Notes: a model not told the origin generated them from the letters alone. Positions 1 through 64,000 are shown, numbered from the stretch's first letter. The stretch is 64,000 nucleotides of DNA from Marsupella aquatica (GCA_973895155.1 OZ316896.1:15562576-15626575); one strand, 5' to 3'. A program made the numbers and translations.

Positions 1-99
1 GGGAGAACGTCCAGCAGTCTAAGCTAACACTGCCAACTCTCAAACGGCTTTAGGTCAAGATATTCCAAGCTTACTAGCGTTGTTGTAAGAGGGAGGGAA

Positions 100-615
100 C
101 TATAATAATGCTCTACATTCTCCAATGTAGTTCTAATCTTCTTCTTTTTGCCTTGAAACAGAAAGTTGACCCATCCAAGAGAGATAAATACATTCTCCAC
201 TGTAGTTATAATTTTCTTCTTTTTGCCTTGAGACAGAAAGTTGACCCATCCAAGATAAATGATCAACTCCAGAGCATGCACCTCTATAGGGTAAATTTGC
301 CTTGAATCAGAAAGTTAAACCATCCAAAGAGAGATAGACTATCAACTCCACAGCATACACCTCTATAGGGTAGCCCACAAGGGGGTCATACCCACACCAA
401 GAGAGAGAGGGTCATACCCACACCAAGAGAGAGAGCTAATTTACCTGGTCAGATGGTTCACGTCTGATCCTTTTGGGCAATTCAGTAGTAGTATAGCGTT
501 ACGAGTTGTGATTCTAATCGTTTTGGGCTTTGCAGTAGTAGCCTAGCATTACTACTTGTGATTCAAATCATTTTGGGCGATTCAGTAGTGGCCTAGCGAT
601 AGGACTTGTGATTCT
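100..615. repeat. Cluster of short degenerate tandem repeats (about 75-bp unit x2-3, about 27-bp unit x2, about 55-bp unit x3)
   Basis: 'cttctttttgccttga.acagaaagttgacccatccaaga' recurs at about 140, 215 and 298. 'gggtcatacccacaccaagagagagag' occurs twice (about 383, 408). 'ttttgggc...cagtagt.g..tagc.tta...ttgtgattc' occurs three times (470-615). Confidence 0.8.
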
Positions 616-1495
616 GTCCAGCAAGTTAAATCAATCCTGTATTTGTCCTCTTCGAAAAATTGGCATGGAATAATGGTGACGCATGGGAGGTGGGAGGGGC
701 GAAGATTATCGGGGCGGGGAGGAAACGCTCTTCTTCTGAAAAAGTTTCAATCTGGAATTTTTTTACAAAAAGATGTCCCAAAACATCACCTACACTTTTT
801 ATGCACCAACTAAAGCGTTTTCGAAGCATATCCACCACATTTAAGTATGAGCATCCGCTTTCATGACCATTCGCTTGAAACGTCCCTACTGATCCATGAC
901 CTACCTATTGCAGCCGCCCTGGTTTCAAATGGTGTTCACTCAAAACTCGAGCTTCCGGGCTCTTTGGTGAGCAATTCTCGACAGAAAGAAGGGGCATGGG
1001 GACAGACGGATGTGTAAAGTCTCATGCTCAAGCAGAGAATACTCTCGATGCAATGAATCTGGTCTCGTGTATACGCAAAAATGGATGGACGGCTTTGTTG
1101 ATCTATCGATCGCGGCAGCAGAAATCCTAAACCCTTAAACTCTATCCAGCTCATGCAATTCTGTACTTCTCCATATATTCTACGGAGCACTTGCCAAACC
1201 ACACGTTCGTGTGATGATGTCACAAATGGGCTCGAGCAGCAATCGTTTAATTCCACCAGTGAGTTCTCGACAGACTGACGCAAATTCTCTCCCATCAAGA
1301 GTTGTCTGCAACTTCGCCTTTCTAGTGTCTGACAGCGAAGCTCGCTGGAGGCTGGAGATTATTCTACTAAAAAACCCGGCAAAAGGTCTGGGCTGCCACA
1401 GGCTACTCCACCTGAATTGTCGCCGCTACTGTGGACCCATAGTTCAAAAGACGGAATTTAAATTGACCGAGTCATATTCCCACTCGACATTGTCT

Positions 1496-2017
1496 TCAGA
1501 CCTCCGTGGTCGGCTCCCGGTCACGCTCCTCGTGACTCTGTCTCACACATTCGGCTACTTTCATTTCAGGTAAAGCACTGTCATCTACTTTCGCTTCAGG
1601 TGCGGCATTGTCAGCTCTGGTGGCAAGGGGAGAATTCTTCGTACCTTTCTCCATGCTACACTGCGATAGAGTAGATTGTCTACTCCTCGGCCCATCAGGT
1701 GGTTTAGACTTCTTGGCAGTACATGTTTTTGCTACATCTTTCAGCGCTACGATCAGGGCTTCCATTCCCTTCAGAGCAGCGCAATTGCTGAAATCGCCAT
1801 CACACATCTGGGGCTCCACCAGGTCTTCAGAACAAGTGCCTGAAAGATCGCCAAAGGTGGAGAGGCTCAAGCTTTAATATCCGGCAGGGGACGAACAACT
1901 GCAGAAGAAATAGCGCATTTGTCAATGTTTGATAATACCTGAACCGAGACTACCATTCATTGGCTCGTAGGCCCCGTTCGTACCCTCCATAGCGCTCAAG
2001 GGTCCTTGCAAAGCCAT
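1496..2017 (-). pseudogene. Truncated inverted paralog of the first two coding exons of the CLASSY/DRD1-like gene
   Basis: Exon 1 (2017-1939) reads MALQGPLSAMEGTNGAYEPMNGSLGS versus MALQGPLSTMEGTNGNYEPMNESLGG at 16620, with the same phase-1 GT donor and 'gatctttcag' acceptor. Exon 2 (1839-1496) reads GTCSEDLVEPQMCDGDFSNCAALKGME...GTKNSPLAT versus GTFCEGLVEPPMSDADFRNCAALKGME...GTKNSPLAT. A 1-nt deletion (gaccggg versus gaccgggg) precedes the TGA, and I saw no SNF2 exons downstream. Confidence 0.8.
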
Positions 2018-3559
2018 CCTTGGGACAAAATCGACCGCACACATATAGTGCAGGGGACTCGCCTGATCTGAACTTTATCCAAGAGAAGGACAACTAAATA
2101 TAATCACTTCATGCTACCTCCGGGGATTTTCATTTTGTACACTGAACTTTCTCCAGAAGGACATATCCTGACAAGATGGTCAGTTCGTGCTAATTCCGGG
2201 GATTTTGATTTTGTGATGTGAACTTCCTCAAGCACAAGGATAAATCTTGAAATACATAATCCAAGCAAAACACTACCCTCAACTTTGCAAATGTCCACGG
2301 ATAAACGAATCCACGCAAAGTACTCCCTCACATTTGCAAATGCGCTAAGGATACAAGAATCCGAGTAAACCACTACCCTCAAATTGGCAGAATCTCCGTC
2401 CGACAATACTACTCCATGACTGACTCGCATCAGTCCCGAAAGGATGAAGAAGAATCAGGTGACGAGCTTGTCAGCTACAGTACCTACTGTGCCATCAATA
2501 CCTTCAAAAGTGCAGGTTACCTCGCTCGAAACACTTCAAACTTCGCATGGCGAGCCTTACAACAACCCCATATTCAGGTTCACTTGAAATTCTGGCCTCC
2601 CGTCTTCATCCACAACAGAAAACAAAATCGGTCTTATTTAGAATGCATTCGGATGGCAATGCACACTACGCTAATTTTCTCCGAACTCAATGCGAAACAT
2701 TTGAGGACTCCGAACTCAATGCGATTTTCTCTCCTTTCGTCTTCCCGTCGCACCAACACAATCACGAACCGTTTCTTCCGTCCACTCCTAAAAACCAGAC
2801 GGACAGAATTTGTTTCTTCAACATAGAGTAGTGATGGGAGACAACGCGCGCAAGAAGACGAACAGATACAAAATGTGCGCTCGATGAATAATATAAAATA
2901 TGCGCGGAGTTTGTTGTGATACAATCATATCAGTGCGTTTCACTCACCGAGTAGCTGATGAAGTGATGAACTGAGATCCCAATGACGAATGTTTTGCGAG
3001 GCTTTACAAGTGAACCAGGGTACGGTGGCAACTCTACTCCTCGTCGTGAGGGAGTCATCGATGGCGCCGTAGTTTTTCCCCTGATGGATCTTTCTCGACC
3101 TTCCATAGTTTCATGAGTGAATTGAGTTCCTTTCCCATTTGCCATTAATTTTGCGGTCGTGTGGATCGCTGTGGGAGAACCACCGAGCGAACGTGGATTT
3201 ACTCCCCTTCTGAATGACGGCTGTTTGGTGTCTTTCCCAATCAAGTCCCTCGGATGTTCTATGACGTTCCCTTGCTTCACTACAGTAGTCCTTCTGGTAC
3301 TCCTCTCCCTCCTAAACTGGTCCCTTTAATAATAATAATAATAAATACACATCATAATATGACATACTAGCTCAATATAGGTGAGTTGCACAAAAGATAG
3401 ATAGAGAGATATGCTTAGTAGATCCCCTTGTAGAAAAAGTTTGCTTAATCAACCCTCTCTATACTTTTCCCCAATCTGGACCGTTGATGGACTTTTTGAT
3501 CTCAGATCTGGACCGTTGATAGACCTCAGGGGGTCGATATATCAAGTAACAAGTTTCAT

Positions 3560-3970
3560 TTTGTGTCGGCCAAGATGTCATTAAGAAAAAAACTGTCGTG
3601 TCAACCAAGATGTCGTTAAGAAAAAAAATGTCATGTCGGCCAAGATATTGTTGAGAAAAATGATGTATTGTTGGACAAGACGTTGTTGAAAAAAAAGATA
3701 TCGTGTTAGCCAAGATGTCGTTAAGACAAAAGATGTTGTGTCGGCCCAAGATGTCATTAATAAAATAGAGGTCGTGTCCGGGGTCGTGTTGTCAATGATG
3801 TTGTTATATAAAAGATGTCATTAAAAAAGAACTTGTGTCACCAAAGAAGTCATCATGTAACGATGTCATCAAGTAAAAACATGTCATTAAAACAAAGAAG
3901 TTGTGTCACCAAAGAAGTTGTTATGTGAAAGATGTCGTTAAGAAGATGTCAAGTAAAAAGATGTTGTTTA
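3560..3970. repeat. Degenerate minisatellite of about 35-bp units, probably internal to a non-autonomous TE
   Basis: About 10 variant copies of 'gtcgtgtcggccaagatgtcgttaagaaaaaa'. Confidence 0.7.
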
Positions 3971-4946
3971 AAAAACTCAGGCAGGGGAGAAGGGAAGAGG
4001 GAGGGAGTGGGGCAAGGCAGGGCCGTCCCAGGCCATCGCGGCTGGGAAGGAGGGTGGTGGGAGGTTGACCGCAAGAATGCGGCAGTCGACGGTCAGTGTG
4101 CGGAGCAAGGCGGTAGGGTGGTTGCCCCACTTGTAGTAGAGGCTGGCCGCACGACATTTTACTTGCCTCGGCTCAGTGCTGTTGCCGCAATCAGACAGCA
4201 GTTGACCTCAGGAGCTGGTGTGAGGGCCATTTTTGGTCGCTATTGCTTTGTTTTATTTCCAGATTGAATTCACCCAAAATGGCCCTGCAAATTCAAATGA
4301 CGACCACGGCAAAAATGGGCGCAACGTTGTATTATAGTTTCTGATGTTGTCCAATATGGTTGTCCCTTTATATATGTATCCCTAAACCGTGTCACCCCAG
4401 CCAAGAGTGGTTTGGCCCCCAACCCCTTGTTATCTCATCCAAATATATATTGAATTTTGCCAAGTATATTTGTTTTTATAAAATGATTTCATTCATATGA
4501 GTACCAAGGGGAATGGTGTATACACTTTCCTTGCATTGCATGCACATGAGGTGTACAATCGGGCAGGGTCAATACAAATAAGACAATGGCAGGGGAGGGA
4601 TTAGATAAAAGAGTGTATTTGCAAGTACAATGATGACATCAAAAGAAAGTACTTTACTTGCTAAAGTGATGAGGAATAGCAAGAAGGATTATACTCCCTT
4701 CATATTTTGCCATGGCTATTTTTATTTGTTCTCTTAGCTTTGCTTTTGAAAATTGTAAATGAATTTTGAATGACAACCACTTCAAAAAGTGGCACAGCTG
4801 TGTATTATAGGAGTTACTAGGGAATAGGGAATATGACATAAAGGTCCTGCAGGTAAGTGCACATCAAAATGTTTTGATGACATACATGGGGAATATGACA
4901 TATAAGTCTAGGTAAGTGCACATCAAATGCAACATGTTTTGTGCAT

Positions 4947-5243
4947 TAGGGCGTCTCAAATATGTCCATTTTTCTGCTTTGACTACGCCTGGGCGTGTTG
5001 TAGTTTGGGACAACAATCATGACCGGTCAGGCACCGATTGTGAGGCCCGACCAGTCATGCTCAAGACTGTAAGAGTCCCCATTTCACAATTAACAAAAGC
5101 ATTCAGTGTGTCGTGATCGAGGCCCCTCATTTATTCATAGTTACCTCAAAAAGTAATTACCCGGTTGTACCTTGTTGCAATGCTCCCGACTGCCTTGTGG
5201 GCCTCCCATGCGGCGCTTGTTTTTTTATATATGAGACGCCCTA
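4947..5243. mobile_element. MITE-like element, about 297 bp
   Basis: Terminal inverted repeats tagggcgtctca (4947) and tgagacgcccta (5243). No convincing TSD. Confidence 0.55.
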
Positions 5244-5364
5244 CTATGATAAATCTTGTTATTTCTTTAAATCAATGAGTGCACACAGTATATTATCACA
5301 TTTTGATGTGTGATTACCGGCAGGGCTAAACTAAGCCTAGCTCGTCTTGTCTGCCCTCCTATGC

Positions 5365-5550
5365 GTTCCTCTAATCTTACTAATAAAGCTGAATGGTCTC
5401 TCCTACGCATTTTTTCTAATCTACTAATGAAGCCCAATGCTTCCTCCTACATGTTCCTCTACTCTTACTAATAAAGCCCAATGCAAAGCTACTTTTGAGA
5501 TTTATTTTTCTCATGTGCGCGTTCCTCTAATCTTACTAATAAAGGGCAAT
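5365..5550 (+). repeat. Four tandem copies of a 'tctaatcttactaataaag' motif resembling a Helitron 5' end
   Basis: The motif occurs at about 5370, 5415, 5457 and 5527. It resembles the TC-initiated AT-rich 5' termini of plant Helitrons. Confidence 0.4.
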
Positions 5551-6166
5551 GCATTACTAATAATCGGAGGCAGATGTCAGTCAGAGGCAATTGGGCTTGA
5601 TCACTGCAGCCTGCATAGAAGGGACAACATTCTTTTTGGTCGCTAGTCTTTGGATTTTTTGCAGCACAATTTCTTTCACCCAGAACAACCCCACAACCCT
5701 ACACCTCACCCTCACCCCCCCCTTGGGTGACCCCAACGCTACAGTAGGGTGGCTCTCACCCCCTAGTGTGCACACCCAACAATTTTTGAATGACAACCAT
5801 GTCATCAATTGACTTAACAGTCAATTATAGTTTTAACCTTAATATATTGTTGTGCTAGTTAGGATAGACCTCATGGTTGAGGGCGAATACTGAGGTGCAA
5901 GGGGAAGACTAATGCACCAAAGGGGGACCAAGCATCAAGGATGCCTAACCCTCATTGTCATGCATGCATGCATGCAAAGGATGAACTTAAATTTATTTAA
6001 TTAGTTCATGGACCCCTTGGCTAATTGACAACATGCTTATCACAAGCAGTTGTCAAAATCAGGCCTTTTCGCTACATGCTACCAGATTCTCAAGCTATAC
6101 GAGTCAGAATTCAATTTGTGGTAATTCCTTTTGAAATTAGATGAATGTCTGATCAAATGAATTGTA

Positions 6167-6328
6167 TCCGGCTTCATGCAGGCGAGTTGCAGCCTGCAAT
6201 CCGAACTGGGGCCAGGTTTTTGGGGTTAGCTCTCTCTCGCGAGGTCGCGACCCTTTGTCCTGGCCATTGTAGCACGTGTGTCGCCCAGGGCGTAAGGGGC
6301 ATGCTGACTTGACGTCATCCTCACCTTC
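6167..6328 (-). other. rrn16: Nuclear plastid DNA insertion (NUPT): 162-bp fragment of plastid-type 16S rRNA (3' major domain)
   Basis: The reverse complement reads GAAGGTGAGGATGACGTCAAGTCAGCATGCCCCTTACGCCCTGGGCGACACACGTGCTACAATGG...TTCGGATTGCAGGCTGCAACTCGCCTGCATGAAGCCGGA. These are universal 16S motifs with plastid/cyanobacterial-type variants. The flanks are non-rRNA. Confidence 0.88.
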
Positions 6329-6577
6329 ATTGAGTTCAAGTTCGGACCATGGCTAGCAATTCACCTCAATTGCAAAGGGTTGGAAATCTTACTCCAGGTG
6401 CCAATTACCCTTTAACAGTTGAGTTATCAAGTTAATTATTAGTCATTATTTATTATATGAAAAATACTTTTTAATTCTTTGAATTTAAGTTTTAAAATTG
6501 GATAAGTAACTAAAATGGTTACATAGTGACAGTTTTAATCGTCTTGCTCTTTGCAATTCTAACTTTTTACTTTTCTT

Positions 6578-6742
6578 TTTACGGCATGGCGTCCCAAAAT
6601 TTACACCAAAATTGACACAAACACAAATGAAAACTATAAGTTTTATTCACAAAATTGACGAGTCTTGTTTATTGCGCTTGTTGTTGACGTGACACACCGT
6701 GGTGCCAGGAATTTTGGAAGGGAGCTCTCATGGGGTCCGTAA
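6578..6742 (+). mobile_element. Dispersed MITE-like repeat of about 165 bp, copy 1
   Basis: 'ttacggcatggcgtccc...gccaggaattttggaaggga.ctct..tggggtccgtaa'. Homologous copies lie at 10668-10831 (inverted) and 37482-37643. Ends are TA-CGG...CCG-TA. Confidence 0.7.
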
Positions 6743-7254
6743 TTAATTACTCTCCTTCTATCATCAAAGGTATTGTCTTTGATTTAACTTTGTCAATTAA
6801 ATTGCTATAATTATTACATTATGTGCTATTGTAGATTCATCACGAAAAGCAATCTCAAAGGTATTGTCTTTATTGATATCATTATTACATATTACAATAT
6901 TGTAGATTTGCCATGAGGAGCCTTTTGTACAAAGGAGCCAACATTTGTTGCCCGTGACCTTTTGGGAAAGATCCATGGACCATCAGATTTTGAACCTTGC
7001 AATTGTCGTGTCCCGGCCACTCAGCCCTACTACCACACAATCTGGGGCAGTTGTGGACCTCAACCCATTGTTCTTGGTATTTATCATCAAAACCAGATAT
7101 CATACATACATTAAGAACAAAACTCAAGATCGAGGCTAATCATTGGGATTAACATTGATTAGCCCCATATACTTGGCTGCCCACAGCCCAGAATTCATGA
7201 TGTTAGTATACGGTGAAATACCTGGAGCGAATCAATTTGGACACTACTTGCCCC

Positions 7255-7320
7255 AAGGCTGGGTGGTAGAGGAGCTCTTTGGGATGTGAGAGGTCCCAGG
7301 TTTGAATCCCGCGCGCAACG
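7255..7320 (+). mobile_element. tRNA(Pro)-like decayed sequence, probable SINE head
   Basis: 'tttgggatgtgagaggtcccaggtttgaatcccg' resembles the tRNA-Pro anticodon arm to T arm (TTTGGGTGCGAGAGGTCCCGGGTTCGAATCCCG) with CpG decay. There is no intact cloverleaf. Confidence 0.45.
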
Positions 7321-7782
7321 CTAAGTGCTTTTGCTATTCATCCCACCCAAAAGTGGGGATCATTCACACTCTAGTAACACTTTGAAAAAGTGTGACTATG
7401 AAAAAATATCTCCAGGCAGCACGTGCGGGGAGCAAGCGGCGAAAAGAGTACGGGAGGATCATTATGAGCCTCTATCTTGTCTTTCGTGATGAGTATACAT
7501 ATGGGCAACAAGCAATACGTACAGGATAATTAAAGCGTGAGGGGGGTATTAAAGGTATTAAAGCCTAAGGCTCTTAATGAGTCTCAAGATTGTTTTTCAT
7601 CCTTGTTTTATAGTACCCCATGTAGTACTTGCAATACTCCAATCATTATTACACATGACCACCTGCAATCCAATACAATAATCACTAATAGTATCCATTA
7701 TTGTGCTTCTTGTGTATGGTTTACGATACTCCTTGATCATCTTGCATGGTACATTCCTCTCTCTTCTTTGGTCTCCCATTGA

Positions 7783-8684
7783 GGTATATGCTTGATGGAC
7801 CCTTCCAAAAGAAATTTAGGTGATAGCCCCTTATGAAACTTTTGTTACAAACTAAGCCCCCTCTTACATTTTTGTGTCATATGTTCTTGTAAAGTTACTA
7901 CAAGGAGTTTTAGCTTGATATCATCACCAATAAGAGCTACTCTAAAGTTTAGAGTTAAAACATGTTAAAAGAAAAACTACACCATGGGGGGAACTGCGGA
8001 GTAATGGCAGCAGTTGCGCGAACTTCAGTTTTTAAGTGAAGACAATATGGTTTATGTCTTCAGGTTTGAATTTCTACCGTACTGTCTGTCTTTAGGTTGC
8101 TTCACAAAACCTATGCACAGGGTTTGCATCATAATTTGATATTTCTCTTTGTTCTTTTGTATAAGTATGGAATAAATCCTCTACTTTTGGCCATTGGTCC
8201 CTACTGTAATGTTTAAAAATTGTCTAAGTATGGAAGGAACCAAGTATCTTGTAATCTTGACTGTTTTCCCTTGTTGCAACTTTCAAAAGTTGCCTAAGTG
8301 TGAAACAAAGACACCATGGAGTCAATCACAAGGGGGAAATTTTGCTAGCCTGCAAGAACTAGACTAAATGTTTTGACTAATTGTTGTACAAACCCACTAT
8401 CATGTAGTGATGGATCCTTTAAGACTCTATAATCATGTCAAGACATATCCATTATGTCTTCAAGAATAGACATACGAGGGGTGGACTGTGACGCAATGCA
8501 ATGGATTGCGATGAGAAATGTATGGTGTTATGCACCACAAAAGAACTAATATGTGTACCAAACCTATGTAGGGGGCCTAGTTGGTAACAACATTTTTGTG
8601 GGGGGCCTAGTTTGTAACAAAGGTGTAGTAGGGGCCTCTCCCATAAATTTGGTTTGACAAGGGTCCCATCAAGCATATAACTTA
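7783..8684. mobile_element. Non-autonomous DNA transposon of about 900 bp with long degenerate TIRs (MULE/MITE-like)
   Basis: 'atatgcttgatggacccttccaaaagaaattt...ttgttacaaactaagcccc' (7786-7862) is the inverse of 'ggggcctagtttgtaacaa...aaatttggtttgacaagggtcccatcaagcatat' (8600-8680). Confidence 0.6.
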
Positions 8685-10667
8685 AGTTTGGATGGCCCCT
8701 CTTCCACAAAATTGCACATCACGTGCAACGAAGAACAGTCATTTTATTGGTTCAAAGGGAAGAGATAAGAATTTTTGCAAAAGGATCTTTTAAATTCAAT
8801 TTTGAGACTTCTAAGAACATGAGGTTATTTTTAATTAAAAATTTGGAATATTCCAATTTTATAAAGGTTAACAAATAAATATTTTTCTTACATTTTAGGG
8901 AGTCCAAGGCCTAGAAAAGTCGCAAATGATGGGAAGGTCTCCATATAATGAGACCCATGAGGATGACCTTCAATCCATCTCCAATGGCTCCCTCAACTAG
9001 GGATGAGACCTGGTAGAATGCTTGAACAGTTTTAGAAGAGTTTTCCAGTGGGCCAAACACTGTCAAATACCATGAGTATTTAAATTATCACAATTTTCTG
9101 AATCCTTCTTTGAAAGTCTAGCTATGGCACCAACTATAATTTTTTTTCAAATTTCTCCCAGATTTCTTGATGAAAGGTATTGTAATTAGAATTTTGGAAA
9201 CCTTACAAATATATTTCCAATGAGCCCAACATTGCTAGATTTTTTCAGGGATTGAAAAGCTCATAGATTTCAAATTGTTCTACCTTTTGTGAAGTTCTAA
9301 CTATCTCGTCAACAAAATATGACTTTGAGTTTCTCCCTCATCTCTTGATGCATCCATTCATGCTTAGATTTCTTAGAAATTTTTGTTGAAAAAAGTTTTA
9401 AATGACCCCAATATTGCTAGATTTTGTCTAGTATTAAAGAGCTCCCTGTTTTCTAGAATTGCTTTGCCCTTCCTTGATGGTCTAGTTATGTACTCAACAA
9501 AAACCTATTTTACATCTTTGAATTTCCATGGGGGTTATATATACTATTACAGATATATTTACGGACCTCCATGGGAAGTTTCTTCCTAAAACTCTCACCA
9601 TAACAAGGGACTCTTGAAACTTGGGAACACATGTTTTTTTCTTTGAAATTTTGCCACAAGCTGACCATTAATTGGATAGTCAGAGGGTATTTGCCAAATT
9701 TGATGGTCATCTATAAATCTAACAACTACACACTAGCTTAATTTGGCTCATAAGTTTACGTGGCATATGCCACTGTACGGGCCACTGTATCACAGAAATT
9801 GCGAATCCTGTAGGGGCACCACATTGAAGGTATCGATAATTCAGGAAAAAAAATGTTAAAAATTAGTTCACGGTTATTTAAAAAAATTCCTTTGCTTGAA
9901 TGAAAGACGCCCCTGTAGCATCTCATGTTGTTGGACACAACCCAGGTGGAATCACACAGCCTGTAATAAATGTTCACATAGAAAAATACTCAACGCAACA
10001 AAAAATTGCATTAGTCTAGCACATCTAAATACTCATCAGAATTCTATTTGGGTCGCAAAAGTTAATTTGAGGATTTGATAAGTCCATAATGGTCTCTTTT
10101 GCTAAAAGAAAAGCTTACATGGACGTAGAGTTTTGATAAGGACCTCCAATGGGCTCACATACGTTACGGTTAGGTTAGCTATGGATACAAATAGCACTGG
10201 ACCCAAGAATAAGTGCCAAACAACACAGAAGGGGGGCCAAGAAGTCACTTTCAAAATATGCGGCTACCCCAGGGTTGTTTCGCTCTACGGACCATCATCT
10301 TTGTTATACAAACACCCGGGGGGTTTTTTCCTCTACGTAGGGTCCATCAAGTATTTGTTATGCAAACCCCTTTGTATTTATGGGTCTCCGTGTCCATTAT
10401 GCCTTAAAAATTAAAAAGAAAATTAAACCTGAAAAAAACAATGCATGGGTTTCCGTGCCCCTTCGCACAGAAAACTAGTAAAATAAATTTCAACTTTGGA
10501 AAACTAAAAACAATTATTTAACTTCCAAAGAATATAACCCCTCCCTTTACCCTAGTAAAGCAATCGGATGACGTTGAATGAGGCAAGGACAGGAAAAGGC
10601 ACAGAGAGAATGGAATCTGGTACGGAAGGGTATGGAGTCGAACGAGGCAAGAAAGAAAGAATTTTTG

Positions 10668-10831
10668 TTACGGACCCCCATAAGAGATCTCTTGCAAATT
10701 CCCTGTCACGAGGTTACGCCACATCATCACAACCAGTCACAAACAAAAATGATCCCACTTTTAACAATAACAAACATGCACATTCCTGTTTGTGACAAAA
10801 ATAACGTAATTTTTAGGGCACCATGCCGTAA
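10668..10831 (-). mobile_element. Dispersed MITE-like repeat of about 165 bp, copy 2 (inverted)
   Basis: 'ttacggacccccataagagatctcttgcaaattccctg...ttttagggcaccatgccgtaaa' is the reverse complement of the 6578-6742 element. Confidence 0.6.
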
Positions 10832-11039
10832 ATATTGAACGTAAAAAAAACCAAAATACAAAGGGAAATATGTCATTTAGTAAAGTAAAATTACCATTTT
10901 GATGTTTGTCAAAGATATATCAATGTTTTATATCAAAATGTTTGTATTTTTTAATTGTTTGCAAGCTTGAAAGAACCAACCAATAGAAATGTACATAGTT
11001 AAAACCCCTTTGGCTTCACATTGTAAAACTAAATAATTA

Positions 11040-11550
11040 ATCTTCTTAGTACTTGATAAAATCTGTCAATGTTTGATTTATTTAAAAAATCAAGATCAAG
11101 ATTTAGAAACTGGTGACCTCTTTAGTATTGTCTTGATAAAAATTTTCAATGTCACACTCATTGGAAACCTAATATAAAATTAAAAACTCATCATCTCCTT
11201 AGTACTTGACAAAATTTATCAATGTTAGGTTCATTGGAAAGCTAGAAAAATTCAGATACTCATGATCTCTCTAATTCTTGACTAATAATCTCAATGTCAC
11301 ACATTAGAAAGCTAGAGAGATTGAAAAACTCATGATCTCTTTAGTATCGTGACAAAATCTGACGTAAAATTTGTCAATGTCGAACTCAATGTTGGAAAGC
11401 TAAAAGAATTCATGGACTCATGATCAAAATTTCTTATACTCACACTCATTGGAAAGGCAAAGAAATTCAAAAACTTATTTGGAACTTGACAATATTTGTC
11501 AATCTGAGGCTCATTGGAAACCCTTTCTCGATTAAGAAATATCACAATCT
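11040..11550. repeat. Degenerate tandem repeat, about 75-80-bp unit
   Basis: Recurring 'tagtacttgacaaaattt.tcaatgt....tcattggaaagctag...aaactcatgatctc'. Confidence 0.6.
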
Positions 11551-13429
11551 CATCACTGTCACAAATTTAGCCGTTGAAAATTGATTTCTTTGATTACGTC
11601 GCCATCCCTTGTCCACAATGCTTACTTCCCGGGTTGAATTGTTTGCATTCTTCTAGTCTTCAACTAAAGCTCACTCTGAACACAAGTTGACGCCAAATGC
11701 AACCTTTATGTCAAAGAAACAATCGTTGGTCTCCCCCTCACACCATAGCTTTCTTAAATAAAAAAACTACGAATCCTTCATGTGAAGCGATGACTCGTTT
11801 GTTTTGTGTGTTCTTCCCACCGAATCGACAAGAGCTCTTTTGCCAATAGCTAAGTGTTGTCCTCCAGTCTGTCTTGTGGAGATAATGCTCAATGTAACTC
11901 ACAAACAATCAATCATGAATGATAAAAACACGATTTCTGCAATGTGTAAGCAAAAACCGTCAAAAAACTCAATTCCTCCATATTCAACCTTCCGTTGATA
12001 AATCTCCTCTATCTTTTGAGCTTTTTCTTTTGCACGAGCACAGACCAAGACCATCGGGAGACTCAAAATCGTCGATTACCGCCTTGTTGAAAATTGATTT
12101 CACTTCATCAAACACACATTCCTTGGATGAACATGGGGGTCCACAGATTAATTTGCTACGTCGCCTTGAAAGGGTCTCTTGCCACTTCTGCCAGAAAATA
12201 ATAATAAATAAAGTTCAACTTGTAAAAACAAAACCCGTTTCTATTTATGGGACTCTGTTCACAAGAGATATATTTAGTGGACCCCCCAAAATAAAAAGTT
12301 GGATTTATTTTATGAACTCCATAAGTGATCAAACAGTTGATAGATTTTAAATCCATGTACCCAAAATCTCAATCAATCCCCATTCGTCTCATGTGGACCA
12401 TCAAATAACATTTTTCAATTTAAGGGTTTGTTAAATATATCTCTCACCTCCTTTCCCTTGCCAAGAACATGAAGCCCAAATGGACTTCCATGTTGGACAC
12501 AATGCTCCAATGGACCACATTTTAGTAGTTCATGGGAGTTTTGGGTACATGGAATTTTTACTTTTACACCTGCAAGGCAACTAGAAAAGAAGGAGATAGG
12601 AAAAAACACAAACTCTAATGTGACTACTATAATACTCGATCCCACATGTTTCTCATTTTAGTCCACTTACAAAAAGGGAAAAATGCGGGAGCAAGATTCT
12701 GGCCGTAGAATAGATTTCCTTCACCTTTGGATCAAGAAACTATTCTCATTGCAGGCATGCATATGTCTGCACATTAGTATCAAAGTAAGCACACATCTTA
12801 CCATTCAAGATCTGACCATAGGTTGAAAAAAAATATTTCCTTCACCATTCTTGCATCATTTTTTCACCTCGCCCTCTCGAACAATCACACTGACCACAAT
12901 GATAACATTTTTGGAATAAAAGCACCCCAACTGGAATGAGGAGACTTTGTATTGACAAAAATGGCTACACAAATAACAAATTGGAACTACAATAGTTTGT
13001 TGCATTACTTGCTCCTTTATAACATTTCTATGTAATGCATGGCTGAGTATGGTTGCGCCAATGACTATATGGTTGCAACAACCTCATGGTCATGATAACA
13101 AAATCACCTCCAAGTTTTTGTTTTGGCTCATCTTGACATTTTTGTGTCAAGCACAGGTATGTATTGCCACACTAACGAGACATGGCCACCAAGACCACAT
13201 GGTTGTGTTGACTACAACTGACAATAAAATCTGATTTTTTTTTGAAAAATTTGAAAAGCTTTGAATGTGAATAAAAACTTCAAAATACTTGTATTCATTA
13301 AAAAGTACAAACAACACAAAAACACTCCCTCTTATCATTCACCTCCATCCCCTATTTTGGGTCCCTATCCTCTAACCTTTGCTGTCCCCAATAATAAGAG
13401 TTTCATAACAACAACAATGACCAATGATA

Positions 13430-13808
13430 ACTTTTCCTTGCCTTGAGTTACAATTTCTTTGTCTTACCTTGACATGGGCGCCTCACTCCAATATCTTTGT
13501 CTCACCTCAATATTTTTGCCTTGCCTCAACATCTTGTCTTCACCTAACATCTTTGCCTCACCTCAACATCTTCCGTGCCTCACTTTGCCATTGTTTTCTC
13601 ACCTTGACATCTTTCCCTCACCCTTAACATCTTTTCTTTCCTTGACATATTTTGCTCATCTTTACATCATTTTTTCACCTCACTATCTTTTCTATCCTTG
13701 ACATCTTTCCTCACCTCGACTTTGGTTCCTCATCTCGACATCTTTTTCTCTCATCGACATCTTTTTCACCTCAACATCCTTTGTACAATGCATAGGCATC
13801 TTGCTAGT
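13430..13808 (+). mobile_element. Helitron-like 3' end preceded by a pyrimidine-rich minisatellite of about 20-bp units
   Basis: Many 'ctcacct[c/t][a/g]acatcttt' units, then a decayed hairpin 'tgtacaatgcataggc' followed by 'atcttgCTAG|T' (CTAG at 13804-13807). This fits the canonical hairpin plus CTRR terminus. Confidence 0.5.
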
Positions 13809-14149
13809 ATTTCATATTAACAAAGTGAAAAAAATGATTTAACAATATTTGCCTCTCCGCATTCCATGATGAATAACTCAACTAATATGGCCAAAACTTC
13901 ATTGTCACTTTGATGAAAATGTAACTTACCTACTATCTAGCACACAGTCAAAACTAAAAACTATTTGCACTTATGAACATCAAGTTATCACTTTGGTGAA
14001 AATGTAGCTTACCTACTCTCTAGCGCATACTCAGAACTAAAAAATAATTGCGCTTATGAACATCAAGTTATCACAATAAAATTCAAATTTTGGAAAATGT
14101 GGTCCATGGGGAGTTCAAAAGAAAACCTTGTTGTCCATGGGAACATCAT

Positions 14150-15130
14150 TTTCCCTGGCAGGGGAAACAAAAACGAATTTAAACTTGGAAAACTAAAAAC
14201 AATCAAAGTTGTGGTCCTGGGAGCATCATTTCCCTTTGCCCCCGGGAAACAAAAAATGAATTTTAAACTTGGGAAAACTGAAAACAGTCAAAGCTCCGAT
14301 AAATATAGCACGTCCCTTTACTTTACAGCCGGGGGGAAAAAAAAGGAATCTTCAACTTGGAAAAACTGAAAACAATCAAAGCAATACAACCCGTCCCTTT
14401 ACTTACAGCCCGGGGAAACAAAAACGAAATTAAACTTGGAAAACCTGAAAACAATCAAAGCTCCGAGGAATGTAACCCCTCGCTTTACTATACTACTGTA
14501 GTTTACTTAGAGCCAGGGGACACAAAAAACGACTTTTTAAACTTGGAAAAACTGGAAAGCTCCGAGGAATATAACCCGTCCCTTTCCTTACAGCCCGGGG
14601 AAACAAAAAACGAATTTAAACTTGGAAAACCTGAAAACAATCAAAGCTCCGAGGAATCTAATCCCTCGCTTTACTATACTAGTTTACTTAGAGCCCGGGG
14701 AAACTAAAAACGAATTTTAAACTTGGAAAACCTGAAAACAATCAAAGGTCCGAGGAATATAAACCCGTCACTTCACTTACAGCCCTGGGAAACAAAAAAA
14801 CGAATTTAATCTTGGAAAAAACTGAAAACAAGCAAACCTCCGAGGAATATAACCCTTTTCCCTTGCCCAGGAAACAAGCACGAATTGCAACTTGGTAATT
14901 TTTTTTTTTCTTTCTGTTAGGTGTTTATCCTCTTTGAAACTATTTTCTTTTTCCTTTCATTATACTTTGTGTTTATCTCATTGCTTATCCTCTTTGGAAG
15001 TTTTGTTTTCCCCCTTTCATTATACTTTATGTTTCCCTCATTTATAAATTCTGATGCGCTGTTTACTTGGAAAAACTGAAAACAATCAAAGCTCCGAGGA
15101 ATGGAATATAACCCGTCCCTTTACTTACAG
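14150..15130. repeat. Satellite-like tandem array (about 75-95-bp unit, about 9 copies) upstream of the CLASSY-like gene
   Basis: The unit is 'gggaaacaaaaaacgaatt.aaacttggaaaa.ctgaaaacaatcaaagctccgaggaatataacccgtccctttacttacagcc'. A diverged single copy lies at about 10470-10560. Confidence 0.85.
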
Positions 15131-16134
15131 TACTGTAGTTGAGTAGAGAGTAAAGCGTAGGATGACGTTGGAGGATGGAGGGAAGGACAGGAAGAGAGAG
15201 AGTCGCGGGATTTGGAGGGAGAGGAGTGGGTACCTAGCGACGAGCGTGAAGCGGAGGAGCGTCCTAGACAGACCGGGATTCGATTTGGTCTGGTTTGGTT
15301 TTGATTTGATGGGGAAAGACTGCAAACAGCCGTGATTCTGCGCGGAGAGGAAATTGACGGTCGCTCGGTCGTTCTCCGAGAGCGATCGAGCGAGGCTTGG
15401 CACGAGCGCACAATCAATGGCGAACGGCAAAAGAACTCATCTCAGGAAGTGAGGAAGGGTCGAGAAAGATCCCAGCGGAGGAAAAATAATGCGCCATCAA
15501 TGACTGACTCCTCCATCGCGAGGAGTGGCGAGGACTAGACTAGAGTAGGAGTGGTAGTAGTAGTAGTAGTAGTATGAGGAGAGGGAATTCTGTGCGTCAG
15601 GTTCTTGCCAGACTCATTAACAGGAGAGGAGGACGACGAGTGGAATTGGTCGCTGTCTGTTTGCGAACGGGAAGCAGGAGGAGAGAAAATATGCACACAT
15701 TTGGAGTTGTGGGGCGGTAGGGAGGATGTGGAGGATGTGGAGATGAGACCGAGAGTTGTGGTATCGCAGTTTATCTTCCGTTATTGTTTCGCGGTTCTGC
15801 GAGCACTTGAGTTCGGAGAATTTTAGCGGGGCGTGCGTCTTCTTCGGAATGCATTGTAATGATCAATCTGTTTTGTCTGTCGTGGAGGACGACGGGAGGC
15901 TGGAATTTGCAGTGAACCTGAATTTGGCATTGATAGAAGGCTCGCCATGCGAAGTTTGACGTGATTTCGAAGCAGGTAACCCTGGACATTGAGGGTATTG
16001 ATGGCACAGTAGGTAGCTGGCAATCTCATCGCCTGATTCTATGTCATCTTTTCGGGACTGATAAGAGTCAGTCATGGGACTATGTGGTTGGACAGACAGT
16101 TCGCAATTTTGAGGGGAGTGCTTTGCTGTGCTTG

Positions 16135-16530
16135 GATTCTTGTATCCTGGACGGGCATTTGCAAACTCGAGGGTAGTGCTTGGCTTGGATTCTTTTAGTC
16201 GTAGACAAACATTTGCAAACTCGAGGGTAGTGCTTGGCTTGGATTCTTTTAGTCGTAGACAAACATTTGCAAACTCGAGGGTAGTGTTTTGCTTGGATTC
16301 TGTATTTCAAGATTTGTCCTTGTCCTGGAGAAAGTTCAGATAACACAATGAAAATCCCCGGAAGTAGCAGGAACTGCCCATCCTGTCAAGATTTGTCCTT
16401 CCGTTGGAGAAAGCTCAGATTACAAAATCCCCGGAAGTAGCTCGAACTGATCATAATGTCAAGATTTGTCGTTCTCTTGGAGAAAGTTCAGATTACAAAA
16501 TGAAAATCCCCCGAGGTAGCATGAAGTAAT
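16135..16530. repeat. 60-bp tandem repeat x3 followed by a repeat of about 70 bp x3, inside the predicted 5'-UTR intron
   Basis: 'atttgcaaactcgagggtagtg.tt.gcttggattct' occurs at 16157, 16211 and 16265. 'caagatttgtc....tggagaaag.tcagat...aaaatcccc.g..gtagc' occurs three times. Confidence 0.8.
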
Positions 16531-16619
16531 CATCTTGACTTGTTTTATATAATCGCAGGCAATCAAGGCAAAGTGCAGAGTCCCATTCACCATCTGTGTG
16601 CCGTCGATTTGTCTGAAGG

Positions 16620-19600
16620 ATGGCTTTGCAAGGACCCTTGAGCACTATGGAGGGTACGAATGGTAACTATGAGCCAATGAATGAAAGTCTCGGGGGTTCT
16701 CGTGGAACATTTGGATCAGGTATTTAAAAAAAATGGCATCTGCATTATTTTGTCCGTTATTTCTTCCGCTGCTGTTGTTCGTGTTCAAAGCTTGACCCTC
16801 TCCTCTACGCCTTTGGGGATCTTTCAGGTACTTTTTGTGAGGGCCTCGTGGAGCCTCCGATGTCTGATGCTGATTTCAGAAATTGCGCTGCTCTGAAGGG
16901 AATGGAAGACTTGATCATGGCGCTGGAGGAAGTGGGCATAATATGTACTGCCATGATTGAGAGGTTTAAAACACCTGATGGGCCGGGGAGTAGTCAATCT
17001 GCTCTATCGCAGTGTAGCACGGAGAAAACGGGTACGAAGAATTCTCCCCTTGCCACAGGAGCCGACAAATTTATGGAAAACAAGAGGGAGAAGTTTGTTC
17101 CACCTGTAAGCACACAGGATGTTATTGACCTGACTAGTGAAGACAGTTGCGACACAGTAACTTCGAGGAGGCCAGATCAGGAGGCGCCCGAGGATGCTGG
17201 GCAGGTTCTGTCATCACCTGTTGTGGCCAACGATAAGACCCCCGGTGTTATTGAGATTTCTGATGATGAAGAGGAGGTGAATGGGAAACAGGTGAATGAG
17301 AAAGTACGTTTGTGGCCGTCACTCGCCGTCAATGCCGTACCCCAAGCAAAAGTAGATGACAATGCTTCACCTGAAGTGAAAGTAGATGGGAGTGTTGATC
17401 CCTGTCTTAGTTTCTTTGAGGCACAGGAACGGGCACAGAAGGAATGTGACCGGGGAGGCGACCCCGGAGGTGTCAAGAGAGATATAGAGGTAATTCATTT
17501 CGCTGTCTTATGATACGTTATCGATTTAATGAAAGGACATTTCATTTGAGTGCTCATCTGAAGGTCAAGAGGATATTGACTATCGTGCATTGGAGTGTAG
17601 CAACCGATTCTGGCACGAGGAGTAGAAGAAGGTAACAGTGTCAAACGGAGGAAGTTTAATACTAGCGACTATGTACCACACAACGTCAATTACAGACATC
17701 AGCCATTTCCGTGGGTCCAGGAAGCAGATGAACTACTGGTCGCGGTAAGAGCCTCGTTTTGTTGCCCTTGTGTGGGTTTTCATACTCCTACATTTGAGTT
17801 CTGCAAATGATCAGAAAGGACTGGTTTCTAAACTGGTTTGATTTGATTTGGTGTATATAACTAGGCAATGCAGGACCCAATTTCCGTGTCCAGACCGAAG
17901 AGAGGCAGAGGAAGACCGCGAAAAGAAGACTCTACCCGAAAAGCGGATCTTTCCGAGGTTGGATGCAGAGATTTACTGGAAACCTTTACTGACGTCACTC
18001 AAAAGCAACAGGTCGATGTAGCACCGGTATATAGGAATCAGGTTAAGGAAAAGAAGGCAAGAAAAGGAGAAGAAGCAAGGCATATACAATCGGAGAAGAA
18101 AGGTAAGAGGAAAGTGGATATCGAAGACTTACTGGAGGACGAGGATGACGAAGAGGAGGAAGAAAGCGCGAAACCTGAGCTTTCTGACCTCGCTGAACAG
18201 CTCAAACAGCTATCTAAGTTGAATAGGGAAACTATAGATTACGAGCCTTATGTGCGCAGAAAGTACGTGGAAGAAAAGGATGAGATTGAAGACATTTTCA
18301 TGGAAATGAAAACTCATAGGGCAAGTACTTGGGTACGAGTCTTGATCCTTTCTATCGCTTTGTACATCGTGCTCTTAAGCTTCGTTTATTCAATTCCAAT
18401 GACCTGAGCAATTGTTACCACTCTTTCCCTTTGTTTCGACAGCTGTAGAAGGTATAGTCACCCTTGTATTGTATCCTGGACGGTAAAGAAGTTGGGGATG
18501 ACTGAAGTGGGATACTGGGGGATCAATTTGCAGGGACCGTCTGATATAACATCAGAAGCCTGTGGGCAAGATGAGGGGGTTTGCGAGCATAACAACTTCG
18601 ACTTTGAGGACGGTGTGGGATACTACTGCGAGGACTGTGGTACTGAAGGGATTGACATGCCGACAGAAGTATCATCTCAGCAGAACAAGAGTGGCTGCTC
18701 GCACAAAAACTATGAATTTACAGACGAGGCCGGAATATTTTGTCCCGATTGTGGGAAAGTTTTCCAGGATATTCAAAGCTATTACGTTGCTACAGATGTA
18801 AGTGTATCTCTTGTTTCTTGACTGTTGATATAATGGCTTGCTTTGCAGTGGGTAATAGTCGTATTATGGCCGTCTTATTAGTAATGGACTTGACTGGTGG
18901 TTAAACTAGTTCCAAGAATGAGATGAGTTTTAGGTTCCTGCTACATTCGGCGTCATTCGTAATCGCTTGAATCTTGTCACTCACAGGACTACTAACGCCA
19001 TACTCTTTGAACAGATGTCAAAAGCTTTACGAAAGCAGGGGCAAAACTTGCAAGACGCAGCAGATGGACCTCCTAGAGTGCAACTCAACCTGGAGGGCTC
19101 CAGTAACGTTGACGGTATTTGTGGGGCAGATTTCCAGCTGCATCCACGTTTTGAAGAAGAGATGCACCCTCACCAGAAGAAGGGATTTAAGTTTCTCACC
19201 GAACATCTTTTGGGAGGCCAGCAACCTAACAACGAAGCAATGGGATGTGTCTTGGCGCATGCACCAGGGACAGGAAAGACTTGCCTTGTGATAAGCTTCA
19301 TCCAGAGCTTCCTATCCACCTTTTCAAATGGGAAACCACTAATTCTGGCACCAAAGATCATGTTGCAGGCTTGGGTGAAACAGTTTCGTGAGTGGCAGGT
19401 TCAGGAGGTGCCAATTTACATAATTGGTGCGTCTACTTCTGGCAATTTTCGTGGCGATGGAGGATTGGAGGACGAGGATGATGATGATGATGACGCAAGG
19501 CTGGCTCCTCAGACAAAGAATACTTGGAAAGAGGATCGAGCCATAAAACTGCGAGAATGGCAAGCATCAAGGGGTGTTTTGTTAATGAGTTATAAATTGT

Positions 19601-21760
19601 TCACAAACTTGGTTATGAATGGTCTAGGGGAAAATGTTCTCCCCGAATCCCTCGACTTTCAGATGTCTAAAGTCCTGTTGGAAGCTACTAACTTGGTGAT
19701 CTTAGATGAAGGGCACACTGCTCGTAATGATAATGCACAGATCACCAAGGCTCTTCATGCCATGAAAACGAAACGCAAAGTGGTTCTGTCAGGTACGTCT
19801 TCTGAGCTTCAGCCGGTCAAGTCTATCTGCTGGCTGGGGGAATATATCTTCCCATTCGGACCTTTTCCTGAATTTCAGGGTGTTCGTGATATCCGGCAGA
19901 GTAAGTATCCACGAGAGTATGCATTGTCGCATATATGAGTCGACTCTTGAAGACAACGTTAGGAGAGTGAGGGTTATGAATCACTTGTAGGGGGGTATAT
20001 CAGGATGTCCATCGTCTTCTTTGTTCGATCTTTCTGCATCAGTACAGTTTATTAAGAATTGCTGATGAAGCCTTTGAAACTTCAGAGATCGGAATCCTCT
20101 GAGGACTGTCGTTGACAGCAGGTTCACTTTGTACAGCCGTGCAGCAAGTTTTGAGTGTGATAGCAGTCCTTAGCAGACTGTGATAAGCTTTTGAAGGTTC
20201 ACATCGCCTTTTAGTCGCTCTGTTTTAGGCAAAATAGAAGTGGCGATACGGGGTCTGAGTGGGGACGTTCTGCAAACATTGCCTTTTGCATGAAAACTTC
20301 GTGCACAGAAAATCATCACTAAATGCTCTTCGGAGCATGCACAGAATGGTTGAATGTTAATTAGGACCCTGTTCTATTTGTACTAATGCCGCAATAGCAA
20401 TACGCTCTCTTTTTCTTTAGATTGAGTCATGCCTCCACATCTGCTGTGATTCATTTTTAAATCTTCTTGTTGTTTGAGACTTCTCTCCTGGCAAATTCAA
20501 TCCTCAGGCAACTGATCCCAGAGTTTTCCGTTCTCCAATATTTTCTGGTTGTTGACATTTGATTTGCACCTACTTCCAGGTACTTTGTTTCATAACACAT
20601 TCAAGGAGCTGTATACTGTCCTGAAGCTTTGCCGAGATGATTTTATGATATCTCATCCTCTGTATGGAAAGAGGATCGCCGAGCTTGCAGGCTTGGAAAG
20701 GCGTAGCAATGGCTTGACTAGTCCAAGGAGGAAGACGGACAAGAAGGAACTCATGCAGATAGAGCAGAAAATCTTCACAGATGAGATTGGTGAAAAACTG
20801 GAGCGGTACGTGAAGGATGATTCGGACTTTGACGAGATTCAACCAGTTGTGCAGAAGCTTCAGTCGCTGACCAAGTTTGTGGATTGGTATCCAGGGTTGA
20901 TATTGAAAAGCCTCCCTGGTCTTTATGAGTACTCTGTATACTTGAATCTGACAGATTTTCAGATGGACATAATCAATCGAATTCCTAGGAAGGTTAACTA
21001 TATGACCAGACAGTGCCACATCTTATCCGCTTGCATACATCCGTCTCTGGTGAGTGTACCGACTGAACCTTCCTCAGAGGTGAGGGTTGGACCTTTCTCA
21101 GACGTAAAGGTTGGAGCGTCTTCCATCGACAAGGAGGCTTACAAAGGTGTGAAGATCGCTTTCTTGCTGCGATTGATGACACTTTGCATGGGGAAGGAGA
21201 AGCTTCTGGTTTTTTGCGCCACTCTTGAACCATTAAAATACGTTGAGGAATTGTTCTGTAAGGTTTTTGAGTGGCAATTTGGCAAGCAAATATTGCGTCT
21301 GGATGGGACGATGCCAGACTTGGACAGGCAGAGAGTTATAGCGGAATTCAATGACGAGGGCTCCCCGAGCCAGGTTCTACTTGCGTCGACAAAAGCGTGT
21401 AAGGAGGGCATCACCCTGGTAGGAGCTTCCAGAGTAGTCGTTTTAGATTGTCCAGACAATCCATCAGTTGTCCGACAGGCTGTTAGTCGGGCATTTCGGA
21501 TAGGTCAGAAGAAGAAGGTCTATGTCTATAGACTGGTATCTAATAACCCCGAGGAGACGGCCATCTTCAGGAGGTCTGTAAACAAGGAACAACTCTCGCT
21601 GGTTTTGTCGGATCCAGCTTCCTCAATCGGAAGGCTGGGAATTTTCTTACAGAAGCAGGCTCCAGCAGAAGTAGAAGACCAGGTTCTAAAAAAGATGATC
21701 ACTGAGAGAGGTATGGCAAGGAACATCAATCAAGTCAGTAGATATAATGCCATAAGATGA
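16620..21760 (+). CDS. CLSY: SNF2-family chromatin remodeller of the DRD1/CLASSY (RdDM) subfamily, about 1198 aa
   Basis: Exons predicted from GT-AG sites with consistent phases: 16620-16719, 16828-17489, 17601-17744, 17865-18332, 18534-18797, 19015-19792, 20580-21760 (3597 nt). Motifs include HPHQKKGFKFL, Walker A HAPGTGKT, LDEGHTARN, spliced LSG|TLFHN, ASTKACKEGITLVGASRVVVLD and RQAVSRAFRIGQKKKVYVYRLV, plus the CxH...CxxCG motif typical of DRD1/CLSY. Exact orthology (CLSY versus DRD1) is not resolved. Confidence 0.9.
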
Positions 21761-24700
21761 AGAGAATCATGGAGGACGTAGAGGCATCTTCAGGAGTCCA
21801 TTTTTTACAGGACTTCCACATCATACCATTTTTCAGATGTAAACTACTGTATCATATGGAATTTGCTTAGGCTGTGTCAAGACTCCCACGTTTGGAAAGG
21901 CCATAAAGCTTTGCAAATTGCAGGCTCTGTAAATTTTTGAAGCGATAGTGAATATGCACTTCATTGAGAAATTTTGAGAACTGTGAAATTTTTGCGCTCT
22001 GTCTAAATATCCGACTTCAGGTTATGGATTAGATCCAAAGTTGGCAAACTTGGCCTTCTTGGTCAGCCACAGTTCATTCTCACTTGCAAACCGTTTAATT
22101 TTATGTGAAGTCCAACGGACTATATTGCATAACTTTGACTAATAATTAGATGCCACGTCGTTTACCTTGAAAGTCCTTCAGCTGAAGGTACAATTCGTCT
22201 GAATGAATTGCCCTACGGATGTATTTTTGAGATTTTCTCAATTCATTCCTGTGAACGAATTGGCCTGCAACTCATCATGACTTTCGGCCAAATCTAATCA
22301 TTCTCATTAGATCATGGAAGATGTGACAGTTTACTTAGTTCTGTCGAAATTATTAAGAAAGATGCACCTTATATGCTTCTGTAAAAAATAATATTAAGAA
22401 AGATATATTATGTGAACATTGTAATATGGTTTCTTCATGAAATGTTAGTTTGGCAGAAAGTCTCCTTTGCTCCTAACTAGGAGATGGACAAGGTGCCACA
22501 CCTGTTTCACACCCAACCTCAGTCTCCTTTGCTCTTAGATTATGATGACATTTTTTTCCTAACTATCAGATGGACAAGGTGCCACTGTGCACTTGTTTCA
22601 CACCCAACCTGTGGCTCGCCCGTAGCTAGTAGGTTCTTTGAAATTGAAGATGACTGACTCATCGACTTTCTGCAATGTTTGATTGCTATCATCTCACCTA
22701 TAGTACTCCCCCCTAGCTTGCAGATTCTTTGGAAGGTTCTTTGAAATCCAAGTTGCTAGATCCACTGTAGCTCGCACTCTCTTAGAAATCTAGTTGCCAG
22801 ATTGAGTCATAGACATACTCTAGTGTCAAATTTTTATATCTCACTTATGCTCGACATCACTTGCTCTCAACAAATAGTCTAGTATTGTCATATTGTGTAA
22901 GGCACGAGGCTACTTCTGCCAAAAACATTAATAGAGATATATTCTGCCTTCGCAACTTGGTAGCGGTATAAAACGAAATGGTCCCGTCTTGCACAGTCAG
23001 CTTTCCGCTCTGCAGTTGAATGGCGCCACGGTAGTTGTAGCGGTTGCGCGGCTGCCTTTACAGAGTTTGTAGTCGAAGATGACAGGACCACAGTGCAGTT
23101 GTGCGGTTCTTTTTCTAAAAGTTTGGTACTGGAAGATGGCAATATGAGTCTGATCTACAAGCTTTAGATTTGCTTGTTTTCCCTTCTTTTGAATCCTCGA
23201 GGAAAGCAGCAATTATTATCTCCAGATAAGATTCAAGAGCAGTTTGATCGTAGGGACTGCAGCTAAGGTTACCATCGTAAGTGCAGGAAGAGACTACCTG
23301 GTTTCCACGAACGCATCTGCGCAATGATCACGAGAATGATCAATGTTTTGACCTGCTGTCTGCCTGTAGGTTTCCTGTTGGAGATCTAGGTATCAGCAAA
23401 ATTCAATTTACTTGTCCAACGTCATCGTCGACAAGTTCAATCTCAGAAATCATTTGTCTTTGTTAACTGTATAACATTTCGTAACAGCACACCGACAATT
23501 GCTCGTTGAGAACGTACTACGAACCAGATTACATTTGCTGGGATCTTAATTCACCATTGTTTCTACGAATGACATTTTTTTCAAGCCATGAGTTCATTTT
23601 CTGAAAAGCATACCTGCCCCTGTGTTACCTTTCTGTGGTTTGAAACCATGGTAAGCTTGAAATTCAAAATTGTTTTTGCACAGAAGCGACCAATGGATCT
23701 CAATGTGACTCGTGATAAATGACCGCTCAAAGTGTTCTGGTTGTCTTGGGCCACGAGTGGAAACACAATTGGCAAAATAAGCACCTTCCCCAACAATATT
23801 AAGTCCAATATATTGTGCTGAAGAGCTAACAAGTAAGTACCTTCCCAAATAAAATTAAGTCCAATGGAAAATGATTGTGCTGAAGAGCTAACAAGTAAGT
23901 AGCTTACCGAAGCTAATCTGGTCTTTAGAATGTCGGATGCAGAAGCATCAAAGTATGTGAAATAAGTACAGTTCAAGTGAATCTAATGGTTGCTTGAAAG
24001 CAGTGCATCAAAACATGTGACATTTTGATGCACTACACTTGAAGTAGATGTAAAGGTTGGTTGAACCTGAGTAAAGTGCTACAGTATATCTGAAAGCAAA
24101 CTTGTAGTGCTCTACAGGGACCAGGGCAAAAGACGTGCCCTACAAATACACTTTGAAGTGATTGTTTTCTAATCATCTAAACACATTCTGCACCTTTGTT
24201 GAAGCTACTGAATTTTGCAATTGACTATCTCTATTCTGATTGATGCGGAAAATAGCAGCACTGTAGGACTAGTACAGTAACTCTTTAGGTAACTTAGTGT
24301 ATTTTTTAGCAACTTTACGGAGCTAAATATAATGCCCATATTGTATATCAGAGTTATTCAAGTATTTGTAATTTTCTTGATTTTTGAATAACCTAATTTA
24401 CTTTATAAAGGTATATAATAAAGAATGTTTGCCCCTTTTGTGTTTTAAACACCTTATTAATTTGGCGTTCTACACTTCATAATTTAACTTTAGTCTAACT
24501 AGTTTCAAAATAACTATTTTGAATTGCATTTGGTCTCTATGGTTTTTGTAGTTGACCACCTCATGGTAACAAAGGGCCCCGGCGAAGGCCTTTAGTGTTG
24601 AGTAAAACAACCATACTCATAAGATATCACACACATATGAAACATCCATCAAGTAGGCAACACAGGAGATATGTTCACCTGACCAGAGACTACATTCATG

Positions 24701-24767
24701 AGAACACACAAGAGAGTTTTATTGAACTCTAATTCATTGGCTAGACCCAGTCTCCACAAAGTAATTT

Positions 24768-24920
24768 TTTTTCTTATTTTCCAGTTGGTTCCTATAACAA
24801 TGAGTCTAAATTACACACACTTATTAACTAAGTAGAGTCTCCACAAAGTATTTTTTTTCTTATTTTCCACTTGGTTCCTATAACAATGAGTGTAAGTTCC
24901 ACCCACTAATTAACTAAGTA
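24768..24920. repeat. Direct tandem duplication, about 87-bp unit
   Basis: 'agtctccacaaagta.tttttttcttattttcca.ttggttcctataacaatgagt' occurs at about 24749 and 24836. Confidence 0.7.
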
Positions 24921-27176
24921 CAGCTAATGTAAATACTAACTGCACATCTAATATTGGAACAAAACACATGACTATAGTAATATTTCATTAGCTAAGGTTA
25001 CATACTAAAGTCTCTAGACCTACTGACCTCTAGCCTAACATTTATCCTGAACATGAAAAGCTGTGCAGAAACTACATACACTATAGTAAGAACAACGATG
25101 TGAAGGACTCCTCTATGATGGTCTACCCTTGTAATACTTGAGGGGTTTCCCGTGCTAAAAGCAGGGTTTTCAAAAGAAAAAGAAAACAAAAGTTGTTTCG
25201 ACCCTTGTAATCTTTGAGGGTTTTTCAGTGTTAAAGGCAGGGGTTTCAAAAGAAAAAGAAAACAAAAACCCAGGCTGTTATGAGAAATAGGGTAAGGCCA
25301 TTGCAAACCTAATTTCTGAACCTCTCAGAAACCTGGTCCAAGTCATCTTTTCCGGGAGCTTCTCCTGATTTGAGAGGGTACATATTTGCTGGAGCAGTTT
25401 CTAGGGCACTCCCCATAGGACCAGACCAATGCATGAGGCCTTCAAAAAGACTAGGAAAGGGACTTCATAAAATCAATATAGTTCAAAATTCACAGCAGGC
25501 CCGGTGAGACAGTGCATCTTCTTAACACCCTCTGACTCCCGAGCTCTCTTAAAAACCCCAAAATGTGATGAACAAAGGATAACCATTAGGACTCGACAGT
25601 TTTCCTGATGCAAGGCCGATCCATTTTTTCAAAAGAGATAAAAACAATCGATCATTCAATTGGAACTTAATTACTATTCCCCATTAACAGCTAGCCTTTC
25701 ACAGTAAGAATAGGTCAGATCTGAAGCTTGAACAAAGCAATGCATTCCTCACTGAACAAATTGAGCTCAAGTATTTGGACCTCAAAATTTCATGTCAAGG
25801 TAGGGCAGCCAAGACTAGTACGACACGTCAACAAAAACATTCCACAAGTGTATTAGAAAACCCCTTCAGTCTCTTGAGACCAAAGCCTCTTTGAGGTCAA
25901 GTAGTGGGACCTGGTCATAAGGTAGTGGAGAATAACACAGCACACCGAAAAATGTCTTGTAAGTGTATAACCACATTCAATAAACTGTGTATAACTACCA
26001 TACCTTCTTTAGTCATAGGCCTGGTTTGAAATTTCCCTCCCCAATTGTTGCCATTCAAACACAATTGGCTGAAAGGCTATCAAAGAAAATTCGTCTGATT
26101 CTATTGTACCCGGAAGAAGCTGAGGAAATACGCGTGACGAAAACCGCAAAAACGAAAGTCAAATGCGATTAGTCGAGTTGTACATTCACGACAGTGAAGA
26201 AGCAACGGACCTTAGATGTTACTTTCTGAGGTGATCGATCGACCCTGTGTACAATACCCAATTGTGCGGTGGGTACCATCGTCGATCGATCCCACTTTGA
26301 TCCCACAGCAAGCATCGATCGATCATCTCACAGCCCGGCCAGCACCTCGATCTCTCTACACCGTGGCCGTATTTCCATTGGGGATCAATAATTTGCTGTG
26401 GCGAGGTTATTGTCCGGATGCTGATCGGTGATGCTTACACTGGATCTAATTGTACTCTCGCTCAGCTCGAGCGCAATGCTGGCCGCAGTTCAGATTATTA
26501 GTAAGTGCAGGAGTCAGTTGGAGACTGTCCTGAGCTTGACGTTCCACTCGGGGGCGTCCTCGGACGCCGGACGCACTCAGCTCGCTCTTCAAAGTTCAGC
26601 CACAATGCCATATTCTGTCAGCTGTCTGTCGGTTTGGGTTTCACGGTAATTGCAATTATTAGCTTCCAGTGCATGTCCAGGCCAGCCCTTCGATCTACGC
26701 TCCTGTAAGGTATGCATTGGAGAAATTTGTCCAGACAGTATTGTTATTACTGTCGTCCTTTTCCAATGACAATGAGGCGTCCGATCCATAAAATTCCGTT
26801 CCGTCCACTTCATGTCTCTTCATGTCACACCATGTCAACTCAGTAGTAGTCCCCTCTTATTACGGTATGGTGGGGTATGAAAGGTATGGTACTCTCTGTC
26901 TGGGATTTAATATACAATCTGATTTAATTTTATGAGATGGTGAGTGTTTTTGGAAGACTGGTACCTTGGCTTTTGGTATTAATTAAGGATGGAGTGATCT
27001 GGTTTATACCAAAGATATTGAATAAGCGTAGATAAAAAAAGACTGGAGACCATGCTCACAAAGATTTACAAGATCTTGGCCAAGCTTCTGGCCTTGAGTC
27101 GGAAAGTGATCTTGGGATTGAACAGCAGACAAGCTTTACAGACATATGTGTTAGAAAGGATTTCCATTACATGGTA

Positions 27177-27263
27177 ACCAGTGACCGGCTAAATATATTT
27201 TAAGAAGAACACCCTCACTAACCAGTGACCGGCTAAATATATTTTGAAAAGAACACCCTCACT
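27177..27263. repeat. 43-bp tandem duplication
   Basis: 'accagtgaccggctaaatatatttt.a.aagaacaccctcact' occurs twice. Confidence 0.8.
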
Positions 27264-30200
27264 GGTCTATTTCTCCAACAGGATTTAATTTGAGAAAGCT
27301 TTTGGTCGAGTGCTCAGTTGTATTTGGGAGACCATGCATTTTCCAGGGCTGGGAGCACATTTCATGTTTTTAGTCAAGGCATTGTTAAGTAATGCTATTT
27401 CTTGTAAATGGTATGTTCACGGGGTACATTAGTATGACTAGGTGAGTGAGACAGGGATGCCCACTCCCCCTTCCTGTTTGCCATCGCACGCAGGCGCTTC
27501 TAGACTTTTGAGATGCAGAAAGTTTAAGCTAATAGATTGCAAGATTTTCAGATCCCAGATGAGGTGAATGTTTACTAGACATTTTGCTGATTATCTGGGA
27601 CTGATTATGCTGGCTACGGATCGGAAGGGGCCTTTGATCAGAGGCGCATAGAGCAATCAGTTGTTATGCATGTGCAGCTTAACCTGAGCTAAATTAATAT
27701 TGAACCTCCGCAAGTCTGTTGTTATCCCGTTGGCGCTAGAGGAAATCCCTAAGTGAGTTCGTGAGACAGAATGTCTGATCAGCGCGAGGGGAAGTTGAGA
27801 GGTATCTCGGTGCAGATTTGGGATTTCTTCGTCTCAGCTGCACAATTTCTGTGTGGATAGATTTGGGGCTTGACTGCCTTCATGGGCTACTAGATTCTTC
27901 TCCTTTCCTGGTACCTGGGTGCTGCTGGTAAAAGATGTTTTGCAAGCAATTCCCATTTAGAATACTAACGATTTTCCTTAAATTCTCAGGGGCTCTTGCA
28001 TAGAAGGTTTCTTTGGGGTCGGAATAATTAGAGAGGGAATCGAATTCCTCTTGTGCTTCACAGACGCTTTCTCGACCCAAATCGGAGGTTTGATTGACTT
28101 GTAATACTGTGGACCTGTTTTCGATTCTATCAGAATGTAGAGGACAGGGATGTGTTCCTGGAAAAATTAAGTCTCTTCTTGCTTTGCTTAAAAATGGTGC
28201 TGGCTGATATAGATAGAGATTCTGAAAGTAAATCTTGGGCCCTTAGGGCTGGAGGTTGACTGGTTGACCGTGTTCTTCTGTGCCCGCTAGTATTGCCTAT
28301 GTACGTAAAGGCTATTTTGCACTGTTTCTCCCCTTTGTGGGGTTTTCTGTCTAGGTCCCTCCTCCGCACGGTTCACGCGCAAAAAGAACTTTACGTGAGA
28401 TCGGGTTTCATATGACAGGTTCAGAGGGCTTCGTGGGAAATCCGTGTCCTGGACAAACATATCCAGTGGGAAATCCAGCTTCATCAAGATTATAATATCA
28501 GCTCGTCGCCAATCTAGGAGCAAACAGTTCATTTGGGTTTACGTTGGTACAAATGATAAATTTGTGTTGACAGCCGGTTGACAGTCTTCGCCTTTTTGCC
28601 GCACACATATCAGTCAGAGCTAGAACTTGTGAGATTCTTTCGGGATTAGCAGGTCGACATTGAAATTCGGGTCTACTGTACCAACGTGAGCCATTGGCAT
28701 GTTGTTGCATATATAGCTAGTACTGTCCAATTTTCAAAGCCTGGTGCAAGTTCTGCAGCCATGCATGAGTGACCAGAGAAACCCCACCAACGGCCTGGTT
28801 GGAGTGTATGACCCAACAACCCTCATTGGACCAAGCCAGAAGCGAGTATCTCTCCTAGACTGCGATCCAAGCTAGGGAATGCCAATGTTTTCTACTGTTT
28901 TCTTTGTTACATAAATGAGAAACTTGGACCGTCGACTATAGCTTGCCTCAAATTCATCCTAATTTGTGTATCCGTGCAGACTGATCGAGGCTGCGCGGGT
29001 CTGCAGTACTTGTTCATTACTTCCATGACAAGTTGGTGACTCAAGGTCGGCAATTGAACAGTGAAAATACTGTTGAGATCTGCCGAAATAGTGACCCAGC
29101 AGGTCCTCGTTGGATTTTGAAGCTCACAAAACTAAAGCAGCCTAATTGAGTGGCTATTATTACCACATCTCTTGATCGAGAGCCGGCACTGAGTCAGGCA
29201 AAAGACGCGAATCAAATCTACTTAACAACTACTGAGTCATTGATGACAGTAGTTCAAAGAGAAGAAAGCTTCCACGCAGGTGCACTCCCGTGTGCACGAA
29301 GTGTCATAGGAAATCTAGAAGACCAGTGATTCCGAAAATGAAAGCTACTTTGAAATGAAAGCCAATTACTGCTGCTGAATATAATAATGATATATGAGGA
29401 TTGACCGCGAGATCGCGAGAAGCTCTTTCGAAGAGTAGTCAAGTTTGTTGAAATTCGTAATTTCTACAGCGCAGAAAGCGTCCTAGCAGTGAAGTTAGCA
29501 TACTTAGTTCGTGAAGCTAAGATGTGAGCTGCTAAGCGTGGGAGGCAGAGCTTGGCTGGGGTTGTGAAGTGCTGCAAATGCACTCTCCCATCCAGATCTC
29601 GATGATTTCAACACAAAACATAAGGGAGAGTTTTTCAGAAGGTACAGTACGGAATTTGAAGCATTCGTTCACAACCACATTTGCGAGAGAGATATGAGTA
29701 TCCAGTGTTATATATACTTTTTCTCAACTTACGTACTATTGCTGTAGGTTGTACCCAAAACGCTCGTCTACCTACCTTTGACTCAGTTCAACATAGTAAA
29801 CTAGAAAGTAAGAAAAGTTATTAAAAAACTTCACATTCTCGACAATCTAAGCTTAGAATCCTGCCCCAACATATGTCTATCTGGTTGGGTTTAGAGGGTT
29901 TCGTGGTACATCCTTTTCCTGGAAAACATACATTCCTTCCCTGTGGCTGCCTGGAAAATTGTCCAGGTGAAGGGCATAAATCTTTGGTAGGCAGCCTAGA
30001 CAAACATAGAGAACCTGTCCCACAGGTGCCCCATACGGCAACATTCTCTCTTATTTTTCCCAAGGAACCCTGGCTGCTAGTTTGATAATCTACGTCATTC
30101 CAGGCAACATATTGTTGTGCATATTATTGACTAGGCGTATATTATATCATATGTGGCCACTATTTCCATAGTGTCATTACTAGGCAGTGATTGTGATGGC

Positions 30201-31462
30201 GAAGTATCCGCTCAGTCAAATATACATCTCCTGAAGTTTTTAAGAAGGAGAAATTGTCTGACATTCATTTTGGGTAAAATCTGGCATATTTCCTACTTAC
30301 TAAACACAAAATTTGGCTATTTAAAAACTGATGCAGAGCAGAATATGCACCTTGAGAAAAGAAGTCCAGGATTTGCTCCTTTTATCTATGTCCTTGGCTC
30401 TTTCAAGCGAGAAATAAATCATTTTGATACCCCCAAAAGCAGGTACAATGCGATGCTTCAACCAACAATTTTTCTATTGAGCCACCGAAATGGCAAATCA
30501 AGGTTTTCCCCGCCCAATTTATGGATCACAGACATAGTTGCCCATACTGATTCCTCCTTTCAAACCAAGAATATATCCCCACATATACAGCAAAGATACT
30601 GTGTGCAGCTTTACTAGATGCAAGTCATGGGTCACCCGCCCAAGAACTCGCCATCAGATTGCACACCTGTGAACATTTGAATGCATGCTAAAAAGTTACT
30701 TTGAGACTTGATGCAAGAGCACAACCAGAGGCAGCCCTGGACAATTCTTGCAGCAAATAGTTCCTTCTATTAATTGAAAGAACTTACCGAACTTACGCAA
30801 CTAATTATCATTATAGCAAAGATCATCAAACTGTAACGAGTGACATAACCTATTGATATTTATCCTATATATGAACTCCTGTCAGTGGCACGCTAGACGA
30901 AGTCCAGAAATCTCCATGATTGAGCAGGGACGTACTCGCGTACCAGCCTGCAAGCGGGCCAGCCAGGGTAGAAAAGTCCTCTGTAGTCTCGAAAACTCTC
31001 ACATTGATGACAGTATTCACTTGGCCTTATATTCTCTGATGACTTTCGAAAATCGTGTTAGAACTTGCTTTCTCAGAGTACCTCCGATAGATCTAGCCTG
31101 TCGAAAAGACGACGATGATGACGAATTACCAGTCCGTGCAACTAATGCCGTACCCATTCGACCTTCTTCACTGGACTGCTTTGGCTTGGTTTGGCTTGGC
31201 TTGGCTTGGAGCTAGCTAGGCTGAGCCTGGGCATCTAGACAACAGATCATAAAGCAGCTGCTTCCCAGTACGTACATTTATATTCTCAGCCAGTCCACAA
31301 CCTTTAGTACACCACACATAGCAAGCCTGTAAAGTAGTGGAGACTCTCTGGCTTCCCAAGATCAGCCAAGTGGGAAAGCTGAAAACTAAGTGCCACGGAT
31401 TGTGAATGCCTCGGTGCCCTGGGTGGCAAGGAACTAGCGTAGCAGGGACTCATTCGTCCAGG

Positions 31463-31930
31463 CAGGTCAGGAATTTCGAATTATTTGAGCCCATCCAGTC
31501 GCACCTTTATTCCAGCTCCACTGCAAACGAATATGGTGTTTTTTTTATATCTAAGGACGCTTTTTTTGGGGGGAAACTTTATTAACCAGGCCCATGACCA
31601 AATCCCAACTGGTCACAATAGCCTGAACAATGAAGTTTTGACAACACGATGTACAATATGTTTTAACTAAGTTATTCGGCCAGGTCAGGAATTTCGAATC
31701 ATTTGAGAGCAACCCACCTTTATTCCAGCTCCACTGCAATTTATTCGGTTTTTTATATTTAAGAAGCGCTTTTGGTGTGTGTGGTGGTGGTGGTGGGGGG
31801 CGGGAGGATGGGAAACTTTGTGAACCGGGCCCATGACCCAAATCTACTGGCAGGTCACAATAGAGTGAATAATGATGTTTTGACAACACAATACACAATA
31901 GACTGTACAATGTGTTTCAAATATGTTATT
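31463..31930. repeat. Degenerate tandem duplication, about 220-bp unit
   Basis: 'caggtcaggaatttcgaat.atttgag...acctttattccagctccactgcaa...ggcccatgacc.aaat...ggtcacaatag..tgaa.aatga.gttttgacaacac' occurs at about 31463 and 31681. Confidence 0.75.
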
Positions 31931-33706
31931 GGGCCATTTTTTACAATACGGTTTCAGACAATAAAGAATTGCATTCTACCGCCATTTGGGGCCCCATCCC
32001 ATCAATTGAACTTTGATCACTCAGCCAACAAGTGAGAAGTGGGAGACAAGCGCAGATAGCACAAGGAGGAAACGGAACTGAAGCAGGGAAAACTAAGGTA
32101 ACTCTCAAGACTAACCAAGGTGAAAACGAAGAAACCCAAACTTCAGATGACTCAGAAAAGTGGAAAACCCAGCCTTTTCAATTTTCATTGTACCCCACCT
32201 TTTAGTCCATAATCATAAACATGTATACCCCCCCTATTATACAATAGTTGCATACCCAGGGCATAAAATAATTAACGTCTATTAGCCCAGAGTGACATGA
32301 TTTTGTGGTGGCTCACTTGAGTAAAGATTGATAGGTCTTGGGTTCAACTATTGTGGTTGACGCTTCCTAACTATTGTGGCTAACTCTTCCCTTTCTATGG
32401 GGTTTCACAGATTTCCCCTTAAAGTTGAAAAAATTAAAAATTAAAACATTAAAAAATAACGTCTATTAGCTGCTGCAATGGAATAACAATGTGTGACAGA
32501 GTTGTAAACTAAGACCCAAATTGCATGCACTGACAAAAGTAATTGGAGGAATAGCAAGCACAAATGATCCCCTCTTCAGGTTTTACTTTTATGTAAATCA
32601 AACTCCTTCATGGTATCCTCCAAGCAAGGGCATTGTAGGTGCATTAGGAGCGCCCACTTTTCAGTTAAATCCACTCTCAAGTACTCCATTGGAATGAGTG
32701 ACACTGGAACAGAGCAGCCAACCTCCACATGGATACAAACTAGTCTGGGCTCATAAAATCCAGTGCGTGGCTTATTTAGGGAGAAACATGGTAAACCTAG
32801 GGTGAACTTTTTCTTCCTCATCACTCATATCTATACTATCATTCATAATCTACTCTATACAGTAAAGCCATAGACCTTAGTTTCCATGATAGCAACAAAA
32901 TTTGATAATTAGACTATACTTGTACTTGTGAGTAGAGAGGCATAGGGAGTCTCAGTACCAGGAGCCCTTCGTGTGCATGTGCACGGGTATTCTGGCTAGT
33001 CTTACTAACCTTCAAACCCTTTGTGTGCATCTGCATGGGTATTGGGGCTTGTCTCACTAATCCTCCAAATGACTGCTCACAAAAGTGCATATGAAATGAG
33101 AAGCTTTGTCTTAGCAATCCTTGAGCAGTTCCCAAGAAAAGATCTCTGACTTCGTTTGGTAACAGAATGATAATAGCAATGCATGCAAGGATTGTAGCTT
33201 CACTTCTCCCAATACTCTCTTTGAACGCTGTTTGAGTGAGAGGGCTTTTGTGCAAAGTAAACCAACTGGCTTCCTAAAGTCAAATTGGATAAATAGAAGA
33301 TATGCGCACAACCTCCTATTTCCACCTTGTCCATGTGAAGGAGTGATCAATCATTCTCCACACCACCTCCTTCCATATAATTGAGAGGTGGGTTTTTCCT
33401 CCATGTAAAGGCATGATCAATCATTCTCCACACCACTTCTGAAAGCATTTCTCCCCACAGCTTTAGGCCTGGGGACAAATTCTGTTCTCGGATTTCCTCA
33501 AGGCGTCACACTGGTTCTCACCACGTTGTTTAGGGGATTTATTGGGATTGAACAGTTTAATGAAAGCTTTGAAACCAGGAAGCCTTTGGTTTGGAGCTCG
33601 TTGGAAGGAGCCAGCACTTAGCACACATGATGAGCAATTTGTTGTCTTATTTCATTTGCAAGTTTTGTGTCCACTAAGGCAACGCCCTGCAATCTTAATG
33701 TCCTCC

Positions 33707-33847
33707 CTGGTCATGGCTGGGGTTGGAGGTTGAATTTTGGCTACTCATTCATACCTGCTCACGCTTTATTCTTTACAAAAGAAAACTCTTTTGAGCCAAA
33801 AAAAATCAAACCCATGACCAGACCAATGTGATCACAATACACTAAAC
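33707..33847. mobile_element. Small TIR element (CTGGTCATGG...CCATGACCAG), copy 1
   Basis: 10-bp inverted termini at 33707 and 33821. A homologous copy with a shared 3' flank lies at 34899-35043. Confidence 0.6.
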
Positions 33848-34898
33848 TAATATCTACTATAGAGTTGATATGATTTTGCCAATAGTTACTAAGGCCATTT
33901 TTGGCCCCCTTATCACAATACCCCTTATACTGCATTCTGTTTACTGTAGTTGGAGTTATGGCTAGAAAGAGAAATAAAGAGTTTCTATATTTATTTCTAT
34001 TCAATATTTTACAAATTTTCCAAATTTTTTTCAATTGTTTAAATTTACATAATTTAAAAGTAAATTAATTTCATTAATTTTATCTTGTGCAGCTTGGGTA
34101 GACAATTATTTTAGATGGAGTGTACAGATAGAATTGATGGTGTAATTAAAAAATTGATAAAGGATCATGATTGGTTCCTGCTTTTAATTTCTTCTTGCTT
34201 GGTAAATAGTCCACACCAAACATAATAAATTAGCTTTAGGCTGATTCTTTCCACTTTTTCAGGTTTTTATTTTTTCACTCAAAACAGCAAGTCAAATTTG
34301 AATGATAACCACTGCATTTTTTGGCGCAACCTTGTGTTGTAACTTTTGATATTCCTGGGCTGAATAGGCCAACACAAATCACACTAAAATTGAAACTAGG
34401 GAAATCCTCATTAAATAAGGGACACAAGAAGGCACATACACATTTCATTAGGAATTTTGGGCATAATGTGGCTTTTTGTCATTTTGTCAAAGGCAAGCTG
34501 GTGCTGTCCTTATCCCCTTCTACCTTGTAGAGATGTCACTTTTGAGAAAGGAAGGATAAGTACGACTTAGATTTAACAGTTACAAGCTGCTCAGGGACAA
34601 CTCCAAATTGCCCTTCATTCTCTGCACTTACTTGAAAGGGATTGTACCCTCCTTTTGGCTGAACTGTACTTCAGTATGTGATGGGGGCCAAATATGTTCG
34701 CAATATGTTTTGTCCAAACATATTGTCAAAATAGAATGAACTCTAGATGTTTGCTAGATATTAGCTCATTGTGACCAGCGAGCTTTGGTCACGGGCCTGG
34801 TTTAGTTACTGTAGGTGGTCTCATACTAGGCTAGACCAGAATCGCTAGTTATGGGTTCATTTGATCTATTGCTTTAATTTTTGTCTCCTCCCTCCCCT

Positions 34899-35043
34899 CT
34901 GGTCATGGCTAGGGTTGAAGGTTATATTTTGGCTACCCCTTTATATCTGTGAACCTTTTTTTCGTTTAGAAAAGAAAACTCTCATGAGGCAAAAATTAAG
35001 CCCATGACCAGAGCTACTGTATGTGATCACAATACACTAAATT
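34899..35043. mobile_element. Small TIR element (CTGGTCATGG...CCATGACCAG), copy 2
   Basis: Same termini and internal sequence ('ggttg.aggtt..attttggctac', 'aaaagaaaactct') as 33707-33847. Confidence 0.6.
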
Positions 35044-37481
35044 AGTTAGTGGACCCCTATCTGTTTTGATTGTATGTGAGGTATGTGTTGGACAATATAT
35101 GTGAAATAGATAAATGTGTTATAAAATGTGTGACAATGAACATATCTTTATTGAGACTACATGGTGGATCGAATCTGGAGACTAGGCCAGCTGAAAATAG
35201 TGACCGAGCTGAATATATGAGCAAACCTCAACTAGTTTTGAAGCTGCAGCGTCTGAGCTTGAGGCAATCCCAATCGCTTGGGAGTTCAGCTCTGGAGCCA
35301 GCAAAGGTATTTCAATTAGGAATCATGAGCACAGTTGAAGATCAAATTGCAGGTTGGAATGGAAATGGAGCTCACCCGAGGACGTAAAATACAGCTCTCG
35401 TTTGGATCATCTAGAACACCTTTGAACAAAGACCGGACAAACTACAGTTCAACAATTTCCTTGCCAGAATAGTTTTTTGACTCATCCAAAGCCAGCTATT
35501 TCAACAATGGATTTTAGAAAGTAATGCAACACACTTCTCCACGGTATTGCTTAGAGTGAGTAAACCTATGTGTCAAGCTTAGGGCCATCTACATTAATTC
35601 TCGCTTGTCTCAAGCGATTGCTGTCTAGTAGGTAGCAGTGGTGGCCAGAGTTGGTTCGCAATTACCTTGTACGCATCTAGTGCGAGGCACTGTGGAACCC
35701 ACGATGCCATCACAATTTAAACCATAGAATTGTCTAGGTTGTCACTTTATCTCAATATGGTCAGTTCGCAAAACTTTGTTCATTGGAAGTCTAGTGTTTA
35801 GCATAGTTGTCAAGGTTTGGTCACGACAGATTCACGATGGAGACTTTCTAGTAGTCACAACAACTTTGACTACTGGGAACTGTACCGTGGTACTCTGCCA
35901 CCAGGACACCGACGCTACCACAGAATCGGCATTTGTTGTATGCCTAGAAGGATTCATTTTTTTCAAGCAGTGGTGGGCAGAGTTGATTGAGAGGCGTTTA
36001 ATTTCACGCCGAGGGGATTTCAAGTCCTCAAGAATAATTCTTATCTGAGTAGCTAGATTGCGCGATTGATCATACTTCCGGATGAATGGAGCCTATGTAA
36101 GGGGAGCATCGCAGCATGGCCATTGAAATTGTGTCATCTCGAAGCCTTCCTGTACTTGTCTGATCTTGGGCACGGTGAAGACTAGGATGCCCATTTATTA
36201 ATTTTTTAGATAGCCATACTCTTGCATCTCTCAACAGAGCTCGCTGCCAAAAAACTCATGAGTGTATCATCGATAAATTTGTAGCCGAGCTGCAAATTGT
36301 TACCCTTTCAGAATTGTTTCTTTACCAGAAGTCCAGGAGAGACTCAAAGCATAAAGCCGGGTCAGCAATGAGAGAGAGAGCGAGGGGCGGCAGGCAAAGC
36401 AAGGAAGATTCTAACCAGAGCATTTAATAGTCTCAGCGCACTCCCTGTTCTCCCACTTGGCTGTGAAAGTGGAGTGGTTGAAGTATTTGCTTTAGAAGTG
36501 ACTTAGTCCCGTGAACTTGGTGACCATTGGGTCTGTCCTGTCACTTTGAGATTGAAACACATTGTTGGTCACCTCGGACACTCATTTTGTCATTTCATCG
36601 ATTATTGCTGTTCGAGACTTCGGTGTCTCATGACTTCATTGGACCCCTTCACATTCAATTCTTCCGTTTATTCAATCATTCTTTCCACCTGTTGCGGATT
36701 TCAGGTATAAATTGCGGATCACATAGTCTCGTTGGAATCCTTGGAGATCAATTGCTCTCATCCTTTCACCTTCGCAATCACATCCTGGCTAGTTTTGGTG
36801 TTTCCCTCCCCTCCTCTCTTTAGTTCAATCCAAAGTCGTCTCTCTATCATTAGTTGCCTTGCTTCTCATGCATCGTTGTGGAGCAAGAGTACTCAACCTC
36901 TTCATGGTCCAGTCAATGCCTCCATCTTAGGTGAGGAGCAATGACGTCTTCCTGAATTCCCTTACTCTCAAATTTTTTTGATTCGATATTCATTTGCAGA
37001 TTGAAGCAATTTCTGAAATTCAATTTCGAGCAACAATTTCAGAGCTCTCACTAAGGACTACAGTGATTTCCTCAAGAGAGACTATCGTTTGTTAGCCATG
37101 ACTAAGAATTGCTCTTCTGACTGCCTCTCGTGTGCGGATGAACTTGACCTTCCGCTAAAGAAAGAGAAAAAGAGAGAGTCAATCTTGCTTTGCACTCTCT
37201 GCACTTGTTCGGAAGGTTAGATGAGTATTCCATTACCTCATCGCCACTTCTTCTGTCCTCAAGCATACACGAGGAAATGAGGAAACACGAGGTTACCTTC
37301 TGCCCCTGTGGAATTCTTAACTGCCATGCTGTGTTGCTTCATTTAATTACTTATTTATTGTGGAATTGAAATCACAATTCACAAAAAAGGGTGGGCAGTT
37401 GGTTATTTGCGGTAGATAAAACTGAGTTGCGGGCCTACTCAGGGTAAAACAATTATTTTTGATTACTTTTTACATGAAGAT

Positions 37482-37643
37482 TTACTGCATGGCGTCCCCA
37501 ATTTTACCAAAATCCTGTCGCAAACACGAATGTTAAAGTCATTTTATTTTGTAAACCAATTCGTACCTGGTTGCAGCGCATCATGATGACGTGGCACGTT
37601 GTGGAGCCAGGAATTTTGGAAGGGACCTCTAGTGGGGTCCGCA
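37482..37643 (+). mobile_element. Dispersed MITE-like repeat of about 165 bp, copy 3
   Basis: 'gcatggcgtccccaatttt...gccaggaattttggaagggacctctagtggggtccgcaa' matches 6578-6742. Confidence 0.7.
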
Positions 37644-37649
37644 ACTAAT

Positions 37650-38100
37650 ATGTAGAGTTCATATGATAGACTAAACTAGTATCTAGAGTTCATATGATTT
37701 GGCAGTAGTTACTGGGGCCATTTTTGCCCCCGACCTTATCACAATAGCGAGAATTAATTTAGTCTTTTGTGACCACTTTCTTTGGGCACAATCATGTCCA
37801 TTTTAAAGTTTGTATGATAGACTACAGTAAAATCTAGACTTCATATGATTTTGCCTATAGTTACTGGGGCCATTTTTCCCGCCTTTTCACTTTACCGAGA
37901 ATGAATTTAGTCTTTAGTGACCAATTTCTTTGGTCACAATCTTGTCCGTTTTAGAGTTCTTATGATAGGCTAAAGTAATATGTAGAGCTCATATGATTTT
38001 TGCCCATAGTCACTGGGGCCCTCCCTATCAGAATACCGAGAATTAATCTAGTTTTTTGTGGCCAATTCCGGGGGCCATTTCTTTGGTCACAATCGTGTCC
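37650..38100. repeat. Tandem repeat, about 150-bp unit x3
   Basis: 'tagagttcatatgatagacta...tagag.tcatatgattt..tagttactggggcc...ccgagaatt.att.agtc.tt.gtgacca.tttctttgg.cacaatc.tgtcc' recurs at about 37650, 37800 and 37950. Confidence 0.75.
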
Positions 38101-40310
38101 TTTTCTTTATCGGCTCGAAAAGAAAGAGTCGTGTAAGCCCTGATGTTCTGGATTTAGTCCACGGCATCTGACAGGCATCTCTCGGAAAGGAAACTTTTAC
38201 TGCAATGATATACACCAAACAGGCACGCGTCTTTCGGCTGTCCTTCTTGGGCGCAAGATGTCCTGACTTGACTTGGCCTGACCTGACCCCGACTGTTCTG
38301 GTTACACGTCTCACATCACACACCACAACACATTACGGCCGATTACCGTATCTCCGGTCCAAGGAGCACAGTGCTGTACAGACGTATAAATACCTACGGG
38401 CGGAGGGACGGCCCCAAGGGACGAGCTGGGTGGGACTTCTCGAGGCGCCGTGTCCCCGAGACCCTACCAACCTTTGCTGCGGTAGGGTTTACCGTAGGTT
38501 AGGTCGAAGTCAGAAGGGAATCATTGTACAGTCATATACAGTGCTACTACACAATTTTGACACATAGCTTACGCCGTATTTCTTCCCGAGACGTGTAGGC
38601 CCAAACCGTGTCCTGTTCGTTACCATAGAGATTGACCCTCTATGTTACAGTACCTGCGCGTCATAGCAGAAGGGCGGGGCGTAAAGTCTCCCTCCCTTGC
38701 TGCGGTGCTGACGTTAATACTGTGCTGTAATGGAAGGCAGGTGTTAAAGACTTTTCGTCTCTTCCCTCACGACGACGGAGATCATGCAGCCTTTAGTTTC
38801 CTTTATCCTATTTTTGCCAATAGAATAAGGGGTGCCTTTCTCCCAGTTTCTTTTCTGGGATGATGGTTCCTTTTATGATCCTGCCTGGACCGCGCCCCCA
38901 GACGGCTCCAGAAACGAGACGATCGACGTTGCAGCACAGGGCCTCAACTAAAAGAATTAAAGAAACTTACAGTGATCAAAGAAGGGAGAATACTGTTGCA
39001 CTTCTTTTCCATTTATTTTATTTTATTTTATATTTTATTATATATGTTATTCGATGTTTTTGAGTACTGGCTTCGGCTTTCGTCACAGCTCAGAGGTGGG
39101 CAAATTCGTAGAGTAGGGCGCAAAAGAGGTTGTTTAATACTATTCTCGGCGAGGAAGGAATGATTAGGAGTTATAGTTTTTATATTTGCCAAAGGTCGTT
39201 CAATCAATGTCCTGGGGGAGCTTTTCTTGGAATGAATGGATGGAAAGCAGACTAGGAGAGGGATTAATACAGTAAGTATACTGTAGTAAGAAAGGTTTGG
39301 GAATCTGGATCGTCCCCAGAAGTCAAAACACCATTCGACTCCCTTGCCGGTGAGATAATAAATGAATCTTCATTTGACTTGCACAGACCTTAAGCTTTAT
39401 GACCATGGATTTTTAAGTATTTCAGGGTCTAGGAGTTTGTTTTATTTTGCTTTTTGTTGTTTTGGACCTTCCAAAAGCTGCTGCTGTTTTGGACCTTTCA
39501 AAAGCTGCTGTTGTTTTGGAAATTCCCAAAAGCTTCTTTAGACCCAAATGAGGAGGGATTGATGCAGGAATGAAGGGAACATGCACATCCTTCAATAAGA
39601 CGGGTATATGTTCAGCGACATTCTTCCCCCTAAATTTACACACAATCTAGTTTTCCTGGCCAGAACAATTTGGGCCCACAAATATAGTGTGTGATGCTAA
39701 TAGTGTATGATATTATTACCATCATCAGCCAAATAGTGTCATACATTCTTTTTGGGAACAATTTTGAGGCAATACTTTCCAGAGTATGCAACCTTTGTCT
39801 CATTTAACAGATTTCCATTAGCCACTTCAAGAAGACACTCGAAACTTTGATAAAAATCTAGACGCAGATAATGATCCCAAAGAAATACCGGATGACATTG
39901 GGCTCAGATGGTGGAAAAGATGGAGATATTTCATTGGGAAGCAATACTATGATAGTATGAGACCATTTGCTTAGATCCAGCTGTTAAGCAAGGATATTAA
40001 GTGTTTCCACAGGATTCACTCTCAATAGAATAGGACCAGAGTCACTTAAATATATGAGGACTGCAGTCAGTACTTAACCTCGTGCAACCTGTCCCCTACA
40101 TATAAGTGGGTTGCTCTGGCCATTCACTGCTCCATCACATGTTTCTGCCCTTGTTTTTCTTCAATTGCATTCATGTGTTGTCATAAATTGCTCAATACAG
40201 GCAAGCTGCATAGGTTTCTCAAATTAATTGGGCAAGTGACTCTACAGTTGAGGTGACAATTCAGTTGATAACATGGGATGTCTTAGAGAGATATTCTTGC
40301 TAAGCCCTTA

Positions 40311-40440
40311 AAATGAAAATTGTTACTTGGTGGACCCAATTTGAATTTGAGTACCTTGATCTCAGATCTATCAATGGTCCGGGAGTGGTCATGGGTCCCT
40401 CAAGTAACACTTTTCATTGTAGGGGTCCATCAAGTAAATG
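40311..40440. mobile_element. Short foldback/MITE relic
   Basis: 'aatgaaaattgttacttggtggaccc' is inverted relative to 'gggtccctcaagtaacacttttcatt'. The 'gggtccatcaagta' motif is also present at about 10339 and 8661. Confidence 0.5.
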
Positions 40441-43400
40441 TTCGGATGTCTTATGCACAAAAGTCAATGATTAAAATTTGTTTGGATGGTGTGTGTTAAG
40501 GATCAACTTACACCTGACTTCCAGAACATAATACGCAATATATATTGAAATAAAAAGAGAATTTGTATGGGATTAAACGTTGGATTTGAAGTTCATGCTC
40601 CAATAGTAACTCCAGTTGCAGTTGCAAGAGAACTTGGAGCTTCATCTTCAGATGATCACATGAGGGAGCACATTTCCAGCGACAGCAGTAGTTCTGAGGC
40701 ACATTCAGCTATTTCTTATTCTAGCAAACCAGAACAATCATGGGTGAAATTTTGCCATCACTTTCCACAGGTATGACCAGCCAAACAAAGAACACAAAGA
40801 AAAAGCTGGCAAGAGTGTAAAATCGGGTGTAAAATGCATGTTACAGCCAGGAATACCACAACCGAGTGGCCTGAGTTCTCTTTAGGTCTCTGGGTAGGTC
40901 TCTTGGCAAAATTATCGCCCCTTGAGTGTTACATGAAATTTTGGTTAAGAAAACAACAACTGGGGTGACAGTAAACAGTAACATAGGAAAACAAAGGCTC
41001 ACTGACAGAGTAATTGATATCATGTGTGGGATCATGTGTAATACTAATTTGAGGTGTTCCTAGTTTCAGGTGATACTAATTACTTAGATGGACTGTAAAG
41101 AGAGTAGCTAGGCAAGCTCACTGACTCCTTTTGAGAGGCAATTCAAAATGAAAATATTGAGAGCTAAAAGAAGGACGGGTGAGGGACGGGTGTGCCTAAG
41201 GCATGCTCTAGAGGGGGCACAACAAATCGAGAGACTTTTTCAGCCATTCTTGATGAAATATATATAGATGTAAAGGGGAAATCTATGAAACCCCACAAAA
41301 AGGGAATAGTCAGCCACCCTATGAGTCCCAACTCAAGTGAGCTATCACACAACCATGCGTGTCTGGGCTTTCTAAGCCATTCTTGGTGAGAGGAGAGCAA
41401 CAAGGACTATACAAAAGGGCTAGATACAAAATATCCATTCAAGCCTCCACACTGGTCATATGCCTGGTCATATGTCCACCTGCAGCCTTGTCGCAAAATT
41501 TGTGGCATTATATCTAAAGTTTAAGCTTAAGCCAGCCAGTCTTAATTTGCAAAGATTTAGTATAGGATGGATGTATTTATCCCATCCTTGAAGAGGAGAA
41601 GATCTTGCCAACCTCATAGCTAGTTTAACACTTTGCCCAGCTATTTGAGGAGCATACGTGAAACTAAATTTATACAGCTGCTCGAGACAAGTCAGGTCCT
41701 ATTCACCCTATGAGATGCCATCACACTTGTGAAAGCTAAGCTCACCATAATCGTTACTCTAACCTGAATGGCTTGTTTGTTCCTAGAACTTCTTATGTCT
41801 ATGTGTTTTTCTGAGCTTTTGAGTTGATTTCTTCTTCTTCAGGTGCTGCCATCTTTCATTGCAACAACACCAACCTAGAAATTAAAGTGATAAAGGAATT
41901 GAGCATCCAAAGTTCCAAGGCCTATTGGAAGACAGTATGGGTAGATGAATCAGTTCCACTCAGACCCTTCATTCAAGTCACAACACCAGGAATCGTAACT
42001 CATTGGATAAAGCACAACATCGGGCGTCATGAGCTCAGATGGGATGTCATTCCAAACCTTTGAGCTTGGATGAGACCCAAACTGCTCCATGTATGAAATA
42101 GAAGTTTTAATTTCTAAACTCTTGTCATCCCAGATCAACTTGATTGGTATTATTATAGATCCCATGCAAACTTGAAAATGCTATCGAAACAAAGGTTTGG
42201 AATAGAGATTCGGCTCAAGCTTACAGCTCTGAGATTGTCACTAAATGTAAACTACTCTTATAATCAGAGGAGTCCAGGCAATATGAGATTTAATCCCTCC
42301 CATCTTGTCAAGCTAATAGTCCACATATAGGTTAGATGGAATCAGTGGTTTGTGTTCATGCGCAGTTGAATATACACATACTTTTTACAGAAAAAGGCCA
42401 AATAGAGTTACACACATTACGAAACGGCTCATTTTTCGGTGGCCCCCACTACAAAACATTCATTTACTAGGGCGGTCATGTAGGACCCTGATAAAATCTA
42501 CTGTATAGTAGGTGAGTGGAAAAGAAAAAAGGGGAAAAGGAAAAGACGAGCTAGATTAGGTACAGTACTAGCTACAGTACCTAAGTAGAACAGAATCTGC
42601 AACATGGCCATCTCAGCAGCAGCCGAAGAAAAGAGGGGAATGGGGGAACATTCTTTCATTCATTCACTTTCTGCCTTTTTCCCAAGAGACTGGATGTCCG
42701 GGACGCCAAAATTGGGGGCGTTTTGAAGGGTTAAAAAGGTAAGAAAACCGGACGAAGAAGTCATTCCTCTCTCCTGTCCACTCTAGAAGGTGAAAAAGTG
42801 GCCAGTAAAGAAAGCCCAGGTAAAGAAAGGGGGACAGGGATACAGGGATCGAATGAACGCCAATAATGAGAAAGAAAGAAAAGCCCTCCCGAAATTCCAA
42901 AGGCTCGCTTTTCAGATCCTCCAGAAGCCCAGATTCATCAAACCTGTTAAGCACACCGCTCTACGAGAGCAGCAGAGACGAGCCCCGCGCGATTGGAGAG
43001 AGAAATGCTAGAAAACCGTTCTTGTATGGCGAGATAGCCCACGCCCATCAGTGCTTTCCGAGACTGGGGCTGCTCCGTCTTAGTAGAGCGATGATGCAGA
43101 GCCCTGCGCGATTGAAGAGGGCGCGACAAAGGCGTGCTGTGGGAGCGTTCTTGTAATGCGGGGTCCGGGGAAGGAGGGTCGCGGGCGGGGCCCGGTGGCC
43201 GGTCATCTTGCGCGCCGAGGTGGATCGGCGGGGAGGAGGCTCTCCAGGTACGGTGACCCCGGTGGCCGGTGGCGAGGCGCCCCTGGAACGAGGGGCTTTT
43301 AATTACGTTGGGGCGAAATGAACAGAGGGGCGAAGAGGAGGAATGAATGAAGGAGTGACATGAGGGACGGTACAAAAGGGAGAGGAGAAGAGGAGCGCGA

Positions 43401-43526
43401 AAAGGAAGGGTAGGGAGGGGACAGTGGGAGTGTGGGACATTTTGCAGTGAGGGAGGGCGCGAGAGGAGACTAAATTTGTTGGCTTGCGTTTCAATCTGAA
43501 GAGGAGGAGGTGGTTCGTTGATTAGG

Positions 43527-43554
43527 TGTCTGTCTGTCTGTCTGTCTGTCTGTC
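43527..43554 (+). repeat. (TGTC)7 microsatellite in the upstream/5'-leader region of the bHLH gene
   Basis: Read directly: seven TGTC units ending in TGTCCC. Confidence 0.9.
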
Positions 43555-44861
43555 CCTTTGCAAAATCTCCGTGTTTCGCTCACTACAGTTATTTAGCCGA
43601 ATCGGGGCTCGCGGTGTGGGAGAGGGAGAGAGAAGCAAGGTGGGCCTGAGTGTTTGCGAGCCGCTCAAGTAGTAATATTGAGTGAGTGAGGCGATCGAAT
43701 TTGATGGGATCCGCCGTACGAAGAAGAATGTGAGAGCGGAGATTGGAGTACTCGCGAGCTTGGAGAAGCTTGCTTGCTACACTTCGACCATGTACATCAT
43801 GCAACCTGGCGCAGTTAGTTGGAGGAATTGGCCGGAGCTGTGCAAACTTGGTGTGTGATGAGGTGAGAGATTTTTTATAGAAGTGATAGTAGTGATGAGT
43901 AAGTGAGGAGATGCTGGAGGGGAGGCGTCCGGCAGGATGTGTGTTGTCGGAGGGCCCATCTTCTGAGGCGGAACTCTGGCATTAGGGTGCGCATCATTCT
44001 AGCTCGCGAGCGAAACTGCAAGCTAAGTTGGCAGGTGGGCCACTTTCTCCGCGGTGTGTTGACTCCCTAGCTCGCAACCTAGGTGACGTTGTTGGCTACT
44101 GTCTCCTGGATCTACTGCCGGTGTCCCTCTCAGTTCTCGTGATCCTCTAGATTATGTTGGATCCGCCTTCAGGAAGCGAGCGTTAGTATTTCGTGCTGGG
44201 ATGCTGCTGCTTAGTGTGTGGTATTCGGACGACTTGTAGCTGAACTCGAGGCTGCACTCTCAGCTCATCCTTTTCTTAGTCCTGCCCCAAAAAGGATTTT
44301 TCATTGCGTCCGGCCGACTGTGCTTCCCATAGATTTTGCCACCGGTCGAATCTGGAACTGTAGAGGAGCCACCGAGAGTTTAGATAAATGCCTCAGAAAA
44401 ACTCCATTCGCTTTTGACGTACATAATCTCAACTGGCCGTTTAGTCTTTTCTTACAGAGGCCGTTGAGCGAACTTATTCTGCTGAGAAGTTAAGCTTCGT
44501 TGGTTTGACCGTGCTGGTACACCTCGAGCAGCCAATCACTGTCGTAGAGTTGCCATCAAACATCCCACATCGCGTGTTTTGCTCACGAGGTTTCAGCAGT
44601 GAGGATTCTCATACGATTCTGGAAGGAAAATATCTGTCCATGAGGACTGTCATCTCTCTCTTCAATTCCTGATATGTTACCGATGTCTTCACAAGACAAC
44701 TGCAGAAGAGCGGGAAGATCAATTATTTGAGTCCTGTGAAGGATTTTCTTCGACTTGACAGCGGTGGCTCGGCTTTTAGTGGTGAAAGCAATTAACAGTA
44801 CGTACGTATCGAAGCTCTGACCAGCACCGTGGATAGGCGACGATCTTAAATCGCCGACGAA

Positions 44862-47800
44862 ATGTCCAAGATGATGGCTCACAATCTCTCCGCACATGCC
44901 CTATCGTCCGCATTCAACCACCGCGCCTCTCCCTACCTTGGTCAAGATCAGATGATCTCCAGCCGCCACATTCCTATCTTGTCCGTCCCAGATATCCTCG
45001 ACGCTTTCCACCAAACCCACGCCTCGAGCACTGCAAATATGTGCAACAACTCTCTACTACGTTCAGCAAGCACGCACATTGAACCGTGGGAGCTGCCAGA
45101 GCTGAAGTGGCTAGATCCCGTAGAGAGCAACGTGGTAGGATCAAGTGCTATTCATGCCGAACCGGATAGGTTCGCTGTACAATCGTTGACAAGTTCAGTT
45201 CCCGAAAAGTTTGGCTTCGATGGAGGAGAAAGATGGCCATTCTCAGAGCTCTATGCAGTGGGCGATCAAGTAATGGCAAACAGTGCGGGTGCAGTGGACG
45301 ACAGCCTCGCCCAATTCTCCTTGCAGTCGATGGTAACAGCTTCCCCGGCGGTTAGCAGTGGATCTTCCATATTAACAAGAAAAACTCGTGGAATGTCGGG
45401 CTCAGCGACCAATATCTCGAGCTTTGCCAGGAGAGACTTCCCAAAGTCTGGCTTCCCGAAGTCCGCAAATGGCTCCACTCCTGTAGACTTGTCCAATGAC
45501 ACGTCTACAGTCACACCGACCTGCAGTAGCGGCTCGCACAAACGATCTGTGCCATCTGATCGACCGGATTCCGATCTCACTCAAGAGATTTCCAACCCTG
45601 GTCCGTCGGAATTCAAAGTGGCATCTGATAAGTTTCTTCCTGGAGATAGACTCAATTTTAAGAGAGAGTCCCCGTCGAGTACAATTTCATTCCCAACGGA
45701 AAAACGAAAGAGGCTTCAGGATGGTGGGGCTACACCTTGCAGTTCAGCAGGACCTAAGGTCCAGAAGGCAACCGTTGAGAAAGGCAGTCGAGCGGGTAAA
45801 GAGCAATCTGTGAGTCCCAATCGAGAAACCAACAAGAAATCGGCAGCCACAGCCAGCGCGGCTGCAGCTTCCGACCATGAAATTCATATTTGGACTGAGC
45901 GGGAGAGACGGAAGAAGATGAATGGCATGTTCACAACATTACATTCTTTGCTTCCTCATCTTACCTCAAAGGTTAATGTTCTTCTCCACTCTACCATCCA
46001 CTCTGTCTTGTGGTTTTCTGGGATGAGCTCAGCACTTATCCCAATTACTCTAGCTCGTTACTATGTGCCTTATTTTTCTGCAACGCCATATCTGCAGGGC
46101 ATATCTGCAAGTATGCAAACTCATTCTGACATGACGTCACTGGAACATAATTATCTCCTGACTGTTTGCGCTCCTTCATACTATAGTGGTTCGGATATTT
46201 TCCGCGGTCGTTCCTACTTTCTCTAAGACGTTGCTTAATTCATCCTCTAGGCTCTGATTTTACAGAGCCTTTCGTCGTTAACTAGTGGGCTAGGTGACCG
46301 GAAGGCCACCGGCATAAACATATAAGAAGTAAGAAGCACGCCAGGACGAGCAATTACTGTACTTGTCTGGCCTTCGGACATTGTAATGTGTCGTCATCAA
46401 CTCTAGATGGTCTGTTTAAAACAGTTCTCATTCCGCTTTTCGATTAGAACGAACACGACGATCAGATGATGTTGTGTATGGGGAACTTGGCACGTAGACC
46501 ACGGTCCGTAAAATGTCGATCTAGCTGCCTCGACCAGTGCTCGACCAACTATTACATGTTATATTTGGCATCTTAACTAAGGCACCGCCACGACATTCCT
46601 GGTGATTCTGTTCGAGTGATGAAACCTGTGCACGTTAAGTGCCTTCTGTGCTATTTGCGACATCGCGTGTGTTCGCGTGGAAGCCGGCAAAATTGTGGTA
46701 CAACTATTACGTAGTATTTCGGTCGAGCTCTCTATTTGGCAACGTAGAGAAGAACGAGTGATTTCAACCAAGTGCTCTATTAGCAACCTAGACGTAGTTC
46801 CTCGTAATTCCAAATATCCGAACTGACAAGCTAGCAGTTCATTGATTGCCACGGGTTCTGTGCTAGGTTTGTTTAATATTTATGCATGGAGGACGTCATT
46901 TCCATGCGGATAGAGCGACAGAAGGCAGCTAAAGTATGATTCTTGGGACAGACAGTACAAAGTATATATTGTTTCACCAGGAGAGATCCTGATTCTGCAC
47001 TCTGCACTCTGCACTCTGCACGTAATGCGTGGCTCCCAGTGATCAAAACGTCATCAGCATTGGCGATGACTTAGGAGCTCGGAGCTCAGCATCTACGCAA
47101 GCTTCGAAGTATTCATGTGGTTTTCTATTCCTTTCCATTGAACATTGGGATACGAGTTGACTAAGAAAGATGTTTGGAAATTTAGAGAACTGGGCACTGA
47201 GTCCGACGAAGATGCAATATTAACTACATTGGGCTTATATCTACCCCTTCCATATAAGTTCCGTAGCCTGACCAACCAGGGAGCTTCGCTTGTCTCACCA
47301 TCGAAAGCTAGAAGACATACCACTTCGCTTGAAATGCGTGTTGCCTCTTTCAAATCATATACCCAGTGATTGAAGACCTCTCTAGAGTCTATGATGGCAC
47401 CGTTTGTGTCGACGTTGTAGGTTCCAAATTATTCGAACCTCAGGAAATCTAGTAGATCCGATTACGTCCCTGCTCACCCTACCTCGATCATCAATCGATC
47501 AGTCTGCGTGACTCTTGTACGAGCTCGGGGTTGGATTTTAGTGCGAATCCAGTGACGGTTTTCACTTCGTGATCTCCTTCTATTTTCTCCCAACAAGGGA
47601 ACGATTCAACATAGTTGGATCGGCTGGATCTGATTAGTCACCACATTGAGATCATTGCATCTCGGTCTTCGACTGCTTAGCCCCTTTGCTCCATTTTGAG
47701 CTTCAGGGTTTAGGGTCAATTGGTTCAGGGGAATGTTCCAATTTCTAGGCTGTACGTCGGCGTTCCTCTCGAATGCTTCCAGTGCTGTCCCGATGCGATC

Positions 47801-49354
47801 CCTATTAATATTCCCCCATCTGAACGTACCTAGCACAATGTTGATCTAGGAGGGGACACTTAGTTGCTGCGGATAGTGACATATCGTTAGCAATGTGAGC
47901 ATCACGTGCATCTGCGAGGTCAATTCTGGAATTCTGGAGTTCTCGTTTCATTTTTAAGAGTTGGGCACTGACATTGACAACGTACTCTTTGCAGGCAGAT
48001 AAGTCAACCATCGTGGATGAAGCAATTAACTATATCCAGTCGCTGGAGGTAACAATGAAGGGAATGCTGAAGCGGAAGTGCGAGAGGTCCAATTCTTCCA
48101 GTACCTTGCTGCCGAGCACGCTGATTGAGACGGACAAAATCTCGCCAGCTAGCAGCAGCATGTGTGGATCTAAGGGGAAGGTATCGGTTGGATCGGCGGG
48201 TGATTCAAATAAGTTCCAAACGCTCTGCTCGCCAAATATAGTTCTCAACATGTGTGGATCGGATGCTTTCATCACTATATGCAGTCCTCGTGGGAGGTCT
48301 GGCTTGCTGTGCCGCGTCCTCTTCGTCATGGAGTCGCACAGGCTACAAGTTGTAAATGCCCACATTTCCACAACCGATGACACGAATCTGTTCATGCTCC
48401 ATGCTCAGGTTGGTACATCTTCCTTCTGCTGATTGCACTACGTCGTGATAAGCTTCCCTACTGATTTTCGTTTTAGAGGCCGTCTGGTACGTTCATGGAT
48501 AAAATATTCCAAATTGAACTTCGCGATGAGTCATTAAGACTGGATCCCTATAAATGCAAGCACCTGAAAGGCATACTTTCAAGCTTTCAAACTTTTCAAA
48601 CTTCAAGGGCCTATTCGCACAGAGCTTCACCTTAGATGGATTGATCGGTTGGAATGTACATGCAGCAATATTACTTAGTGTGTATGTAGTTTAGTCGGAC
48701 AGGGAAATTACAAAAAATGGGCCTCGGACTTTCGAAGGAGACTGCAAAACTACACGGAGCAAAGTTTCGAAGACTTTACTGAATAAGTATCTCCGGTCCG
48801 CGCGATTAAGTCTCTACGATCCACGTTCGATCGAGGTTGTACGTAAACTACTTACAAAACTGACTTCGGTCCAAAAGTTTGGGTTAAAAAGAGTAGATGT
48901 TATAGGTCAACTATATATTAACTACTCAGAATCTCGAAACAGAAGCATTCCATAGACGTCACAACTGAACCTGGGTAGTTTCGTAGTGTACAGGTAATTT
49001 TATAATCTAATGTATTACTCTGCCAGTCAATGTGTGAATCGTCGACGGTATGAAAATGTTGTTCGAAGAGGATAAATTGATTGTTCACCCTCGCGTCGAT
49101 CACAGTACATGCCTGAAATAGCATGTGGAAAGACATTTCACATTTGTATATATATCTGTCAGAAATAGAAATGAACAAGCTGTCGTCCCCTACTTTGGGA
49201 ACATTCCCATGTCTTAAACGAAGAGCGCTTCTGACAATCCGCCTGTGCTTGATGGTTTTCGCAGAGCGTGGATAGGAACCAATTTTGCAACCCCGACATG
49301 CTCAACGTCGCTTTGCAAGACTTGACGAGTTGCCTGGATACAAGCTGTCAATGA
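44862..49354 (+). CDS. ZOU: ZHOUPI/bHLH95-like bHLH transcription factor with a C-terminal ACT-like domain, about 537 aa
   Basis: Exons 44862-45971, 47995-48408 and 49265-49354 (GT-AG, phase 0). The spliced bHLH reads [34 protein letters not shown]|[18 protein letters not shown], matching the ZOU signature [15 protein letters not shown]...[12 protein letters not shown]. The C-terminal [23 protein letters not shown]...[23 protein letters not shown] matches the ZOU-family ACT-like region. The start codon and last exon are less certain. Confidence 0.88.
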
Positions 49355-51700
49355 CCTCGGAGGTTCTGTGAGTACGTACATGTAAATTTATGTATTACAA
49401 TCCGGCTTGATTAAATTATCATCTCAGGATAGAGAATATCACGGATCTGGGTGCCCCCCATTGTCCTAGAAATCTCATGTGGACCTCGACAAAGAGAAGA
49501 GACCTCAGCTTGAAAGATGGAGTTTATCATGAAGCCGTCTGAAATGGCTAGCAACGGAAGTTCAGCAAGGCGACCATCAATCTTGGCATGATCAATCATT
49601 TGTCTGATCGAGGTAGAACCTGAGGGATCGATAAGTCTGCACTGGACGAAGTAATTTGCATGCGATGAGCTCTTTAGTCTACGTGAAACGCACGCATCTT
49701 GCTGGCTGTGCTGATAGTGCTGATATCAATGAGGAACGTACTACAGATCAGTGACCACGCAAGATGTCATAACGAACGAGTCCGAGCAAGTTCAGGAACG
49801 AGGAGGTGTCCGTTGGAACTTAGAAGATCCTGGCTATGGTCGTACTGTACTCAAACTACGTACTTCTGCTCAAGTGGTCGATGATTTCTGCCGAGAAAGA
49901 TGTAACTAAGCCACAATCTTCAGAAACTTACTTAACGGCGGGGACTCAGGAGCAAGCAAAAGCATCCGACCATGCGGACCCAGAGGTCTTGCCTCATAAC
50001 GGACGTGTTTCACGGGATCATGCAGCTTTGGTTCGACATGGCTACCGTGGTCACCGGCCCGACCACCGCTGGAGTCCGGAGGCATGTGCGTGAAATGAAG
50101 TACATCCAAGCATTTCTTTGAGGAATGCCTGTCGCTATGCATTCACATGCTATCGATGTCGGGAACGTGGTCAAGGGGTAAATGTCGGCATCGGACAGAT
50201 GTCTGTCAAATCGACATTTATATACTTAAAGCTGCTGCAGCTCAGACTCTTCAGACCATCATCGGGTGTCGCCTTCTCAGGACCTTTTTCCTGCTTAGGA
50301 CAACAAGCGCGCGGCCTCCAGACCTCGGGCTGAGGCACAGTCCTGCGGTCTGAAGGTAGAGATGGAGGGACCTTGGAGAACACGATCCTTGAAACAGGGG
50401 CTGTTTATGATTGCGTTCGAAAGCAAGGAGGCTTGCAGGCAAAGTTTAACAGTGTTCCACCGACATTGTGATTCTAGCTTCATCATCATAGTCAATAGGA
50501 GCTATAGTAGACATCTTCTCATCGATACTCTCACTCGTGTGAGTTGAGTCTCTTGGAGACGGGTGATTGATCATTGAAGCCAGCACCTCGCTTACTGGTG
50601 GAAGAGGGCGATTCTCACCCGCCCCGCCCTGGATCAGGCCCAGCGGTTGCGCATGCGCTTGCAAGGACTACTGTCCGTCCGTTGATCCATCGCACAATCA
50701 TTCTGATGCAGCCTCATGATTTTCTCTTGTTTGAACACGGTGCTTCATAATCAGGTGCTCTGCAACATGCCGAAATTCGTAGCGAAGTCTGTACAGTCAG
50801 TTAGTACAGTCGTGTGTCAATCGTCATGCGGCTATGGTCACACGATTATGACCCTTTCTCACAAGTTGGGGTTAGACACGGCTGGCATTGGAAGAGATCG
50901 TATATTTACGAGGTAGCGAAAGCGACGAACGTAGCTAGGGTCATGATCGCAACTTTTTGGATTGCGAGGGTAGAGGAATGATTACCTTAACTTTTCGGGA
51001 TGTAGGTCGATAGGGACTAAATTTGTCTGAGTGCGTAGCTCGCGGGAGAAGATGCAGCACGGTTCTGGTAGAGCACTTTCTCTCAACAGAAAACCTATAC
51101 TAGAGTTTAAAAGAGAGGACACGGCGCAATGTGTACACTTGAGCCCTGCATAGCGACTCGTCATTTGATCAGATTACGGTTCCAAATGATCTCGGAATAA
51201 ATTTTATTTTCGTTTCCATCTGAGAGCAAACAAAGTTGTACCTATATGTACTTATAAGACCATAAGTCTGTAGCTCGAGGTCTGTCGATGTTGCTCTGGA
51301 CTGCCACTGGTTTCCTCTCTTCCAAACTTAGGCTTGCCTACATCCCTTTCATTGTCGGGCTCAGATGTGATCCACATTCTGTATCGCGATATTAACGGGG
51401 CTACTAACCCGACAAAATTGTAATCGCGATATTACAAGAGAGCGTCGATTAGGATCCTCGTTAATGGAACGTTGAGCTCTAGCTGGTCAATTTCCACACT
51501 TGGCACCAGCGAAACTTGCATCCTTCCTTTTCTGAAATAAGTTAACAGTAGAGGGTACAGTGTCTTCAATGCAGCACCATCCGTTACTTGGTCTTGAACA
51601 GCGAGTCGCTCAGATCGTCCCTGCAAACAGCTTGACTTGGGAAAATTCAATCAATTATTGCGTGGACATAAAGAAACATTAAATATACTCGAAATTCTTA

Positions 51701-51951
51701 TACTCCATCAATCATGAATTCTGGGGCAGAACAAGTATCTATTCGTTGGAAGACATCCAGAACCTTGCAGGATAAGCATTGACTCAATTGGGCGTATGAC
51801 CGAATAAATCAACAGTGTCTCTATAGACTCCATCATCAATCATGAATTCTGCGGCAGAACAAGTAACTATTCGATGGAAGACATCTAGAACTTTGCAGGA
51901 TAACCATTGACTCAATTGGGGCGTATGACCGAATAAACCAACAGTGTCTCC
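51701..51951. repeat. Tandem duplication, about 127-bp unit
   Basis: 'atcaatcatgaattctg.ggcagaacaagta.ctattcg.tggaagacatc.agaac.ttgcaggataa.cattgactcaattggg.gtatgaccgaataaa.caacagtgtctc' occurs twice. Confidence 0.85.
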
Positions 51952-52604
51952 ACCGAGGAATTAATTCAAAGCCACTCACTGCTTGTGTTCCGTGGGCAGG
52001 CTTTTGACGTCGGACTGCAGCACCACGCTACTAACAGTACGATCATACTGCAACCCCAATTTGTACTGTATGGTGTCTGCAGCCATAAAGGGCCTCGCTC
52101 AGTCAGAAAATCTTACGTCTGTGTTGTACGCGAGCCCATATTAAAACAACTCCTTTGCCCTGCTGCAGCCTTACGGTCCAGCGCCTGCCTCTCTGCACCT
52201 TTACGTCATAGAAACTTTTGAATGTCGTCTTTCTCTTCGTTCCACCGTGTCAGGTTCTCTGCAGCTAGTTCATTTTTCGTATCATCGATCCCTCTGCCAC
52301 CAAATTGTCCGGGCGCGCTGTTCTTTTAAGGAAACTCAAGTACTCCTCCGTGTGTACCTTCAGAGTAATTCATTTCCATTTAAAGGTCGTGCATCGATCA
52401 CCCCTTGCCTCAAGACACGAGTGCGATGGATCTGTTTGCTGAGCAGGGCCTCGATCACTCCTGACTCTGCCGTAGCAACAGACGACTCTTCCAGCTTTTC
52501 TTTTCCGTGGTCTGTGCCTGCTGCATGACAAGCATATCTAGCCGACGACTTTTCAGAGCTCACCTTCTACATATTCAAGGAATAATGTAAGCTTTCTGCA
52601 TGGC

Positions 52605-53392
52605 GTCGATCATCTGTTTCAATAGAATTTCTGTGGATCGACGAAGGACGGGAAGTTACCGGTTGTAGACGTTTTCTTGGCCGTTGCAAATCAAACTTAG
52701 TTTATACCGATTGATAAAGAGCAGAACTGGTTGTAGACTTACTATATAACCCAGTGCAGAACTTGAGTCAGGGGTCTTTAATTCTAGTAGTCACCTCTGG
52801 AACAAATTCTTGGTAAGCCTACGTACCCCAGCATTGAACCATGTACGTTCACAAATTATCTTAGTTGATGATCTGTTTCAATAGAGCTTATGTGGATAAA
52901 AAAAGGACGGGAAGTTACGGTGGAAGACGTTTTTTTGGACTTGCAAATCAAACTTAGTTTATACCCATAGAGAATGAAAGAACCGGTTGTGGACTGAATA
53001 AATTATAAATCAGTGCCGAATTTGAGTCAGAGGCTTGTCATTTTAGTCAGGGGCTTGTCATTTTAGTAGTCTCCTCTGGAACAAATTCTTGGTAAGCTTT
53101 TACTCCAGCATTCAACCATGTACGTTCACAAACTATCTTATGATAATCTGTTTCAATAGAATTTTATATATGGGAGACCCAAAAGGACAGGAAGCTACAG
53201 TTCCCACTGGTTGTAGGCGTTTTTTTTTGGCCTTGCAAATTAATCCGGGTGCAAATCAAACTTATTTTATACCCATAAAGAATGAAGTGGACTTAATATA
53301 ACTCAGTGCAGAATTGGAGTTATGGGCTTATCATTTTAGTATTCTCTGGAACAAATTATTGGTAAACCTACCCCAGCATGGAACCATGTACC
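52605..53392. repeat. Tandem repeat, about 265-bp unit x3
   Basis: 'atctgtttcaataga...ggacgggaagttac...gcaaatcaaactta.tttatacc...ctctggaacaaatt.ttggtaa...aaccatgtac' begins at about 52612, 52871 and 53146. Confidence 0.85.
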
Positions 53393-55139
53393 TGCCTGCA
53401 CACATGATCGTATGACCAGGAGGGCAACAGTGGTCAATCTTCCTAATATAAAACTCTCAGGCATGCAAGTTGAGATCTTAGAAAAAATCAATCACATGAC
53501 CTGAAACCTGACTGGTTAGGTACTACTACGCACAAGTGACGTGAGGACTTGGGAATATTGACAGAGTGAGGGTACAACCGCAAGAAAGTTTGCTAAAATA
53601 TGATTCGAATAATCTGATATGATGGAGTGGACCTAGTTAGTTTAATTAAATCACCCAAGTGGAAGCTTTGATAAACACAAACTTTTGGGACGTTTGGGTT
53701 GATCCCTCGATAGACAGGTGAAACCTTGATGAACACAGCTGAGATGATATTTAAAGTTACTCTGACAGCATGTTTTACACTTCTACTCCTAAGATGACAT
53801 GTAAACATGGCATGGGCTCGTTAAATATTCTGTCCATGTAAACTACCTCTAGTGAATCATGAACTCCATTCACTAGTAAAAGGAGTTTGGTTCCCTTGGT
53901 TGCATGACTACCGTTTATACCAGGCCCTTGAGTGGTCACGATAGACTGAACAATGTATATTCCTGTTTTTGATAATACTGTCTACTAGCTGGGGTCATTT
54001 TTGTACCTCATCACAGTCCCAAATCTTCACATTGTAAGGTTTCGGGAGTATCATGGCATTCTAAGTTCCTGGCTCAGAATTATTGCGAGCTGTTAGTGTT
54101 GCCCCGGAGTGTTGCTTGAACAATGGACTTTGAATCTTTGAGGGTGGACGAAGAGACGAAACTTACAGACTTTTTCTCGAAGCATTACAGTTCAAAGGAT
54201 TGATTCGTTCGATGAGAAGTATGAATGATGCAGAAGCCAATTCAACAAAATGGCCGCGCGCGCAAACACGTACGTGTGATCATCTATGACTGCTGCTGCC
54301 ACTGTCTACAGTATCATTCAGTAGTTGCTACCGACTTCGGTCTGGAGTGGTCTGCTTCATACCAGACCGTCGAGCTCGCTACACTCCACAACTTGCTGCC
54401 CTCGGTCCCTTCAGTGCCAGTATGATCAGAATCGTCATCACTCGAGGATTGAAGGAGACCGCAGGACTGTAATCTGCTGCTCAGTTTGTTCAAGACAGTC
54501 CTCAGTCGGCTGAAATGGACAGTACTGTAGTAACTTCATTCATTGAGGCCATGGCAGGCCAGGCCAGGCCAGGCTGCACAGTGTCATGCCTTTCAAGGGA
54601 GAGGGAAAGTGGATCTAACTTGAATGTCCAGTGTGATCGTTTTACTTTCAGTAAACAAAATTACAAAGTTTCTGTTCGAGATTGTGCAGAGTGACTGATC
54701 GGGTGGTCTTCCCCATGCTCACTCATGAGTAAGTTGTCTGTGGCCCAAAATTTGTCCTCAGCGACGCACTTCTCTGTCCCTGCCTACTGCCTCTTATTCT
54801 TTCTAGATGTGCGGTGTTTCCCACTGGATGGACCAGAAATGACGAGAAAAATATCCTCTGACGTAGGCAAACCTTGCACTAGGTAGGGTATCAAACAGTT
54901 TTTATTGTTTATTTGGTCTTCAGAGGATTCATTCATATATAATTCATTCGAGTGAAGGAAATAAATCACCAAGTTCACTCCTCACCCCAATCATCACACT
55001 TTTTCTGATCTGGTCAGGGCTCGTCTTCTTTCCAGTTTGGGCATAGGCAGGGGCCTGGCTTTCGACTAGCCCATTGTGGTCGGTTCCAGGGTCGGTTTGG
55101 GGGGCCTGGCTTTCGACTAGCACATTGTGGGCTCCCTTT

Positions 55140-55880
55140 TGTATAAGCTCTTTTTCTTCACTGTGTCCACACGCCTCAGGCTTGGTCTTCCCCACCCTTG
55201 CCTGTTGGGCCAGCCCACGTGTGTCTGCAGAGGCCATTGGATGGGTCCAGAGCAGTATTCACATTCTTCGATGTGGTCATGGTAGTGAGAGGACCACTAA
55301 CCACAATGACATTTGCAATGTGGTCACTGCCATTGCAAGATTTAATTGATGCAGCTGATGAAGATTCAAAGAATGCTACGATTCATTTTGAAAAACAGAG
55401 AGCTATCGAGCAAGTTCGACAACAAGTGACTCAGGATACCATGTGTCCATAGAGCAGAGTCATGTTTTTCCCTCCTCGCGACGGTGTTGCTGATTGCCGC
55501 CATGCTGACCTCGTCTTTTCCGGTGCTGGAGTTCGGACCCTCAGGGATGTGGTTGTTGTGGACCCTACTAGTGGGGCCAATGTTGCCCAGGATGTTACCA
55601 CGGCAGCTCATGTCCCTGGTCACGCAGCTAGCTCTAGGCTGCACAATTAAAAGAGGAAGCCTATGCTATTTGGTACCCTGACGATCTCTTCTACCCCTTT
55701 GCCGTCGGTTGAGGTTTTTGGGGTGGTTCACCCAACCTTTGACTGCTTCTTACAATCTTGTGCGATTGCTTATGTTGCATGAAGACCTTATCCACCAGTG
55801 TCTGTCATCATAGCCTTTTTTTACCTATAGAGAGTGTCAGTTGCACTCTAGCGGGCTCAGACATTCACTATTTTTCCCAG
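55140..55880 (+). mobile_element. Degraded 3' portion of an RLE-type (CRE/NeSL/R2-group-like) non-LTR retrotransposon
   Basis: Frame-hopping translation gives [10 protein letters not shown]...CVC...[18 protein letters not shown] (Zn knuckle and RH-like motif), [17 protein letters not shown]...RTLRDVVVVDPT (PD-D-like), QLKEEAY (K..Y), LFYPFAV.EVFG and YL*RVSVAL*RAQ (QRxSVALQR). This is the conserved restriction-like endonuclease C-terminus. Confidence 0.7.
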
Positions 55881-55882
55881 GG

Positions 55883-56598
55883 TGTCGTGACATATAGTAT
55901 CGTAGCCATAGTGTATCGAAAACATACAAGTCACCGGCAAGGCATATGTGCAAGCTGCTAGCAACCAACATGCATAGAAAAAGTCCAATCACATTCACAA
56001 GTGCCAAGAAAAAGCAAATGAAGTGGTATGTACGTAGTGGAGGTGTAAACCTATGTATTATAAAAGGCGTGATAGAAACAAGTGTACTGAAATCGAATCG
56101 AAAACCGACGGGATGTCAAGATCGGCCGGGAGCATCTAACGAATCATTGTGTGAATCCCGTGTACGAAACCGACGAGCACTGTCTGAGCTCTGTCGACAG
56201 CGATTCAAGAAGAACTGAAAACCCACAAAGAAAAACATGCCCTAAATAAACAAAGTCCTAGCGTCACACTAACAAGCGCGTTTGCTTCAAGATCGCCTGG
56301 CATTTGCTATAAGAACATGTCGCTAACTCAAGTCGTACACTAGCCCTAACTACATACCTAGCGGGCATGCGAGGGACATGCCGATGTGCATAAGAGGCAC
56401 TGTCCCTCGGCATGATAGCTATCGTGACATATAGTATCGTAGCCATAGTGTATCAAAAACATACAAGTCACCGACAAGGCATATGTGCAAGCTGCTAGCA
56501 ACCAACATGCATAGAAAAAGTCCAATTAATCACATTCACAAGTGCCAAGAAAAAGCAAATGAAGTGGTATGTACGTAGTGGAGGTGTAAACCTCTATA
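55883..56598 (-). repeat. Putative 3' LTR containing a direct repeat of about 170 bp at both ends
   Basis: It follows the PPT (GGGGGGGGA on the minus strand), starts TA (probably a decayed TG) and ends CA. 55885-56052 is nearly identical to 56422-56593. The partner LTR is not visible, so the boundaries are inferred. Confidence 0.65.
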
Positions 56599-56639
56599 TC
56601 CCCCCCCAGACCACAGCCAAAAGGAGGGCTGAAGAAAAT

Positions 56640-57910
56640 TCAGGTAGCACGTGGAGCACAGGAAGGGCAAAACCATAACCCTTCTGGCACCTGGGTAAGT
56701 TCAGGCCGAAGGCAGAAAAGATGGTACCCTCCATTGCAATTGTCACACAGCAGCATCTGGTCAACATCATCAATTCGCAAACACACTTTGCAAGGGTAGT
56801 CCACAGGTGGAATCCAGGTAGAAGTCACAATGGTGGGATCCAGGTTAGGCAGATGACAAGGGGCGCAATTCTTGGCATTGTCAGCAATTGTGCGCCCATC
56901 TGCCCCTTGTAACTCTAGCACTCCAGACGGTCGAATAGCTTTAACCCTGAGAATAGTACGACTGGTAGAGGTGTCCAGGGTGTCATTAGCTTGCCGCTGC
57001 AAGTACACAAAATCTCCCACATCAAACTTCCTGACCTTGGGCTGAAAAGTGCCCCCTCGTGTGTGTGCATAACGCAGTGTGTCCCTGTGTTGTGCAATGG
57101 CCAAATTCTCCATGGCCATGGGCATAACCCTCCTGAATAGGGCAGCCCTCTCAGAGATCACATCAGACCAAGTCATAGTTGAATCCAAGTCCACCACCTG
57201 AAGCATGTGAGCAACAATAGCAGAAGGTGGAACTGGGTGACGACCAAACAACAAGAAGTAGGGAGAAAAGTTAGACAATAATGCATGTCTGGACATCCTA
57301 TACCCCATGGCAATGTAGGGTAAGGCCAGGTCCCAATTCTCCTTGTTTTTGGTGAGGCAGATCTTCCGGAGATCCTTCTTGCATGTCTGAACCATGCGCT
57401 CTGCCAAGCCATCTGCTTGTGGGTGATCTCGTGATGTTCGGCGATGATCAATGAGGGCCTGATCAAGCAGCTCCTAGAACTCTCCTCTGAACTCTGATTC
57501 TTGGTCAGTGAGACATTCTGCACAAGCTCCAAAGCGACTGAGAACTTGTTGCAAGAATGCCTGGCTGGTGCTATGGGAGGTCTTATTGTGCAATGCCACA
57601 AGTTCTATCCACTTGGAGAAATGCTCTATCATGATCATGATGTAGAGATTACCCCGAGATGTGAGAGGTAATTCTCCAGCCAAATCACATGACCAACGAT
57701 AAAACATGCCCTGAATAGAGAGTGGATGAAGTGTGGGTTGCCGAGATGTGAAAGAAGTCCTTACCCTATCACACTGCTCACACCGGGCAATAACATCTTG
57801 AACCTGGCCATGCATGCCTCTCCAATGATAATGGGGGACCAAGAGGCTATAAGTCCTCTTAACACCAAAATGACCAAGCTCAGAATGTACCTTACGGATA
57901 AGGCCAACCC
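56640..57910 (-). pseudogene. Retrotransposon integrase (HHCC plus DDE) fused to a C-terminal PHD finger
   Basis: HSELGHFG...CEQC zinc-binding motif, and WSCDLAG / LTDQESEF / GLAERMV catalytic triad. One in-frame TAG at 57474. The C-terminus CKVC...LLCDNCNGGYHLFCL...PEGLWFCPSC is a C4HC3 PHD finger. Confidence 0.92.
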
Positions 57911-57912
57911 TC

Positions 57913-59568
57913 TCATGAATGGGTCACTTCCCTGTCTGGCAGGCAGCGCACAAGATGATCTCCCTTCCACAAGTAGCGCTTGGACCTTTGCTGAATTCGG
58001 TCTCTCTGGGCAGCGTAACATGGGTGGGGTACTCCCCATGCTGCAGAAATTTCAGTGTCGTTGTCCTCCCATATGTCCACCACAGGTTGGTCAACAATGT
58101 AGCATGGCAGCAAAGCAAGATAGGTAGATGCATGAAATGTAGGCAGGATAGAAACCTGGTCAAAATCCTGCCGTGCATCTGAGGAATCATCAGAGGTAAT
58201 CAAAGGGCTACGGGACATAGTGTCAGCATTCTGATGTGTCACACCAGGCCTATGAATTACCTCAAAGTCATACTCCTGGAGTATGAGCACCCAACGAGCA
58301 AGCTTGCCAGTAAGCTTGTCATTGGTCATCAACCACTTCAAGGGCTGGTGGTTGGTGTAGAGGACAAGCCTGGTCCCATAGAGGTAGGGCCTGTAATGTA
58401 TGACAGCCCACACAACAGCAAGGCATTCACCCTCATACGAAGAATAATGACTCTCTGCCTGATTGTTGCTCCTGGATGCATAGGCAATGACGTACTCTTT
58501 ACCTTCCTCATCATGTTGGCCCAGAATGGCACCAATCCTAAGGGCACTCCAATTTGTGTGTAGCACAAAGACCTTGCTGAAATCAGGTCTTCTCAACACC
58601 GGGTATTCTGAGAGCTTCTCCTTCAAAGTGGCAAATGCTGCCTCAGCATCTGTACTCCATGTCCAAGTCACATTCTTTTTCAACAAAGCATACAATGGGT
58701 GTGCAATGGTGCTGAAATCTTTGATGTAGATCCGATAGTAATTGCACAACCCAATAAAACTCCTCAAAGTGTGAACATCGGTAGGAGTGGGCATTTCCAA
58801 GATGGATACCACCTTGGCCCAGTGAGCCATGGTTCCATTTGGAAGAATGCGGTGCCCAAGGTATACTACTGATCTGACAGCAAATTCACACTTCTTGGGG
58901 TGTATCTTTAGGTTCACCTTCTTAAGCCTCATGAATAGCTCCTCAAGGTCAAGTAGATGTCGGTCAAATCCTTTGCTGTGGACCAACACATCATCAATGT
59001 AGCATTTCAGAAACTCAGCACCTTGAAGAACCTGGTCCATGACTCTTTGAAAGAATATGGGCGCATTCTTCAAGCCAAATGGCATCACCAACCACTCCCA
59101 TAGTTGGTTACTGCCATGGAAAGCTATTTTCTTGCGGTCCTTTGCAAGCAGCAAAATCTGGTTAAAGCCTTGCCTTAGATCCACAAGAGTGAAGATGTTT
59201 GAGTCTCCAATGCTGTCAAATAGCTCCTCTAGCCGTGGCATGGGGTACCTGTCCTGGGGTGTGACCAGGTTCAGTGGCCTGTAGTCCCCACACATGCGCT
59301 TCTCTGTCCATAATCCACTGGAATCCTTCTTTGCTGGCATCACTGTAGCTGCTGAAAAATGTGATGTAGATGGCTGAATAAGACCAGCTTCATAGAGCTC
59401 TTGGCACCTCTCTTCCACCAGCTGCCACTCATGCTTACTCAAATGGTGCCTCCGACTGAAGATAGGTGTTTCATCAGCCAACTCAATGGAGAACTGCACG
59501 GTCTTGCACTTACCCAAGTCCTTCATAGAGAAAGCAAACACGTTCTCATGCAAGTGACCAGAAGCCAA
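57913..59568 (-). pseudogene. Retrotransposon reverse transcriptase and RNase H (Gypsy type)
   Basis: RMCGDYRPLN, DLRQGFNQI, MPFGLKNAP, YIDDVLVHS, FIGLCNYYR, LHTNWS (TD->TN), YEGECLAVVWA, YTNHQPL (TDH->TNH), NADTMSR. Frameshifts occur near 58020-58050. Confidence 0.95.
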
Positions 59569-60510
59569 GTGAGAGCATTAAGATCCATTACCCTGTCAAG
59601 TAAAGCATTCCTGGCCAGCTTGGTGATTTTGGTGTGGCATGTAGTACTGGGTTGGAAGCCCATAGCCCGTTCTCTCTCCTCAGGACTAGGTTCATCCCTT
59701 GTACCGGTAGAATGTCGGTAAACCAGGCCAGGACCATCACCCTGAAAAGCATGTGCACCTGGAAAGGACACAAATGTAGGCCAAGCAGCATGGGGCTATC
59801 CAATGGTATTGGCTGGATACCAAGGTGCTGGCTCTCGCCATGTAACTGGTTGGCAAGAACTGTCAGGATCCAAAATCTGGTCCACTATGAGGTTAGTGTC
59901 CCTGGATGTGTGGTGAAGAGCTAACTCCAACAAGGAAGGTGGTGCAAGGTTAGTCCAAAAGTTACGAAGACGATGTGCATAAGAACCACAGTGTACTGCA
60001 TCAATGAGAAGGGGTGGTCCCAAGTAGTGTTGGACCACACTGAAATCCTCTTTGACCTGTGGACGCTGGTCAAACTGAGATGGAGTATTCTCAATGATAT
60101 AACCAACAACATGATAAAGGGATTGAGCCCAAGTGAGAATCTGAACCAATGCTGTGAAAAGGCCAGAACGAGAATCATGCAGTCCAGCACCGTGACCAAC
60201 AGCTGAAAACCCTTGGCATTCCCAACCAGCTATGATCAAATCAAGGGAGCCAAGAAGGGTTAAGTGCCGGTGCTGGACAAGCTGGATATCTGGAGGAAAG
60301 AAAGAAAATGCAAACTTCCATGCACTGTGCGGAAACTGCTGGGGAAATTGCTCTAAAAATTCCAGCAGGCGGGATTCAACCACTTGCCTTGCACCTGGAT
60401 CAATGTCCACGTAGATGTACTGCTTCACCACCATGCCAGACTATAGGAGAGCTTCCAGGCCTGTAGAAATGCCACCAAAAAGCTCAAGCAATGTAAGGCC
60501 ATCCGGAGGA
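59545..60510 (-). pseudogene. DNMT3-like C5 cytosine DNA methyltransferase domain inside the retrotransposon polyprotein
   Basis: Motifs in canonical order: I LLELFGGI (FxGxG-type SAM binding), II YVDID, III DIQ, IV DLIIAGWECQGFS (catalytic Cys), then GLHDSRSGLF, VI YIIENT, VIII IDAVHCGSYAHRLRNFWTNL (compare DNMT3 AHRARYFWGNL), IX ERERAMGFQPSTT, X RNALLDRVMD. It is in frame with the upstream protease across TAG stops at 60441 and 59796. Confidence 0.88.
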
Positions 60511-60920
60511 GGAGTCCATGTAACTGGTGCACTCAAGATTGGGGCTATTGGTTGTCCATTGTGCTGCTCAAGGTCCTCAAATTTGCGCAATGCAGCCACC
60601 AAAGGTCCATGGGCTGCTTGGAGCCGTTGTACCACCTCTGGTTGATGATCCACGTTGCTGGAAAGTGTTGCTATACGTGCAGCAGCATGTGCAGTAGCCA
60701 CCTCATCATCATCCTCTTCAATCCAATCCTACAATGGGTGGTTGACATAGGTAGCTGTGTGCACTACTTTCAACACACAGTGGTGAGCCATAGGTGTATG
60801 GGCACCATGCAAATCAAGTGGAATGTAGCCCAAGTGTGAGCCATCCGTATGCCAATCAACTCTGTAGTATGCATGCTCATGCCAGTTGTCAATGGTAAAA
60901 CCTGGTGGGAACAAAGCCTC

Positions 60921-61230
60921 CTAGCCAATGAGCACATCATACGTAGTGGCATTGGTAACCAAACATCTGACTGGGAAATGCAATTCCTGATCTGTACCTC
61001 CATTAAAAGTGAGAGTGAGTAAAGTAGAACTCTCACCCAGCACATCCTCCACAGTGCCACTAGCAGTCCGAATGTGCCACCTGGATTGCTGTAAATGATC
61101 AGTCAACAGTCCCATCTTCTTGGCAAACTGAATGCCCAATATCACTGGTTGAGCACCTGTGTCTAGCATGACCACCTGAGGAGTGTGACCCTCCAACTTG
61201 ACCACTGAATTCCTGTTGTCAACAATGGCA
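60921..61230 (-). pseudogene. Retroviral-type aspartic protease
   Basis: VVMLDTGAQPVILG catalytic DTG, IRTASG flap and YDVLIG terminal motif. Confidence 0.88.
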
Positions 61231-62309
61231 ATGGTGGTGGAAACTGAAGTCCTATCACTAGGCACCACTCTCGGCAAATGATGAGGTACCTTGTGAAGGG
61301 AGTTAGTATCCACGGTCTTTCCACTCAACAATATAGCCAGGAAAGATGGAGCAGCATGACCAGAATCAAGTGTAGCTCTGGTCACACAATCAGCAGCAAT
61401 CGGTACTGGGGCAGCCAAACCAGTGGAAAAATGTAATGGAGAAGAAGAAGGTCCAGTATGTACATGAGATTGGACCTCCAAAACCGGTGTCACAGGGGCT
61501 GATGAAGAATGCAGTGAACCCTCTAGCGCTCTGATGACCGCTCTAGCATCCAGTTGTAAATCATGGCAACTGAAAAGTGGAGTTGTAAGAATCCTTTGTG
61601 CCATACTGGAGGTGAAATGCTCAAGCAGCTCAGGAGAAACAACTCCTTGTGAAATGTCAGCAGCACCTGGTGGTGGAATGGATGTAGCTGCAGCTCCCTC
61701 CCCCCTCGCCAACAAGGTGGGCTCTTCAGCAAGTGTGAGTGGCTGAATAGATTGGGGCATGATAGCCCGAGCTCCCCTGGCTCTAGTCATAGGACCGGCA
61801 GCAAGACCATCAGCCTGTACAATGCGGCGTGTGGGAGCAATACGAGAGGCAGCACTGGCCTGCTGGTAAGCAAAATAGGAAGGGCAGAATGAATCTGAAA
61901 ATTATGTTGTAAGGCCAGGCTGTGGAGCAAAGGACAACACACACTCACCCATATGAGCATCAAATGGCAAGCCATAGAAAGAGCCGGGTAGAGGTGCTGA
62001 ACTGTCAGTGGTGCCGGGGCCAGGGATGGGTTGCACGTGACCAGCCGGTTGAGAAGGACCAACAGAGGCAGTTGACTTGCCTTTGATGTTGGCAAGTTGG
62101 GCACGTAGGGACTCAACCTCATGAGTCAGAGACTGGAGTTGAGTTGCCTGTGCGTTGTGAGTCTCCTTCTGAGCTGGTTGCTTCTGTTGCTGCTTGGGCG
62201 GTTTGTTGGCACTGGATGCTTTGCCACTGGAAGGAGGAGCAGTTGATGCAGTAGGAACCCTCCTAGTTGGTGGGGGAGTGGAAGCAGGAGCATGAGGAGG
62301 GGCTTGCTG

Positions 62310-63474
62310 TCATAGCTGCTTCCTCTCTGGGAATTTGGCAAAACAAACTGCCTCCAAGTGACCCACTTTCCCACAAAAATCACAAGACAGGTCCTCAGCA
62401 ACAATATCACATTCATTAGCCTTGTGATTGGGGTTACCACAGTAGTTGCAAGATGGCAGCATGAAAGCAGCATGGGCTGGCTTGGTCTTGGAACCATACT
62501 GTGGCACACGGGAAGGGGTGGCCAGTGTAGGGGCAGCAGATTGGTACCTGGATCGCGGTGGACGTGCAATACTGGCCTCATAATGTGCATGGGCCAACTC
62601 AAGTTTCTGAGCAGTGTCATAGACATTGAGCAGGGTGTAGCTGTCTCCAAACTCTGAGAATACTTGCTGCAATACTTGCGAATGGAGAGCTGGTGTGCCC
62701 TCCAATGCGCGAAGATAGCGATGAGCAGCTTCCAGGTCAGTGATGCTCTGGGTGTCCTCCTTCAGCTTGAGAAGCCGGTGATACATCATCTTCAATGTTT
62801 CATCGCGCTGCCGCACAAAGGTGGCCAACTGCATGATTTTGTCAGCACTCTTGATTGGGAATTCCAATTTAAGAACCTGGAAAAACTCAGCCACTGGATC
62901 AGCAAAGGCAGGGAAATCAATGGTGGGATAAATGCCTGATGTAGCCTGTGCCAAGATAATGGGAGTAACTGGCGCCGTGGTAGGAACTGGAGTAGGAGGG
63001 GAAGTGGCAGGAGCAGTAGCATGGGTTGCAATGGTATTCTATAAGGCCAATTGTGAGGCTGCCGCAATTGCACTGGCATAGGCAGGGTTAGGCAATTGCA
63101 TGACAGCAAGCAGCCGTTGAGAGTGCTACTCATACACATCCAAAGCCTCATGGTGCACATACCTAGCTAGCTGCTTAAATGCAAATGCATTTGTGAAATT
63201 GCTGCCGTACTTCAACTCCAATTCGTAAATGATAGTGTAAAAAATGGATTTGAACTCACGCAAAGAAACAGTGCCTGGCCGCCCACTGAAGCGCTCAATG
63301 TGGCCAGATGAGTGACTGGCATCCACGCTGTATGTCGGTGAAGCTGGAACAATCACTGATGCAGAAGGAGTAAAGGGCAAAGAAGCGATAGTAGGCTTTG
63401 GGGTAGTGGTGAAGCGACCGCCAAATGTAGCAGAAGGGTTGCGTGGTGTGGGTGCTGCTGATGTCTGCTGACAT
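62310..63474 (-). pseudogene. Retrotransposon Gag with two CCHC zinc knuckles
   Basis: ERFSG...REF major-homology-like N-terminal region and RQRDETLKMMYHRL. Knuckles are CNYCGNPNHKANEC and CDFCGKVGHLEAVC. In-frame TAGs at 63126 and 63039. The start is uncertain. Confidence 0.85.
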
Positions 63475-64000
63475 CGTCAAAATTGCCGAGACTCCAATGA
63501 AATGGGCACCAACGGTCGTGGATCACTCCGTAAGTGGTACCTGGGCGTTGGTGGCGATGAGCTGCTACCTCCCGGCTTGTCTGTTGACATGTTGTGTGAC
63601 AATACCCAAAATGTGTAAAGACTGAGAAAACCCATCACCATCAAAAAACCGTCGGGGAAAAAGGACCCTTAAAACCTCAAATTGTGTTCCCGTCGCGCTT
63701 GCCTATGTGTATACATAGGCGATGTGGGATTGCCGTCCCATGTGTATACCCCGGGCCCGCAGCCCGATGCAGATGACCGACGGCGGTAGCAAAGAAATCC
63801 GCAAAGAAATGGCCCAAAAAACAACAACAAAATGTGAAAGGGGGGCCCTTAAGTGTATACGTCGGCCCCGGCGTGGACCCAGAAACTGACGGAAGGCGCG
63901 CGTCGACGGGAAAGAAAAATAAGGTGGGGACCGGCAACCGAGCGAGTGTGTATACACACTTGAGGCACCGTGCGCTATGCTGCAGACGAATAAAAGCGAA

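Follow-up and report, generated by a model that had tools for sequence, protein, structure and literature searches.

The window, a stretch of 64,000 nt of Marsupella aquatica DNA, contains on its minus strand, as we confirm here, a decayed Ty3/gypsy copy carrying a DNMT3-like C5 cytosine methyltransferase. Pfam profiles and frame reading give the order gag, protease (PR), methyltransferase (MT), reverse transcriptase (RT), RNase H (RH), integrase (INT), and PHD finger. The PR-RT-RH-INT order and the DDE integrase are those of Ty3/gypsy elements. A chromodomain after the integrase, the mark of chromoviruses such as Tcn1 and Chlamyvir, is absent from the element in the Pfam search, and the PHD finger is found in that place.

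A minus-strand frame extends from the gag ATG at 63590 to 59523, passing through the protease and the methyltransferase, and is broken by nine premature stops. The original prediction had one frame from 61790 to 59523 with four stops; the four stops in that interval are there, but the frame is longer. The gag segment, with zinc knuckles, occupies 62310..63590 (stops at 63479, 63128, 63041, and 62312). Its zf-CCHC match, 19.8 bits, is under the Pfam cut-off of 20.8, and it is homologous to the N-terminus of the relative P0004 (68–76%). The aspartic protease, with an LDTGA motif, lies at 60850..61250 (PF13975, 28.6 bits; PF13650, 26.6 bits) and shares its frame with gag and the methyltransferase. 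The methyltransferase itself is at 59550..60504, with stops at 60443 and 59798, the catalytic Cys at 60218, ENT at 60092, and the RxR arginines at 59972 and 59966.

At 59548..59551, there is a deletion point that is private to the window copy: about 125 linker codons between the methyltransferase and RT are gone, and the frame is shifted. Residues 296 to 421 of P0003 have no counterpart in the window linker, and contigs from runs X1, X2, and X3 show extra sequence or loose ends at this point. RT is in frame in the intact relatives P0003 and P0025 but not in the window copy, whose protease–methyltransferase frame had been proposed to stand directly upstream of RT. RT, with YIDD, and RNase H follow at 58204..59520 (PF00078, 98 bits; PF17917, 120 bits). 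The integrase at 56841..57923 has an H2C2 finger (PF17921, 54 bits) and a D-D-E core (PF00665, 40 bits), the three residues being in CDLAG, TDQESEF, and GLAERM; there is one stop inside it and a frameshift upstream. The nine stops, together with the deletion that frameshifts the methyltransferase frame from RT, mean that the window copy is dead. The PHD finger forms the integrase C-terminus at 56658..56792 (PF00628, 45 bits), and the solved PHDs closest to it are those of WSTF, CHD4, KDM5, BAZ2B, and ATXR5. Several PHD fingers of the WSTF, CHD4, KDM5, and BAZ2B type read the unmodified H3 tail.

The methyltransferase motifs were re-read at the minus-strand location where they had been predicted, as follows: LLELFGG (I), YVDID (II), IIAGWECQGFS (IV), YIIENT (VI), AHRLRNFWTN (VIII), and PEERERAMGF (IX), with the codon of the motif IV Cys at 60218–60216. 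The anticipated PF00145 match was found, with a score of 27.1 bits (cut-off 22; E 3.5e-06), and covers only about 55 residues. The predicted DNMT3-like character was borne out in a search of solved structures, where DNMT3A/B/C are the best 29 of 46 matches (top E 1.4e-06), ahead of HhaI (E 0.05) and the 357-aa plant-type entry 4onq (E 0.34). An AlphaFold model of P0059, a natural relative, built from a 23-row alignment, has a pLDDT of 79.5; its listed Foldseek matches are all DNMT3A/B, the best with E 3.9e-17 and a TM score of 0.82 by target.

In 39 protein rows with 35–75% identity, the catalytic Cys is kept in 37/37 covered rows and the Glu in 39/39, and the two motif VIII arginines are present in 38/38 and 37/38. 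Motif IV usually has Glu in this lineage where known enzymes have Pro. GWEC, taken by the original prediction for an oddity of the window copy, is in fact the commonest form of the motif, with 20 of the 39 rows and 63 of 140 in a second protein set; GWPC is also present among the relatives. From motifs and modelled fold, the window-family domain appears to be an unpermuted DNMT3-related methyltransferase that has its catalytic residues and resides within the Pol ORF. It is quite improbable that the domain has been retained as a binding module or an RNA methyltransferase rather than a DNA methyltransferase. The Pro-to-Glu change and the short Pfam match would agree with such a role, as would the inactivity of the Klebsormidium domain in yeast (PMC5890265), but the Cys, the Glu, and both arginines are near-invariant across the lineage, the closest folds are DNMT3 and not DNMT2, and relatives with the standard motif exist beside those with GWEC.

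Searches for relatives yielded 20 long proteins, 152 near-length proteins, 120 of them listed, and 39 metagenome loci, as expected if copies elsewhere carry the domain. Among the 120 listed near-length proteins, the closest named relative is from Calypogeia fissa (75%). The host can be placed among land plants by its bHLH-ACT and SNF2 genes, and this relative alone points further to a bryophyte. Stop-free fusions are found in P0004 and P0025, which are single gag-PR-MT(-RT) ORFs, and in P0003 (MT-RT-RH); the enzyme is, as had been supposed, part of a polyprotein. It follows that a one-off captured host fragment, which the broken state of the window copy might have suggested, has next to no probability: it is refuted by the 39 loci and the 152 near-length and 20 long proteins, by a dN/dS of 0.1, and by a range from chlorophytes to liverworts.

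Selection was studied in 22 of the 39 loci, leaving out 14 that appeared to be one site assembled again, two internally deleted loci, and one with another domain order. Between families, the methyltransferase dN/dS is 0.10 both for the window versus L001 (299 codons) and for L001 versus L002 (280 codons). Among decayed loci, it is 0.47 for the methyltransferase (210 pairs) and 0.43 for RT (171 pairs). As judged from these substitution ratios, the methyltransferase domain is under purifying selection, in agreement with the forecast of non-neutral evolution with the Cys and ENx retained. In the decayed loci, the Cys survives in 20/22, and each motif VIII arginine in only 12/22. Both arginines have CpG codons, and most of the changes are deamination-like. 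The CpG observed/expected ratio of the family coding region is 0.10–0.44. CpG depletion was considered as a sign of self-methylation and dropped, the one control, an unrelated element in L008, giving 0.51 against 0.37 for the family. Copies were counted through public contigs only. Depths in run X3 are 17–20 for contigs identical to the flank and 1200–1700 for element contigs with few differences; read loosely, since depth is no copy number, this suggests tens of young copies.

Among the best 120 of 3223 RT matches, there are sequences of Klebsormidium nitens, Closterium, Marchantia polymorpha, Calypogeia, Haematococcus, and Tetraselmis, and the methyltransferase searches add Sphagnum, Tetradesmus, and Scenedesmus. 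Two domain orders are found. The first, PR-MT-RT-RH-INT(-PHD), is that of the window element, Klebsormidium P0283, Closterium, and Marchantia, and in Tetraselmis the methyltransferase likewise precedes RT. The second, RT-RH-MT-INT-PHD, is that of Tetradesmus and Scenedesmus. In a quick RT tree of 54 of the 120 rows, without bootstrap and with search returns as the only outgroups, all 29 methyltransferase-bearing rows fall in one 36-row clade (SH-aLRT 98). Three K. nitens rows are in this clade, upholding the suspected kinship with the Klebsormidium elements. The rows with the methyltransferase after RNase H form a subclade (support 100), and P0283 is on a long branch. FastTree on the 120 RT rows agrees broadly with the 54-row tree; the Tcn1, Chlamyvir, Phygy, and Selgy references are absent from both.

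In seven of the 36 rows, the protein as annotated lacks a methyltransferase. Six of these proteins begin at or shortly before RT, and one ends after RNase H, so that loss and a gene-calling gap are indistinguishable in them. In the methyltransferase tree, the after-RNase-H group (0.99) is nested among before-RT forms; the root and only outgroup are distant phage enzymes, and host DNMT3, DRM, CMT, and MET1 are not included. The simplest reading of the two trees would be one capture of the methyltransferase and one move within Pol. Viral contigs searched for the methyltransferase held only distant phage enzymes (21–33% identity), an Atlas search with it gave generic PF00145 clusters only, and there was no recognisable host DNMT3 among the returns of a representative search. 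The totals of that search, 583 at 1e-30 and 12944 at 1e-3, give no clean family size, the profile having held some RNase H columns. Of the 150 proteins listed, 140 were new, and each of these carries the methyltransferase; they are mostly of the after-RNase-H type, as the search profile leans that way. The apparent age of the lineage across green plants, like the C-terminal PHD finger and the split-repeat ends described below, goes beyond what had been predicted.

The 3′ end of the element has an unusual layout, as follows. A G run, the polypurine tract, is at 56600..56607, directly before repeat B1 (56420..56599); a G-rich run abuts B1 here and in each of the 16 loci displayed. Next are repeat A2 (56060..56417), whose twin A1 is the element's 5′ end, and repeat B2 (55883..56058), which ends in CA at 55883, the element's 3′ end. 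B1 and B2 make up a 176-nt direct repeat with copies 537–541 nt apart, differing by five substitutions and one 4-nt indel in 176 nt. Where B1 joins A2, at 56416..56421, there is an internal, attachment-like junction, which reads CA-NN-TG in the family and TA-GC-TA in the window copy. Two full terminal LTRs are not found: there is A at the 5′ end and B-A-B at the 3′ end. The original prediction of a Gypsy LTR retrotransposon is therefore right as to the Gypsy type and wrong as to an ordinary two-LTR form, given the split repeats, the internal junction, and the self-priming discussed below. The 5′ untranslated region, 63591..64000, is incomplete, with A1 and the primer site beyond the window edge. 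No copy of repeat A or B is present in 63591..64000; in relatives, A1 and gag are about 1.1 kb or more apart.

For the window copy itself, the 5′ end and the target duplication lie outside the window, and the ends were taken from family contigs and relatives. In 4/4 runs, window-family contigs leave into varied flanks at exactly 55883 (6–9 contigs per run) and at 56415–56417 (7–16 contigs per run). At 56060, the end of A, they exit into one fixed sequence. The fixed ends at 55883 and 56415–56417 and the fixed exit at 56060 indicate that the window family has the layout A1-body-B1-A2-B2. The same layout is found in five loci with both ends, and A1 is present in eight loci. The relatives' termini are TG...CA, with a TC start in L009. 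An exact 4-bp target duplication flanks five of six insertions (L009, L013, L022, L024, and a solo A-B unit in L025), with three of four positions matching in L021; a cross-pair control gave 0/30 matches.

The spacer between B1 and A2 is 2 nt in 12/12 junctions, with varying letters, and window-family contigs read TG at the junction where the window copy differs. At the A2/B2 joint, A2 is shorter than A1 by 0, 0, 1, and 7 nt in four old, AT-rich copies, which fits joined ends. In four elements, the A1/A2 and B1/B2 identities are 83/84, 87/88, 84/87, and 86/84%. This equal divergence of the A pair and the B pair within each element argues that A and B are both renewed at insertion. Copies ending in a single B are found in L005, L008, and L029/L033. 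A permuted insertion, A-B-A-body-B, was sought among the loci that include a 5′ end and is absent; in L033, A1 is preceded by just some 35 nt of B, and a matching duplication is lacking. Neither the 22 other-frame ORFs examined in the window element nor the 15 long relatives examined contain a tyrosine recombinase.

None of the four elements in which A1 is complete has, after A1, the TGG that would begin a tRNA primer site. Pairing is found instead between the bases at the A1 end and beyond it and a stretch 30–36 nt past the TATA box in A. The pairing extends over 12–16 bases in six of eight loci, where none of 50 control windows each equals it; it is weak in L016 (10 bases, reached by 4/50 controls) and L018 (9 bases, 2/50 controls). 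In the window, the predicted self-primer is at 56203..56218, complementary to the sequence after A1 (15/16 pair; 0/50 controls), its partner having been read from the loose ends of window-family contigs. The window-family duplex differs in its letters from that of the other family, and when the families are swapped only 8 bases pair. Pairing kept despite changed letters is, at the level of sequence, the strongest sign of self-priming. The element thus has a self-complementary, non-tRNA site after A1 and a G run before B1, and a primer site after A together with a G run before B would make B+A the functional LTR. In this model, B1 is the 5′ part of U3, and A2 comprises the remaining U3, R, and U5.

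An arrangement A1...B1-A2-B2 is also that of YR elements (PMC6681497), and the split repeats might be rebuilt in the manner of PAT and Ngaro, with the RNA running into B2 and template switches closing the circle without end joining. We find this doubtful. Two of the four A2/B2 joints are indeed flush, as it would allow, but the primer site after A1 and the G run before B1 are exactly what an ordinary B+A LTR needs, and B2 would be left uncopied by copying primed at that site. Moreover, a DDE integrase and 4-bp duplications are present, and the ORFs examined held no tyrosine recombinase.

We favor instead, as rather probable, that the window holds a dead copy of a multi-copy Ty3/gypsy family in which a conserved DNMT3-like polyprotein domain likely methylates the new DNA, likely by way of a circle that the integrase opens internally. 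The domain order, the in-frame fusion, the selection, the split repeats, the TG...CA ends, the 4-bp duplication, and the primer complementarity are shown by the sequences, and from them we infer the steps, as follows. Transcription would start about 30 nt past the TATA box inside A1. The first 10–15 bases of the RNA would pair just beyond A1 and serve as the minus-strand primer, in the manner of Tf1. The plus strand, primed at the G run, would then give a linear cDNA, B-A-body-B-A, having two ordinary LTRs, each B+A. The ends of such a cDNA would lack TG and CA since these are inside U3; this is why the ends are proposed to be joined, into a two-LTR circle. The DDE integrase would cut one CA-NN-TG junction with a 2-nt stagger; the product would be A-body-B-A-B, flanked by a target duplication and with ends processed as in retroviruses. 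A-body-B would result from a one-LTR circle or from recombination between B1 and B2. The methyltransferase, freed by the protease or tethered in Pol, is proposed to methylate the extrachromosomal DNA, with CG as the most likely context, and thereby to pre-mark new copies, and the PHD finger may read the histone H3 tail and steer integration.

For the methyltransferase, cDNA methylation seems the likeliest role, given its location in Pol and the CG methylation obtained in yeast with the related SymbioDIRS enzymes. The active enzyme could, alternatively, act on chromosomal DNA, silencing integrated copies or their neighbours in trans and so damping the family or helping the host, with the cDNA left unmarked. 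DNMT3 is known to be paired with ADD, and a DNMT3 domain joined to a putative H3-reading PHD in one polyprotein resembles this pairing; the strong C-to-T decay, with 47 transitions in the 54 differences between A1 and A2 of L013, would also be expected. This option is raised in the discussion of PMC5890265. We regard it as unlikely: the enzyme's position in Pol gives it first access to cDNA, selection favors most directly those traits that aid the encoding copy, and host methyltransferases account for the decay. Keeping cDNA as the probable target, it is tempting to go further and propose an old green-plant Gypsy lineage with its attachment sites in mid-U3 and an obligatory two-LTR circle, which the DNMT3-like enzyme and the PHD finger would methylate and place, and which would still be amplifying in bryophytes. 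This wider proposal is tentative, the case for it falling a little short of even.

The closest described element is KnitGypsy-Dnmt3 (de Mendoza et al. 2018, PMC5890265), and the term 'KnitGypsy' is in only one of the papers searched. Like the window element, it has a Dnmt3-related domain in the Pol ORF under purifying selection (Ka/Ks below 0.2) and combines DIRS-like repeats with Gypsy domains; a K. nitens protein with a PF00145 match, P0283, perhaps one of these elements, has the same PR-MT-RT-RH-INT order and belongs to the same RT clade. In that paper, SymbioDIRS-Dnmt3 methylates CG in yeast, and the Klebsormidium enzyme gave no methylation there, a result that its authors termed inconclusive. 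KnitGypsy-Dnmt3 was described as an acquisition in the K. nitens lineage, whereas the clade found here spans liverworts, mosses, Closterium, and chlorophytes and includes a second domain order. No PHD finger, target duplication, self-priming, or internal junction is described in the PMC5890265 passages. Gypsy-DNMT3 elements of streptophytes are mentioned in PMC12344493 and bioRxiv 2026.05.21.726589, in passages that name no land plants, and according to a 2019 opinion piece, land plants such as tracheophytes lack transposon methylases (PMC6338049). From PMC8557442, PMC11982613, bioRxiv 2022.06.16.496473, and bioRxiv 2026.09.17.752431, the only addition is that PHD fingers are common in Chlamydomonas elements. 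Our literature search, which covered few subscription papers and not Repbase, turned up no publication describing members from bryophytes or chlorophytes or an end mechanism of this kind; Fig. 4c or the main supplement of the 2018 paper, or the 2025 and 2026 supplements, may show domain maps, ends, or sequences from land plants.

Several consequences follow from this range and these ends. The Marchantia and Sphagnum members bring the question of what a retrotransposon methyltransferase does into genetically tractable plants; natural intact domains include those of the Marchantia models Mp_2g26090 and MARPO_0091s0058 and that of P0025. With an RT clade that reaches from chlorophytes to liverworts, the Klebsormidium case becomes one of an old lineage whose domain moved within Pol. 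The end structure, as read from sequence, would imply circle integration by a retroviral-type integrase, a route usually deemed a dead end. Given these split-repeat ends, tools that seek two terminal LTRs would miss such elements or bound them wrongly.

Other known systems match the window type in part. With the catalytic domain of human DNMT3A/3B, the enzyme appears to share the DNMT3 fold and the unpermuted motif order, but it is only about 20% identical to human DNMT3A. DAM-LTR/EpiLTR elements are also retrotransposons with methyltransferases and chromatin readers; the EpiLTR enzymes, however, are described as the sister group of DNMT4, separate from streptophyte Gypsy-DNMT3 (bioRxiv 10.64898/2026.05.21.726589). 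Tf1/Sushi elements are known to prime themselves, as plant Tcn1 is predicted to do (Neumann et al. 2019, PMC6317226); there is no tRNA site in them, and the primer is predicted from the RNA's own 5′ end. These chromoviruses have ordinary LTRs and a chromodomain, in contrast to the split repeats, PHD finger, and methyltransferase of the window type, and the main text of PMC6317226 does not mention a methyltransferase, a PHD finger, or Marchantia. PAT-like and Ngaro elements, including SymbioDIRS-Dnmt3, share the A1...B1-A2-B2 split direct repeats, the methyltransferase in some, and a proposed circle (PMC6681497, PMC7192593), but theirs is a tyrosine recombinase, whereas the window type has a protease, an H2C2/DDE integrase, TG...CA ends, and 4-bp duplications. 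For the proposed opening of the circle, foamy virus offers a precedent, its integrase cleaving two-LTR junctions (PMC1180852), and with foamy-virus and HIV integrases on two-LTR circles (PMC1180852, PMC4372172, PMC1905944), as in our model, a DDE integrase cuts an internal palindromic junction and frees processed ends. There, the reaction is a side route at a junction of true ends; in the model proposed here, the junction is stored in U3, and the circle would be obligatory. Set against these systems, the window element joins the published Gypsy-DNMT3 kind as a member from a land plant, and the range of the lineage and the proposed end mechanism are the new parts.

The CpG content of the Marsupella element, a decayed Ty3/gypsy copy carrying a DNMT3-like methyltransferase, is uneven along its length. 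CpG is retained in the second A repeat (A2, 56060-56417) and in the 5′ UTR (63591-64000), with observed/expected ratios of 1.1-1.2, whereas the coding region is depleted, at 0.10-0.44.

Two related metagenome loci have other arrangements of the split repeats A and B. At L025:18014-18494 there is a solo A-B unit, flanked by its own 4-bp duplication, which is the equivalent of a solo LTR. In L033 (690-760), the last ~35 nt of B lie immediately 5′ of A1, as in the predicted B-A-body intermediate, a proposed linear cDNA with ordinary B+A LTRs, although the same arrangement could be a product of recombination.

Shortly beyond the element lies a repeated sequence (55134-55770), recognized by raised depth. 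Within it, a plus-strand ORF (55453-55650), whose translation includes RHADLVF followed by DVVVVDP, appears similar to the restriction-type endonucleases of non-LTR elements. Further repeats occur at 51706-51950 (two copies, spacing 128 nt) and 52605-53408 (three copies, spacing ~270 nt). Two host genes, both on the plus strand, share the window: a plant bHLH gene that also encodes an ACT-like domain (44850-48432) and an intron-split SNF2 helicase gene (16728-21760; SNF2-rel_dom, 74 bits; Helicase_C, 66 bits), which appears similar to the methylation remodellers of the plant DRD1/CLASSY group.

Among the matches listed, many RT-RH-INT-PHD proteins of the methyltransferase-bearing Gypsy clade (within P0182-P0226) begin 30-170 residues upstream of RT. 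In these cases the methyltransferase may be followed by a second ORF or by programmed frameshifting, or it may have been lost. Gypsy polyproteins outside the clade (P0269, P0278, P0280, and P0284, among the matches listed) carry other cargo, namely PF05869 (adenine methylase), NUDIX, and dUTPase. In Marchantia, two annotated gene models (P0227 and P0242; Mp_2g26090 and MARPO_0091s0058) are PR-MT-RT-RH polyproteins of the same lineage as the Marsupella element, and with such annotations counts of host methyltransferase genes may be inflated.
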